Origin: Pseudogymnoascus verrucosus
Taxonomy: Eukaryota
Assembly (NCBI GenBank): GCA_001662655.1
Contig: KV460207.1
Length of the DNA: 64,000 nt
Direction: 5' to 3' (one strand)
How positions within the stretch are numbered: position 1 is the first letter of the stretch; every line of letters starts with the position of its first letter. Shown here in pieces: positions 1 to 64,000 of this stretch. The position numbers and the translations under genes are program-made. The notes beneath the pieces are model-generated. The model was not told the origin of the DNA. It ran no database searches and saw only the letters and a list, made by a program, of their open reading frames with translations.

Positions 1-835
1 ACGCCGGCAGAGCCAATACCTCGAGCTCGAAGCTCAGAAGGTTGAAACAGCGGCCGCCTACGCCGTCTATTCCTGTCAGCGGCTGTCTGGGTGGTTGCAG
101 CCGCCAGCGACTTGATTGGCTGAGAGACGACCTCGATGTGTGACAGGGACTTGGACTGGGACTGGACCTCATTAAGAAACGATCAGTGAATCGGAAGTCG
201 AGTAGCCGCACGAATCAGAGCGAGCATGCCGAAATAAGGACTCGCAATCTTATGGTCGCGTCTATTCCAGCTGTTGTGGGCATAGTATGCGGGTTCGTCC
301 GGCTGTTTGGGCGCGTAAACATTAAATTGCGGGTGCGGTGACAGGGAGAGATAGGCCCGCCCTTTGGTCAGCATCGCTTCTAGAGCATAGCGACCTCACT
401 CATTACTCGAGTATACACTTGGAGTATGGTATCTCTATCTCTGTCCGCAATAAGCAGGCAGTGGGACTCGGGCCGGGCTTATTATATCGCTCGTGAAGAC
501 GACGGTCAGGACGAACGGACGAAGAAAGGCCGAATGCGTCTGAGACCAGGCTGGTTGGGATGGGTTTTGTACGAATACTCCCGACGTTGGGCAGCGACGA
601 GGGAGATTATTGCCGCATGTCTTCACTGATGCAGAGAACGTTCTTGCCTGGTCTGGGCTGTCTACGTTGTCTAGGTTGTCTAGGCTATCTTCTGCCCTTC
701 AGCCGGCGCCGCAGTTGCACCATCTTCATAGCAGAAATAGAGAATAGAGGAGTACTTCTGTCTTGGCTGTGTTCTAGGCCTCTTGACATGTGTCGGATTA
801 TGCGGACCGGAGGCCAGAAGAGGCACTTTTGATTC

Positions 836-859
836 GTACTGTACTGTACTGTACTGTAC
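836..859. repeat. (GTACT)n pentanucleotide microsatellite
   Basis: gtact gtact gtact gtact gtac read directly; a (CT)n tract follows at about 929-944. Confidence 0.8.
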
Positions 860-2111
860 AACACATACAGTGCTTTTACTATGCCCAAGGCTGGGAGAGG
901 GGCTCTTTCGCCATTTCCACGTGTATCGCTCTCTCTCTCTCTCTGCTATCTCTGGTAATTGTAAGTCCATAATTGCAATATAAAAATCGAGATGTTTTCG
1001 TGGAGGTCCTTGCAGGTTGAGGAAGAAATACCGCAGCCTCCTGCATCGTAATGCATGTGGGTGTATGGTTGGGGTACTCAATTGGTACTTTGTGGCCTGT
1101 GTATTTTTCTTAGTAACAGACAGTACCAATCAGGTATCCGGCACACGCCGATGTATGTATGTTCATGCTGGTCAGGACGCCGACCGACACCGTTATCTTA
1201 TCCCGCTGCCATGCCACTACAAACAAAAAAATGTATGTACTTGCAGTGCTGTACTGTACCGCGGAAGCCAATTATCCTCCTCTCTTCCCCTCTACTCGCC
1301 TGCTGTTCGCCTGTTGTTCGCCTGCCCGCCTCCTCCCCCCGCCTGCAATTACGTAGAGTCCTTACCTGAACACTCTTGTTCCATAACCCAAAAACCAAGG
1401 CGCCATGCTTCCCTCCCACAATTTGTCCTAAATCCCACCTCTATTATTCCTGTTCCTACTTCTCTCCCGTAAATCATCCATTCACAGTCTACTCTTTGTA
1501 ATCTTGAATCCTCTTCCCAGGTTTTTATTATATGAATACTCCTCCTTCATCCTCACCGACGCACCGCCGGCTCTCACTCCACTCGGCGTAATTGCTTCAC
1601 GCTTCCTCACAAAAAGCGGCTGACGAGAGAGTTACCTGCCTGTCTGCCCCTCACCACCCCCCTCCCCAACACCACACCCAATCCTGCCCCACCATCCCAC
1701 CACGCCTGCTTTACAGGCCCTTCAGCTTGGAATAACTTGACCAGCATCAGCATCAGCATTGTTTAATATCCATTTATCTCATATATACATCTATCACTAC
1801 AAATAGCCCGCGTCGCCCTTCACCCCGCTCTCGCTGCGTCACCGCCCATTGAGAACAGAGATCTCTCTACCTCGACCTCCAACCTCCTACCAAGCGCAGT
1901 CCGAAGCGCATTCACACCTCCTCGTGCCAGAAGTTCATTCACGCATGAACGTTCACGTCTTCGACTGATTCACCCGAGCCGAACGAGACATATATTGCAC
2001 TCCCAACGACTACCACCAAGGTGCGAGCCTTGTCAACCTCTCCAGCACACTGCCCGCTTGTCTATAGACTGAGGCCTCTCACACCCAATTCGAAAAGACA
2101 ACCTTACCATA

Positions 2112-5036
2112 ATGGCACAAAGGCCGCCAGTCGTCGGTGGCAGTTCTGAGTGGACAGAGACACCACGCTCTGTTCCGTCGAGCGCACTGGATGGCTCAGT
2201 GACCCCAGGAATCGTCCCTGGGACATATTCGGCAGGCCGTAGGTCATCGTACTTCCCAGCTGTGGATAACAGCCGCTCAGAAACGCCGTCTCCATCGGCC
2301 CAGCTGGTTGATCCCTCATCTCAACCTTCAGCTCTCAAGGATGGAGTCCCGCCGAGAAAGGCCTCGCTCACGGACATCGACCCGAAGTCCGCCTTTCCCT
2401 CTCTCGAGCTTACCGGCTCGGTCATATCAGCGGCATTCTGTGTCCCTTATTCTCTAAAGTACCAAAAGGGTTCGGACTGGGTAAGTTGTTAATGATCACC
2501 ACATGCAGTAGCGGTAGACTAACTATACCAGGATCTGAAGCAACGCCGCGGCACTTCTGCCCTATTCGAGTCATTCGCATACCTCTCATCGAACGAAACA
2601 CCTTGGAACCACACGTTAGTTGGATGGACGGGGGAGATCGATCAATCTGACGAATTATCACCACCCACCACCCCTCCAGCAACAACAACCTCCACAAGGG
2701 TTCCCCCTCTGAATAAAGCATCTGCTCCCATACCTCTAGACGATAATAGGCCAGTTACTCCTCCCCCAACCGAAGGGTTGTGGATAGGCAAGGACGACCG
2801 AGCCCGGCTAGAGTGGCAACTTGCCCATGACAGCCGCGGAAAGACCGTACCAGTCTGGTTATATGATGACATAGAGGCATCTTCCGATGGGGACTTGCTC
2901 CTGAAGGACCAGCGCCGCTGGCGCCGCTTTGCTCAGAATGAGCTCTATCCTCTCTTCCACTACAAGCAACATGTCCCCTCAGATGGCAGGGCAGAACGCA
3001 AATCGTGGAAGGACTATCAACGATTGAACGAGAGATTTGCCGCCAAGATCCTCGAAATCTACAAGCCGGGAGATATCGTAATGATCCATGACTTCCACCT
3101 ACTTTTGGTGCCAGCTATTCTGCGCCGAAAGATTCCCCATATGCACATTTCATTCTTCTTGCACATTCCTTTCCCCAGTAGCGAGTTCCTGCGTTGCTTG
3201 CCGCGACGAAACGAGGTTCTTCTTGGTATGCTCGGCGCGAATATGCTCGGATTTCAGTCATTTAGCTACTCCAGACATTTCGTTTCTTGCTGCACCAGAG
3301 TCCTTGGTTTGCCATCAGATATCGCTGGCGTGGAGGCACATGGCTCTAAGGTGTCAGTGGGAGTATTCCCCATTGGCATTGACGCAGCTGGAGTCGAGAA
3401 ACTTGCATTTGGACGACCCGAAATTGAGAAGAACTTCTTGGGACTCAACACGCTGTACCAAGGAAAGAAGATCATCGTTGGCCGAGATCGCCTGGATAGC
3501 GTCCGAGGTGTTGCTCAGAAGCTTATGGCCTTTGAGCGGTTCCTCGAGGATTATCCTGAGTGGCGCGACCTGGTCGTTCTAATCCAAGTCACAAGCCCTA
3601 CCAGCATCGAAGAGGAGAGGCAAGACTCTGAAAACAAGGTCACGATCAAGGTTTCAGAGCTTGTGGCTAAGATTAACGGCCTCTATGGGTCTCTTGGCTT
3701 CTCTCCAGTTCAGCACTACCCTCAATATCTCTCGCAAGATGAGTACCTGGCGCTTCTCAGAGCGGCTGATATCGGCCTGATTACCAGTGTACGAGACGGT
3801 ATGAACACAACCAGCTTGGAATATGTCGTCTGTCAAAGGGACAACCATGGCCCTGTGATATTGTCTGAATTCTCCGGCACAGCGGGAAGTCTGAAAGAGG
3901 CGATCCATATCAACCCGTGGGATTTGACTGGAGTCGCTGACGCCATAAACAATGCGTTGACGATGTCACCTGAGAAGAAGAAGGAGACGCACGAAGACCT
4001 CTATAAGCACGTCACGACACATAATGTCCAGGCATGGACTACCGGCTACATCAAAAGGCTCCTTACTGTCCTCTCGTCGCACAGTACCTCTGTTACTACC
4101 CCCATTCTGGACAGAGAGAAGCTGCTGGCGCAGTTTACCAAGGCCAAAAAGCGACTGTTTATGATTGATTACGACGGCACCCTGACCCCCATTGTGAAGG
4201 ATCCGGCAGCAGCAACACCTAGCGAGCTGTTGATCAAAACCCTCCACACCTTAGCTGCCGATACCAAGAACGAGATCTGGATTATTAGTGGCAGAGACCA
4301 AGAGTTCTTGACTGAGCACCTTGGGAATATCCCTGGAGTCGGTTTCAGCGCTGAACATGGTAGCTTCATGCGTCCTCCGGGAAGCGACACCTGGGAGAAC
4401 TTGGCTGAGACGACGGATATGGGATGGCAGAAGGAAGTCATTGATGTTTTCCAGAAATATACCGAAAGGACACAAGGTGAGAAAGTCGGTCCAATGTCAT
4501 TACGTAACAGGTGCTAATCGTATACAGGTTCATTTATTGAGCGCAAGCGCTGTGCTCTAACATGGCATTACCGACGAGCAGACCAAGAGCTCGCCGCGTA
4601 CATGGCACGCGAATGTCAGACTGAGCTTGAACAAACCGTAGCCAAGAAATGGGATGTCGAAGTCATGACCGGCAAGATGAATCTCGAGGTTCGACCAACA
4701 TTCATCAACAAGGGCGAGATCGTCAAGCGCCTCATCTCCAGCCACACCACTAAGGATGGGGAGCCTACAGGTGGCGAGGCCCCAGAGTTTATGATCAGCC
4801 TGGGCGATGACTTCACAGATGAGGATATGTTCAGGGCACTTAATGCCAGTGGGGTGCCCGAGGAGACTATGTTCACAGTCACAGTCGGGTCAAGCAGCCG
4901 GATGACGCTGGCGCATTGGCATCTCCCCGAGCCCGCCGATGTGATTCACAGCCTGGCCACTCTTGCGGGCTTGAAGCAACCGAGTGAGCCACTTCCATGC
5001 AACACTCTGTGGAATACGCCCGCGGGCAAATTGTGA
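2112..5036 (+). CDS. TPS2: Trehalose-6-phosphate phosphatase (GT20-like domain + HAD phosphatase); exons about 2112-2480, 2532-4476, 4528-5036
   Basis: Motifs IHDFHLLLVP, GRDRLDSVRG, RDGMNTTSLEY, HAD motif DYDGTLTP and GDDFTDEDMF; GT-AG introns 2481-2531 and 4477-4527 join the frames. Confidence 0.93.
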
Positions 5037-5680
5037 GGGTTTTTCATTGCGGCATTGGATACGGATGGAGGCAAAAGGGTCATGAGCATTTGCATTTTAG
5101 ATTTTTTTAAGTTTTACGCCTGTGCTTGCACTGCACGCATGAGTATATGAGATAGATGTCATGATATAACTAAATATAAGCAACAAACGCCTTAGGCGGC
5201 CATGCATTTATGGTAATCACATATATTTTCATATAGCCGCCCACTCAACATTTGAGGTTTTCATTACATATGTGCTCGTCGCGGTTCTTGCCGCATACTG
5301 TCGGCGGGCCCAGTCCAGTCCACGGTAACCCCACGCTAGTGAAGTGGGGAGCTGCCCATGCTCCAAACCTCAACCACTCAGCCCATCAAATCATCGTTGA
5401 GGAAGCAAAATATGCCATACCCGTAGCAGCTAAATTGGAACGCCTCGTGGGAGATGGGGTGGTTAAATGCTGTAAGGCGATGATTAACGGATGAAGATCT
5501 CGCAGGGCGGGTGGAAAATATAGGCCGTGATCGGCGATTGGGTGAGGAAAATATAATGCGAGTATGCACTGCAGCTTGGCGGTGCGGACTTTTATATCTT
5601 TGAGCTGGGTGCCGCTTTGGAGTTTTTCATAGTGACTGACTCAGTTGTTGAAAAACTTCTACGGAAGGATAATTGCTAAG

Positions 5681-7299
5681 ATGGCGGAGAATGCATGTGA
5701 AGCTAACGAGAAGGGGGTGCCTGCGATGGATGCGACGACGACGTCAAACTATGCGAATGATGCGCCAGATCTTTCTGATGGAGACGATGTTGCGCTCGCG
5801 ATCGTGGGGTTGCATGCCCAGCCCATCGATCCTTTGGTTGAAGCGCGAGTTGTTCGCAAGATTGATCTCTTCTTGATTCCCGCGATGATAGTGGGATATG
5901 GAATGGTCTATTATGACAAAGTAGCTACTATCCTCATCCCTTGCTGTTAATGTGACTGACGCTCTCCTAGGCCATCCTAGGCTCCGCCGTTCTCTTCGGC
6001 ATGACCGGCGACCTATCTCTCGCGGTCGTCAACAAGACAACTACCCCGCCAACAACTGATACCACCCGCCTCAGCTGGGCAACCTCCATCTTCTACTTCG
6101 GTATGCTCGCCGGCCTCTACCCCATGACCTTCGCACTCCAGCGCTTCTCCCTCAGCAAGGTCCTCGGTCCCATCGTCATCCTCTGGGCCCTAATCTGCAT
6201 GCTCACCGCAGCGGTGACATCCTTCAAAGGCCTTTTCGTCCAGCGCTTCTTCCTCGGCTTCGTCGAATCCGTCATTCCCACCGCCTTCATGACCATCGTC
6301 GCCGGGTACTACACGCAGCAAGAGCAGACGCTGCGCCAATCATGGTGGTTCTCCAGCACTGGCCTCTTCACCATCCTCGGCGGCGCAGTCAACTACGGCT
6401 TCGGCCAGATCACAGGCGGCGCGCTGAAGAGATGGCAGTACATCTATCTCCTCGCCGGCTGCCTCACCATCCTCTTCGGAATATGGTGTTTTTTCGTCCC
6501 CAGCAGCCCCGCGACGGCCTGGTTCCTCACCCCCGAGGAGAAGGTCGTAGCAACCGAGCGACTGCGACGCGGCCAGACTGGGCTACGCTGCGAGAAGTTC
6601 AAAGCGGGACAAATCCGCGAGGCCCTCCTCGATCCAAAGACCTACCTCATCTTCCTCATGATGGCCAGCGCATACACCGTCAACGGCGCCGTCTCCGGCT
6701 TCGGGCCCCTGATCGTCAGCACCTTCGGCTATTCGACGCTTCAGTCTATTCTTTTCCAATTCCCGCTCGGCGCGCTCTGTTTCGTTCTCATCTTGTTGAC
6801 GGGATGGCTCTCAGCGCGCTACCCGAATATCCGCATCATCCTGCTCGTGCTCTGTTGTTTCCCTGTCATCGCCGGCTGCGCGATGATTTGGAAGTCGGAG
6901 TGGTCGCACCACGCGGTGGCGCCGGTGGCGGGGTATAGCATCATCGGGTCGTTTGGGGCGGTGGTGAGTCTCGTGATTGCGATAGGGATGTCGAATGTTG
7001 CGGGGCATACGAAGAAGAGTTTCATGGCTGCGACGATCTTTGTGGCGTATTGTGTAGGCAATATTGTGGGGCCGCTGCTGATTAAGAGTCAGACGAAGAG
7101 TAGGCACTATCCGATGTTGTGGTTGGGCCTAATAATTTGCTACTGTATTACGATTGTGAGTAGTGTGGTGCTGTATTTTGTGCTGGGGAGGGAGAATAGG
7201 AGGAGGGACGCAATGGAGCTTGATGTCGTGGAGGGGGATAAGTTGGCTTTTAAGGATTTGACGGATGTGGAGAATCCGTACTTTAGGTATATGCTGTGA
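5681..7299 (+). CDS. MFS transporter, Dal5/allantoate permease (ACS) family; intron 5921-5970
   Basis: VVRKIDLFLIP...YYDK|AILG, RFFLGFVES, SNVAGHTKK, C-terminal AFKDLTDVENPYFRYML typical of the Dal5 family. Confidence 0.9.
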
Positions 7300-7958
7300 A
7301 GACGGCTTAATATTGATACTATCTATTTGCCCTATAAGGGATATAACTATGGACAGTATGATGAGGAAAATATAATATTGGTTATTAATGTTGGAGCTAT
7401 TATTAGAGAAATTATATAAATAAAACTCGTAAAATATATTGAAGATATATCGAATAATCAAAACACAACAGCGTATTATCATTTTTCAACTTATTACGAG
7501 GCTTTAAATTTACCATTAATCATATAAGATCTCAAATGAGACGTCTGAAGTATTTCAGATTCAGACAATGAAATAAGGAGTTGATAATTACCAGCACGTG
7601 CCCAGTCGTGACAATGACGAAATGTGCAAACACGACAAACAACCTAAGAATGAGGACTATTGCGTCGTTCGAAACAATAGTTTTAGCTTGCCCGCGGCTA
7701 ACATTCGCCGAACTGTCTAATTTCTTGGACAAATCTATAAGTTCCGAGATCCGCTATCTATTCGCATCTTTCCATAGCTCTACTGTTATATACAACAGGG
7801 CATTGAGCGATAGCGTTGCTGGCACCGAGCTCTCCGTCTGACACACCCAATCCAACCCCACCGAACAGCTCCGAATCTCCGCCTGCCATGAACGATGCGC
7901 CGCGCAGCCCCGCGATCCACTGCACGACACCCTACTAAACCACTCACGGATCTCAGAA

Positions 7959-10210
7959 ATGATCATCCGGAGTTTGCATAGAGCTACGTGCTCCATTGCA
8001 CGGGTGGAATTGCGCCAGAGGCCATGGCCTAGGCCGGAGACGCTGTCGAAGCGCGTCTTTACGAGCACGAGTCGAGTGTTCAAAGATGTCCCTACAACGA
8101 ATAAGACCCAGCCAACCCCCGATGGCAAGCAGACACCGCGCGCCGTTCCTACTGGGGCGAAACCCGACGCAGGTTCGAAGCCGCTCTTGCCAGCTACGCC
8201 GGCGAAGCGCAAAGACCCCCTCGCGCTCGAGGACAAGTCGAATAAGGAGCAGCGCCAGGCGGATTGGGCGATTATAAAAGAGATGTCACAGTATCTATGG
8301 CCCAAGCATGGCCTCAGCACAAAAGTCCGTGTCGGGCTCGCGCTCGGCCTGCTCGTTGGAGCCAAGGTCCTCAACGTCCAGGTGCCGTTCTACTTTAAGA
8401 ACATTGTGGACGCGATGAACGTTGACTTCATCGGCGTTGGCGGAACGGCGGCCACAGTGGCGGGATCGATGATTTTGGCGTATGGCCTGACCAGGTTCGG
8501 CGCCACGATCTTCCAGGAGCTGAGGAACGCGGTGTTTGCGAGCGTTGCGCAGAAGGCGATCCGCAAGGTCGCGGGAAATGTGTTTGACCATCTACTGCGG
8601 CTGGATCTGAATTTCCATCTCACGAAGCAGACGGGCGGGCTTACGAGGGCGATCGATCGCGGGACGAAGGGGATTAGCTTCCTCCTCACGTCGATGGTGT
8701 TCCATGTTATCCCTACTGCGCTGGAGATTAGCATGGTGTGCGGAATCCTGACGTGGCAGTATGGGGCCAAGTTTGCGGCTATCACGGCTGTGACGATGGT
8801 GGCATATACAGCGTTTACGATCTGGACTACGGCGTGGAGGACGAAGTTCAGGAGGCAGGCAAATGCAGCGGATAACAAGGCGTCCACGGTGGCGGTTGAC
8901 TCGCTCATCAACTATGAGGCTGTCAAGTACTTCAATAATGAGAAGTATGAAGTGGGGAGGTACGACAAGGCCCTGCTGGGCTACGAGAGGTCGTCTATCA
9001 AGGTCGCCACGTCTTTGGCATTCCTTAATGCGGGACAGAACTTGATTTTCTCAAGTGCCTTGACGGGGATGATGTATCTGGCTGCTAATGGTGTGGCCGA
9101 GGGAACGCTGACGGTTGGAGACCTGGTAATGGTTAACCAACTTGTGTTCCAGCTCTCTGTCCCATTGAACTTCCTCGGGTCAGTGTATCGCGAGCTCCGT
9201 CAGTCCCTGCTGGACATGGAAACGCTCTTCAACCTGCAGAAGGTCAATGTGGCCATCAAAGAGGTGCCCAACGCGAAGCCACTCGAGCTAACCGGCGGAG
9301 GAGAAATCGTCTTTGAAAACGTCACCTTCGCCTACAATAAAGAGCGCCCCATCCTGCAGAACCTCAATCTAACCATTCCCGCCGGCAAGAAGGTCGCCAT
9401 CGTCGGACCTAGCGGCTGCGGAAAGTCGACCCTCCTCAAGCTCCTCTTCCGCTTCTACGACGTCCAAGAAGGCCGCATCCTCATCGACGGCCAAGACATC
9501 CGCCATGTTAGCCTCGCCTCCCTCCGCAAAGCCATCGGCGTCGTCCCCCAAGATACCCCCCTCTTCAACGACACCATCGAGCACAACATCCGCTACGGTG
9601 ATCTGTCAGCACCCCCCGAGGCTGTCCGCGCCGCCGCCGCTCGCGCCCGCATCGATCACATCATCTCTGCGTTCCCGGATGGCTACCAGACCATGGTCGG
9701 TGAGCGCGGGATGATGATTTCGGGCGGAGAAAAGCAGCGTCTTGCGGTGTCAAGGCTGCTGTTGAAGGATCCGCCGCTGCTGTTCTTTGATGAGGCGACG
9801 TCGGCGCTGGATACGCATACGGAGCAGGCGCTGATGCAGAATATTAATGGGATTTTGAAGGAGAAGGCGAGGACGAGCGTGTTTGTGGCGCATCGGCTGA
9901 GGACGATCTATGATAGTGATAAGATCATCGTGCTGAAGGAGGGGAAGGTGGCGGAGAGTGGAAGCCACAGCGAGTTGATTGATACAGGGGGTGTGTATTC
10001 AGAGTTGTGGAGTGGTAAGTTCGGTTCGGTTTCATTTATTTTCTTGAGGCGTGTTTAGCTGGCCCGCCTGGTTGTACCAGTAAGAAGCCCTTGCTGACTG
10101 TTGACTTAGCCCAAGAAACCCTGTTCCAACATGGGACTAGTGAGCATGAGGTGGCTGTAGAGGATGTTCTAGAGAAAGCTGAAGGGGATGGGAGCGGTAA
10201 GGGTAGGTGA
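7959..10210 (+). CDS. ATM1: Mitochondrial ABC half-transporter, Fe-S export (ABCB7 type); intron 10015-10109
   Basis: Arg-rich presequence, [29 protein letters not shown], Walker [28 protein letters not shown]. Confidence 0.95.
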
Positions 10211-10949
10211 GGCCCATATAGGAGACGGGAATTTAGGCATGAGGGTGTAGGAGAGAAATATACGAATACGGATAGAGTCGGAACTGCACAGCAGCAGCGG
10301 GCAGAGCGACTTTCCGACTATACGGTCGGCAACAGAGGTATCATAATGATACTGCAGTTATAGCGAAAATTATTGTGCCGGCATCACCGCACCCAGTAGG
10401 CTGGGGTTGTCGTCGCTGTGATAGCATGGCGAGAGAATAAAGCATACATTTGATACCATTTATATACAGACCGAGCCTATAATCATTGACTAGCTACTTC
10501 GGACTTATTTTTATCAGAAGCTCCCGGCACCCATCTTCATCTTTCGTGACTCCAAGATAGTTGAACCCAGCCGCTAACTGTTACTGCCTACCTACCGCCT
10601 TCACCGATCCCTAAACTGTCGACATAGTCTACGTACCTCACTAACTCTCACCCTGTCCGGAATATCCTCCTGCTAGGCTCTGGATTCTGTGCTTTGCTTG
10701 CGCACAAAGCTCACCCTCGAGTGGGCAGACAACCCAAATACGATCTGAGTTAGCCCTTACCGGAAGGTTAGTTTAAAACGATATATGAATGCATTCACCC
10801 CCAACAACGAGCCGATGATCCGTGTAGTGGGGTCAAACTCTACACAAAGGGGTAAGTAATGTGCCGCGTCACGTGTTTTGCACCGTCTAAAAGTGGGTTC
10901 TTTATATCAAAATTTGCTACACCAATTATTCGCATTTTCTCGCTCCATC

Positions 10950-10978
10950 ACAAGCAAGCAAGCAAACAAGCAAGCAAG
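10950..10978. repeat. (CAAG)n microsatellite in the 5' leader of the permease
   Basis: caagcaagcaagcaaacaagcaagcaag. Confidence 0.7.
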
Positions 10979-10987
10979 AAAACAGTT

Positions 10988-12764
10988 ATGGAAAACGACC
11001 CCCGACCTAAGATGGATGAGTTGCACCCTATGACGAAAGAAGGCATTGCTCCTGCTAGCTCCTGGCTACACGCGCCAAGCCAGCCCGAAAAGCTTAGCCA
11101 ATATCCTGGTACCCCACACTCTTCAACGTCTTTGTCTGATGATAAAGATGACCTGGATTTGCAGAAACTAGGCTACAAGTCAGTTCTTGCACGTGGCTGG
11201 GGCTCTTTTGATAACTTTGCATGCTCCTTCTCGGCGTTGTACTGCATAGGCGGCATCAGAGTATTATTTTACATTGCTCTCAGCAATGGTGGACCGGCTG
11301 CCTTGTATGTTAACATCTATCTTAACCCGCATAGTCTAGCATATACTGACAAATTTTGCAAAAAAAAGATGGAGCTCATGGATATCAGGAAGTATATTAT
11401 CGATTATTACTTCTGCCACGCTCGCGGAGGCTTGCTCTGCGTACCCAGCCGCTGGATCCATTTATTACTGGGCATTCCAGTCCTGGGGAGGTGGAAAGCT
11501 AGGGAGATTTATGTCTTTCATGGTAGCAGCTTGGACTCTTGTGGCTTGGACAGCCTTCCTTGCAGCGGACTCTTTCGGCGTTGCCAACTATCTAGTGTCT
11601 GAGGTGGTTGTGTTCAATCCTAATACGACCTTCCCCCATGACACGGCGGATGTGAAAGCAAGGGCGGTGGCATGGGCCTTCTCGCTACTTTTCCTAGCCA
11701 TTGCGACTTTGATGAACTTTCTACCTCCGCGCTCCTACGCATGGGTCTTCCGCGCCGGCGTTATGGTTATCGCGATTGATATTCTTCTCAACTTCATTTG
11801 GTTGCCAATTGGGGTCTCTAAGACATACGGGTTCCAGTCTGCCGAATTCGTCTTCACTTCAACATATAACGGGGGCCAGACCAGTCCCGGACTTAACTGG
11901 GTCTTGTCTTGGTTTCTTGTCTCTAGCTGCCTTGTCGGGGAAGATGCTTCAGGCCATGTCGCCGAAGAGACTGTCTCTGCGAAGAAAGCTGCTGCAAATG
12001 GGGTTTTTTGGGCTACAGTGGCATCGGCGATCTGCGGATTTCCAATCATTCTCGTCTTCCTTTTCTGCATGCCTCCAATCGATACGTTTTACGACACCGC
12101 GGCTCCTCAGCCATTCATCAATATGTATGCCCTGGCCTTAGGTCCGCGTGCACACGTTGTCGCCACGATTATCTCCATGATTGGGGCCATTCTCAATACG
12201 TCTATTTCCATGGTTGCAGCTTCCCGACTTGTTTTTGCAGTTGCTCGAGACTCCATCTTTCCGTTCAGCGAGTCGCTTTGCAGAGTCTCGAAAAGCAAGC
12301 AGCCACACAATGCTGTCATTTTCATCGCAACGATTGCAGCTCTCTTATTGTGCACCCAGCTGCCCTCGCAAGTGGCCTTCATGAGCTTGACTTCAACCTC
12401 GGCGGCAGGCTCCATTGCCGCGTATGGCCTTGTCGGCTTTGGGCGCGCCTTCATTACAAGGAAAACCTTCAAACCAAGCGTTTTCCATCTCGGCCGATTC
12501 GGAGTTATGATGGCTGTCGTCACATTCCTCTGGAACGGCTTTGCATTTGCTGTGCTTTGCTCCCCTCAGTATGGCAACAGCTCTATAAATGCAGATGCAA
12601 GCTTATTCAACTATGCCATTGTTATTATGGCTGGCGTTACAGTCATCGGCCTTGAAGAGTGGTGGCGAAAGTCCAGCCGCGTATGGTTTCACAATATCAA
12701 GGATATCGACACTACCTCGGACGTTGAGGTTCACGGAGAGGAACTTCGTTCCACTTCGTCATGA
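10988..12764 (+). CDS. APC-family amino acid/GABA/polyamine permease; intron 11305-11368
   Basis: LQKLGYKSVLARGW, LAEACSAYPAAGSIYYW (after splicing), DASGHVAEET, ASRLVFAVARD; many hydrophobic segments. Confidence 0.9.
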
Positions 12765-13861
12765 TCCGACACGAATTTATAGCCTGAATCGTTAGGCTCT
12801 CGGAGGATAGCAGACACCGAAGATCGCTCATATAGTAGGCTGGGAGGTATACGACGAGAGGTGGAATGTGCTAGGGAGAACCACAGTGGGATTGGATCTT
12901 GGGAAGGGGGATATTTGGCAATTGTAAGTTTGGATATGAGCATGACGGGTGTTCGATGATTGCTTCGGCATGACTCGTTCTGAGAAATTACCGTTGAACT
13001 TGATCTGGATAATACCAGCGAAAGGACATGCTTCTATCATACTCTTCTCTCCTCCTGATGTGATGAATTTCACGACCTCTTACCAGGTCGTGCTGGTCTA
13101 CTAACGCTAGGTTGGGCAGCTTGGCATGCGTTCCTGTGATATCGAACGTACGTTCTATGCTGAAAGGCACCATACGTGGCCTTGTACCATCTAGTTCTCT
13201 CTGTGGATGCTACCTCTTTGGTGTGACCCAAGATTCACCCTCGAGGCGGCAAGGGGCTCAGATTCCACGCTATGCGTATTGGCACGATGGTGACTATTGT
13301 CCAGGTTGGCATGATGTGAATATCGTCCAAGTGTTATGCAAGCTTGTGTATGTCGGAGTGGACGGGATGCCGAATTCTCGTGAGTCTATTGTCGTATGTG
13401 ACTGTTCTTGGTGTGGCCCACTTCCACTATATGACCTATTGAGGGAAGTTAGCTCCACCTTAAATTCCACTTTCCAATAGGGTTGTAGTCAGGTAGTCGT
13501 GTAATGAGTAGGGAGATCAGATTACTGTCAACATCTTGCTATGTCCAGCAGTAGAGGCGTCACCTATCATGCCTTTTAAAGTAAGGACCGACAAAAGCAT
13601 TCGCTGAGTTTTTGAATATGGTTCCCTTGGATGCTATCCGATATATCCGCATACTACGAACGCCTGGCCGCAGGGAAGGAAGGAAGGGAGGGGTAATAGT
13701 AGCAATTCGCCACAGTGGTCATCGTGGCAGTGATAGCAATGGATAGCACGTTGAGAAGAGTAATAATTTGGCCGTACGATATTCTACCAGAGCTCCAGGC
13801 AAATCACAGTAACAATATCATTATGAAGTTTCTTGTGTCATACCCAACATCCGCTTCTTAC

Positions 13862-14480
13862 TTACTGCCCATTTTTTATCAAATCCGGAATCTTCTCAGC
13901 CAGGGCGTCTATAATAATTAGCAATACAAAACGTAGAGCGATACGAAGACAGGAAAACTCACAAATTGTGCTCCGAGGGTGTCCTGGGGGCAGGAACGGA
14001 AACGCACTTGCGTCAACGACACGCACTCCCTTAACACCATAGACCCGTGCATGGCTGTCAACAACAGCCATACTATCGGCCGATAGACCCATTTTACAGG
14101 TGGAGCTGGCATGCCACACGGCCTGCAGAGTGCCTTTGATAGCCTTTTTGATCCTATTAGCATTGTATATATAGCATAAGACGAACAGCATGGGACTGTA
14201 CCTCCAAAATCTGAGCGTCGGTCTGGACCGATGCGCCGGGGTAGTATTCATCTCCGATGATGATCTTCTGCATAAAAGAACTGGCGCATGCTTGACGAAC
14301 ACGTTTATAAGAAGCGACGGCAACTTGCTGGTCGGTGGGGGATTGGAGGGCTGGGATGTTGATGATGGGAAGGTCTTGAGTGTCTGTAGATGTGAGGGTA
14401 ATGTTGCCCCGAGACAGAGGAGCAACTAGGGTAGCCAGAATAGTAGCATATTGGTACCCATCGTTTGGTTCTGAGATGAT
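13862..14480 (-). pseudogene. 5'-truncated GMC oxidoreductase (C-terminal part only)
   Basis: Spliced frame DGYQYATILATLVAPLSRGNITL...EYYPGASVQTDAQILE|AIKGTLQAVWHASSTCKMG...VVDSHARVYGVKGVRVVDASAFPFLPPGHP; no N-terminal FAD-binding region fits before the next gene. Confidence 0.8.
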
Positions 14481-15161
14481 GTGAGTTTTAGTACTACGTG
14501 GAGGAAAACGAGGACCTCATTTTCCTTACCCCGTACCCCGCACGCTCAAGCTCATGTGAAAATCTACTGGCAGCCCCAACACATCGAAGCCTATGTGAAA
14601 ATCCACAAGCCACTACCCAACCCCTGGATTGGGCCTCGGGTCCGTCCGAATCAACGCCATGAACTAGAAGCAGGGCGGCAAGCGCTTATAGGAGATAATG
14701 GAAAATATACGTACCAAATCGACGTGCTCAGATTCCGTATCAAATCTGGCTCGAATCGACATCTGGGCCACGTAGTCAAGCGTCCCAAACCCACCATGAG
14801 AGTAACATGGGCACGTGACTTCACTACCACTTTACGGGTAAATTTGGCCCCATACTGGGACGGAACAATAAGAGGTAAACCTTGGCAATTGCGCCAACGA
14901 CAACGATATAATAACGAATAACAACCGACCACCTTAACATCGCCGTCCAATGATGGGAATCAAATAAATTGCATTTTGGGCTCTCGATATGTTTGTCATG
15001 TCTCAACAGACGCATTCTTGTCTCCACGAGTAGATCCAAGCTTCTAGTTCAGCACCGGGAATTCGATAGGTGTTGACGAACGAAGTCGATATTTTTATCT
15101 ATCGATTTGTTCTGATACTTAGGCCCTTGGTTGTTTAGTTGCCTGTTTGAGGCGGCTCATC

Positions 15162-17432
15162 ATGGAGTCAACGACACCAGACGATGGGGACTCGAGACGC
15201 AAGCGTCGGAGGCAATTTAGTGTCCGAGCCAGCGATGCTGCCACCCCTCCGGGGGAATTCGGCTCTATGAGGCCTGGAGTTGCGAAAGGTTCTTCGAGCT
15301 TTGTGGGTAGCGGAAGTGGAATCTACTTTGTGCGAGCTGTACAATCTGCTTTTGCCAGGAACTACAGCCAGAGCAGCCACGCAATCGACGATGATCTCGT
15401 GCCCGGGGAGGATGATCACCTTCACGTTCAAAACCCGTCAGGTTCACTCTGGAACTCGGAAGAAGTCTGTTTTATTCCTGCAAGTCAGCCTATAGTCTCG
15501 GTATCCTTTGACGATTTGGTGCGATGGAGTCAATCGTTCTTCAATAACTGGCATCCGCTGTTCCCGTTTCTACATGCACCAAGCATTTTGGGACTCTTCG
15601 AAAGAATTGCAACCCATGGCGTTCAGAGTTTGTGCACTGTGGAAGCAATTACTGTACGCTCAGTGTTATCTATGTCGGTTGCAGACCGACGCCAAATGCC
15701 CAGGGATGATCTGACACTGATTCCTTCAAACCTGGTTTTTAGCACCATCGATGAGGCGATTTCCTCTCTCACACCTGTAATTATGCAACCTTCTACACTG
15801 TCCGGACTTCAAGCTCTTGTGGCGATTCAGGTGTTCCTGATTTCTATGCTGCGTCTCAATGCTGCGTCGAGAATTGGTGGTCTCATCGTACGCATTACTT
15901 TTCACCTCGGTCTGCATAGATGCCCTTCGAGGTTCAAACAATTCACTCTGGCTGATGCAGATATGCGTCGAAGGCTATTTTGGGCGATATATAGCCTTGA
16001 GAGATATCTCTCCCAATCACTGGGGCTGCCTCTGGATTTAAAAGACGATGATGTCGATGTCTGCTACCCTGACAATGAACTTCATGACATCCAAGTCAAC
16101 GAGGAGGGTAATGGCCAGCCACTTCACGGTGAGAAACTGAATTTTCAGGCTTATTACGTTCCGTAGCTGATTTATCCCAACTAGACCCGCGTCTTCTGCT
16201 TCTCCCATCTTTTCTAGCTCGGCACGGCAAAATCAAGGGCTTGATTTTAGAACTTAGGCACAAGTGTGCGAACAACAGGACTGCTAGTCCCGATGAAGTC
16301 AGTTATGTGGATGCTGAAATATCGAAATGGTGGAATGAAGCACAAGATCTTCTCGAACCTGATTACATTAATGATGCGGCTGGAGAAGATCCAGACGGCG
16401 GACAGGCCCCATGCCTGTTAAAGGAGACACACAAACTCCTTGTCATTGTTCAGAAGCACGAATCCAGAATACTTCTGAATCGGCCTGTCATAACATCCGG
16501 CTACGATACCTCCCTATTCGCGGCAGCAATGCAAAAGTGTATTGGAGCGTCAAAACAAATTGTTTCGAAGGTATACCTTCACCTGCACGAAGGGATGAAC
16601 CAGGTAGGATCGCGTGATGGTAAAATTCAAAATCCACTTTTTTGGCCTGGCTTCACGTGGTGTATTTGGATGAGGTAGGGTAGCGTGCTCCCTACTATTG
16701 GCGTCTATCTAACTGAAAATCCGGGACAGCGGCTTAATACTTCTCTACGCAGCCTCTGAAGGGTATTATTCTATTGAGATAGCTCAACGGTAAGTGCAGG
16801 AGACCAAGTCATGACGAGCATACTAACTGTCTTAAAGTGAGGCTGGTCGATGTATAAAGATATTAGAAACGCTCTCATTGCGAGGGAATTTCTGGCCAGG
16901 AGCTTGCGCATCCGCTCTTATAGATTTACAAAAAGCTCTGGGTAACAAACTCTCCAATGGTACCTTCGAGCAACACGCTGGTTTACAGTCTCGAACAAAA
17001 GAGATGCGGACGTCAACAGATGCACTCAACTCAATCCATCGGCAGAAGGTACGCCTGCGGAATAGTGAGACTGGTACAGCACAAGACACCGGAGGAGCTT
17101 CAGTTTCGCCCCGTGCCCCAAATCCTGATTTTCAGCCACATGGCTCACCGAGAGCTTACCAGGGAAATGGAGAGACGCCAAGTACGAACAATTCGATACC
17201 GCCCCATTTGAGGAGCCCTCAGGGCGCCATGGCATTCTCCTTTCAGCAAAACGAAACGTCTACCATGGAGCCAAACAGCGCACCTGGTGGCGTGGCTTGG
17301 CCTATGTTAAGCGGACCAACTTACCAGATGGGTGACCAGTTTAACGGACTTGACGATATATTTCAGCTCATGGATGCTTCTTATCAAATTAGTGAGCAGA
17401 TGTACGAGCCTGGAGATATGGCACAGTTTTAG
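15162..17432 (+). CDS. Fungal-specific transcription factor domain (Fungal_trans/MHR) protein with no visible Zn2Cys6; introns near 16129-16184, 16675-16728, 16790-16837
   Basis: FVGSGSGIYF, WHPLFPFLH, LGLHRCP, RRRLFWAIYSLERYLSQSLGLP. Confidence 0.85.
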
Positions 17433-17808
17433 AAATATTTATACTCTTATTTACATAGGAAGGCTATTCAGGACGCATGTAATAATTACACTCGATGAAT
17501 TAAAGGCTATTTGATTATAAGAAGAACGTCGGCAGAACCTGAACGCTTACTTAAGCTCTATGGTGATACATAAAGAGAACATTTTGTTATGTTAAGATGC
17601 ACGAGATTTGTTTTCCTTATATAATGGGTGGATCGGATCAATAGACGACATCAGCAACAATATGGATCACTTTATTCCATAACCATGTTCATATTTATTC
17701 TATTCATATTTTTTCATTTGCGTATACCTTCTCATGGTACTTTGAACTCTGCAGGCTTCCTGACAATAAACCTAATACCCTGATCAAGAATCTATGAATA
17801 AAATAATC

Positions 17809-19118
17809 TTAGTTCGACCCTTCGAGATGCTCAGCCTTTGTCTTCCCTAATCTATTCTGAATTTCTTCGCACACAGCATTTGTCACCTCGGCCGTGGTCG
17901 CCGTCCCTCCGAGATCTTTAGTCATGATTCCCTTTTCGCAAACGGCTTCGACGATATCGAGGAGTTGATCTGCTGCCTCCTTCTCGCCTAGCCAGGTCAA
18001 CATCTCGCAAGCAGTCCAGAATGTCGCAACTGGATTTGCTGTCACCAAGTCAGTAACCATACAATATTTTACGTAGAAGGAGGAATACCGATTCCCATTC
18101 CAGTGATATCGAACGCAGAGCCATGGATAGGCTCGAACATGGAAGGGTTCTTTCGTGTGGGATCGAGATTGCTGGTGGGTGCGATGCCAATGGAACCAGC
18201 CAACGCCGCAGCAAGATCCGAAAGAATATCCGCGTGCTAATTGTATCGTTAGAACCTGCCCCAGTATGCATTCTCGTAAACCAATAACCTACCAAGTTTG
18301 TAGCAACAATGGTATCAAGCGTCTCCGGCTTTAGTACCATCCTCGTAGTCATTGCATCCACCAACATCTTATCAACCAGCACATCTGGAAAGTCCTTTGC
18401 CACATCTGATGCGACTTCGTCCCACATGACCATGCCATTCCTCTGCGCATTACTCTTTGTAACCACAGTGATATGCTTCTTCGGCCTGTTCTTGGCTGTT
18501 TCGAATGCAAATCGCATTATTCTCTCCACAGCGTGGCGTGTGAAAATCGAGACTTCAGTAGCAGTCTCCCATGGTTCACCGCGATGAGAGCGGCCGCCGT
18601 GACCGGCATATTCCCCTTCGCTATTCTCGCGGATTATCACCCAGTCCAGCTCGCCATTCTTGCAGTTTCGAAGAGGCGATTGAGTGCCTCGGAAGACCTT
18701 GGTGGGACGCACGTTCGCGTATTGTTGGAGGGGTTGGCAGATTGCGAGGCGGAGTTGCCATAGGGAGATGTGGTCTGGGACGTCTATGGAATCACATCAG
18801 CATATGTGATTTGGTTTGCTTTAAATATCTGGAAATTTGTGCTTAGTTTTACATACCTGGGGCACCAACAGCACCGAAGAGAATAGCATCAAACGTTTTT
18901 AACGTTGTCAGGGCATCGTCTGGCATGTATTTCCCCGTAGCTTTGTAAGTGTCGCTGCTCCAGTCGAAGTTCGTGAAATCCAGGTCAAAAGTGTTTAATG
19001 TCTCGGCAAACTTCTTCAACACGGTGACACCGGCGTCGATTACTTCAGGGCCAATTCCATCTGCTGGTATTGAAGCAATTCGATAGCTTGGGCGAGGATC
19101 AGCAAGAGAGGGACTCAT
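17809..19118 (-). CDS. Tartrate dehydrogenase/decarboxylase (D-malate dehydrogenase; beta-decarboxylating dehydrogenase family), 3 introns
   Basis: [69 protein letters not shown]; matches TtuC/YeaU-type enzymes rather than IPMDH. Confidence 0.9.
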
Positions 19119-19325
19119 TTTGACAATGGTGATATGATATGATATGGTCGAGTTGTGAAACTGAATCGATGTGCACGACGATTATGGGAAGGTAAATTAT
19201 TAGGAAAGAAGCAGAATAAAGAGATACAAATACCTGAATATCTAGTGGAGATTGATACACAGGATCAGATAGGTTCCATCTTGGTGGGGTTGGGGGTTGG
19301 CTGGGTTTGGCGGGGCTGTGAATCA

Positions 19326-19345
19326 CCCGGGGATCGTTTCTCCGG
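19326..19345 (+). promoter_or_regulatory. Shared cluster motif CCCGG-gga-TCGTTTCTCCGG in the dehydrogenase/kinase bidirectional promoter
   Basis: Read directly; recurs at 20784, 38183 and 38219. Confidence 0.6.
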
Positions 19346-19487
19346 CTGAGATGTGGGGTCGAAAACCAACTTGCCATCTTCACAAGAGAAGAAGGCGGCG
19401 AAAAACACACAGATAATAGTCCACATAACATAGCCACAATGTCAGACCTGGCCTAAAGACTCTTCACAATCCGTATATACAATCAAT

Positions 19488-20579
19488 ATGAGTCGAGACA
19501 GCCGAGCTCAGCTCGTTGTTGAAAGCGTACTGCCGTTCATTGAGGCCCACCGAAAGCTTGAGCATCAAGGCAATGCTAAAAAACCATTTATTTTAGGTGT
19601 TACAGGATTACAAGGTACGTGTAATTGTTTAAACTAAGTAAATATGAGTTTAACGAGAATTTATATTGTAGGATCAGGAAAATCACATTTGGCATCAGCA
19701 CTCGTCGTCGCTCTCTCCAAGGACCATAATTATAACACCATCGAGGTATCACTCGACGACTTCTACCTACGACATGACGAACAAATATCCCTTCGTACAC
19801 AAAATCCTTCCAACAACTTGTTTAAAGCTCGCGGTCAGCCTGGAACACATGATCCTGTCTTGTTGAAATCATTCTTCAGCCAGTTCTCAGATCCATTAGC
19901 GAAACATGTTTGGATTCCTTCATTCGACAAAGGCCTCTTCCAAGGGGAGGGAGACAGACTTCCACTATCGGAATGGAAAACCATTGATTGCCATTGTCCG
20001 ATCGATGTGGTGATTTTCGAAGGGTGGTGTGTTGGCTTCCAACCATGTCCTGACATCGAGGTGGAGAGGAAGAGAGTAGAAGCTTTACAGATTCGACATT
20101 TGAACGAACCCGAAAAGAGCATTATGGATTTGCCCCGGAGTCAATTTTGCACAACTACTTTGGGGGACCATAAGCTTGTGGATTTGCTCCATGTAAATGA
20201 CTGTCTACGCAGATACTCTGAAGATTTCATGGGTCCGCAGCATTTTGATTTTATGGTGCATCTTGATACCAATGACTTGGGTAACGTGTATACATGGAGG
20301 ATACAGCAGGAGCATGCACTCCATAGGAGGAAAGGTACTGGAATGACTGATGAGGCGGTAGTCAAATTCGGTACTGTTTTTTTCATTTGCCCCGTCGTGG
20401 ATAATTAAACTAATCTGATGAACGTTTCAGTACAGATATATATGCCAGCGTATGAATTATATTTGGACGGTCTACGATCTGGATTCTTTAGGGAGACTGG
20501 AAGTTTTATTAGGACAAAGGGACAATTGCAACTAGTCATGGACGTTGAGCGGAATGTTGTAGAATCAAAACTATTCTGA
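19488..20579 (+). CDS. P-loop kinase, GLYK/Tda10 (Ygr205w)-type D-glycerate 3-kinase; introns about 19615-19671 and 20372-20430
   Basis: PFILGVTGLQG|SGKS Walker A, SLDDFYL, RGQPGTHD, FDKGLFQGEGDR, VVIFEGWCVGF, WRIQQEH, GMTDEAV, YMPAYELY. Confidence 0.85.
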
Positions 20580-20783
20580 ATGAGCAATAAAATAATACGC
20601 GGCCTGTTTTCAATATGATCGATACTGTAGACTCGAAAGGAATCTAGCAAGAGAGTTGATATGACGGATTTATCGACCATAGTCCAACTTCACCCGTTCC
20701 TGTCAGCCAAGGCCCGGACCTGTGTGCGTCGTGCGGGGTTGCGGGGTACGACCTGCTCTGCTTCTCCCTCGTGGTATAAGCGG

Positions 20784-20803
20784 CCCGGCTTTCGTTTCTC
20801 CAG
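20784..20803 (+). promoter_or_regulatory. Shared cluster motif CCCGG-ctt-TCGTTTCTCCAG upstream of the MFS gene, flanked by CreA-like SYGGRG sites
   Basis: Read directly; GCGGGG/CCCCGC nearby at about 20733, 20741 and 20841. Confidence 0.55.
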
Positions 20804-21079
20804 ACCCACAACTACCCCATAGTCTTACCATACTATGCAGCCCCCGCTGGCGAACGTTTCCCCGCAGAGTCGTACCCCGTGGGAAAAAACCTGGGGAAAG
20901 CTTACAGCGAGGTAAGTGTCCCTGAATATGGGATGGCAGGCAGTTGTTTTCTATAAAACCTATGATGTCTCTCGCCAGTAAATATTAGACATGGCAATTG
21001 TCTGCTCTTGGACTACTATCTGCGAAATATCTTACATCACGTCAAATCTATCCGGATAGTGCAATATTAAGTCGATATC

Positions 21080-22694
21080 ATGAGTGAAAAACGCCCTCAA
21101 ACGCCCGATGACAAGGTCAATACGGCATCACACCTAGAGGACCCCGAGAGCCTCATGAAGGAACCTTTAGAAGATGTCGACTATTCGGGGGCCGTCGCAA
21201 AATCCGACCCAGCAGAGATTGCCTTGGTTCGAAAGCTCGATATGAGGATTATGCCTACTCTTTGGGCCATGTACTTTATGAACTATCTTGACAGGAACGC
21301 CATAGCGAACGCTCGGCTGAACGACCTTGAAAAAGACTTGGGTTTAGAGGGTACACAATACAATACATGTATTTCCATTCTCTTTGTGGGGCAAGTACAC
21401 CAAAATTTGATTTAGTACAGCTGACGACTGACTATTTAATAGGTATCTCTTAATGCAAATCCCCTCAAACATGTTGATGTCGTCAAGGAAAATCCGGCCC
21501 TCGATATACATGGCGGTTTGTATGGCTGGATGGGCCATTGTCGCGGCTTTAACAGCGCTGGTCAAGAATTATACTGGGCTCGTACTTGTCCGATTTTTCC
21601 TCGGGGTCCTTGAAGCCCCATTCTGTTTGTCTCCCATTGCTATTCCTATCGAGATCGGTCGGTGCTAACGATCCTTGAGACCCTGGTGCGTTATACTTGC
21701 TATCAGCATTTTACACCCGAAAGGAGGTTGCGACGAGAATAGCGATTTTATACTCCGGCAACATATTCGCGACCTCTTTCGCAGGTCTCATCGCAGCCGC
21801 AACGTTTGCTTCCATTGATGGCGCTCACGGATTCAAAGGCTGGCAATGGTAGGTTACTTTGAAACCAAATTCGAAAACTGACTAACCTCACCAAGGCTTT
21901 TTATTATCGAGGGAGTGGTGACTTTTGCCGTAGCCATTGCTGCAGCATACCTTCTTCCTGACTTCCCGCTCACTACGAAATGGCTCACTGAAGAAGAGCG
22001 AATTCTTGCTGACGCCAGAATCAAACGCGACACTGTCGGTCTAACGCCCGATAAAGGCGCGAGAGAGGGTTTCAAACAGGCTATTAGGGACCCTAGGCTA
22101 TACCTCCTATGCTTCATGCAAAACATGCATCTCTCCGCCTGTTCATTCAATAATTTCTTCCCTACTGTTGTTGGTTCTCTTGGGTATGACCGAACTATCA
22201 CTTTGGCTCTCACATGCCCGCCATATCTTGTGTCTGGATTTTTTGGCTACGCTATCGGAATCACTTCGGGGAAGTACAACGAGAGAACCTGGCATATCAC
22301 TGGGTGCATGGGAGCCGCTCTCGTTGGGTTTGTCATCTCCTGCCTAACGCTTAACACGCCTGCTCGTTACATATCTTGCTTCCTCTTTGCCAGCGGTGCC
22401 TATGCCGTCAATTCGGTTATTCTGGGATGGGTTTCGGCGACGTTGGGACAGACAACCGAGAAAAAAGCCGTGTCGCTCAGTATCGTCAATGTGGTTGCCA
22501 ATGCTTCCTATATCTACACGGCATATTTATACCCAAAATCTGATGGACCGAAGTACCTTACGGCTATGGGATCTAATGCTGGATTCGCCTTTGCTACAAT
22601 TGCTAGTGCGTGGGCTTTCAGGTTTTGGCTTATGAGGACCAATACCAAGATTAGACGTAGTGGGGATGAGTCGAAGGTATTTTACGCTTACTAG
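21080..22694 (+). CDS. MFS transporter, ACS family (TtuB/Tna1-like); introns 21391-21442 (GC-AG), 21625-21679, 21849-21895
   Basis: LVRKLDMRIMP, YLDRNAIANARL, YLLMQIPSN, RFFLGVLEAPF|YPG, GWQW|LFIIEG. Confidence 0.9.
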
Positions 22695-22925
22695 ATAATG
22701 GCATGGCAGTACTTGTTAAATACTCTGGTAAAAGAATGGAGGCTGCAGGCAAATAGTATGAGTTATTTATTTAAATACGATCAAGTTATGTCCTTGTATA
22801 TACTATGACTTATTCGTACAGTTGAAATCTCTACAGAGTATAATAATGTTCAGCTAAACACCCCGAGAAAGTGTCATATAGAGACTAAGGCAACGCTCAA
22901 TGACTTATTGCGCGCAGCTATCTAT

Positions 22926-25900
22926 TTAATTATGATAATTTTCATCATCCCAGACCATTGTAAGCAGCTGGACCATCTCTCTTCGCCCTTGACCTGAGGT
23001 GATATCGAATTTCTTATACGCCTTATAACATGTCGACATATCGGCTACTACGTGGTCGATACATGCAACTTTCCCAACCTCGCCTCCATTGCTGACACTT
23101 TCGTAATACGAGTCGGCCTTTGATCCTGAACCGTCACCACCATAGGGAGAAAACGAACAGTCAGAACCTCCTGAGAAATCGGGCAAGTCAAAGGAACTAG
23201 GAGGAAAGTGATATGTGGTATCTTCCGGGCCTTTTATCCCAGTAGACTGTATCCATGATGATTTGCCCCACACTGTCTCGCAAGTAGAAGAGCCGTCTGC
23301 AACGAACCAGTAGTATTGAGCGTGGTCGAAGGAGTCGCATTCTATAGAGCCACAATAATATTGCGCGAAATAGCACAAATTTAGAGTAGTGGTTGTTGGA
23401 GGTGGAGGGGAAGTCGTTGTTGCTGGAGGACGATTGGTTGAAGTTTTTGGCGGGCTGTTGGTGCAGCTGGCAGGCAGTAATGATGTTGTAGTTGGACAGT
23501 CCGCTACATCGACATATTGATAGATCCACTTGCAATTTACCAGGCTGCTTGTAACGCATTGCGGAGCGAGTCGTCGGTGGTACTTAGAGCAGTCATAGAA
23601 CCCCAGCGCGTCGCATCCCACTCGTTCTGTAAACTGACGATTAAGCTCGACGCGGCTTTCAAGGCAGCATCATCGGCAAGTTGAAAACTGGAATCAACGA
23701 AAGCTGCCATCTCTTCGGGATATGACACGCTCGTGGTAACAGTTGTGGTGGTAGTACTATCTGTCACGGTACACGCCTCTGTGATTTCACAGTGTGTTCT
23801 CGTTGTCGTTGACCACCCTGTTGTACCGGCTGGTACAAAACTACTCACAACCATAGTGCACAAACTCGCCGTCTCCAAAGACGTACAGTCGTTTGACTTG
23901 TTCTGCTCGACGTCGCCACATTTGCCATTGGGGCACATGCTGCAGTCGCCGCTAGGGCACCCCCCATTGCCACATGAGCCTGTGGTGCAACCTAACCCAC
24001 CACACTTGCTAAGAGGGCACCCACTAGAGCAGAGACCTAGGGCGCATCCGGGTCCGCCTCCACACCCAAACAGTCCACATCCACCCCCACAACCCCAGAT
24101 GCCGCAGCCGCCGCCGCAACCGAATATCCTACACCCAGACGAGCACCCAAACAGCCCACAGTTCTTATGACCGTAGTTTGAAGAACAAGTGGCGGTCGGC
24201 TTAGCACTTTTATATATGACTGTCGAAATGCCAGTGGGTGGTGGGGTGCTTACTGACACAGTAGCTTGCGGCTGGATCGTGACAACATGAGAAGTGGAGT
24301 AAAACACAGGAATGATAACTGCTGTGGATGAGGTTGACATTGCCCCTGATGTAGTACTACTACCTGCGGCCCCTGTGGCCCCCGTATTGAATGGGTTAGA
24401 AGGCATTGGAATCAAACTTGGAGGGAATACAGCCTCGCCGATTCCTAGTGTAATGCTGAATGGCTAAGGCATCACACTCTGAACAGCTGTGAAAGTCGCC
24501 GTTAGATCGTCGCCTTCGCTAATAAATACTGGCTACCACTTAATTTCGGTCGTCGTGACGATAGACACCGAGATAGTGGTTGTGGTGGTCACAATTTTTG
24601 TTCCTGATGAGACAAGCAGGGTTGTAGTGAGTGCAGGCCAATTGATAGTTGTTGTGAAACCCAGTGGGAACGGCGGCAGTATAAGCGTGCATGGCGGTAT
24701 ACAATTAACCTCTGGATTTGAACTAGACCAGATAGACGGTGGCACGTATATATCCTTACCAACGCTACTCCCATCCTCAAAGGTTTGGAGGTCGACCGCC
24801 CAATCTGTAGTCCCTCTGAAATTATAGGCTTGGAATATCTTTGTCCTTATGACTTTGTTATCGTCGGTTATATAAGCAATCCACTGGGTTTCGTCGTACA
24901 CTACGATGTCAGAGTAACTATCATCCCGATAAGACTGGACACTTCTAGTTCCCGCAATAATGGCTGCAATCTCGGCGTTTGCAATATAGCCTGGTGTTTG
25001 CGTGCAAGCCCCGCCATAAGCGCCAGACACCGGTCCTGTGTATGTACAATCACTACTAGTACAACCAGGCGTAGTCATCTAGAAAGAGCGGCCATAACTG
25101 GTAACGCCTACAACAACCTTGTCTGAAGGCACGCCAGCTTTAGTAACTATAGAGAGCGCACTGAGCGTCTCAGTTAAGTTAACATGAGAGCGGAGGCAGT
25201 TACCCCCTAAACAGCCATCGTCTGAATAAGGATGTCCATAATCCCACTAGCCATGAAGAACACAGGTCATAAAGATAATATAGTCGACAACATGACCGAT
25301 TGCTTGAATTGGAAAACCCTTGAGGTACCACTGAAAAGAAATAGTTAGCGCTGCTTAATGAAAATGCTTAATCTAGGAATCCACATACAAATCCTGCCGG
25401 GGCTGCTATAGAAAGCGAAGTACCATCAGGTAAACTGTTCCGTAGTTCACTAAGGAATAGGTAATAATTAGAGGCATCCTCAGCGGTTCCGTGGGGGATG
25501 CCTTCCATATCGGGCTCAGCTGGATACTCCCAGTCAAAATCAACACCGTCTAGATTATACTTCTTAACGAAGGCAACGACGTTAGCGATGAATGTATCCC
25601 GATTTGGCTCTTCCACAACTTGACGGAAAATAAAATAGGTACTAGGGTCGGTAGAGAAGGTCCATCCACCTATAGAAAGAAGTCAGCGGGAGAGCCATTA
25701 CACACTGTATAAGTCGGTCATTCTCAACATACCAAAAGAAAGAATCTTCTTGAAACCCGTCATCTGCACAAAAGCTAAGAATTGATCTTCGATGGAAGTA
25801 ATATCTACATTCCAGTCGAGGGTTATAGTCGCAAATGCAAGATGTATGTGTGTGTGTATCCGGTAGTGTCGAAATCCGTGACTTTCATATTTAAGCATGG

Positions 25901-27585
25901 TCGCGATGAGTCAAAGGCTTCAAAGTAACCTATCTTCCTAAACACAACAGGAGGCAGTCCGATGAGGATCTGGGTGCCATAGTTGGAGATACATCCGTTC
26001 TGATTAAGAGCAGCAGTCCCTGGTGCTCCAGCAGGCCCCTTGCTAGCAGTACAGAATTCGCCTGTCGTACCTGCAAAATGGCTAAATCAGCATGACATAG
26101 CAATAAGAGGGATTCGGAGATTTACATACCACACTCGCCCCAAATGTCACAGCAAGCGTTGAGTGCACACTCATTAAGAGTTGAAAGGTCTGTTCCTGCA
26201 GGGGGGGTCGGTGTCCCCGGGACCTGCGGTCCACAAACAGCATTAACTAATGGAGCGGGCATAGGCGGTGATCCGGTGCTAAGGCATATATTGCCACCAG
26301 CCTGTAAGTCAGCACAGCCCATCTAGCCCCAAGTTTTCGAATTAAAAGATTCGAGCAGCGCAGCGATGAGACTATATAGCCCTAAGAGCTGGCTACAGTT
26401 ATCGTCCTTTTGAACAAGGTAGCTATGACAGGTCCCATCGGAATTTGGCTTCGGGGCGAAATCAGGCAGTGTGCCGGATGAGCAGGAAAAGTGCTGGCCC
26501 TCTGTTGAACATAGTGCAGTGCTTGGATTGTACACAGTGAACTGCGCTGGGGTAATACCGCACTCAACAGCGAGTGAACCACAAGTGTCTGTGCTATGAG
26601 CCCTGACGGTGGTGCATGTTGCTCGAGGGTTCAAACCATGTGAAACCTGTTTTGCTGTAGATGTGTTGTTGCTTGGGCTTAGCAGACTTGGTATTAAGAG
26701 GGTGATATTTTTCTAGACAGTCGCTTCGTCATACTCAGTGACGCACTTTCCGTCTCTCCATGTCTTTACAGCATGCTGCACGGAAGATAGATTGGAGTTG
26801 GTGTTTGCCATAACTCCGAAAGCGAGTCTAGAGCTTTGGCCATTTGTTGCACAGAGTTGAACGAAAAGATTTTCTGATATTCCATTGGTCTCCACGTGAG
26901 CGCTGAATTGTTGAAGTACGGTTGATACAATTCCCTGGCTTTGGATTCCCAAACCAGCGTAAAGACCAAGAGCTGTCTGTCCAGAGTATGCAAAGGCTGT
27001 TGTGCTATTACAGCCGACTTCGCTCTGGCTTATATACCTTTCCATCTGTTGAGCAGCAGCAACAACGTCGCCAGCTGCTTCAGTGTTACTTGAACCTAGC
27101 CATGCTATTTGCAAAGATGCCTCTCCTTGCTTCAGGTTCTTGCTGGAACGACACGATTCATTCGTAAGTCTGCTAGGTGCGCTAAAGCTACTCTTATAAT
27201 CCGCAGTGCAAGATCGTATGCTCGCGTGGGTTCTGTGGTCGCCAAGTGGATTGTAAAGGGCAAAATCCAAGAGCATGGTTTGATTGCATAGTGCAAGGCG
27301 ATCAACATTTTGATATACCGTCCAGTTATTTGGTTTGCTTCCGTTACAGCTTGTGGGACAGCAGACTCTAGCCGTGTTGGATGTAGCAGACGGTTTCTTA
27401 ACTTGTGCTGGAACTGAATCTATACTTGGGCTCTGTATAGAGCTTATAGAGACCAGCGTACTGGTCGATACGGGGTGCGCCGCAAGGTAAGATTCCAATC
27501 TGCTATTTGCGGCTGTGCTGTGACCAGCGAATGCGACATAGGCTGCTAAGGCCTTAGCAACGGTTGTTCCTAAAGTCAGCCACAT
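22926..27585 (-). pseudogene. Subgroup C (killer-toxin-like) GH18 chitinase: signal peptide, LysM x2, CBM18, GH18, Gly/Cys repeats, C-terminal domain; disabled
   Basis: Catalytic LDGVDFDWEYP, CALNACCDIWGECG, LysM segments; in-frame TAG at 26713, 26323, 25247, 25079, 24533, 24464 and a frameshift near 23580. Confidence 0.88.
23930..24170 (-). repeat. Gly/Cys-rich coding repeats (GCGxFGCGGG) within the chitinase
   Basis: CGLFGCSSGCRIFGCGGGCGIWGCGGGCGLFGCGGGPGCALG. Confidence 0.75.
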
Positions 27586-28974
27586 CTTGACCTGAAAGCG
27601 CGGATAACGAAGAAAGTAAACGATAGACAGTAAGAAAGGAGTGGGAGAATAAGCACAAACAAAAGATATATTCTGCCTTTACAAGGGTGTGTGTGTTCAA
27701 GCTCTAGCCGCACTACTCTACGACGAAACGTATGGCAGATCTGGCTAGAGATTCTGACAAGGTCAAACTAATACAGCAAAAGCTAATAGTGGCTGAATTC
27801 TTGTCGCAAATCCCGCGCCGCGACAATTTTCTCTTTCATGGCGGTGCATTATTCCGCGGCGATAATGCAGCATCCACTGATGCAGACGACAAAAGGTCTC
27901 TTTCGGGGTTTGCGCCGCCGCCTAGTACGAGATACGTCGGCTCCACTTGGTATTCTTGCCTTTAGGGACCATGTAGAATTTTAACTTAGAGGCACTGAAT
28001 AATGAGCACTGCCCTCACATGTACATACATTATATGCAACTCGAAGGCCCACCACTTAGAGACCAATTGTTCGCACATAGAGTAATACATTTAGCCTGCA
28101 ACCACTTTCTGATAAAATAAGGGCGATCTCCGAAGGTGTTGTTGGACATGTAAATTAAGTTCACCTTGTTGTTGGTCCTACCTACAATATTCGCCCTCAG
28201 CTCAATTATCACTCGTGTTGGCTTTTTAGCGTTTGTGGCAGTGGGATGGACGCTCACTGAGACAGACCCACAAATCAACCAAACCTTGTTAATTAACTAC
28301 GGCCTAAGCGTCTTTAGGGGGGACAGTGACATTGAGGTAAGCAAGTATAAGCCAATCGTAAGCTACACAAAGTTAGCCAAGCTAAACTAAGCTTAGCTAA
28401 GCTCATTATCAGGCAGGCGTGGCGTATACAAAGGATCTTCGCGTGCTAAGCGCGGTCTAAGCGAGACCCTTGCAGCAATCCTTACCACCCCTCCCCACCC
28501 GGGCTGTTACTGCGATCGCCTAAATGGGATGCTAAAAGCGGATTTCCACAAACTTCAAAATAGCGCGACGTTACAATCATACAGTAGGGGCGACAGTAAA
28601 ATACGCTTATTGAAAATTCCTTCATCTGCGCAACCGAATTGTTAGAGAAGAAAGAGGAGCAAAGGACCAGGGACAGAAAAGGAAGCCGATTTAGGAAAGT
28701 TGACAGGCAAGGTGCTATACGGCTAACTGAGCGTGAACACAATATTGATTTTACGTACTTGCATTCGTAACTAGAGTGATGGCTAGAGATTTTATTGCCT
28801 TCTCTTTCTCGTATGAGTACTTTCGTAGCGTGGGGGAAGCATTATTGGGCGGAACACAGCTGCTGATGCTGATGTTGGATTATTTAGAATCCCAATTCCC
28901 TGATGCCATTAATATTTACAATTTCTACTCACTTCAGACTTATACGTCAGTCATTCGTGTGATTAAGTATCATC

Positions 28975-30429
28975 ATGCTGCTCTTACGCGTCATCTCCTC
29001 CTTCCTGGCCATCCCTCTGGTAGCAGGATTCCTTGTGGCACCTCTAGCGGGGTCAACACCTGCCCCCTAACTGTTAGCGACTGCAGTGGCTGGGTAGTTG
29101 TGACCTCATCAATGACTTGTACGTCAATTGCTACTACGTATGGAATAACTATTGCTAAATTCGAGGCAATGGTAAGTTCCTCCATTCTTTACACTACATT
29201 TCGATGGGGGTGTATACTAACACAGCTTGACTAGAATCCAATTCTAGGCCCATCTTGCCAACTCATAGACAGCTTCGCATTCTGCATCGAGGAGAATTTT
29301 GGAGGAGCAGCGCCTACCAGCGCAAGCGGTTGCACAACCCTTGTCACTATAACCACGCCAACAACCATAACCACTGCCACAACCACATCGGCAGGCAATG
29401 GCATCTCAACTCCTACACCCTATCAATCGGGCATGACAACGTCTTGCAACAGCTTCCGCTTGGTTATCGCTGACGACCAGTGTGGAACAATTGCCACCGA
29501 AGCTGGTGTGAGTCTCTGATTTCTATCTCTGGAATCCCGCCGTTAGGTCATCATGCGGCTCGCTATAGGCAGGATACTGTCTGTGCATTGGCGTCATCGG
29601 AGGGTCTACACCCACTAAGTCATTAGCACCTTCGACAACTTCTCCCGGAAATGACGTTTCTACTCCAACTCCTATACAGCTAGGAATGACGTCTAGCTGC
29701 GGTGCATTTCATCTCGTCCAGGCTAACGATCAATGTGGAGCAATTGTTACAAGTGCTGGAATAAGTCTCAAACAGTTTTGTGCTTGGAACCCATCCGTTG
29801 GTACAGCATGCTCTACACTATTCGCAGGAGATTATGTCTGCATTAGTCTTGCTCCATGTGCAGCAATCTCACCTCTACCGTCTAGAAACTATTATGGCAG
29901 AGTTAGACTCCCAGTCGCCGTAGTAGGCGTTAGAGCGCTCGTTTCATATAATACGGGCAGTCCTTATGTTTCCAGCCTAAGTGCCTGTTCTACAAAGTGT
30001 TCGAAAACACTTGCCTATACTAGCTTCTTTTTTGTCTAAGGAAACGAATGTCATCTACGATATGGTCCAAGTTCATTTTTTCCCACCGGAAATTCTGGAT
30101 CTAACCCATACTACGAAAGTTCCTGCTTTTCGTGCCCCTCGTCAGCCTCTTGTGCACTCGACGCGGCTGCAGCACCTTACTGCAGCCGAGTTGGAGTCCC
30201 GGTAGCAGCATCAAACGTTAGAGCCCTTACCTCATACGATACAGGCAGCCCTTATGTTTATAGTGTTGGTATCTGTGCGGCAGAGTGCTTGAATACACCT
30301 ACCTGTTCAAGCTTTTTTTTCGTTCAAGGAGAGAAATGCCATCTAAGATATGGACCCATTTCGTTCTCGCCTAATGGAAGTTCTAGATCCACTCCTTTCT
30401 ACGATATGGCTTGTTTCCCGACTTGTTAG
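28975..30429 (+). pseudogene. Secreted protein with three LysM domains and two C-terminal Cys-rich (PAN/Apple-like) repeats; disabled
   Basis: Signal peptide MLLLRVISSFLAIPLVAG; LysM units TPTPYQSGMTTSC...WNP...C; frameshifts near 29050-29080 and 29515; stops TAG 29566 and TAA 30037. Confidence 0.85.
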
Positions 30430-30953
30430 ATGATTGCATTCTATCCATTGGTGTTGTGGGTGTTTGATGTCTAGCCAACTTTTACAGATGAGACATTGCC
30501 CTGTCACCGAAACGCAGGATTATGGTAGTAAGGATTAATATAGCATATATATTTTGCAAATGAAGCCACAGCTACATGATAAATACCAGTGTGTACTATA
30601 ATCTTATTCATAGCGAGTGGGTGCTGTTTGTGGCATATGGTGATTATGTACAATCGTCTGGCTGTTCACTTCATGATTCCTTGTTAATGATCCCTGCTGC
30701 AAAATCGCGCATTTGGCCCGATCGCAGTGAGCGACCCAACGATAACTAGAAATAAACAGTCCCGTGACAATTGATTTGTCATCTACCTTTACCTACTATA
30801 GTTCGAACCAAGACGCACCATTGAAAGCTTCGACAGTCTCTATCACCGTTACTATCTTAACCTCCCCTCCATAACGTATACCAAAATCAAATCAGGACAT
30901 CGAGCACTTGCCATCTCGACCTAAGCGATAATATTTTATTGTTCCATTTCTTA

Positions 30954-32976
30954 ATGTTTAAACATGTCCCAAATCCGGCAACAGCCTCCAACTCGGAAAG
31001 GTCTAATGCTCCATCAACTCTATTTTCGCTCAATCCAATGCCACCTGACACGCGTATCGGGCCCGCAGTTGACGGCATCATTTTTTATCGAAACGACCCC
31101 ATTAGGCATACGTGTATAGTTGAGCGGCAGAGTTCTAATTCGCAAAAATACGTCCTAAGCATGATCTGGCTTCCACTTAAGCCTGGCTACGATGTTCTTA
31201 ACTGTCAGAGCGCGGCAGCGCGGTTATGGCATGCGTCTCTCGATTATATTCGTTGCATTCGTGGCTGCGTTGAACTATGTTGGGGTCAGGACATCGAGGC
31301 GTCTGAACCAGCGTTGGTGTTGCTTATACAGTGGGCGGCTGTTTGGGCATGGAAAAGCTTCCAACAGTCGCCTGGCGTGTCGCTCATTTCAGGCATGCTT
31401 AGGGGAAATCCACTTAACAGGACAGTTAATCTCCACCCTGAATACCTCTATGGCCCCGAAAAGATCATGGAGATTGTCTTTCTATCTATTGACCCGGGCA
31501 CCGAAACTACTGTCATCGAAGGGGATCTAATACATCTGCAGGCTGCAGCTGTTAAGAATACCAAAGTCGATTACTACACAAATATAGCTGAGCGTTACGC
31601 ATCATTCAATCCCCTCTCTTCCGTCGGCCAGGAAAGAGCGAGGAAGCTGCCAGATGTTTTGACAAGCCTAGCAATCTGGAACGAAACAGACTACTACAAA
31701 GCCTCCAGCAACCAGGATCTCACTAATGCCGCCCAACTACTACTATCAAAATCCGTATGTCTCACTAGATTCTCAGCCAAGTTGTCTCGCGTGGACCTGG
31801 ATCCAGTGTATAACTTCAGACCCTCGCCCGTCATTGAATGCACAGCACGAAGCACGGCCGATCTCCTCGCACTCCCTCACTTCCGTCGACAGGGTAGCTT
31901 CCCAGGTGGCCTACGTACCAAATCATATTCCTTCGCTCCGCGTATGGGCGAGATGAATGAGTTTCACGAGTCGGTGCCGATGTATGCGCCTATTAAGACA
32001 TCAGACATTAGGAAGGCAGAGAAGTTATGGGTGGGTGAGGATACGAGACCGCTAGCTCTGGACATGTTTGAAATCAGAATCGTGCCTACTTCCGGCATGG
32101 TAAAAAATGAGGACATGATTATGCTCTCCAGTGATCTCTTTGATCAAGTTGAACAATTGAGAAGGGAGATAGAGTCCTACGAGGGTTGTCAAGCTGTTTT
32201 AGTTGCACATGTGGACTCACTCACATCAACGCCTAGTGTTGACATAAAGACTGATATATTTCAGCTGCTCGTCTGTAAGTACAAATTAATTCTGTTGCAG
32301 CACTATGAATGCTAACCTATTGTTCTCTTTTAAATGTTCATAGTCTGGGCTGTCAACTCTCTGGCACTACCAACACAACGAGAAAAATCTAGAAAGAGAG
32401 TCGCAGACGCTATGGAGTTTACTTCTAAAGTGCAACCGCCCGTTTTGGTACACGAAATGCCTGATGTATCACATATCTTTAAAACTGAGTCTCCAAAAAT
32501 GCCGGCATACGAAATTACGCACTTCTTCGTACCAACTGGAGACAAAGATCTTTTTCAACAAGCCTTTAGTGACTATACTAAGTAAGTCTAGCCTCAAATA
32601 TAAGAAGAACCTCTTCATACCCTCTGCACATGTAAATCAGCCGAGCTAACATTAACCCAGAATCAACAAGCTCGAGTACGGCCCACACATTGTAGGAGGC
32701 TACGGACCTAAACCAATGCAAAACTACGGCTGCGGCTGGTCCGTGGGCACTTTCTCTCGTGATGGCCACAGTCAACAGATGGCCTGCTATACGAGCGTGA
32801 GATGGTGGCGTTGTGCCTCCGAAGCGGCGGGGTGGTACGCCCATTTCGTTAGCCAGGTTAAAGAAGGAGGATATGAGAGGATGGGCTTCCAACTCGATGC
32901 GCTGCGGTTGATTGCTAGTGGGGGTGCGGAATCGAGGTTTCTGACAATATTTGAACCAGTGAAGAAGATGGATTAG
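30954..32976 (+). CDS. Hypothetical protein, possibly repeated dimeric alpha-beta barrel (ABM-like) units; introns about 32275-32343 and 32582-32660; start uncertain
   Basis: 458-codon open frame plus spliceable exons; WHASLDYIRCIRGCVELCWGQDIE...LLIQW pattern resembles fungal barrel proteins. Confidence 0.6.
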
Positions 32977-34602
32977 GGGAGGTATGAGGGGATACCCATC
33001 TATTCACTCGTGTTATTAGATTGGTTACTAGTACGCTTGCATTTTGTCATCTGTAGCCCTTAACGTCTTGGGCTGTAAATCACGAAATCTACAATGCTCG
33101 ATGTAAAAGATATGTATTTGCCATGAGCCCTCTGTTTTACCACTTGCTGCATTCTATTGCAAATGAATTGATAGGCCAAAAATAACTTACTGCTGTAGAA
33201 TGGGAAGAGTCGGGGACGATAGAAAGGCAGAACTAGGTTTTACGAACGATGATGATTAAAATACCGTAGATAGCTATGTAGTCTTTCAGTATTGGTTGGT
33301 ACAGAGGTGAAGCGCGGCGCTGGAAGGATTTGCAAAGGTCTGTGCTCTAATTACATAGCCCTGGCCGCTACTTCCGATCGACACGATGCATCTACTTTTG
33401 GGGGCATGCCCCGCCGTTTGATGTTGGACGTAGAATCCCCACTACGTGCCATCGTAGCGGCCCCACATCCCTGGATAGGTACTCTAGGCTGTGGAGTCGT
33501 CGGCCTCCGAGACAGCAGGCGGACGTCCGGACATTCCCGTAAGATGAAGTGTGCCAGGACCCATATTGACTAATTAGGTTGGAAATACGAGGCCCAACAT
33601 CATATCTACGGCTATTTATGGATCGCAGTATACGCCAAAGTCTAACAATGTCGGCTGATGGGTTCGTTATATACTAATCGCGGTCTGAGGCCCCCAATAC
33701 TGAGTCGTATGAGAAAGCTTGTTAAAAATGCTTTTATAGCATAAAACCCTTAGTTAGTAGCAATGCGATACCCCTAGCTATTGTAGCAACGGCTGAAATC
33801 AGGGCTGAGACTAAGTTCAAGCTTCGTCCGAACTATAGGCAGCACCACTCTTTGGCGTTTGAGATGACAGGTTGAACCTAGTGTTAATATACCTACTTAC
33901 CGCATCCCTACTAGCTTTCTACATACTAACGGGAGATTAACCTGATTTATAGTACATACTTCGATACGCATGATACCTAATAAAGTCCGACTAGCTAAAC
34001 CAACAACGACAGGGGACGCGAGTATTGAGTTACTGTCGAGAGAAAGGTGGTGTGGTTACAGTGCAGTTAACGATATATATGCGCTACCATGTGGGTATGG
34101 AGCTTCGTATAGAATTGGGGCTATAGTGATGTAAAGTATTTCCCTTCTGCTTCTCGAATGGGTACTCTCCTTACATTACTTGCTATGATGCTTTTGTGGT
34201 GCTTTTTCTGGTAGGATGAATGTGGGTGAGGCCGCAGGGGCTGTATAGGAGAAGTATATAGGGATAGCGGCGGCGTAGGGGTGTGTATGTGGGGGGGGAG
34301 GGGGTGTAGGCCGACGGTGAATGAGTACAAAAAAACACCCCTGCTAGGTAATAACTAGAGTGCACAGAAAGGCTCGCAAATAGCCAAAGTAGGATAGCAT
34401 CGCCAGCCTCGCAGACTTTTTATTCTATGTCCGACCAGAAAGCTTAACTGCTTTAGGATCGTGGAAGGGGGCCATGTTTGAGTAGTTCGAAAATCCTTTC
34501 TAATTTATTATTTGTAATCGCTAGACTTCCATATTCAACTACTACTGGTGCCCCCGAGCAACTGTAAATTTTTGCATCACTTCCATTTTTGGCAACTCAT
34601 CC

Positions 34603-36390
34603 ATGATGTCTCCATTCTCTGTATTTAGGATCTCTCTCCTTACGTGGATGCACTGGGCTATCCTACTCGGAAGCCTAATAGAGAAAACATGGGGCTCACC
34701 AATGAATACTTCGTCGCGCCTTGCTGCGAGGGGCCTCTTTGGTCCAGCAAACTGCAATAGCCAGGAATTTTTAAGTCTGATGGCCTCATTGAATGATGCT
34801 GAGGACATGGTAAGCAGCCTTTGTGTCCTTTGTTAGTCTAAACAAACGATAGAGGCAAATTAACTCTATATATAGCTGAAGGTTACAATTGATAGGACAG
34901 CAGACCTATACAACTGGTTAAATACGAGACCATCATCTTTTTCCGGGAGGAATAGCCTTCAGCTGTCCACTCTACGCACCTTCGAAGCTATTTTTGGCGA
35001 GGTGTACTATGGTTCTACAAACCCACAGGGAAATTCTGCTGGTCTTGCGCGTATAAAGAAAGTTGGAAGTCAGTGCTGGCATTTCAAATAAGTTGAACTT
35101 CCTTTCTTAAATCGAGAGAGCGTTGAGATGCAACATTATTATTAGTGTGGGCAGGAACCTTTTTACTGTTTCACATTACAGTATTCAGCGTTTGTCTTAA
35201 CTAAGTTATGTTATAGATACCGCAACTGGACTCGTGTCGCAGTTCGATGATTTGCTATCTTTGAAAGTAGATATCTTCTGCGACGACTCCTGGCTACTTG
35301 ACACTGACCCCCAAGGAAATCCACCTAATCGAGACAGTAAGTTAATATTTTTAAACTAAAGGTGCAGGGGTTATCACTAAGATGCGTAAAGCTCTGAGAA
35401 GATAACCTTCTGTTATTGCATCACTGTTTTTAGAGAAACAGTATTGAGGATAATTGATTTCCTTTAGAGATGCTCTTGCAATATCCAAAGATACTACTGT
35501 AACTAATTATTACAGAGGGCAACTTTCAGTACTTCAACCCCCATGAAAATACTTAGGAGAATTTCAACAAACTCGGCGGAAGCTGCCGTGATAGCAATTT
35601 ATACGGTTTCGTTTTGTCTGCTTCTCCCGGAAATAACGATTATTTGACTCTCTGTCAAAGCAACTGGCTTGCAGACATTAATAATGGAAACACATTTCGG
35701 AAGCTGTCCGGGAACACGTATACTAATGGCCAAGGTTATATCCAAAGCTTCAAGTCTCTTGCAGCTAGCACAATGGTACACGAACTAAGCCATTGTCAGT
35801 CTCTTCTTGGAGCTGGCAATAATTGGTGTGAGTAATCCAAACACCAAACTATCTAATGCGGACTGTTTAGTTACCATGGTTAATTAATAAAATAATGTTA
35901 GTGGACGAAAAATGCGAATCTTTAACAGGCTCCCCAGCATATGGCTGGCCTTGCGTAACACACATTGCAAAGTCTGACCCATCAAGTGCTGTTAGAATTG
36001 CTGGTTTGCAACCCCCCCATCCCCCCCGGCTCTTCATAAAAATCCGGGATTCACAGAATAAAGCTAATATGACAACGCAGATAATTTCATGTTTTTTGTT
36101 ATAGGTGAGGACAGTCTCATCCTATTTTATTCCCTTAAAACGGGTACTCCTTTCAAAAACGGTTATTTCAAATCGGCCCCTCTAAGGCCAATGTCAAGCA
36201 CTGGAATTGTTCCAAGTGGAACTCATTCGTCGGTTTCATAGTTGGCTGATGGAAGTATGCCGTGTGTATTTGAAAAAGGCATACCCAATACTCTCAACTA
36301 CTTGGTATCCGACTAACAGATGCAGCCATGTATATGGCAAACAACGATTGGTCTTCTGGGTTTTCGCGCATCCTTTGGACGCTTAGATAG
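34603..36390 (+). pseudogene. Multi-exon secreted zincin-like (HEXXH; M35/Lys-N-like) metalloprotease, probably disabled
   Basis: Signal-like N-terminus, STMVHELSH, AYGWPCV, DNFMFF, AMYMANNDWSSG; in-frame TAG at 35554. Confidence 0.65.
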
Positions 36391-36691
36391 TGGCATGGCT
36401 ATATTGTTGGTGTGATAATAGTAGTAGTCGAACATCTCGTTGCTGACTCGAGGGTCGTCACAAAGGGGGATCTGATAATATATCGGTCACTGCGAGTAAC
36501 ATTGGTGGATTATGAAATACTAGTATTCTCTGCAAGACTCAGATAAAGCTTATATTTTGCGTCACATAGAAATTACACGGACTAGACGTACACGTTTTAT
36601 ATTTGTGTTACGTATCGCACAGTTTAAACTAAGCACCACATTATAAGTATATACTTACTTATAAGATAAACTCTACGTGATTTATATTATA

Positions 36692-37937
36692 TTATAATCT
36701 ATCAAATTTAGCCATCATGGTGAGCATATCCAACAACCTAGATGAATACGCCCACTCATTATCGTACCATGCTAAGATTTTGAAGAACTTCCCTTCGTTA
36801 GTTCCAGTTAAATAGTTTCATTATAGGCACATTACCTTGGGGTTCAGCTCAACGCAAGCTTTCGCATCCACTACGCAGCTATGAGGATTGCCCTGAAAAT
36901 CACAGCTGACTAGCTCACTGTGCTCGACTGTTAACACGCCTTGCAGAGGACCCATTGAAGCCAGTTCCAGTTGTGTCAGGATCTCCGCTAGCGAAGTTTC
37001 GTGTTCGAAATTTATTGTCAGGTCAACAAGCGACACATTGTTGCTATAGACGTGTTAGCAACATTCACGACAGTAAGACCTGTATGCTGACGTTGGAACT
37101 CGGAGAGAGATGCCAGTCATCTTCCCAGCCAGTTCTGGAAGCACAGTCGAAACTGCCTTTGCTGCACCAGTTGTGGTCGGAATAACATTTCCCAGCACGG
37201 CCCGCCCGGCTCGACGATCTCTTTTGCTGTATCCATCCAGTACAGGTTGTGATCTTGTAGAGGCATGGACTGTGGTCATAAGGGCCTGAACAATACCAAA
37301 TTTGTCGTTCAAAGTTTTTGCCAGAGGGGCAAGACAATTAGTAGTACAGCTCGCGCATGATACTATACTTGGAGGGTTTATGATGGGATACTGTGAGGTG
37401 TTGACACCGTAGACGAATGTAGGTGCGTCCTTGCTCGGGGCAGAGATAAGTACCCTCTTTGCCCCGGCATGCTCGATGTGAAGACTGGCTAGTGATGAAG
37501 TTGTAAATTTGCCTGTGCTTTCGATGATATACTCCGCTCCTGAAATCGTCCAGTCCAAAAACTTGGGATCTCGTTCCGAAGTCAAATGCACATGTTCTCC
37601 ACAGACAGACAGGGTGTTTGCGTCTACAGCAAAAACAGCGTTTTGTTTGACATCCACACTCCGGCTTAGAGGACCATGTGTAGAATCAAAGAGGATTTGA
37701 TGAATGATATCGGCTATCGAGGCGCATGTGTGGTTGATTGCCACTATGCGTATATCTTTTCGAGATAGAGAGTTTCTGAATGCGACGCGGCCTTCACAGA
37801 TGTTAGATTGACATAACCGTCAGAGAGGTTTTACGTGGCGACTGACCAATTCTTCCCCATCCATTGATCCCTACTTTGATAATCTCTTGCGGAACTAATG
37901 GTAAGAGAGATTCCCTTCCGTCCAAAGTCGCGGGCAT
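36692..37937 (-). CDS. Divergent glyceraldehyde-3-phosphate dehydrogenase (GDP1-like, possibly NADP-accepting), 3 introns
   Basis: KVGINGMGRIG, FDSTHG, IESTGKF, ASCTTNCLAP, TTGAAKAV, LAWYDNEW. Confidence 0.92.
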
Positions 37938-38182
37938 AGTGAATTAATTCACAGAAAATATTTAAAATTCAATAATGGGTGGAGTGAAAGGTAAGTTATG
38001 TTCCCACGATCTATATTGAAGTAAACACCGGACTCTACTTATCTCAACCCCCGGGCATAGACCATCGTGATTAATTGATACATTGTGTTTTTTGATAATT
38101 GTGAGCCTGTGCTGTGAGTGAGGCCGCCTTCTGTCTCCAAATTTACCCCGCACTAGAATCTGGCCAGGTTTGCTTAATAATC

Positions 38183-38237
38183 ATCGTTTCTCCGGAGTCC
38201 CACGTCGTCCGCCCTAAACTGGAACTCGTTTCTCTGG
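38183..38237 (+). promoter_or_regulatory. Two copies of the shared cluster motif (ATCGTTTCTCCGG at 38183; CTGG-aac-TCGTTTCTCTGG at 38219) in the GAPDH/Zn2Cys6 bidirectional promoter
   Basis: Read directly; 13/13 identity with 19333-19345. Confidence 0.6.
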
Positions 38238-38277
38238 ACCAAACCCCACTTAGTTGAACGTTGGTCCCTTGACAACA

Positions 38278-39268
38278 ATGACATGCGGGAAACGATCCCC
38301 GCAACGAAGAGATCGTAAAAGATCGCAACGCCGCTGGTACCAAACCTGTGATTTTCCAGGGGTTTCTTTCATGCGGCAAGGACGAGGCAAAGTGTTGACG
38401 ATTGATGAGCACGTGATGGAAAATCAAGGGAGTTCGTGTGAGCCTTGCAAAAGGAAGAAATGCAAAGTAATCCCCATCCCAGGTATGCTTTGCGTGACCC
38501 TTCGCGCTAATTTGTGGACAGTGTGATCGTCAATTGTAGGCTTGTGCAAATGAAACGACAAATATATTAGCTGACTTCAAGCCAGGCCATCGTGCGAACA
38601 ATGTCAGGCGGCAAAACTGGAATGTAAATATAGCGAAAGCAACAAGAGGTGCGTTATGTGATGTGCTGGTAGTTTGATGTCTTAAAGCTGATATCTCGCA
38701 GAGGAATCCCAACAGGTTACCTTGGCAATTTAGAACAGCGGCTTAATGAGACCGAAGCAGCACTGTATACTGCTCTGGCCCAGTTGAGAAGTCTGAAAAA
38801 TGACCAACATTTTGTGAACCTGCCGAATTCTACTTCTTTGTTCATACCTCCAGATTTGGCCCCGCGAGAATTAAACGCAAATAAAATGTCCCGAATGGCA
38901 GAATGGAAAGAACACTCGTTGACAGGTTCTGGTGCCATCGAAAGATGGCGAGCGTTCTTTAGCAAATATGAAATCCCTCCTCAAGGTAGTCGTACATGAT
39001 TGGAACGAAACTTTGTCAATACTAACGATGCCTAGCCGATGAGAGCGTGACAGTAGACGGGCCACCCATTTATTCAAGTCCTACCATAGATGTCCAGCCC
39101 TTCGAAAATATCCAACTTAGCAGCCACGTTACTCAGAATACACTCGATAGTAGATGGGAGCAAGCGCCGAGCACGACGGTAGCTACACTAGAACAAGGAC
39201 GACAAGAAGAAGCCATACTAAATCCTTCGAAACAATTGTCATCAACACATCGATATACTTATTATTGA
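38278..39268 (+). CDS. Short Zn2Cys6 protein (binuclear cluster + coiled coil, no MHR); introns 38467-38521, 38536-38585, 38649-38701, about 38987-39035; start uncertain
   Basis: Spliced CEPCKRKKCK|CDRQL|PSCEQCQAAKLEC, then KR|GIPTGYLGNLEQRLNETE; 14-nt microexon 38522-38535. Confidence 0.8.
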
Positions 39269-39581
39269 GTATAAGATATGTAGGTTTCGATGTATTTTTG
39301 TTATAGCTGCTATAGGGATTTGGTGCTTCTTACAGGGTGTACGTGAGTGACTGGTGTCACTTTGACTGGCCTGCCTCGCATCGAGTCTGACAAGCTATCT
39401 GCCATGTTTGCTCTCTTACTAGGACAGCTCTCACTCATCTCTCATCATTATGGCGAATGACGGAATTTTGGGTCTGGGTTTACATCTGTTCTGTTCGCTG
39501 GAGTCTGTTCTGGAAGGTTCGGAGTCAAATAAGCCAACATTTTATATTGCAGTGCATATTTTATGATTATCATGGTCCGTC

Positions 39582-41522
39582 CTATACTGCTTTAGATCGA
39601 CCATTACCATTTCCATTGAGTCCTGCCTTCTCCGATGCGTCCTTAACGTACGGCGGATCTTCTTTGTACACGTCATACTTGTATGCGCTTCCCGTATGGT
39701 CACTCCTCAAATGAGCCTGTCCCGACCCATAAACCTTCTCCCGGGCCGTCAAGCCATCATTTGACTCCTGGGGGTAGATGCCACGTCTACGCAACTCAGG
39801 GACCAATAGATCTACCACGTCTTCGAATGTCCCTGGCGTAGTCACGTAGCCAAGATTGAAACCATCAACATCTGCTTCAGCCACCCAACGCTCGAGTTCA
39901 TCTGCGACAGTTGAGGGCGACCCAATAGAGACAGGACCTAGGCCACCTATTGATGCCATCTCTGCTACAACTTCAGGGGTCCATTTTGGGATATTTTTGC
40001 TTGTTGTAGTGAATGCACTCAAAGCCGACGTAACTTTGTGTGCTTCTAATGAATCCTCTTTGGTGATTTCCTTGCCCAGCGGCAACTTTGAGAGGTCTAT
40101 CCCTGTCCACCCACTTACCAACACGAGGCCCCCGATTGTTGATGCGTATTTCTTTACTTCTGCTAGTTTTTCCTGAGCCTCCTCGTCGGTACGGCCGATA
40201 ATGGGAGTAAATGTGCAAAAGAACTTCAAGGAGGCTGGGTCGCGGCCTTCGTCCTTGGCAAGGCGGCGGATGTTGGCAATTTTGGGGGCAATGACAGAAG
40301 GGTCGTGACCTGTCACGAATATTGCTTCGGCATGCTTGGAGGCAAATGCTGACCCGGCTCTACGTCGGATCTCAGTTAAGTTGCCATAGGTTGGGTAGCA
40401 GAGATCGGGGAAGCTTACGGGGAAGTCCCCGCCTGAAACAGGAACGGGGTTCTTTGAGGAGAAGGGTCCACGATGTGCCTTGACTCTAAGTTGAAAAACT
40501 GGCCGTGGTGGTTAATCTGCCGCACCTTATCCGGGTCAATGTAGGAGTCATTTGCTACGTCCTTGATGATTGCGTCTTTGCTCCAGGAGCCTTCCCATAG
40601 CTTATAGAGGACGCGCAAATACTCGTCCGCCTGCGCGTATCTTTGGTCATGGTCTATGGGGGTATCGATTCCGATGGCCTTAAACGCGCTCTTCTTCCAC
40701 GAGGTAACAATATTCCTTATGGGCGTTAGCTTTGCTATGTAAGTGGGCGGGTCATCATTCGTAAGTCACATGTGATAAAATGAATGAAATAAAAGAGCGG
40801 GGCAATTGAGGCAGTGGATACGAGTGCAGAACGAAAAGATTGGCGCGCGTACCATCCAATTCGGCCTCGGGTGAGGTGATCAAGAGTTGAGAAGCGCTTT
40901 GCGAGTAGAAATGGCGGTTCAAATGACGTACTCGCAGTAATGCCGAAGGCCAAGTTCTTCGTAACTTTTTGACATCAGCAAGTATGGAGGGATTGAATGC
41001 GGGACATCCTTACCGGCTGCCATCGCGCTTATGGGCTTTATGAGAGTGTCAGTGATAATAAACAGAAGGCGGGTCTCTAACTCACAATCGTTGGGTCCGT
41101 CACTGGCCATTGTGCCGCCCTCCTGATACAATTATCCAGACTCCCCTCGTAGGTATCGTACCCGCCGTACGTATCAGCGAGAAAGAGGGCATTGATGCCT
41201 CCTCGTTCCAGGATCTTTGCGAGGTCGATCCAGTACTGAAGGTCGCGCTTGTTGGCCGAGCGGTCGTTCGGATTCTGTCTCGCCTATTAGCTCCCCCAAC
41301 CTAAAAGCAACATACAACCATACATACCTTCCACTGCCCTGGGCTCAGGTGGCCCACGGTCGACATGTCGAAGGCATTGAGCAGGATTTGCTTTTTCTGA
41401 TGTCCGTTTTGCGGCTCCACGCTGGAGGTTTCCTGCCCCGCCTCACCATTGCTCGAGCTTCGCAGCCGCTTCGCGACCGACGGTGTTGTCTCTTCCGCAC
41501 GGTTTCTCTTTCCACGAGGCAT
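39582..41522 (-). CDS. FMNH2-dependent luciferase-like monooxygenase, NtaA/DszA/SnaA family (multi-intron)
   Basis: ILLNAFDMSTVGHLSPGQWK, LAKRFSTLDHLTRGRIGW, YKLWEGSW, PSPQRTPFLFQAGTS, ADVDGFN. Confidence 0.9.
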
Positions 41523-42225
41523 GGCAAACGAAAGAAAGACTGACTCAATGGTATTTTTTAGATGGCATGGTAATTAGAGAGTGGGCAGCTTCATAATATT
41601 CACGTTCGTCGGTCAATGGCAAACCGGCACGGCGTCGCTCGCACGCCATCAGGCTTTCAATGACAACATACGCGAGCACAATCCTTCTCGTCCAGCTCCA
41701 AACGACCCCGCGAACATTACTCCCAACATGCGCTACAGTTCCATGTCACGCCATGTTATCCCCCGCCCATCCTCATCCCCACTCTCATATATTTCTTATC
41801 TCTCTCCACAGATACACGAGGCACCGATCGGCCGGCCCTGAACGTTTTCTTCCCATCTACCTGATTAGTTGTGGTGGTCATGCCCCACGCCGCACGTTGT
41901 GCTGGTGGGGTCTCGGATGGCGAGCTATCCACGAGGAATCACGTACGACCAAGGAACAGGGAATCATCTGGACCCATCATCGGCAATTGAGAGCTGTTTA
42001 TGCCCGTCCCTGCATGGTTGGGAAAGATGGGAAATCATCCTTGGATGCCGGCAGCTCACTTTTTTTTCCCACCCCACTCTCGAGACACGCCTACTTTGGT
42101 ACCTTTCTCATATAAATTATTGATGCAATCACATCGAATTTCCACGTTGTCAAATATATACCCAAGCTGAAACTATTGGCCTTTTGAACTGGAGGCATCT
42201 GGCTTGAAAGTCAGCTAATTACACC

Positions 42226-44091
42226 ATGGCCTCAGATTTGGGAGACGACGATTTGACGAAGGCAAAGATTCCAGGGTTGGCCTCCGTTGTGACGCTCGGC
42301 AGCTCGCAGAGCGATGCAGCAGCGGATCCCAGAGCGTTCCTCGCCTCCTTCAGTGCCGAGGAAGATAAAGCCATCAGGCGAAAAGTTGACCGGAGATTCC
42401 TCTGGCTCATTGGGCTTATGTACATTATCAAAAATGTTGGGCCTGTAATCCCATAAGCCACACATGTCCGCTAATAAATCGCAGATTGACTATCAAAATG
42501 CTGCCAATGTCAAGGTTCTGCAAGTGGGACAGCCTTCAAATGTCTTAATCGAGCTCGGCATGACAGCTGATCAGTACAACTGGGTTCAATCAATATATTT
42601 TGTTTGTGAAACTGGAAACTCTCCTATCTAGCTTCCGCTTTCTAACATCTTTCAGATCAGTTATATCATCTTTGAAGTTCCAAGCAACCTCTTGCTCAAG
42701 AAAGTGTCGCCGCGGAACTGGCAGTTCCGCATCTTCCTATCATGGGGGATTGTCCTGGCCTGCCATGCAGCCGTGAAGAATAAGGAGGGCATGTATGCTG
42801 CCCGGTTTTTCCTCGGCATGATGGAAGCCGGAATGTTTCCTGGTATCGCAGCCCAGTTGTGCAGCTGGTACCGAAGCGATGAGATGGGCAAGCCTATCAT
42901 GTGGATGTTTGGTTTCCAGAACTGCTCGGGGATCGTCGGTGCCGTTCTTGCATATGGTATCTCTTATATGGATGGGCTAGGCGGCCTAAGCGCTTGGAAG
43001 TGGGTGTACCTCTTGGAGGGCATCGCCACCATCTTGTTCTCTTTCGTCGTGTACTTCGTGTTGCCAGACTACCCTAAGTCACAGCGTTCCAATTCGTGGC
43101 TTACACCGAGAGAGCAAGATTATCTAGAAACGAGACTGTCAGAAAACGCACCAAAGACTAACGACGCAGAATTCGACAAAAGCGAAATCTTTGCTTCACT
43201 GCGAAACCCTCGGACATACTCTTTCATGCTCTCGCAGATTCTCCTTAACTTCGGGGGGTACGGTTTGAGTTGGCAGCTACCGACCGTGACCACCAACCTT
43301 GGGTTTGCGGGACTTCCTAAGAACCAGCTTCTCAATATACCCCCAGCCGCTGCCTCCGTGCTTGCAATCATATTCTCTGGGTGGTTTCTTAGCCGCGCCT
43401 ACCTTACTCGCCCCGCATACATCATGTGGATTTGTGGAGGTGCTCTTACATTCTTCATCATTCTTGCAGCCACAAAGAACAAGTATGCGGTGTATATGGC
43501 ATGCGTGCTAGGAACAATGTTTTACTCGGCATATTTTATACCTTTTTGCAAGTTTCCCCGTGTTATATCACCATAGCTCCCATCACACACAATATCTAAC
43601 TGTATTTCTAGGGAGTTGTACGTTTCCCCGCATTATAGAAGCATTGCAGTTGTTTTTGGTTTCCTATGTTTTCCCCGTGTTATATCAGCACAGCTCCCAT
43701 CACACACAATGTCTAATTCGGATTTCTAGGGCGTTCTTCTACGCTAGCGGGCACCACTGGCACGGCTTTTACACTCGCATTTCAATCCTCCGTGGGGCAA
43801 GTTGGCGGTGTCATAGGCCCCCAACTGTTCCAATCGCGGTATGCCTACAATGGTTATAAAGTACCATTCGCCATCTGTGCAACAGCCATTGGTCTTGGCT
43901 GGGTCGCCAATGTTTGGACATGGTGGCTGACAAGGAACGTCGAGTTCGACCTTAAGAGAATCAGAAGGCTTAGAATAAAGGCTGAAAAAAGCGGGAGGGT
44001 GTTTGCTGAGGATGATGTCAAGGTGTTTGAGGAGCGGGAGTTCTATGGGAAGGGCCTGATCAAAAAAACTGATCAGTTGGACGTAGTATAA
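42226..44091 (+). CDS. MFS transporter, ACS/Dal5 family; introns 42436-42484, 42602-42655, 43548-43611 (GC-AG), 43618-43729
   Basis: IRRKVDRRFL, FEVPSNLLLK, RFFLGMMEAGMFPG, WKWVYLLEG, GGVIGPQLF. Confidence 0.9.
43548..43729 (+). repeat. Near-identical tandem intron copies flanking a 6-nt microexon
   Basis: ttccccgtgttatatca..a.agctcccatcacacacaat.tctaa....atttctag occurs twice (about 43554-43611 and 43671-43729). Confidence 0.85.
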
Positions 44092-44323
44092 AATAGTATG
44101 CAGAATTAAAGGTTTACACTATAGATAGCCTGGATAGAGCTTCATATCCACTTTAGAACACATAGCGGCATTTGCTCGACGAACTACATTTGAAAGCGCG
44201 GGATGAGTAGCCAGCTTTGTTGCTGCTATATGATGCAATGCCATCAAAATCACGCGTAAAACCTCACACATTTCTTTGCTGTCTCATTCCATAGTATTAA
44301 ATAAAACATCATACAATAAAACA

Positions 44324-45962
44324 TCATACCGTGGTTTCTGTAGCAGCAGTACCACTCTTACTACCCCTCTCCATGCCTTTTCGACTTCCCGACTCCTCGA
44401 ACTCTGGGGCGCTAACCTCGCTATCCGCATCAGATTCATATTTCCTCTCCAGCGCCTGCGAGTACGGCCTCACAACAAAGTATGTAAACAGCACCAGCAA
44501 AACTGAGTTTGCTGCACAGAACGTAAAGCCCTTGAGGAAACGCGGCGCCTCCACCGTCGGGAATACCAGCACGCTCGTCCATGCCGTCGTGCTCTGTGCT
44601 ATCAGGTTCATGAATACGATGACTATAGAGCGCTCCGTCGCGTTATGGCGCAGCATGTCGTTTGCCCATCCATAGAGGACGCTGCTCATGGCGACTTGGA
44701 TGTAAGAGCTGTTAAGCGCGAACCACTTGGCTGACTCGGGGACCTTCCATACGGCGAGGATAGTCATGGCGGTGAAATTCCAGGCATGAGCAAAAGCGAT
44801 TGCACCACTCGGGCCCCAAAGAAGATCGGAACTAAAATTTACGAAGAGAACGTAGAATATTCCGAGGGCGGGTGCTGTTGTCCCGAGCTGGTTGACTTCA
44901 GGGGTAGAGAAGCGATCCAGACTCTTGAGCCAGAGGAGGTAGGCTCCGGAGGATGTCGATCCTGAATTCCAAAAAAACACGGCCCAGAGTGTCAGGATAT
45001 ATATTTTCCAGTCCATTGCAATATTTCGTACCAGCTGCCATTTTCCCTGTTTTATTTCTTCAGTAGTATCTGCCTTCGTCTCCTTCAGGCGCTTGATGGC
45101 CAGGGCTAGATCTTGATCTGTGAGTATAAGCATATTTGGTTTAGCTGGCGTCCCTGGCCAAATAACTACTCCAGCAATGGCGATGGGTATGGTCATTAAG
45201 GCGCTGATAATAAACATCCATCTACAAAACAATGTCAGAAATAGAGTTTCTTGTAGTGGGGTTTCCTCACCTCCAGCCAGCGAGCCCTCGCACGCCATCA
45301 AGATTGGAGGACGCTCCACTCTGAATCAAGCCCGCGGTGAGAGTTCCCAGCATCTGGCCGACGTAGAAAACCCCACCTCGGCGACCAAGCTCATCGCCTC
45401 TGTACCAAGCACCCAGGACGAAATGCACTCCTGGGAAGAAGGCGGCCTGAAATTACAATGAGTAAATGTTCTGCCAGCCTCGGATATATCACTTGCCTCG
45501 AAGATGCCAACAAAAAAGCGGTATGTCATGAGTTCCGCGTAGCCTTGTGCACGATATTGCAAGAGGGTGAAAATGCCCCAGCCAGCCTCAAGAGCGGGAA
45601 TGGTGTAGTTCATCGGAAACATTGGAAATAAGATGGTAAATGGTAGCTGGCCAATGACCGCTCCTGCAGTGTACATGGCATTAAGATTAACCAATTGATT
45701 TGACTGAAAATTCAAGTCTTCTTTAAGGCCAGATACGTAGGCATTATCTAGTATGGAGTTAGTTTATTCTTGGGCAAAAACGCTCATGGAAGAGGCAGGC
45801 ATGCGTACTCAAGTTCGACTGGTCGATGTATTTTATCCAATACGCAAGAACGGCATATGGCACAATAAGGAGATCCAGCTTAACGATAAGCTTCCTTTCT
45901 TCGGGGGTATCGTCTTTTGCATACCAGTGCCAGAAGGCTCGCCCTTGGCGTTTAGTATGCAT
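44324..45962 (-). CDS. MFS transporter, Seo1/Fen2/Liz1-like (Dal5 family), 3 introns
   Basis: WHWYAKDDTPEERKLIVKLDL, KYIDQSNL, RFFVGIFEA, VFPTVEAPRFLKG. Confidence 0.88.
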
Positions 45963-46340
45963 CTTGAACAAGCAAATATATCCAGGTCAAATGTTAGATT
46001 TCAGCGCCTGGGGCCAATACTGCGCATGGGAGACAAGGGATATATATATCAAATATCTAGCTACGGTCACACTGAAACTACCTCGCACTCCGCATATTAG
46101 TAGAGGGCCTGTATTACCCTTCCGGGCCTTAACTCTGATTCGGGAGACATGGTTGTATGTAACCACGGTGACGTAAACAGGCTCCCAAAGAAAGTGACTG
46201 GGAAACGTAAGTAGGAGCTAACCAAACGGCTTCAGTGACTGAAGGGAAGGAGAACTGGACTGCAAAATAATTGCCGGATTATTCAAAAATAGAAAATGAG
46301 GGCGCGGAAGATTTGCGCGGCAGCCTCATCTAGGCCTGTA

Positions 46341-46350
46341 GTGGCGCCAT
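46341..46350. promoter_or_regulatory. CYS3/MetR-like bZIP site GTGGCGCCAT (one mismatch to ATGRYRYCAT)
   Basis: Lies in the divergent Seo1-like/monooxygenase promoter. Confidence 0.35.
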
Positions 46351-46744
46351 CGGTACCCCATAAATTTGGGCTCTAGGACCCCTCCCTGGAAAAGGAAAAC
46401 TACGATAAGCCGAAAAGGATGCTATGGCCGTGGGCAATATTTTGATGATCTAATCAATGTAGAGGGCGAGAAGGGTCGGTCGGTCAAGTAGAACGCCGAC
46501 ATACGAGGTATCGTTGCTGGCGGATGAGGAATATTAACAGTTGCACAATTTGACGCAAGTCTGACGACGCCTACGTGTGGGGGTTAATCTCTCCGACGTC
46601 GGCTGCCAATGTCAAAATATTTGAAAACTATCCATATTAGATAACTCGTAGTAAATACATAGAAAACTACAAGGGAGAAAGTAAACAGATTGTTTGTATA
46701 TCTAGTGTCCTCGCTTCTTCTGCACGTTTTTGGTAATGAGAACC

Positions 46745-48740
46745 ATGGCTACAGCTTCTCAAAAAGCAAAAATAAGGCTTGAAAACCTGTCACAGCACCT
46801 GACTAGTTCCCCGGCAGCGAATCCAAAGTTCGAGCTTGAAGACCATCCGATTGATTCGGTGCCAGTATTGCGGGTATGGGTCGGCTTTCCCTTCCGAGGG
46901 GAATAAATATTGACGTTGAATCATCTAGGTAGCTGTGATTGGGGCTGGTATTTCTGGAATAACGGGAGGCATACTCCTCCCAGCTAAAGTTCCAGGGATA
47001 GATTTGACGATTTATGAGAAAAACAGTGACGTCGTACGTTTCTACCGCAGCCCGTATTGTTCTGATAGAAATATTCTAATGATTGTATAGGGCGGAACAT
47101 GGCTTGAGAATATATGTGAGACAACACAAGCTACTTAATTCAAGATGTCTAACGTAAAACAGACCCTGGTGTCCGATGCGATGTGCCAGCAAACGTATAT
47201 CAAAGTACTTTTGCTCCGAATAGCCAGTGGACAGAAGAATTCGCTCAGGGCCACGAAATTCGAGCATACTGGCAGAGTGTCGCAGCAAAATACGACGTCT
47301 ACCGATATATCAAATTCAGCAATAATATCCAGCACGCTCAATGGAATCCGGAAGAAGCGAAGTGGCTATTGAAAGTCAAGGATCTAAGAAGTCAGGAAAC
47401 TGTTACAGAGAAGTTCGACATCCTTATCACTGCAATTGGTCGCTTTAATGCCTGGAAATTGCCTGACTACCCTGGGATTAATGAGTACCAAGGCCATCTA
47501 AGGCATTCTTCAAACTGGGATCCAAAATTTGATCCGACTGGCAAGTCCGTAGCCGTTATAGGAAATGGAGCAAGTGGCATTCAAGTTGTCCCAGAGCTGC
47601 AGAAAGTCGTCAAGCATCTCGATCACTACGCGCGGTCACGGACTTGGATTGCAGGATCTTTTGGCGGACATGACCGAAAGGCAGAGCCAATGTATTTCAG
47701 TCCAGATCAGCTGAAGGAGTTCGAAGACCCAGAGAAATATTTGGCTTACCGAAAATCGCTCGAGGATGCTTACTGGCGGCGCTTTGCAGGATTGTTCAAA
47801 AACTCAAAGGAGAATCTAACAGCAAAGGGAGATTTTAAACTGATAATGGCAAAGCGATTAGAGAATAACCCAGAGCTGCTTGACGCTCTTGTCCCGGACT
47901 TCTCGCCTCATTGTCGCAGACTGACGCCTGGACCCGGTTACCTTGAAGCGTTGGGCAAGGAGAATGTCACCTTTATCCAGACGCCCATTAAGCGGTTTAC
48001 AAAAGACGGTATTGAGACCACAGATGGAGTTCATCGCCCCGTGGATGCCGTAATCTGCTCGACTGGTGCCAATATTGATTATGCCACGCCATTCCCTATC
48101 GTATCTGATGGGGTAGATCTGAGCTCCGCATGGAAGCCCGAGGGCAAGTATGGCTTTCCGTTTTCATATCTTGGAGTTGCCACTCCGGGATTTCCAAATC
48201 TGTTTTTCATCCACGGTCCCAATGCCGCTGGGCACTCCGGAACTCTTCCACACAGTGTGGAAACTCAAGTCACTTACATTGCACGCGTCTTGCGTAAGGT
48301 TAGCACCGAAGGAATCCGGACAATTGTACCATCAAAGGCTGCGGCAGATGATTTTGTCGAGTTCAGCGACGCGTTCTTTCCCAAGACAGTGCTCAGTGAA
48401 GGATGCAGTTCTTGGACCAATGGTATGCTCCCCTATGACTCGTTCAGGATGCGATCACACGCTTACATTATGTTTTGCTGAAGGGGGTCGGCCAGGTGGA
48501 CGCATCCATGGCCACTGGCCAGGAAGTGCGGCACATGCCAACTTTGTACGCCGCTCCCCGCGGTGGGAAGATTTCGAGTACGAGTTGCGATCAGAAAATA
48601 AATCTAAAAACCGTTTTGCGTATTGGGGGAATGGCTGGACCAAAAAGGAGCTGGTCCCTGGTTCTGATTTAACTCCATATTTAAAGCCGCCAGAGAAGGT
48701 GGACTTGAGAGAGTGGCACGAGAGCTGGTGGGATTTGTAG
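46745..48740 (+). CDS. FAD/NADPH flavin monooxygenase, BVMO-like, with an N-terminal PTS2; several introns
   Basis: VIGAGISG, GGTWLEN, YPGVRCDVP, YQGHLRHSSNWD, VIGNGASG, CRRLTPG; RLENLSQHL. Confidence 0.9.
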
Positions 48741-49067
48741 CCATATTCCTACCATGTTAGGGCATAGAGATAATATATAGATTTGCTATCGTAGTTGTGG
48801 AATGAAATTGAGACGGAAACTTTGTAATCGTCAGATCCACTTATTTGCTTCACTGACCCCACTCAACATACTCACCCAGCTGCTCACAGTATCTTCACCC
48901 TAAGGCCTATATTCCACAAGCTAAACCCTAGACCCCTAGAGGTCCCAGCCTATATACCTGTCCTCAATACATAGTCATATAAACATTCCCACAGCAATAA
49001 CATAAACGATTAAGTTTTAAGTTCATATAAATTATATTTGGATGATCCTGGTTTTATGAATAAATAT

Positions 49068-50941
49068 TCACAACTCAAATCCATCTTCATGGAGTGCCTT
49101 TAAATCGATGTCTCCAGTCACGCTCTCTACCTTCAAGTACGGCGTAAAATTAAGGTCTTCTTGACCATCAGCTGCCTTCACATCCTTTGTAGTCCACCCA
49201 TTGCCAAACCACGCAAACCGGTTGCCCTGCTCGTTTCGGTAGGTGTAGTCAAAATCTTCCCATCTCGGATCACGCCTTGAAAGGACGGCATGGGTGCCAC
49301 TGCCTGGCCAGATCCCATGAATACGGCCTCCGGCAATCCCTCCATTATACCACGAGCTGCAGTTCTCGCTCATCACAGTGCGAGGGAAGAAGGATTCACA
49401 GTAGGCCCTGAAATCAGCAGTAGCTTGAACGCTCGGTGTAATCGTGCGGATGCCTTGTGTGGACACCTTGCGCAGAATCTTCGCGGCATAGGTTACCTGT
49501 GTTTCGATGGCATGAGGAATCGTACCGCCCAGTCCTGTAGAGTTCGGGCCGAGAATTTGGAGGAAATTTGGGAATTGAGGCGCTCCGATGCCGAGATAGC
49601 TATCGGGGAAGCCAGGTTGGTGTTCAGGGCCTACGCCGGGCCGCCAAGCAGTTTGGAGATTTATTCCATTGGCAACGATTGGAAAGTGCGGGGCAAATGT
49701 GGTGTCTGCCCCCGTGGAACAAATTATGGCGTCGTAATCGTGGGTTGTGCCATCTTGGAGTGCAATGCCGGTTTTGGTAAATTTTGAGATTGGTGTGGAT
49801 ATGTAGCTAACGTTTGGTTGCGTGATTGCTTCAAGGTAACCAGGGCCAGGAGTCAACCGACGACAGTTGGGCGAGAAGTCTGGGGTGATCTTTTCCAGCA
49901 GGTCGGTGCGGTCACCAAGGCGATTGGACATTAACTTGGTAAACGTTTCCTTGGACTTGGCATTAGTTGGGCCACCTTTTATGATCGTACTGAAGCGGGA
50001 GAATGATGCTTCTTCTAACTTCTTGCGGTGCTTGAGGTAGGCCTCTGGGTCTTGCGGAGGCGGTGTTCGTCCCGGCCCTCTATGTAGTTCCTCGCCCGTG
50101 AACGACCCTGCTATCCATGTCTTGCTTCGAGCGTAATGATCGACATGTGATGATAATTTTTGTAGTTGAGGTACAATTTGAAGGCCAGAGGCGCCATTAC
50201 CAATTACCGCAACTCGCTTGCCTGCTGGGTCAAATGCTGGATCCCAAGACGAGGAATGTACTAGATGGCCCTCATATTCGTCCCTGCCGGGGTAATTGGG
50301 AAGGCGAGGGTCACTGAAATGGCCGGTTGCGGTAATGAGAAAATCGGCCTCTTCGACCGTTTCTAGGCCATTGGTAACAACTTTCAGGACCCATTTTGAT
50401 TTTTCATCCGACCAGTCAGCGCGTGTGACGGATGTGCCATATCGAATATGCTTCTCTGTGTCGTATTTTTGAGCCACTTTTTTCCAGTAAGCCTGGATTT
50501 CAGCGCCGGGCGAATAATTTTCGCTCCAGGTAGTTTGGGGCGCGAAGGTGCTCTGATAAACGTCGGAGGGGATATCACATTTGACGCCGGGATACACGTT
50601 GGTATGCCAGGTTCCGCCCTACGGAGGTTCAGCCTTTAATTTCACAGTATGGGCGCATTGGGACGAACCAGATCTGCGTGTCTCTCAAGAATCACAAGGT
50701 CAATATTTGGGACCTTGCGAGGCAATAGTATCCCAGCATTGATCCCCGCGATGCCAGCTCCCACGACGACTACCCTGAGGCGCGGGACCTCGTCGATCGG
50801 GTGCTCCTCTATCACCAGGGGCGGGAAGAGAGTCCTCAGTGGCGCTTGGTTGACTATTGATGGTTTTAGAGAAGCCTTCGCAAGCTGGGGATCGAGAGTT
50901 AAGGCACTGTCGGCCTGGGCGGCTACCGCATGGGGAGCCAT
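49068..50941 (-). CDS. FAD/NADPH flavin monooxygenase, BVMO-like, paralog of the 46745 gene; one intron about 50619-50669
   Basis: VVGAGIAG, YPGVKCDIP, YEGHLVHSSSWD, VIGNGASG, CRRLTPGPGY, GRIHGIWPGS. Confidence 0.92.
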
Positions 50942-51849
50942 TTCAAAATATGCAATGTGGTGCAGATGGTGACAGGTCTAGAGGGGATGCAGGCTACCTT
51001 ATGGAATGCCAGCCAGAGCAAGATGTTGGCAGTGATAGAGGCGAGTGAGTATATAGCAACAAATGAGTGGGGTCAACTAGGTAGGGGAGAGGAGGGGTAG
51101 CAGGTGGTCGTGAGAGGGGTGGGGAGGGGTGAGGGGTGGAGGTGGAAAGCACGTCATGGTCGCGAATGCCGTTGTGGGCATTTGAAATTTGGCAAGGAAA
51201 GACTGGACCGTGGAGTGTGACTGAGCTCTGGTGGCTGTTAACAATGGCTATGGCTTGCAGCACTGTGCCTTGTGCCATGTTGATACGACAGCCCGACTGG
51301 CTTGGCCACGAAAGACATGTTTCGCAGATTGGAGTCGCGATTAGTCATCCTATTCTCATAACCATACCTAGTTGTTTCAACCACTTCACCGTCCAGCTCA
51401 TAATTCTACACAAGTTCTATATGACACCGTAATAAATACCATGGTTCAATCTTTTATCGGCCTTATCTGGCCCCGTATTGATGTTGGCGCCAGCAACGCG
51501 GAACGCCTGCGCAACATGGCGATGTCGTGATCAGATGCTGGTATCACGAGTGTGCTACCAAAGCTGCCCACAGGTCTAGTGGGTAGATAGGACCGTAAGG
51601 AGCCATCTTAATGCCACGCGGTCTCTCGGCATATACACGGAGGACTGTGCGAAGTTCTACGTGAAATGGTAGCTTCAAACGCTTCTCGCAATGCCGCGGT
51701 ACATGGCCAAATCTGCTGGGCGATCTCGCAATTGCATTGCCAGGGAGTCGCCTAGATCATATATCGCGCCCAGTCACAATTTTTGCCTTCTCATTTTCCA
51801 TTTATTACATCGAGTTTCAACTATCTAAATCTTCCAAAGCCGACTCATA

Positions 51850-53395
51850 ATGTCAGAGAAGTCCATTGAGTCCGTGGCCGTTGATGCTGAGATAGCTACT
51901 CGAGAGCCGGGACGTAGCGCAGACCGTTCTCACCCAGGTTCGCACTGCAAACCACGTTTCTCATTGCGAAATTAATATGTTCTAGTCAAATGGTATCGCT
52001 CAACCTTCTATAACGCCCTCATACTGGGCGTCTGCAACTTTCTCGCACCAGGAATATGGGGAGCTATGAACTCTCTCGGCGCAGGGGGCCAGCAACAGCC
52101 ATACCTCGTTAATACTGCGAACGCGTTGACTTTCTGCCTCATGGTACTGTCTTGCTTCTTTTCGTCCGTAGTGGTCCGCGCGATTGGCATCAAATGGACG
52201 CTGATAGTCGGCACAATGGGTTACGCTCCCTATGCAGCCGGTCTGTATGCCAATAATCGTTTTGGCAATGAATGGCTCGTCATCCTCGGTGCTGCCCTGT
52301 GCGGACTGTCCGCGGGTGTTTTTTGGATGGCCGAAGCAGCCATTGCCCTCTCCTACCCTGAGCCCTACAACCAGGGAAAGTTCCTCGGGTTCTGGCTCTC
52401 CTTTCGTCTTGGCGGTCAAGTCCTCGGCGGCGCCATCAACCTAGGATTGAATGTCAACAATAACAAGGCAGGCAAGGTGTCTTACAATGTTTACCTCGCA
52501 TTTATCGCCTTGCAGGCTCTGGGGCCCTTTGCGGGCCTGCTGTTGAATAAGCCCTCGAAGGTCCAGCGCCGTGATGGCATCCCCGTCAGCCTTAAAATCA
52601 CCAATTCAATCTGGGACGAGATCAAAGCCACAACCTCCCTCTTCTTCAGCCGCAACTACCTCCTCATTGTTCCGCTGATTGCGCAAGGTGTCTACACTGA
52701 AGCTGTGATGTTCACCTTCCAATCGCTCTGGTTTAGCGTGCGTGCTCGTGCCCTCGGTTCATTCCTATCAGGGATCGTCGCCATCATCTCCGGCAACCTT
52801 CTCGGCGCCTTTCTAGACCATAACAAGCTCTCTCTGGTCACTCGCGCGCGAGGTGCTTTTGTGATCATTCTCGGGCTGCAGGGCGCATGGTGGATCTGGG
52901 CTACCATCCTCGTAACCGACTTCCATCGCTCGAATCCCACCTACGACTGGGTTGACCCGGGATTCGGGAAAGGATTCGCACTGTTCTTGTTCTGGGTTGC
53001 TGGCTTTCAATTGAACTACATGTATCTCTACTTTGTGGTCGGAAATCTCGCGTCTACCGAAGCGGAAGTTGTGCGGATTGCTGGTTTACTTCGAGGAACC
53101 GAATCGGCCGCCCAAGCCGTCAGCGTAAGTCCATCCATTATGACACCTCTTTTCTATTTCATTGTGACTGCTGCTGACTAGAGCATAGTACGGCCTCAAC
53201 TCCATCCCTATCATGGGCTCTATAGGAAGCGTCTATCTTAACTTTGGTCTGTGGGCCATCGCTATTGTACCAGCGTGGTTTGTGATCAAAGAAATCGGCG
53301 TAACCATCGTGGATAAGAAACTTCAGCGGGAGATAGGGGAGGTAGGGCTCGCAAACCGACTGGACGCAGAGAAGAAAGAGAAGCCACTGTCATGA
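51850..53395 (+). CDS. UNC-93-like MFS membrane protein; introns about 51938-51985 and 53125-53188
   Basis: KWYRSTFYNALILGVCNFLAPGIWGAMNSLGAGG, GVFWMAEAAIALSYP, GLLRGTESAAQAVS|YGL. Confidence 0.88.
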
Positions 53396-54147
53396 AAGAG
53401 CATAATTGTGAGTTTGCGGGGCTCTGATGGCGTTTTACGAGAGTAGAGGGGGAGGTTCGGCGGGGTCGAGTTAGACATATGATACCTTGTTTGTAGATTC
53501 GAGTATGGATAGAATTAATCGACAAAATTGATGGATAGAACTGATGGACCGAATTGACAGACAGATTTAATGGACATCATTGCACCATTGCACAGATATG
53601 ATAAGGATCAGCGCCGAAAGGACCCCACACGACCCCGCACGACCCCGCCGTTTTTCTCCAAGTTGCCGCAATTATCAACAGGTACACGGAAGGCGGCATA
53701 GCGGGTGGTGGGGTGGAGAGCACGGCATCGCTAGCTACAATCACAACATCGACAATTCGCAACACGCAACACGGAGATTACAAGACCGACACTTGAGTAT
53801 GACAGTCTCCGTCGGCTTGCCCTGGTCGAATGAGGGGTATATCTGATAATGATAAGGCAAAAAGGTTAAGGCTGCGAACGAAGAGCCGAAACCCGTAAAG
53901 CGGAAAGGCGCGCATCGCTCTCTCATTTGGTTTCCATTTTTATTCCATTTCCATTTCCATCTTCGCCCTCTTCTTGGTTTTCTTCTCATTGTTTGTCTTA
54001 TTCTTAGCCAATCTTTTGGCTGCCGTATTACTACTCGCTTTCAATCGCAGCTTCACATACCTCATTAAAGAAGGCAGACAGAGAGATAGGTGAGCCCATC
54101 AAGTCAACCACCACCGTTTCATTCTGTTAATCCCCCCATCAGCAACA

Positions 54148-55707
54148 ATGTCCTCTCCAGAACGCAAGCAGTGGATTCTCAACGCTTTTGCCATGCAATC
54201 GCCCTCACACCTTAACCCAGGCCTCTGGAAAGCGCCAGGTGACAACGGTCCGCGCTACACTGACCTCTCAGCCTGGATCGCGCTCGCCCAGAAGCTTGAA
54301 GCCGCCAAGTTCCACGCCATATTCTTCGCCGATGTCCTCGGGGGTTACGATGTCTACCGCGGTCCTGCAAACCTCACACCTACAATTCCTGCAGGAGCCC
54401 AATTCCCAATAAACGACCCCCTCTACTCCATCCCTGCCATGGCCGCAGCTACCAAAACCCTAGGCTTCGGAGTCACCTCCTCGACTACCTATGAAGCCCC
54501 ATACTCCCTAGCACGCAAGTTCTCCACGGTAGACCACCTTACCAATGGTCGCGTTGCCTGGAACATTGTGACCTCCTACCTGGACTCAGCGGCGCGCAAC
54601 TTCCCGGGCAATTCCCAGGTTCAGGTCCCACATGACACGCGCTATGCGATTGCGCACGAGTACCTCGATGTGTGCTATAAGCTATGGGAGGGCTCCTGGC
54701 GCGATGACGCAACAGATGCGCGATACAAGCTTGCAGGGAGCTATGCCGATCCTGCGGGCGTCCGACAAATAGAGCATGTCGGGACTCACTTCAAAGTCCC
54801 TGGGCCGCATATCTGCGAGCCCTCACCACAGCGGACGCCATTCCTTTTCCAAGCTGGTACTAGTGGTGCGGGCCGCACCTTCGCCGCCCAGCATGCCGAA
54901 GCGGTGTTTCTAAATGGGCATGCTCCACATCTCGTGCGGCCATCCGTGGATAGTATCCGCGACCAGGCCGAGTCTCTAGGCCGCCCACGGGATGCAATCA
55001 AGATCGTGGCAGGCTTGCTGGTTATTGTGGATGAGACGGATGAAAAGGCTCACGCGAAATACAAGGCGATCCTTAGCCATGGGGATAGAGAGGGAGCTCT
55101 CGCGCTGTTCGGGGGCTGGTCTGGTATCGACCTGTCCACCTATAGTGACGATGAAGATTTCCGTTTTGTGGAAAGTAAGGCGGTGAAAAGTATGGTAAAT
55201 CATTGGTCTTCGACAGTACCGGGTTTAGGAGACGTGCCTTGGACAAAATCCCGGATTTCAGAATTCCTACTAGTGGGAGGGAATGGGGTGAAGGTCGTTG
55301 GAAGCGCCACGACGGTTGCGGACGAGCTGGAGAGATGGGTAGCTGAGGCGGACGTGGATGGGTTTAATTTAAGTTATGCGACAAATCCGGGGACCTTTGA
55401 CGACATTATTAAGTATCTGTTGCCTGAACTACGCAAGAGGGGGGTGTTTTGGGAGGATTATAAAGTACCAGGAGGAACGTTAAGAGAGACTTATACTGGA
55501 AGCGAGGGGCAAACGAGGTTGCCCGCAAGTCACCCAGGGGCAAGGTTTGTATGGAGGTCAGGGGAGGAGCTGCCAAAATATATCAAAGAACAACATGAGA
55601 AAGCGAATGGAGAGACGAACGGAAATACCAGTACGAAGAGGAAGATTAGCGAGACAGAGGGACAAGGGCTAGACGCGGAGAATGGTGTGAAACGAGTAGA
55701 TAGGTAA
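54148..55707 (+). CDS. FMNH2-dependent luciferase-like monooxygenase, NtaA/DszA/SnaA family (intronless)
   Basis: ILNAFAMQSPSHLNPGLW, FFADVLGGYDVY, STVDHLTNGRVAWNIVTSY, PSPQRTPFLFQAGTS. Confidence 0.93.
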   Translation: MSSPERKQWILNAFAMQSPSHLNPGLWKAPGDNGPRYTDLSAWIALAQKLEAAKFHAIFFADVLGGYDVYRGPANLTPTIPAGAQFPINDPLYSIPAMAAATKTLGFGVTSSTTYEAPYSLARKFSTVDHLTNGRVAWNIVTSYLDSAARNFPGNSQVQVPHDTRYAIAHEYLDVCYKLWEGSWRDDATDARYKLAGSYADPAGVRQIEHVGTHFKVPGPHICEPSPQRTPFLFQAGTSGAGRTFAAQHAEAVFLNGHAPHLVRPSVDSIRDQAESLGRPRDAIKIVAGLLVIVDETDEKAHAKYKAILSHGDREGALALFGGWSGIDLSTYSDDEDFRFVESKAVKSMVNHWSSTVPGLGDVPWTKSRISEFLLVGGNGVKVVGSATTVADELERWVAEADVDGFNLSYATNPGTFDDIIKYLLPELRKRGVFWEDYKVPGGTLRETYTGSEGQTRLPASHPGARFVWRSGEELPKYIKEQHEKANGETNGNTSTKRKISETEGQGLDAENGVKRVDR

Positions 55708-55925
55708 ATATTTTATTTTCGAAAAATACGAACATAAGAATACCATTAAACTATTTTAAACTTCATTTTGTTGCAACATCAGTCGTGATGATCACCTCCC
55801 GGGCTTGGCGCCCGCCCAATTTCGGCAAGGCGCCTACATGAAGCTCGATGCCACTCCCGTTCAATGACTCGAAATTTCTAGATAGACAAGATTCCGCACA
55901 ATTTTTCTCACAACTTCTAAACAAA

Positions 55926-56922
55926 ATGCCTACCGCATCTCGGCATCCAAAACTCACCCCTGAAGAGGTGAATCAATATTATGACCGGCTCCATATTCCT
56001 CAAGAGCAGCGCATCTACGATGTTAGCGTCCATTCCCCGCAAGACGCATTCGACAACCTAGCTAGTCTGCAACGGCAACATCTGGCTTGGGTGCCATTTG
56101 AAAATCTGTTAATCCATTATTCACGGTCGCGGCAGATCAGTCTCCACCCGGAGGACTTGTTCAAGAAGATAGTGCAAACTCCGGGCCGAGGGGGTTACTG
56201 TATGGAAAACAATGCGCTTTTTGCGATGTTGCTTCGAACGCTGGGGTATAAGATACGCTCGTGTGGCGCAAGGACGCATAATGGAGAGGCATTCGGAGCA
56301 TGGTATATTATTTAGATCGATCTGGCCCATGGAACGTTGAGCTGACAATTTCTGTAGGAGTCATCAAGTCATCCTGGTCACTATCGGCGATGAAGTATTC
56401 GTCACGGACGTCGGATATGGGGCAAACAACATCGTCGTACCGCTGTCCTTACAGAAGGCGGGCGAGGTTGTCAATGCCATTCACCAAGAATCCATTCGGA
56501 TCATCCGCACAAGCCTTGATGGCAATGAAGATCCAGATCCAAATCAGAAAGTCTGGGCGTTCCAGCATAGGCTGAATCCCGACAACACCTGGCGCAACTG
56601 TTATTGCTTTACCGAGCTCGAGTTCTGGCCAGAAGACTTTGAAGTCATGAATATTTCAACTAGCCAGAGCCCGAGGAGGTTCTTCACCCATCGTGCTTTT
56701 TGCACCAAGATGATTCTTGATGAAAGCGGGAAGAAGATTGTTGGCCGTCTAACTTTGCAGACAGAGATCAAGAGGTCAGTTAATGGGAAGAGCGAGGTAA
56801 TCAAGGAATTTAAATCGGAGGACGATAGACTGGCGGCTTTGAAAGAATTCTTTGATATTGAGTTTAGCAAGAGCGACGCTGGATCGATTATCGGCACTGT
56901 GGCGGAGATTAAGGCGCCTTGA
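55926..56922 (+). CDS. Arylamine N-acetyltransferase family; intron 56303-56357 (alternative ATG at 55848)
   Basis: VPFENL, RGGYCMENN (Cys), W|SHQVILV (His), TDVGYG (Asp) catalytic triad. Confidence 0.9.
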
Positions 56923-58348
56923 GTTGAGTACGAGGCTGGCTTGCCAGTGCCACATCTGGCAGTATGGCAGTATATATAGAATCATATGTCCATATTACGT
57001 AGTCTAGAGGTCCCTACTATATAGTTTTACAGTCGGTATGAAGGCCTCTCACCCCGTGACTTTGCACGTGACCTACCTGAAAAGATGTCGCAGAAGGAAT
57101 AAAGGTGATCCGTCAATACACTGTTATAGAGCATATTGATTACAGTACAAATAGCATGTAGGTATATGCATTCCTCTCTTCGAATACAAACCACACGTGA
57201 CGTCAAATTGTCCGAGGCATCTCTGAAGCTGTCATCAACCGTCCCTCTGGATTATATCGTAGAATCCAGGCCCCATATAGCACGGACTTTATTAATCTTC
57301 ATAGACAAACAGCGAGTTCGCAGGTCTCCTTCCGCCTTCGTCTTCCGTCTTTCCGACCTCACAGGCAAATTCACTCACACTCCATTCAATTCTACTTACA
57401 ATATACATATTATCGTACTGCTATTTTACATAAACTCGCGTACCACACAAGTACAATCAAACAGGATCTCCTTGCATGAGCCTATTGTTTGACAATCACC
57501 CTTAGCTCCCCTGCTCGCCCACACTAACCTATATTCCGCCTAGCGTCTACTCTCCCTCCATGCTCTCTCCATGCTCTCGCCCTTCTAGCCCATCAACATC
57601 TTCCACACCTTTGACCTCCCCCCTATCCCTGCCGTCACGTTTTCCCACTCGCCAGGCGCAGCTCCACCAATCAGCGAATTCCCCAGCCACGAAGCGAGCG
57701 CACGGAACCCCTTGCGCGTCTTCGGCCCTTCTAGCGCGCTCAATAGGGGATAGTGCGGTAGGGGTTCTTGTTTAGCCAGGGGGAAGCGGACAGGGGACGG
57801 GTGGATGATATCCGTTCTGTCCGGGGGAATTTTGTTGGCGATGCTGGTGAAGAGAGTTGATGTACGACACTGGCGGCGTCGATTTTACCCACAACTCCGC
57901 ATAAAGCAGGTGGACAGTGTGGTGTGGCAGGCGTGGCCAAAGAGCCTATGCGTGGCAATCGTGCCATAAAGTGGGTGCAGGGGATAGCAATCAGGGACGG
58001 GACAAGGGACAGGACAGGGTCAGAACACGAACAAGAAGAGGTTGGTGCGGGGGGAAAGGATGGGATGGATGGGTGGGTTTTAGTGGTTTTCTCAACGTTC
58101 ATCTTCTTGCTCCCTCCCACTGTTGCATCGTTGCTCTCCTTTCGTCTTCATCTCTGCTCAGCTCAGGTCGGAGAGTACCAAGACAGCGCAGCACGAGAAT
58201 ATACAGACAGTCACTCTCTCTATCTCCAAGTCGTTACTCTCGTTCTGTCGCCAGCAAGTCGTTGAATTCTCTCACCAAGCTACTATCTATCTCCTCACCC
58301 ACCACTACCTCACTCACCTCACCCATCAACACCACCATCTCCCTAACC

Positions 58349-58786
58349 ATGGGCCTCATCGACCGCATCCAAGCCAAGCTCGAGCTCTTCCGCCTCGAGC
58401 AGCGCTACACCAACCGCAAGAACCGGCGCACAGCATTCAGCTCCGACGCTATCTACGTCGACGGCGAGTACGTCTACGCCTCCTCCAACAACACCGGCTC
58501 CAGCAACCGCAGCGAGCAGAGCATGGGCAGCGCGGCCAGCCGCTCCACTACCGCCAGCACCGCCTTTGACGCCGCCAGCGCCAGCGCGAAGGCCGCGAAG
58601 CGTCGCTCCATGATGGCGTTCTCGGGTGAGAGCGCGGCGGATATAGAGACGAGGGTTGAGGCGGGGAATGACATGGGGGCGCCACAGAGGAGGTGGAGCA
58701 GGAATTGGGGGAAGGGGAATAGGGCGGAGGAGAAGAGGAGGAGTATGGCTGTTGTGAGGGAGGCCAGGTGGGAAGATGGACAGTGA
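58349..58786 (+). CDS. Small hypothetical fungal protein (145 aa)
   Basis: Good ATG context (aaccATGg), strong C-ending codon bias, MGLIDRIQAKLELFRLEQRYT...YVDGEYVY. Confidence 0.7.
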   Translation: MGLIDRIQAKLELFRLEQRYTNRKNRRTAFSSDAIYVDGEYVYASSNNTGSSNRSEQSMGSAASRSTTASTAFDAASASAKAAKRRSMMAFSGESAADIETRVEAGNDMGAPQRRWSRNWGKGNRAEEKRRSMAVVREARWEDGQ

Positions 58787-59165
58787 GAGACGAGTGTATG
58801 TTAGGGCCGGATTACGCGTTATGACTTATGATGAAGGGGGACCTATCTCACGATTTTTTGTATATGGTAGGGGTGAGAGCTTGGATGCCTCTTCTTGGAC
58901 GCTTCTTGTCCGTTTCGTTTGTATCTCTTAGGGATTTGGAGTATTTATGGGGGAGCCGGCTAATAGGCCTGGGTGAGAGGAGTATCAATACAAAAGCGAT
59001 TACTCTGCAGCCGTGTTTTGTCACGAGCGTGAATTATATGCCACAGCATCGATGGGTCTGGTTACTGGACATCATTTGGCATTTCTCGAATATGAAGGCA
59101 TTTAATGGGCATCAATCGTTAATGTAGACCACACTGCCGATATCTCGACAGTATTCCACTTCCAT

Positions 59166-60368
59166 CTAGGCATCGGCCGGCTTGACCGCATACACCTCGA
59201 AGGAACCTACAACCGTGTTAGCACAACAGCACGACAATGTCAGGAAGTGTAAAGCCACTTACCAACCCACTCGTTGAAGTCAATGTTCGCAACATCATCC
59301 TTCTCCGTGATCGGGATCTTCGTCCCACAGCACGATGACGACCCCACCGCCGGCGCACCGCACCCTTTCTCCTCCGCATCAGTCCTCTCCTTATAGATAT
59401 TAAGATCACTCTTCTTATCCACAATCAACACATCTACATCTCGTCAGCACACCCATCTCTCTCAAATCCACCAAAACATCGAAAAAGAAAAAAACTCACC
59501 CTGGAACCCAACACCCCTCAACCACGCCTCATACTCCCCCACCAAACTCGCACCACTAATACAACCCACATACAACCCCAAATGCCCTTTCAACTCCGGC
59601 GACAACTCCTTCCTCGCCAGAATATCACTCACCGCCACCCTTCCCCCGGGCCTCAACAACCTCCAGATCTCGGAGAAGACAAGCGCCTTGTCGGCACCGG
59701 GGACGAGGTTGATCACGCAGTTGCTGATGATGCAGTCTGCGTCACCCGAGGGGAGGGTTATGGCAGTGATGGGGGCTTTGACGAAGGAGACGTTTTTGAG
59801 GTCGGATTTGGAGAGGTTCTTGTTGGCGAGGTCGAGCATGTCCTGGGGAGAGTTAGTTTTGGCGGCTTCATGGGGAGGAGGTACGGCTTACATCGCTGAT
59901 GTCTACGCCGATGGATTTACCGGTTGGGCCGACTTTACGGGCGGCTTGGAAGACGTCGAAGCCGCCGCCGCTGCCGAGGTCGATGACTGTTTCGCCCTGG
60001 GGTATGTTAGCTTTGGTATTCTCATGTTGGGGTCTTTTGTAGGCAATGCTTTGCGGAGGTTGTAAGACGAGCAAGGGAGTAGATGGGTGGGGCCGTAGGT
60101 AGGGTGGGGACGGGAGGAGCTTGGGGAAACGGCTTGAGAAAGCAGCTGAGGAGACAGAAGCACTGAGAAACACCTCTTTCAACCCAGCGATGGCAAGCGG
60201 GTTTCCGCAGCTAACACCCAAGTTGGCGCCATCGGGAATGCTGCTGAGGTCGGCGGGGTTGTAGCCGAAGGAGAGGGCGACTTTGCGGATGTGCTCCTCG
60301 TTGGCGGCGGTGTCCTCGCGGGCGAGGGAGGAATAGTGGTCGTTGACTTTGGCATAGAGGTCGGACAT
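59166..60368 (-). CDS. arsM: Arsenite S-adenosylmethionine methyltransferase (ArsM/AS3MT family), 4 introns
   Basis: [50 protein letters not shown]-terminal SCC and DFNEWV. Confidence 0.88.
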
Positions 60369-61229
60369 GGTGACGTCGTCTGGGATGGGTGTTGCGTTGA
60401 GTTTGAAGTGTGTTTAGCTGAAGTAAGAACTGTGATTTATTGACAGGAGGTTATTTTAAAATAGAGTTATATAACTTTGTCTGTTCAGTGATGATGATCG
60501 TTTGTCAGTTCCCAAAGTTCTCATATTCTTATATCTTGATAGTAGTGGCGAGGAGCAGCTACATCTCTAGTGACATCCTCCTCATCGTTGATTGGCTCGT
60601 GGAGTATACAGGTCTGGTACAACAAATACGGTTATATCTGGGTAGCGTTAAATGTACTCCATAGTACCACAAAGTAGTCACGTGCTGCGCGACAGGCAAA
60701 TTCATGCAAAGGCGATGATTGCTTTGAAACTGAATACATTGAAAAGTGCCTTAATATTTGATCTGATATTAATGAATATACGAGGTAAATATTAGTTCCG
60801 AATACCATAATATTTTACATCACGTGGTGTGTACGTACACACCGCCGACGTCAGAAACAGCCTCTAATATTGGCTTCAATTAGTTTCGATATTCTTACTA
60901 AGATAGGGTCGCCGAGGGATTCGAAAGCGCAAGGCGTTTTAAAAATATTGCAGATCTGAACTTAAATCGTCGTCATGGGCGTGGCTGTGCTGCCTGCCAT
61001 ACGAACTGTCATCCATTGACCAATGTCAGGCTCCACAACCTTAACCCAGCCCGCAGTCAACCATCAATGAAGCAGGTCAAAAACTTTTGTTGTTGAGCTC
61101 CAAAAATTGGCGGGGTCCATGCACATCAAAAGTGTTACGTGCCTAGCTACTATAAACTACGTAACGTTTTGTCCAGACCTCGTCACCTATTCGCACGCAT
61201 CTCACCTCACCTCCTGTTCTTCAAGAGCG

Positions 61230-63439
61230 ATGGCCGCCCCCCTTTCCGGAAAGGAGAGTCCCTCAACAAAAGATACTCCAACCATGGCGACTAAAGCGGA
61301 TACCACGGAGAAAAGCGCTCGCAGTTCTCACTCTCCCACGCCGCTCCCGCTCTCAAGAACTTGCCAGAATTGTGCACATGCCAAGATAAAATGTACCCGT
61401 TTGAACCACCCGCATATATGTGACAGGTAGGCAGCTCCAATATGATAATATGCACGTTTTCGAGTGGTTCGGGGTTGACGCTGTGCAGATGCCATCGCCT
61501 GAGTAAGGAGTGCGTATTTAGACAGGCCAGGCGGCGACACAATGGCAGCAAGAAAGATGTGTATGTCACCGAGACTCCGTCATAGACGATGATGCGCTGA
61601 CAACCAGAAGTCGCATAGAAGCTCTCGAAGCCAAGGTTAACCAGCTTCTGGGTGCTACATCCCAGGGTGCTACTTCCCAACCGGCCAAGTCTACTCCGCC
61701 AGGGCAGGTAACCTTTGACTTTGGACTTGAGGGCCCAACACCAGCAGTTAGCTCTGGGATGGGCAGAGATGTGATTGACGACGGGTGGCTCGACATGGAG
61801 GCTGCGAGCCGATATCTCGAAATGTTCAGAACGGTTATGGTTCACCGATTTCCTTTTGTAGTCATATCTCCAAGCGTGACCGCTCAAGGGCTTCGCGAGA
61901 CGAAGCCGTTTCTATTTCTTACGGTGCTTGCAGCGGCCTCATACGAGAATATGCCACTACAGCGGCGGCTTGGTGGTGAGATTAAGCATGTTGTGAGTAG
62001 TAGGATGATTTTTGGTGGAGAAGCTTCAATTGAGCTTCTTCAAGGCCTTCTGATCTATCTTGCTTGGTATGTATTCTCCAATATTTAACCGCACTGTGCT
62101 GACGAGACGAAACTCTAGGAACCACTATTATAGCCGGCCACGCGTATATTCCCAATTTCTCCAGCTTGCCATTAGCATCGTAGTTGATCTAAGACTCAAT
62201 CGACCACCGCCGAGCGGTCCACCCAAGGTTGGGCTGACGATCGATTTAGATGTTGGTGCCAAGCCGAATTACCCAATATCCTGGAGCCAAGATGAGAGGA
62301 GAGCTGTTGCCGGTTGCTTTTATCTTACCTCGAGGTAAGACCTTTCAGCCGATTATTTACTGAACCTTGAGGAGTGCTTACTCTTATGCAGCATAGCTAC
62401 TATGTTACAAAAGACGTCGACATTCCCGTTTTCTGCTCATATTGACGATTTCTGCAAGACTCTTCGGGATGAGGCAGCCTGCCCAACCGATAAGTATGTT
62501 CTATATGTTGTGCGATTGCAAGCAATTGCGGAAAAGATAGACCGTCTGTATTCTCAGCGAGTCTCCGAGTTGAACCCTGAGTCTACTATCGAGCTATTTG
62601 TTAAACAGCTGCAAACCGAGCTTGAGCTATTCAGAGAACGCCTGCCGTTTGACATGGCCGAAAGTTGTAAGTTGTCCTCAGCTGCTGATATCAAACACGT
62701 GTTGATCTCAACTTCTATAGATTTATTAGCGATGCAATACCACGCTGTGGAGCTGAACCTTTATCAGATAGCCCTCCTCGATAGAGGCGCGGAATCAGAA
62801 ATTCCCCGATTTATGTCGTCATCCACGTGGCGACTTGATATCTTATGCGCCGGTTTAATATCGGCCAAGTCACTGCTTTCCTATTTTATTTCGCTCCCAG
62901 GACGCACCCAGCTGGCAATGTCCAATTCAGAGTGGATTCAAATCGGCGTCGCTATGGTTGTCGCGTCAAAGCTATCTGTTGCAGCTCGCGGACCAACAGC
63001 TTCGCGTGATACCCTGGCCCTCCGCGACTCTCTCGACATGCTGAGATTTGTGAAGGAAGCAGTGGCAGTTGTGAGCCAATTAGTGACCCAGGTTGTGGAT
63101 GCTGACGGGCGCCGTGATATTTTCTACGATTACTGGAAGCGCGGCAAGCTTATTCAGAGCTGGTACGAGAAGCATTCCCCGAGACCCGCTAGCTTACCAT
63201 TACCACCGGCAGGCTTCAATGGCTATTATGGTGACGGAAGCCAGCCGAGTTCAGCCAGTTACACTCCACAAATACCACAACAGATGGATGATTTCTTCGG
63301 CATCGACATGGGAGCTGCAAACCTCGATAACCTGCTGCAAGCGGAAATGGAAGATATCCAATTGGAGGGTTACGTTCCTGAAATGTCCATAGATGGTATC
63401 ATGGCAGATTGGATGTCATATCCATTGCTCCCATTTTGA
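61230..63439 (+). CDS. Zn2Cys6 transcription factor, multi-intron
   Basis: CQNCAHAKIKC...ICDR|CHRLSKEC, RIEALEAKV, FPFVVI, LRETKPFLFL, ERRAVAGCFYL. Confidence 0.88.
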
Positions 63440-64000
63440 GGCATTGCTGGACGCGTTTTTCGAAATAAAAACAGATTTAGACAGCACAGAGACAACCTCC
63501 CCCACTCTGGCCTTCGTTGTTGTTGCAGTCAGCTTATATATAGTAAGCGCTAGAGCGAGCACTTTTGTGACGGATTACGCAAAAGGCAACGAATGAGCGC
63601 GGCCCCGATTAAAATTGAGGTGTAGCGAGAGACGAACTACGAAATTGTTGAATCCTACGATTGTGACATGGCACGACCCCACTTGTGTCAGTTTGCTCAT
63701 AGGGCAACGAATGGGGCAGGATCACTACTAGTTGGGGCTTGACACGAAGCTACGAGATTAAGGATCCTACGGTTGAGACATGACAGGCGCTGTGGGGGGA
63801 CAGAGGAATCCAGGATCGGATTTAGGATGATATGTATTTGCATTTATGCGCTTCTACACCTATAAGAAAGCCTAATTCAGGTTGTGATATAAAAATGTTA
63901 TTTGCAAAACACCGAAGGGACCGAGTACGCCAATTAACTCCAGTTACATAGATACCGTCACTGTCACTGATAATGAAACTGAATCCTTCAGTATTTAAGC

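Follow-up and report, generated by a model that had tools for sequence, protein, structure and literature searches.

A probable tartrate-utilisation gene cluster in Pseudogymnoascus verrucosus

Four adjacent genes on contig KV460207.1 of Pseudogymnoascus verrucosus raise the question of whether a fungus possesses a counterpart of the bacterial operon for tartrate use. Crouzet and Otten are said to have described, in 1995, the ttuABCDE genes of Agrobacterium (Allorhizobium) vitis as combining a regulator, an MFS importer, the tartrate dehydrogenase TtuC and a glycerate kinase. An earlier note on the 64,000-nucleotide stretch analysed here (the window) had read the four fungal genes as a similar cluster, and this reading is supported, as each family assignment and the conserved linkage hold. 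We consider a conserved primary-metabolic cluster that uses meso- and/or L-tartrate as a carbon source the best explanation, with a probability of roughly 0.65. No characterised fungal version was found in the literature searched, and none had been known to the earlier reader.

Gene models and protein families

All four genes are present where they had been placed, from the ATG of the regulator (15162) to the stop codon of the MFS gene (22694), and each yields an intact spliced model (Table 1). The dehydrogenase (TDH) and kinase genes are indeed head-to-head, about 370 bp apart, and the region between their divergent start codons, presumably a bidirectional promoter, holds six SYGGRG-type motifs (16 per kb; the window averages 4.2 per kb). 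The MFS upstream region also has six (12 per kb), together with a tandem TGCGGGGT TGCGGGGT at 20732–20747 and an 11-nt inverted repeat (20742–20752 / 20869–20879). Compared with database proteins, the TDH model is identical to P0121, annotated in P. verrucosus, at 376 of 376 residues, the kinase to P0001 at 319 of 324 (equal length) and the transporter to P0256 at 464 of 486. The first MFS intron has a GC–AG border, and the first intron of the kinase interrupts its P-loop, GLQGSGKS.

Table 1. Features of the four-gene cluster, in window coordinates.
Feature	Coordinates	Strand	Details
Putative regulator	15162–17432	+	4 exons, 703 aa
Regulator exons	15162–16128, 16185–16674, 16730–16789, 16838–17432	+	gene model
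Tartrate dehydrogenase/decarboxylase (TDH), TtuC/DmlA family	17809–19118	-	4 exons, 376 aa
TDH exons	19118–18857, 18783–18293, 18236–18089, 18038–17809	-	gene model
TDH–kinase divergent intergenic region	19119–19487		369 bp
Class III (GLYK/TDA10-type) P-loop kinase, putative D-glycerate 3-kinase	19488–20579	+	3 exons, 324 aa
Kinase exons	19488–19614, 19672–20370, 20431–20579	+	gene model
MFS upstream region	20580–21079		between kinase and MFS genes
ACS/Dal5-type MFS transporter, putative tartrate (hydroxy-dicarboxylate) importer	21080–22694	+	4 exons, 486 aa
MFS exons	21080–21390, 21443–21624, 21680–21848, 21896–22694	+	gene model

The dehydrogenase scores 531.1 bits against the NCBIfam equivalog TIGR02089 ‘tartrate dehydrogenase’ (cut-off 470.4), and is below the respective cut-offs of the IPMDH, homoisocitrate and isocitrate dehydrogenase models. 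Its best solved relative is the Pseudomonas TDH 3flk (9.3e-97), whereas the highest-ranking IPMDH gives 7.6e-70. A quick tree built from 21 fungal and 80 bacterial sequences placed the fungal TDHs in one clade (SH-aLRT 100), nested within a bacterial TDH clade of 59–70% identity that includes Thalassospira enzymes from LysR–TctCAB–TDH–DUF4147/MOFRL kinase operons, while an actinobacterial group, ∼40% identical, was separated by a long branch. The enzyme thus clusters with bacterial TDHs, as expected of the TtuC type and not of IPMDH or homoisocitrate dehydrogenase, both of which we reject. Among the matches listed from other Pezizomycotina genera its central exon is 82–93% identical, suggesting that its function is conserved and specific.

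No Pfam or NCBIfam model reached its cut-off with the kinase. Its best solved relatives are the D-glycerate 3-kinase 6ckg (1.5e-32), yeast YGR205W (1odf, 7.3e-29) and GLYK (7xpc, 6e-23), which bears out its assignment to the GLYK/Ygr205w type, and many of its homologues carry the source-given name D-glycerate 3-kinase or TDA10. By sequence it belongs with the class III GLYKs of plants, cyanobacteria and yeast, sharing the P-loop and conserved blocks over its whole length. We know of no physiological role assigned to fungal GLYK/TDA10 proteins, and the excerpted text of PMC10970406 mentions none. According to that text, plant class III kinases convert D-glycerate to 3-phosphoglycerate. The known role in plants is photorespiration, whereas the fungal kinase sits in a catabolic cluster with TDH.

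The transporter has an MFS_1 match (E = 2.6e-37), and its best NCBIfam model, TIGR00893 2A0114, is that of the ACS subfamily (184.7 bits, below the cut-off of 395), in agreement with its earlier placement in that family. The putative regulator contains the fungal-specific transcription factor middle domain, Fungal_trans (PF04082, E = 5e-26), with a basic RRKRRR stretch near its N-terminus; a domain scan found no Zn2Cys6 (Zn_clus) DNA-binding domain. All nine homologues scanned likewise have Fungal_trans only, without Zn2Cys6, and homologues align starting at their own residue 1–25, making a missed upstream exon unlikely.

Gene order in fungi and bacteria

Judged by consecutive accessions or locus tags, TDH adjoins the kinase in nine of the 10 other Leotiomycete genomes with both genes identified (Pseudogymnoascus VKM F-4519; Cadophora DSE1049, M221 and MPI-SDFR-AT-0126; C. 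gregata; C. gregata f. sp. sojae; Rhexocercosporidium; two Leptodontidium), the sole exception being Bisporella PMI_857, in which TDH is unlinked. Among 15 genomes whose identifiers can be compared, spread over four classes, 11 have the MFS gene no more than two gene numbers from TDH or the kinase (Pseudogymnoascus VKM F-4513; Cadophora M221; Coleophoma; Phlyctema; Neoarthrinium; Microdochium bolleyi; Ilyonectria; two Plectosphaerella; Coniosporium tulheliwenetii; Phaeomoniella), and MFS orthologues so placed in many fungi are 66–85% identical. Linked pairs, as expected of a real cluster, thus occur in Leotiomycetes, Sordariomycetes, one Dothideomycete and one Eurotiomycete, in genomes that are not phylogenetically independent, nine being Leotiomycetes. 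Given this recurrence, the adjacency is more than chance. Linkage of the regulator was confirmed in one other genus only: in Coleophoma crateriformis the homologue BP5796_09815 (52% identity) adjoins the MFS orthologue BP5796_09816 and is two genes from the TDH BP5796_09818. In Corynespora the regulator homologue is unlinked, on different contigs.

Outside fungi, the closest relatives of TDH are from Thalassospira, other Proteobacteria and Acidobacteria (loci L001–L034, e.g. L004; 64–70% identity). We compared 80 bacterial TDH loci, 37 of them with a TDH at least 59% identical; among these 37, a glycerate-kinase-like protein occurs within 7 kb in 16, a regulator in 18 and a carboxylate transporter in 22. 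In the closest loci, TDH is accompanied by LysR regulators, TtuD-type kinases and transporters of the TTT, TRAP or MFS type. Across all 80 loci, 17 have a DUF4147/MOFRL (TtuD-type) kinase and none has a match to the fungal kinase or regulator, which confirms the earlier claim that the kinase families differ; the fungal cluster is thus an analogue arising by non-orthologous replacement. The Thalassospira-type loci differ further in having chiefly TTT (TctABC) or TRAP transporters (MFS in one of 80) and kinases that best match the NCBIfam glycerate 2-kinase model, below cut-off. In one locus (L026) the neighbours of TDH include an RraA-like protein and a gene resembling glyoxylate/hydroxypyruvate reductase.

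The likeness to the A. vitis operon that had been pointed out is one of logic, namely a regulator, MFS importer, TtuC-type TDH and glycerate kinase, with a truly homologous dehydrogenase; the regulator is a Fungal_trans protein rather than LysR, and the kinase is class III GLYK/TDA10, 3-phosphoglycerate-forming by family, rather than TtuD-type DUF4147/MOFRL. The fungal cluster also lacks a pyruvate kinase gene, and it is no operon: its genes are separate, contain introns and have individual promoters, with one divergent pair. The excerpt of PMC7970118 notes the presence of genes for tartrate metabolism in A. vitis. The Cryptococcus ‘MGC-like’ cluster CNAG_04468–04473, in the portion of PMC8022950 consulted, likewise joins a putative tartrate dehydrogenase, an MFS protein and a fungal transcription factor and is likewise uncharacterised, but it adds a transaminase, HAD and FAD oxidoreductase, has no glycerate kinase, and its regulator, unlike the one here, has a Zn2Cys6 domain.

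Substrate and pathway

We infer substrate, flux direction, transport specificity and regulation as follows. The ACS-type MFS would import the acid, and the NAD-dependent TDH, going by the chemistry of the Pseudomonas enzyme, would convert tartrate towards D-glycerate: directly by decarboxylation from meso-tartrate, and from L-tartrate via oxaloglycolate, followed by a decarboxylation and a reduction that the cluster does not encode (it contains neither an oxaloglycolate decarboxylase nor a hydroxypyruvate reductase). The class III kinase, by its family, would then yield 3-phosphoglycerate for glycolysis or gluconeogenesis. The Fungal_trans protein is presumed to be the pathway-specific regulator, the weakest link in this scheme.

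Indirect support comes from an experiment in which Botrytis cinerea was sprayed onto moss that had been raised on BCDAT medium containing 5 mM ammonium tartrate. In the excerpted text of PMC7824268, a D-malate dehydrogenase, D-glycerate 3-kinase, MFS and GAPDH showed very high induction over PDA at 8 and 24 hpi, and no such induction on three angiosperm hosts. Nitrate and nitrite reductase genes also rose, and the medium contains 10 mM KNO3, which suggests a response to medium components. Reinterpreted here, with genes likened by product name, these data may point to co-induction by tartrate. Work cited in the consulted part of PMC7970118 has Botrytis breaking down L-tartrate in grape must and its TDH transcript rising during noble rot.

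The cluster might instead serve D-malate or another 2-hydroxy-dicarboxylate, with the MFS importing D-malate, a DmlA-type TDH forming pyruvate, and a general GLYK/TDA10 kinase linked for non-pathway reasons. TIGR02089-type enzymes are multifunctional and also oxidise D-malate, UniRef names the fungal orthologues ‘D-malate dehydrogenase (decarboxylating)’, as does the Botrytis paper in its product name, and the 120 best kinase matches include no second GLYK copy for clustered genera, so that the kinase may be the species' sole housekeeping GLYK/TDA10. We nevertheless think this unlikely. The near-constant TDH–kinase adjacency in Leotiomycetes would be difficult to account for if the two genes did not share a pathway, in other classes the kinase apparently lies between the MFS and TDH genes or next to them, and bacterial TDH relatives are independently found with a glycerate kinase from a different family. 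D-malate would give pyruvate and need no glycerate kinase, so the kinase partner points to glycerate as the product; and the sole candidate inducer in the Botrytis experiment, as excerpted, is tartrate.

A further rival is a cluster for a different plant- or ascorbate-derived hydroxy-acid ending in glycerate, or for glycerate/hydroxypyruvate salvage with tartrate as a side substrate. The MFS orthologues are variously named vitamin H, pantothenate or tartrate transporter, the regulator belongs to an uncharacterised family, and Cryptococcus has its different TDH-containing cluster. Set against the equivalog-level TDH score, the identity to enzymes of bacterial ttu-like operons and the conserved central exon, such a role appears improbable. 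Chance neighbourhood without common function would fit the loss of linkage in some Eurotiales, Fusarium lateritium and Zopfia: the MFS and kinase of Penicillium argentinense are 88 locus tags apart, and in F. lateritium, Aspergillus fijiensis and Zopfia the genes are on different contigs. It is contradicted by synteny repeated in four Pezizomycotina classes, and by all five same-contig pairs chosen for look-up being at most two gene numbers apart, and we give it hardly any credence. Tartrate use thus remains our preferred reading: the cluster probably allows growth on tartrate in much the same way as the bacterial operon, although most of its components are unrelated.

Gene models and family assignments

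Four intact genes lie between 15162 and 22694, exactly the span the earlier note had given, as spliced models built from stop-to-stop ORFs, sequence and splice sites placed by hand (see table). The dehydrogenase (TDH) model is identical to P0121, a protein annotated in Pseudogymnoascus verrucosus (376/376), while the kinase and MFS models match the database proteins P0001 (319/324) and P0256 (464/486), each at equal length; these matches validate the three models. The TDH and kinase genes are divergent, with start codons 369 bp apart. The first MFS intron has a GC-AG border (GCAAGT...TAATAG) rather than GT-AG, and its spliced length agrees with database orthologues.

Features of the window and of two bacterial loci
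Feature	Coordinates	Strand	Description
Trehalose-phosphate synthase/phosphatase fusion	2523-5033
MFS (upstream, outside cluster)	5971-7296
ABC transporter	7842-10055
Amino-acid permease	11340-12761
GMC oxidoreductase, C-terminal domain	13865-14516	-	split over two frames
Regulator	within 15162-17432	+	4 exons, 703 aa
Dehydrogenase (TDH family)	17809-19118	-	4 exons, 376 aa
Upstream region	19119-19487		SYGGRG-type motifs, 16 per kb
Kinase	within 15162-22694	+	3 exons, 324 aa
Upstream region	20580-21079		SYGGRG-type motifs, 12 per kb
Tandem TGCGGGGT TGCGGGGT	20732-20747		among SYGGRG-type motifs
MFS transporter	within 15162-22694	+	4 exons, 486 aa
MFS intron 1	21391-21442		GC-AG
Cys/Gly/Thr-rich protein ORFs	22929-25078	-	directly 3' of MFS; no Pfam match
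Second GAPDH	36692-37943	-	about 14 kb downstream of cluster
Thalassospira mesophila locus	L004:6995-10589		two TDH paralogues
Acetobacteraceae MAG locus	L026:6228-11877		TDH with flanking genes

The dehydrogenase is a member of the TtuC/DmlA tartrate dehydrogenase family by sequence, with putative enzyme activity. In NCBIfam the full-length protein (scanned as P0121) scored 531.1 bits against TIGR02089, 'tartrate dehydrogenase', above the equivalog cut-off of 470.4, and fell below the cut-offs of the sister families, including PRK03437 IPMDH (342.3, cut-off 393), leuB (237.1, cut-off 353.2) and every homoisocitrate and isocitrate dehydrogenase model; the four exons, scanned one by one, ranked the families identically. 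Its best solved relative is the Pseudomonas TDH 3flk (9.3e-97), whereas the best IPMDH reaches 7.6e-70. The aligned blocks, DILSD among them, are conserved and, as we read them, contain the catalytic Tyr and Lys together with the Asp motifs for metal binding. In a quick maximum-likelihood tree of 101 sequences (21 fungal), sampled by similarity to the fungal query and rooted at the midpoint, the fungal TDHs form a single clade (support 100) nested within bacterial TDHs of at least 59% identity (support 100), and a LeuB-like actinobacterial group is separated from the TDH clade by a branch of 1.33. Thus the enzyme passes the TIGR02089 cut-off and is placed with TDHs in the tree, and the grouping with IPMDH or homoisocitrate dehydrogenase that the earlier note had raised against its own reading was not seen. 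In this midpoint-rooted quick tree, the nesting within a bacterial clade suggests that the fungal gene came from bacteria, through an old bacterium-to-fungus transfer.

Solved relatives identify the kinase as GLYK-type, the best being D-glycerate 3-kinase 6ckg (1.5e-32, over residues 1-230 of a 232-aa exon), followed by yeast YGR205W 1odf (7.3e-29) and D-glycerate 3-kinase 7xpc (6e-23); the spliced model contains the P-loop GLQGSGKS. Scans of the kinase with Pfam-A and NCBIfam gave no model above cut-off, the weak matches being generic nucleotide kinases, none of them named for GLYK/TDA10. To our knowledge the function of the yeast TDA10/GLYK kinase is still listed as unknown, and the cluster provides a candidate role for its fungal homologues. 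Class III glycerate kinases form 3-phosphoglycerate and are present in yeast, according to PMC10970406.

The transporter carries an MFS_1 domain (E=2.6e-37). Its best NCBIfam model is that of the ACS subfamily of Dal5/TtuB type, TC 2.A.1.14: TIGR00893 2A0114, at 184.7 bits and so under the cut-off of 395, and a close relative is labelled 'ACS family, DAL5 transporter family' by its JGI source. The putative pathway regulator has a Fungal_trans domain and no PF00172 Zn2Cys6 domain in the Pfam scan, a combination found in all nine of the homologues scanned (Mollisia, Coleophoma, Penicillium roqueforti, Conoideocrella, Corynespora, Botrytis and others). We considered whether a zinc-cluster exon had been missed and found none: no Cys-rich ORF lies upstream of the regulator, and the homologues begin at the same N-terminus. 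Since they align from their own N-termini, a missed exon is unlikely and the zinc cluster is most probably lacking throughout the family, which by sequence appears to be a separate group of regulators, as yet uncharacterised.

Linkage in fungi and the surrounding window

The protein matches assign the window to a Pseudogymnoascus, a genus of the Leotiomycetes, Thelebolales, by taxonomy look-up. Adjacency in other fungi was judged by how closely the accession numbers or locus tags of homologues follow one another. By this measure TDH and kinase are consecutive in nine of the 10 genomes with both genes identified (Pseudogymnoascus VKM F-4519, Cadophora DSE1049, Rhexocercosporidium, C. gregata, C. 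gregata f. sp. sojae, Cadophora M221, two Leptodontidium, and Cadophora/Leotiomycetes MPI-SDFR-AT-0126), the exception being Bisporella PMI_857, where TDH is on a separate contig. MFS orthologues, 66-85% identical over the last exon, adjoin TDH or kinase or lie two gene numbers away in Pseudogymnoascus VKM F-4513, Cadophora M221, Coleophoma crateriformis, Phlyctema vagabunda, Neoarthrinium moseri, Microdochium bolleyi, Ilyonectria destructans, Plectosphaerella cucumerina, P. plurivora, Coniosporium tulheliwenetii and Phaeomoniella chlamydospora, and in Bisporella and Microdochium trichocladiopsis the transporter pairs fall on a contig of equal length. The transporter is unlinked in Penicillium argentinense (88 locus tags apart) and in Fusarium lateritium, Aspergillus fijiensis and Zopfia rhizophila (different contigs), cases that may reflect paralogous MFS genes or a different assembly. 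For the regulator, the Coleophoma homologue BP5796_09815 (52% identity) adjoins MFS 09816, with TDH 09818 two genes away; in Corynespora the regulator homologue and MFS are on different contigs. Physical linkage is thus kept in Leotiomycetes, Sordariomycetes, one Dothideomycete and one Eurotiomycete, and lost in some lineages; the absence of conserved linkage, which the earlier note would have counted against a cluster, is not what is found across these four classes. The parts are conserved to very different degrees: over the central exon of TDH, identity is 82-93% in other genera, among the matches listed, whereas it falls to 46-60% for the kinase outside the genus and to 44-63% for the regulator.

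SYGGRG-type motifs (which we take to be the CreA-like consensus) are three- to fourfold denser in the two upstream regions of the table than in the whole window (4.2 per kb), in a tiny sample. By sequence, this density hints at carbon catabolite repression. A search for a shared promoter motif gave a single 10-mer common to the TDH-kinase and MFS upstream regions; as about 0.35 are expected by chance, it is not significant.

The genes upstream of the cluster, from 2523 to 12761, are ordinary-looking. We considered a GMC oxidoreductase as a further cluster member and rejected it: all that is present is the C-terminal domain, split over two frames, so that this is probably what is left of a decayed gene; the space ahead of the regulator gene is too short for an N-terminal domain. 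The ORFs directly 3' of the MFS gene, whose products are possibly secreted or cell-wall proteins, show no sign of cluster membership. Further downstream lies a divergent second GAPDH gene, which keeps the SCTTNCLAP catalytic block and matches the best solved GAPDH at only 8e-64 over 254 aa. A GAPDH gene is also among four Botrytis genes, with TDH-like, kinase and MFS genes, that were co-induced on tartrate-containing medium (PMC7824268).

Bacterial relatives and the ttu operon

A scan of bacterial and archaeal genomes, with the fungal TDH as query, gave 80 loci, in which the best TDHs (64-70% identical) come from Thalassospira, Acidobacteria, Acetobacteraceae and Burkholderiales. We looked in these loci for partners of the fungal type by tblastn and found none for the kinase (0/80) or the regulator (0/80); the MFS had one match (1/80), and the transporter beside TDH in an LysR-MFS-TDH locus (L020) is 28% identical to that of the window. 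Pfam scans of 73 ORFs drawn from 13 of the loci revealed ttu-like operons. The Thalassospira mesophila locus, for example, has the order LysR-TctC-TctA/B-TDH-DUF4147/MOFRL-second TDH-LysR; its two TDH paralogues, on either side of the kinase, both exceed the TIGR02089 cut-off. A DUF4147/MOFRL kinase, whose best NCBIfam name is glycerate 2-kinase (under cut-off), occurs in 17 of the 80 loci and in 16 of the 37 with TDH of at least 59% identity, loci that are not independent because most are Thalassospira. LysR occurs in 18/80, and 22 of those 37 carry a carboxylate transporter. In the Acetobacteraceae locus (L026), TDH is flanked by an RraA-like gene (aldolase/oxaloacetate-decarboxylase family), a TRAP transporter and a 2-hydroxyacid dehydrogenase similar to glyoxylate/hydroxypyruvate reductases.

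The resemblance to the ttu operon of Agrobacterium vitis proposed in the earlier note therefore stands in part. The logic is alike, the dehydrogenase is homologous and the transporter belongs to the same superfamily, whereas the regulator and the kinase come from unrelated families: LysR (TtuA) in the operon as against Fungal_trans in the window, and a TtuD-type DUF4147/MOFRL kinase as against a GLYK-type one. The kinase family was indeed expected to differ from TtuD, and its solved relatives and the lack of any match in the 80 loci bear this out. The operon also includes a pyruvate kinase (TtuE) and forms one polycistronic unit, whereas the window genes occupy both strands and contain introns; no pyruvate kinase domain was found in the 13 cluster ORF pieces or in a further 56 long ORFs covering the window as far as 43.6 kb. 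Thus it appears that the cluster represents the logic of a bacterial operon rebuilt in eukaryotes from non-orthologous parts.

A possible route for tartrate utilisation

The most economical reading of the cluster, from the families of its products, is that tartrate would be imported by the MFS transporter, converted by TDH towards D-glycerate, and the D-glycerate phosphorylated to 3-phosphoglycerate by the GLYK-type kinase. D-malate is the other substrate to be weighed for the dehydrogenase; what chiefly favours tartrate is the presence of the kinase, since pyruvate would be formed from D-malate. The route may depend on the isomer. Pseudomonas TDH converts meso-tartrate to D-glycerate directly, and L-tartrate to oxaloglycolate, which then needs decarboxylation and reduction. 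The fungal cluster contains no enzyme for these two steps, and therefore the L-tartrate route would need one encoded elsewhere; the neighbours of TDH in the Acetobacteraceae locus are candidates for the oxaloglycolate-to-glycerate steps. We consider it possible, at a probability of roughly 0.4, that this is a tartrate catabolic cluster widespread in the Pezizomycotina, combining a dehydrogenase of bacterial ancestry with a class III glycerate kinase of the eukaryotic/cyanobacterial type and a regulator family that lacks the usual zinc cluster.

Grapes and some other plants are rich in tartrate, which is also a standard ingredient of fungal and moss media. In a transcriptome study (PMC7824268), Botrytis cinerea sprayed on Physcomitrium on BCDAT agar (5 mM ammonium tartrate, 10 mM KNO3) was compared with mycelium on PDA: of the genes induced only on moss, the four very highly expressed at 8 and 24 hpi encode a D-malate dehydrogenase, a GAPDH, a D-glycerate 3-kinase and an MFS, and nitrate and nitrite reductase genes are up at every time point. 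In the text available, the authors do not link the response to the medium. We suggest that tartrate and nitrate from the agar induced these genes; by product name, the dehydrogenase, kinase and MFS are putative counterparts of the cluster genes. In PMC7970118, older work is cited for the decomposition of L-tartrate in grape must by Botrytis, and a transcriptome for a rise in Botrytis TDH transcript during noble rot. It is also reported that families with 'tartrate dehydrogenase activity' are retained lineage-specifically (PMC3087541), and that Cryptococcus has a different cluster of TDH, MFS and transcription factor (PMC8022950). In the literature searched, which covered journals outside subscription, we came across no description of a pathway or gene cluster for tartrate in fungi and, among the matches listed, no characterisation of a fungal tartrate dehydrogenase.

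The cluster offers a likely explanation of the puzzling 'moss-specific' response of Botrytis, and a three-step route open to direct testing. If the cluster is indeed such a widespread tartrate pathway, it would give the fungal GLYK/TDA10 kinase its first physiological role and account for the disappearance of tartaric acid from grapes infected by Botrytis. Ammonium tartrate, routinely supplied as nitrogen source to fungi and mosses in culture, would then not be inert but would switch the regulon on, and 'infection-specific' transcriptomes would be contaminated by the response to it.

Follow-up and report, generated by a model that had tools for sequence, protein, structure and literature searches.

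The window analysed here, a 64,000-nt stretch of contig KV460207.1 of the soil fungus Pseudogymnoascus verrucosus, carries six genes that probably form one cluster for growth on tartrate. They encode a large regulator (TF), a dehydrogenase, a kinase, an MFS transporter, a GAPDH and a small Zn2Cys6 (Zn) protein. The dehydrogenase (17809–19118, minus strand; 376 aa, four exons) most probably belongs to the TtuC/DmlA family of tartrate dehydrogenases/decarboxylases, with TIGR02089 as best match for all four exons and 3FLK as best PDB match. Its exon scores (94.4, 245.2, 74.8 and 64.4) add up to ∼479 against a cut-off of 470.4, a sum that only approximates the whole-protein score. The TtuC family also contains D-malate dehydrogenases, which TIGR02089 does not separate from the tartrate enzymes; the linked glycerate kinase favours tartrate over D-malate as the putative substrate. 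This kinase (19488–20579, plus strand; 324 aa, three exons) is a class III D-glycerate 3-kinase of the GLYK/TDA10 type. It has the P-loop and full-length homology to solved GLYK enzymes: P0121, which is 98% identical to it and was used for the PDB search, matched 6CKG (residues 13–322, E 3.6e-46) and also 1ODF and 7XPC. Class III glycerate kinases yield 3-phosphoglycerate (3-PG) according to PMC2063504. The MFS transporter (21080–22694, plus strand; 486 aa, four exons; PF07690) is of the anion:cation symporter type and matches TIGR00893 partially, under the cut-off. No hydroxypyruvate reductase or hydroxyacid dehydrogenase was found among the 38 window ORFs scanned, and use of L-tartrate would therefore need an unlinked gene. 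The C-termini of the kinase and of the GAPDH clade described below showed no consistent PTS1 for peroxisomal targeting.

A short motif connects the promoters of these genes. The four strings noted in the initial annotation are present at 19326, 20784, 38183 and 38219, as it had claimed, and all lie within three promoters of the cluster. Their core, TCGTTTCTC, occurs exactly four times when the two strands of the window are counted (19334, 20792, 38184 and 38226), each copy being intergenic and inside the cluster. The remark that no other copies were noticed by eye holds for the core, but weaker variants of the motif exist at 38284–38302 (minus strand; CGG-N10-CCG, 13 nt in common with site 1) and at 20847. 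A search of the promoter of the large regulator (14520–15161) revealed no core. The bare count of TCGTTTCTC in the window is unremarkable (four observed versus ∼0.7 expected; rank 485 of 842 among nine-mers with at least four occurrences); the significance of the motif is in the location of its copies and the length of the extension beyond the core. The three promoters have a 10-mer in common, which was reached in 0 of 2000 dinucleotide-shuffled triples and in 12 of 2000 random window triples. For the 19-nt consensus CYGGNNNTCGTTTCWCYRG we obtained three exact matches in the window and none in 100 shuffles, a comparison that is partly circular since the pattern was built from the sites. At two mismatches there were again just three matches, a number reached by 2 of 100 shuffles. 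With a leave-one-out PWM three of five sites score above all other window positions, site 38219 is equalled by one other position and site 38177 by seven.

The Gal4 site consists of inverted triplets 11 nt apart (CGG-N11-CCG), and the motif reads as a putative site of this type with an asymmetric TCGTTTCW core. Both triplets are perfect in site 1 (19327–19345, plus strand), located in the divergent dehydrogenase/kinase promoter 209 nt from the dehydrogenase ATG and 143 nt from the kinase ATG, and in L001, the orthologous MFS promoter of another fungus. Site 2 (20785–20803, plus strand), in the MFS promoter, has one mismatch and site 4 (38219–38237, plus strand) has two. The copy at 38183 corresponds to site 3 (38177–38195, plus strand) in the divergent GAPDH/Zn promoter; its core is present, but the 5' half-site is missing and only the 3' half-site remains. 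Site 4 follows 42 nt past site 3, and in sequencing run X6 the 42 nt between them are absent and one site is retained. Among the window sites only site 1 has two perfect triplets and site 3 has just one half, a pattern that a factor reading the core would explain no less well than a Gal4-type dimer. The CYGG-N11-CYRG layout initially proposed describes a conserved Zn2Cys6-type site, yet the layout alone is unspecific, with 17 strand-hits in the window; plain CGG-N11-CCG has 19 matches. In L001 (1003–1021), 17 of the 19 bases of site 2 are kept, and the longest word common to the intergenic DNA of the window and of L001 (14 nt) is the motif. The expected conservation in orthologous promoters was found in the single promoter examined; the footprint comes from one promoter because a metagenome scan with the kinase confirmed one locus (L001) among 39 candidate stretches.

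Between the MFS and GAPDH genes lies a 13.7-kb chitinase/LysM block (22708–36383). It contains a GH18 chitinase gene with many stops (minus strand), a LysM/PAN protein in pieces (plus strand), a 484-aa ORF without a Pfam family, and small fragments. A 16-nt direct repeat flanks the block. Its left copy (22692–22707, plus strand) begins at the MFS stop codon and is a candidate insertion boundary; the right copy (36384–36399, plus strand) is identical at 15 of 16 positions, a match reached by 1 of 1500 random zone pairs. The insert had been placed at about 22.9–36.4 kb, which is right for its right end, but the left end lies earlier and the span is about 22,692–36,399. No recombinase or transposase Pfam family was found in the insert ORFs scanned (part of 53 ORFs), nor was a tyrosine recombinase or transposase, as in a Starship or transposon, present at the element end, where only the 16-nt direct repeat was seen. 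The insert has no strong RIP signature. We suggest that the block was inserted at the MFS stop and left a short duplication, and that co-regulation would survive the insertion since each promoter keeps its own site.

That one six-gene cluster was split by this block, as first proposed, is supported by unbroken tag runs in relatives. By locus tags, 5 of 11 Pseudogymnoascus assemblies have the six genes without the insert, among them F-4515 (consecutive tags from 08847, TF, to 08852, Zn), F-4517 (accessions KFY97024 to KFY97029, uninterrupted) and F-4513 (tags 08538/08540/08542). In F-4520 the TF and GAPDH genes share one contig of 14,797 bp, which is too short for the interrupted span of 22.8 kb. 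This state is read from tags and one short contig, and linkage generally from tags rather than DNA. The anticipated position of the MFS gene directly beside GAPDH agrees with the tag runs of relatives, but the joined form was seen in none of the four sequencing runs compared (24 listed), all of which cover the insert. Linkage of GAPDH to cluster genes, also claimed initially, extends across three fungal classes: by locus tags the GAPDH or the Zn gene adjoins cluster genes in Leotio-, Eurotio- and Dothideomycetes. Examples for GAPDH are Coniosporium (W97_06417/06419) and P. angulare (N7478_005874/005871) by tags, and A. saccharolyticus (PYH49444/49439), Phlyctema (KAL3419264/65) and Tricladium (KAH8653248/49) by accessions. 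The TF and Zn genes adjoin in Bisporella, Rhexocercosporidium and Mollisia, that is, for three of six named non-Pseudogymnoascus Zn orthologs. GAPDH is an accessory member of the cluster, because it is unlinked in Bisporella, where GAPDH, kinase and TF/Zn are on three different contigs, and is not among the listed matches of several lineages with kinase or TF (none for A. niger, A. fumigatus or Cadophora among the matches listed).

The GAPDH itself (36692–37937, minus strand; 364 aa, four exons; 'NHT' clade) is divergent. Asp32 is replaced by His and Pro188 by Tyr, so it lacks the Asp32/Pro188 pair of canonical NAD-specific enzymes, while catalytic and phosphate residues are retained. Judged from the alignment it falls into a fungal clade of its own (D32H, P188Y/F), with His32 in 50 of 51 members and Tyr or Phe at 188 in all 51, versus Asp32 in 39 of the 40 other rows. 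The clade was picked on residue 188 and agrees with a 51-row clade in a tree built by a quick method, from which 29 of 120 matches shorter than 300 aa were left out. It has fixed changes at 32, 181, 188 and 193. In the general GAPDH numbering of catalytic (Cys149, His176) and phosphate-site residues, these two as well as S148, T150, T179, R194, T208 and R231 are kept in 50–51 of the 51 rows. The type I model TIGR01534 (cut-off 367.2) is reached by P0001 (369.6), which is 99% identical to the window GAPDH, and P0242 is just under (366.7). Look-ups in a protein atlas returned generic GAPDH clusters only. Second GAPDHs without Asp32 are known from GapB of B. subtilis and Gdp1 of K. lactis, which are NADP-dependent or gluconeogenic paralogues; the cluster GAPDH differs from them in its signature (His32/Thr33 and Tyr/Phe188), and the bulky residue at 188 would not obviously favour NADP. 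The initial description of GAPDH as acting downstream of 3-PG has to be revised, as carbon enters at 3-PG and GAPDH is then relevant in the gluconeogenic direction. Since carbon enters below GAPDH, the accessory enzyme is most likely gluconeogenic. The clade includes BCIN_09g05560 of Botrytis cinerea, a fungus reported to catabolise grape tartrate (PMC7970118).

The large regulator (15162–17432, plus strand; 703 aa, four exons) matches the annotated VE01_00652 product of P. verrucosus with 100% identity and is an MHD-only protein, with Fungal_trans (PF04082) and without Zn2Cys6. A Zn2Cys6 domain was found in none of 120 orthologs, and the profile gave no PDB relative. Its assignment to the regulon stands insofar as it is a cluster gene, but it has neither a motif copy nor a DNA-binding domain. 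The small Zn protein (38416–39268, plus strand; 214 aa, five exons; PF00172) had been given a start at 38278; orthologs begin at 38416, which is the most likely start. It comprises a Zn cluster, a Gal4-like linker, a coiled coil, a two-helix Trp motif, a disordered tail and a C-terminal aromatic motif, and no MHD. Gal4 is its best PDB relative, the linker aligning with one gap; helix positions, and only these, were taken from a single-chain model of low mean pLDDT (57). Atlas look-ups gave generic Zn2Cys6 clusters only (scores 0.86 or less). Of 43 relatives 42 have 62–316 aa and are thus too short for an MHD. The CeGAL arrangement, Zn2Cys6 and MHD in one chain, is seen in neither family, as the TF has PF04082 only and the Zn orthologs PF00172 only. 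Because one lacks Zn2Cys6 and the other the regulatory domain, the two proteins look like complementary halves that probably act together. When the profiles of the two families were compared, no homology was detected (probability 0.3), which gives no support to the fission of one ancestral gene.

Taken together, we regard the locus as fairly likely to be a tartrate-type catabolic regulon of Pseudogymnoascus with a two-part regulator, a gluconeogenic GAPDH and an inserted block. This reading builds on the motif, the footprint in one ortholog, the gene content, the domain split and the linkage by locus tags as directly established; to these it adds substrate, binding, heteromer, GAPDH direction and insertion mechanism by inference. 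The MFS protein would import tartrate, and the dehydrogenase/decarboxylase would convert meso-tartrate directly to D-glycerate; alternatively, tartrate may pass via oxaloglycolate and hydroxypyruvate to D-glycerate, the reductase being encoded at another locus. D-glycerate would then be phosphorylated to 3-PG by the class III kinase, and flux towards gluconeogenesis would most likely be carried by the accessory GAPDH paralogue, whose cofactor preference may have changed. Induction would need both regulator proteins: the small Zn2Cys6 protein, as a coiled-coil dimer, would bind the Gal4-type CGG-N11-CCG sites, and the MHD-only protein would contribute sensing and activation. A site in the GAPDH/Zn promoter would establish positive feedback, the MHD gene being without a site. 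A much bolder version, which we hold to be doubtful, is a Pezizomycotina-wide two-part Gal4-type activator, in which the Zn-only protein docks on an MHD-only tartrate sensor via its conserved Trp-helix or C-terminal aromatic motif. The heteromer would read an asymmetric CGG-N3-TCGTTTCW-CCG site, first defined here, and control a pan-Dikarya GAPDH clade (His32/Tyr188) that is dedicated, gluconeogenic and possibly NADP(H)-using, for acids entering at 3-PG.

The same cluster and motif could also be served by a Gal4-like factor from an unlinked gene, or each regulator could act on its own, the MHD-only protein for instance as a repressor or as a sensor for a different partner. The deviation of sites 3 and 4 from CGG-N11-CCG would fit this, as would the case of the MHD-only regulator FarD, whose mechanism is stated as unknown (PMC10512302); however, the adjoining regulator genes in three of the six named Zn orthologs, the agreement of the Gal4-like linker with the N11 geometry and the complementary domain loss make it rather improbable. 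Similarly low is our estimate for another substrate, such as D-malate, meso-tartrate alone or a different C4 hydroxy acid derived from the breakdown of ascorbate or sugar acids, with a GAPDH acting on another aldehyde or serving as an inhibitor-resistant copy. Such a reading draws on the inability of TIGR02089 to split tartrate from D-malate enzymes, on the lack of a reductase among the ORFs scanned and on the fixed changes in the GAPDH clade, but D-malate is converted to pyruvate and needs no glycerate kinase, and the clade keeps all catalytic and phosphate-site residues, with P0001 above the TIGR01534 cut-off.

That the motif is a chance or local-duplication relic and GAPDH and Zn mere neighbours appears very unlikely, given the footprint in L001, the linkage in three fungal classes and the site retained in X6, even though the 9-mer is not over-represented across the window, 12 of 2000 random triples reach the shared 10-mer and sites 3 and 4 may have arisen by tandem duplication. 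We also considered a missed 5' Zn exon of the large regulator, as annotation errors account for more than 90% of MHD-only entries according to PMC10141177 and a possible acceptor site lies just 5' of its ATG. This was rejected as hardly credible: 14300–15165 contains a single CxxC but no match to the Zn-cluster pattern, the pattern is absent from all 120 orthologs, no Cys precedes the conserved FxGSxSG motif in 74 of 81 aligned orthologs, and the Zn gene, 21 kb downstream, cannot be the 5' exon here.

The regulon with a two-part regulator has parallels in known systems. In A. niger, a trt cluster reportedly comprises a transporter, a tartrate dehydrogenase, a glycerate kinase, two interacting transcription factors (TrtR1/TrtR2) and a hydroxyacid dehydrogenase. 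It would share the first three functions and the two regulators with the cluster here, which holds the divergent GAPDH instead of the hydroxyacid dehydrogenase; we know of no defined binding site for it. Although no description of a fungal tartrate cluster was found in the literature searched, this parallel makes the initial suggestion of an undescribed system doubtful. A kinase homolog (51%) occurs in A. niger, and in A. brasiliensis (section Nigri) the TF and kinase genes adjoin. The ttu operon of Agrobacterium vitis likewise contains a transporter, a dehydrogenase and an additional glycolytic enzyme, and has a LysR regulator and a pyruvate kinase where we find a Zn2Cys6/MHD pair and GAPDH. 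It converts tartrate via hydroxypyruvate/glycerate to phosphoglycerate and has its glycerate kinase gene in the cluster, in which it resembles the route proposed here, but it is bacterial, and its class II MOFRL kinase (TtuD) forms 2-PG while the kinase here is of class III and 3-PG-forming (PMC2063504). FarD of A. niger is reported as MHD-only, with PF04082 and no Zn2Cys6 in all orthologs, like the 703-aa regulator, and as required to induce a catabolic pathway; it acts beside the complete factor FarA, whereas the candidate partner here is a Zn-cluster-only protein of the same cluster (PMC10512302). Zn cluster, linker and coil of the Zn protein align best to Gal4; unlike in Gal4/Lac9 and the CeGAL family (PMC10141177), DBD and MHD are on two genes and the spacer has a conserved asymmetric core.

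Genuine MHD-only proteins are few according to PMC10141177, and the locus gives a concrete candidate binding site and partner for one of them, FarD's mode of action being described as unknown (PMC10512302). Should the A. niger cluster be as described above, the split regulator would already be known, and novelty would be limited to the site, the GAPDH clade and the insert. The Pseudogymnoascus cluster places a widespread and uncharacterised clade of fungal GAPDHs in the context of a pathway, and it suggests that a catabolic cluster may tolerate a large insertion because each promoter has its own site. A natural DBD/MHD split, if true, would allow the sensing of ligands by the middle homology domain to be studied separately from DNA binding, and the two-part regulator could then serve as a tartrate-inducible switch.

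The window is fungal, and the spliced products for the GAPDH-like protein and the regulator match annotated Pseudogymnoascus verrucosus proteins with 100% identity. All six spliced gene models built for the cluster are intact: a regulator of 703 aa (15162-17432, plus strand), tartrate dehydrogenase (19118-17809, minus), kinase (19488-20579, plus), MFS transporter (21080-22694, plus), GAPDH (37937-36692, minus) and a 214-aa Zn2Cys6 protein (38416-39268, plus). For the dehydrogenase, TIGR02089 is the top family in all four exons and 3FLK the top PDB match. The kinase matches solved D-glycerate 3-kinases in the PDB, a class described as yielding 3-PG (PMC2063504).

The initial annotation placed one motif in the dehydrogenase/kinase, MFS and GAPDH/Zn2Cys6 promoters, and this was borne out. 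The core TCGTTTCTC has four copies in the 64 kb (sites 1-4 at 19334, 20792, 38184 and 38226), always in intergenic DNA of the cluster; it was not found in the promoter of the large regulator. The count of the core nine-mer is ordinary (rank 485 of 842 among nine-mers occurring at least four times in the window), but its placement is not, since the three promoters have a 10-mer in common, a result reached by 0/2000 shuffled and 12/2000 random triples. The extended 19-mer gave three exact matches versus none in 100 shuffles, in a partly circular test. One orthologous locus came from metagenomes (L001, kinase 69% identical), and its promoter had played no part in defining the motif. Its intergenic DNA aligns poorly with the window, and the longest common word, of 14 nt, is the motif. 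The L001 site retains 17 of 19 bases, and its triplets form a perfect CGG-N11-CCG. This promoter backs the motif independently, though a single promoter is thin evidence. The proposed Zn2Cys6 layout finds support in L001, but the end geometry alone is frequent in the window (17 matches to CYGG-N11-CYRG and 19 to CGG-N11-CCG) and site 3 lacks the 5' half. Sequencing run X6 lacks the 42-nt stretch that separates site 3 from site 4, so that one complete core remains; run X8 has a shorter replacement sequence there. Further short conserved blocks lie in the MFS promoter (20857-20866, 20893-20901, 20950-20957; L001:1065-1170), where both loci share a CCCCGC box, which we take to resemble a CreA site, a GGGGAAAGC block and a TATA box.

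We conclude that the six-gene cluster with its motif is coherent and real. Its linkage was read from locus-tag numbering and contigs, not from aligned DNA, in 11 Pseudogymnoascus assemblies in which at least two listed genes span the insertion point. Numbering is gapless exactly as expected for an uninterrupted cluster in three (F-4513, F-4515, F-4517) and one tag short in two (F-4520, 23342-1-I1); the 14,797-bp contig of F-4520 is too small for the 22.8-kb interrupted span. WSF 3629 has one additional tag, F-103 four and P. verrucosus six, and the cluster halves are on separate contigs in three assemblies. Outside the genus, Coniosporium, P. angulare, A. saccharolyticus, Phlyctema and Tricladium have GAPDH within five tag numbers of a cluster gene, and in five more genomes GAPDH and a cluster gene sit on contigs of equal length. 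Uninterrupted numbering in relatives favours the earlier proposal of a six-gene unit split by the chitinase/LysM insert; against it, all four sequencing runs compared keep the insert, and in Bisporella GAPDH is on a contig apart from the cluster genes.

The insert is bounded by a direct repeat of 16 nt (15 identical), at 22692-22707 from the MFS stop codon and at 36384-36399, spaced 13,692 nt apart; such a match was reached by 1/1500 random zone pairs of equal size. With a 3-nt gap, the match continues a few bases farther upstream, which makes the right copy resemble a duplicated MFS 3' end. The simplest reading of the repeat is a duplication produced at insertion. Without the segment, the stop codons of the convergent MFS and GAPDH genes would be ~306 nt apart. 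The cargo consists of a stop-ridden, subgroup-C-like GH18 chitinase (22929-27678, minus), a LysM/PAN gene broken into pieces, an orphan ORF of 484 aa (30861-32315, plus; Pfam gave no match with E of 1 or less) and fragments, among them one with an HExxH motif (35557-35835, plus; weak M35 peptidase match, E 0.08). No recombinase was found among the insert ORFs scanned. Runs differ over the chitinase through insertions as well as deletions of 658 and 1844 nt, so the gene is decaying independently in several strains. Raised depth in X6 over 30.5-33.2 kb, around the 484-aa ORF, suggests further copies. The short element at 28519-28598, matched by several other contigs with G-rich loose ends in 4/4 runs, is probably a small dispersed repeat.

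The cluster GAPDH falls into a 51-row fungal clade (SH-aLRT 100) covering ascomycetes and basidiomycetes in a quick tree of 91 of 120 matches. It shows ~50% identity to canonical enzymes and retains the catalytic and phosphate residues, with Asp32 replaced by His and Pro188 by Tyr/Phe. Since carbon enters at 3-PG, its role is most likely gluconeogenic; a preference for NADP is possible, though not implied by residues 32 and 188. A second member of the GAPDH cluster in WSF 3629 (P0252, VE00_10543; 722 aa, another contig) is either a fusion or a mis-joined model.

The 703-aa regulator contains only the MHD (PF04082). PF00172 or a Zn-cluster pattern was found in 0/120 orthologs (best 120 of 499 matches), and no missed Zn-cluster exon was evident at the gene. 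MHD-only entries are described as mostly errors in PMC10141177; FarD is a published precedent for an MHD-only protein, presented in PMC10512302 as of unknown mechanism. A branch point and acceptor-like sequence immediately 5' of the regulator ATG (15100-15122) probably mark a 5' UTR intron. The 214-aa protein has a Zn cluster and a linker whose alignment to Gal4 needs one gap, together with a coil, a Trp-helix pair that is conserved, and a terminal aromatic motif. Its 43 relatives span 62-316 aa, except for one weak match of 2742 aa. Among the 10 whose genomic context was examined, six named Zn proteins are from outside Pseudogymnoascus; three of these adjoin the MHD gene and one adjoins GAPDH. 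We infer that the two regulators cooperate. Homology between the two regulator families was not detectable.

Adjoining the cluster, 39585-55704 holds two luciferase-like and two FMO-like monooxygenases and MFS/UNC-93 transporters, a gene run like a sulfur- or nitrogen-scavenging region. The tartrate operon of A. vitis works alike, but the cluster is not a member of that type, its kinase being of a different class. A tartrate cluster with two interacting regulators has reportedly been published for A. niger, which we consider probable; our literature search did not find it. Should that cluster exist, the new elements at this locus would be the candidate site, the accessory membership of the GAPDH clade and the insert with its bounds.
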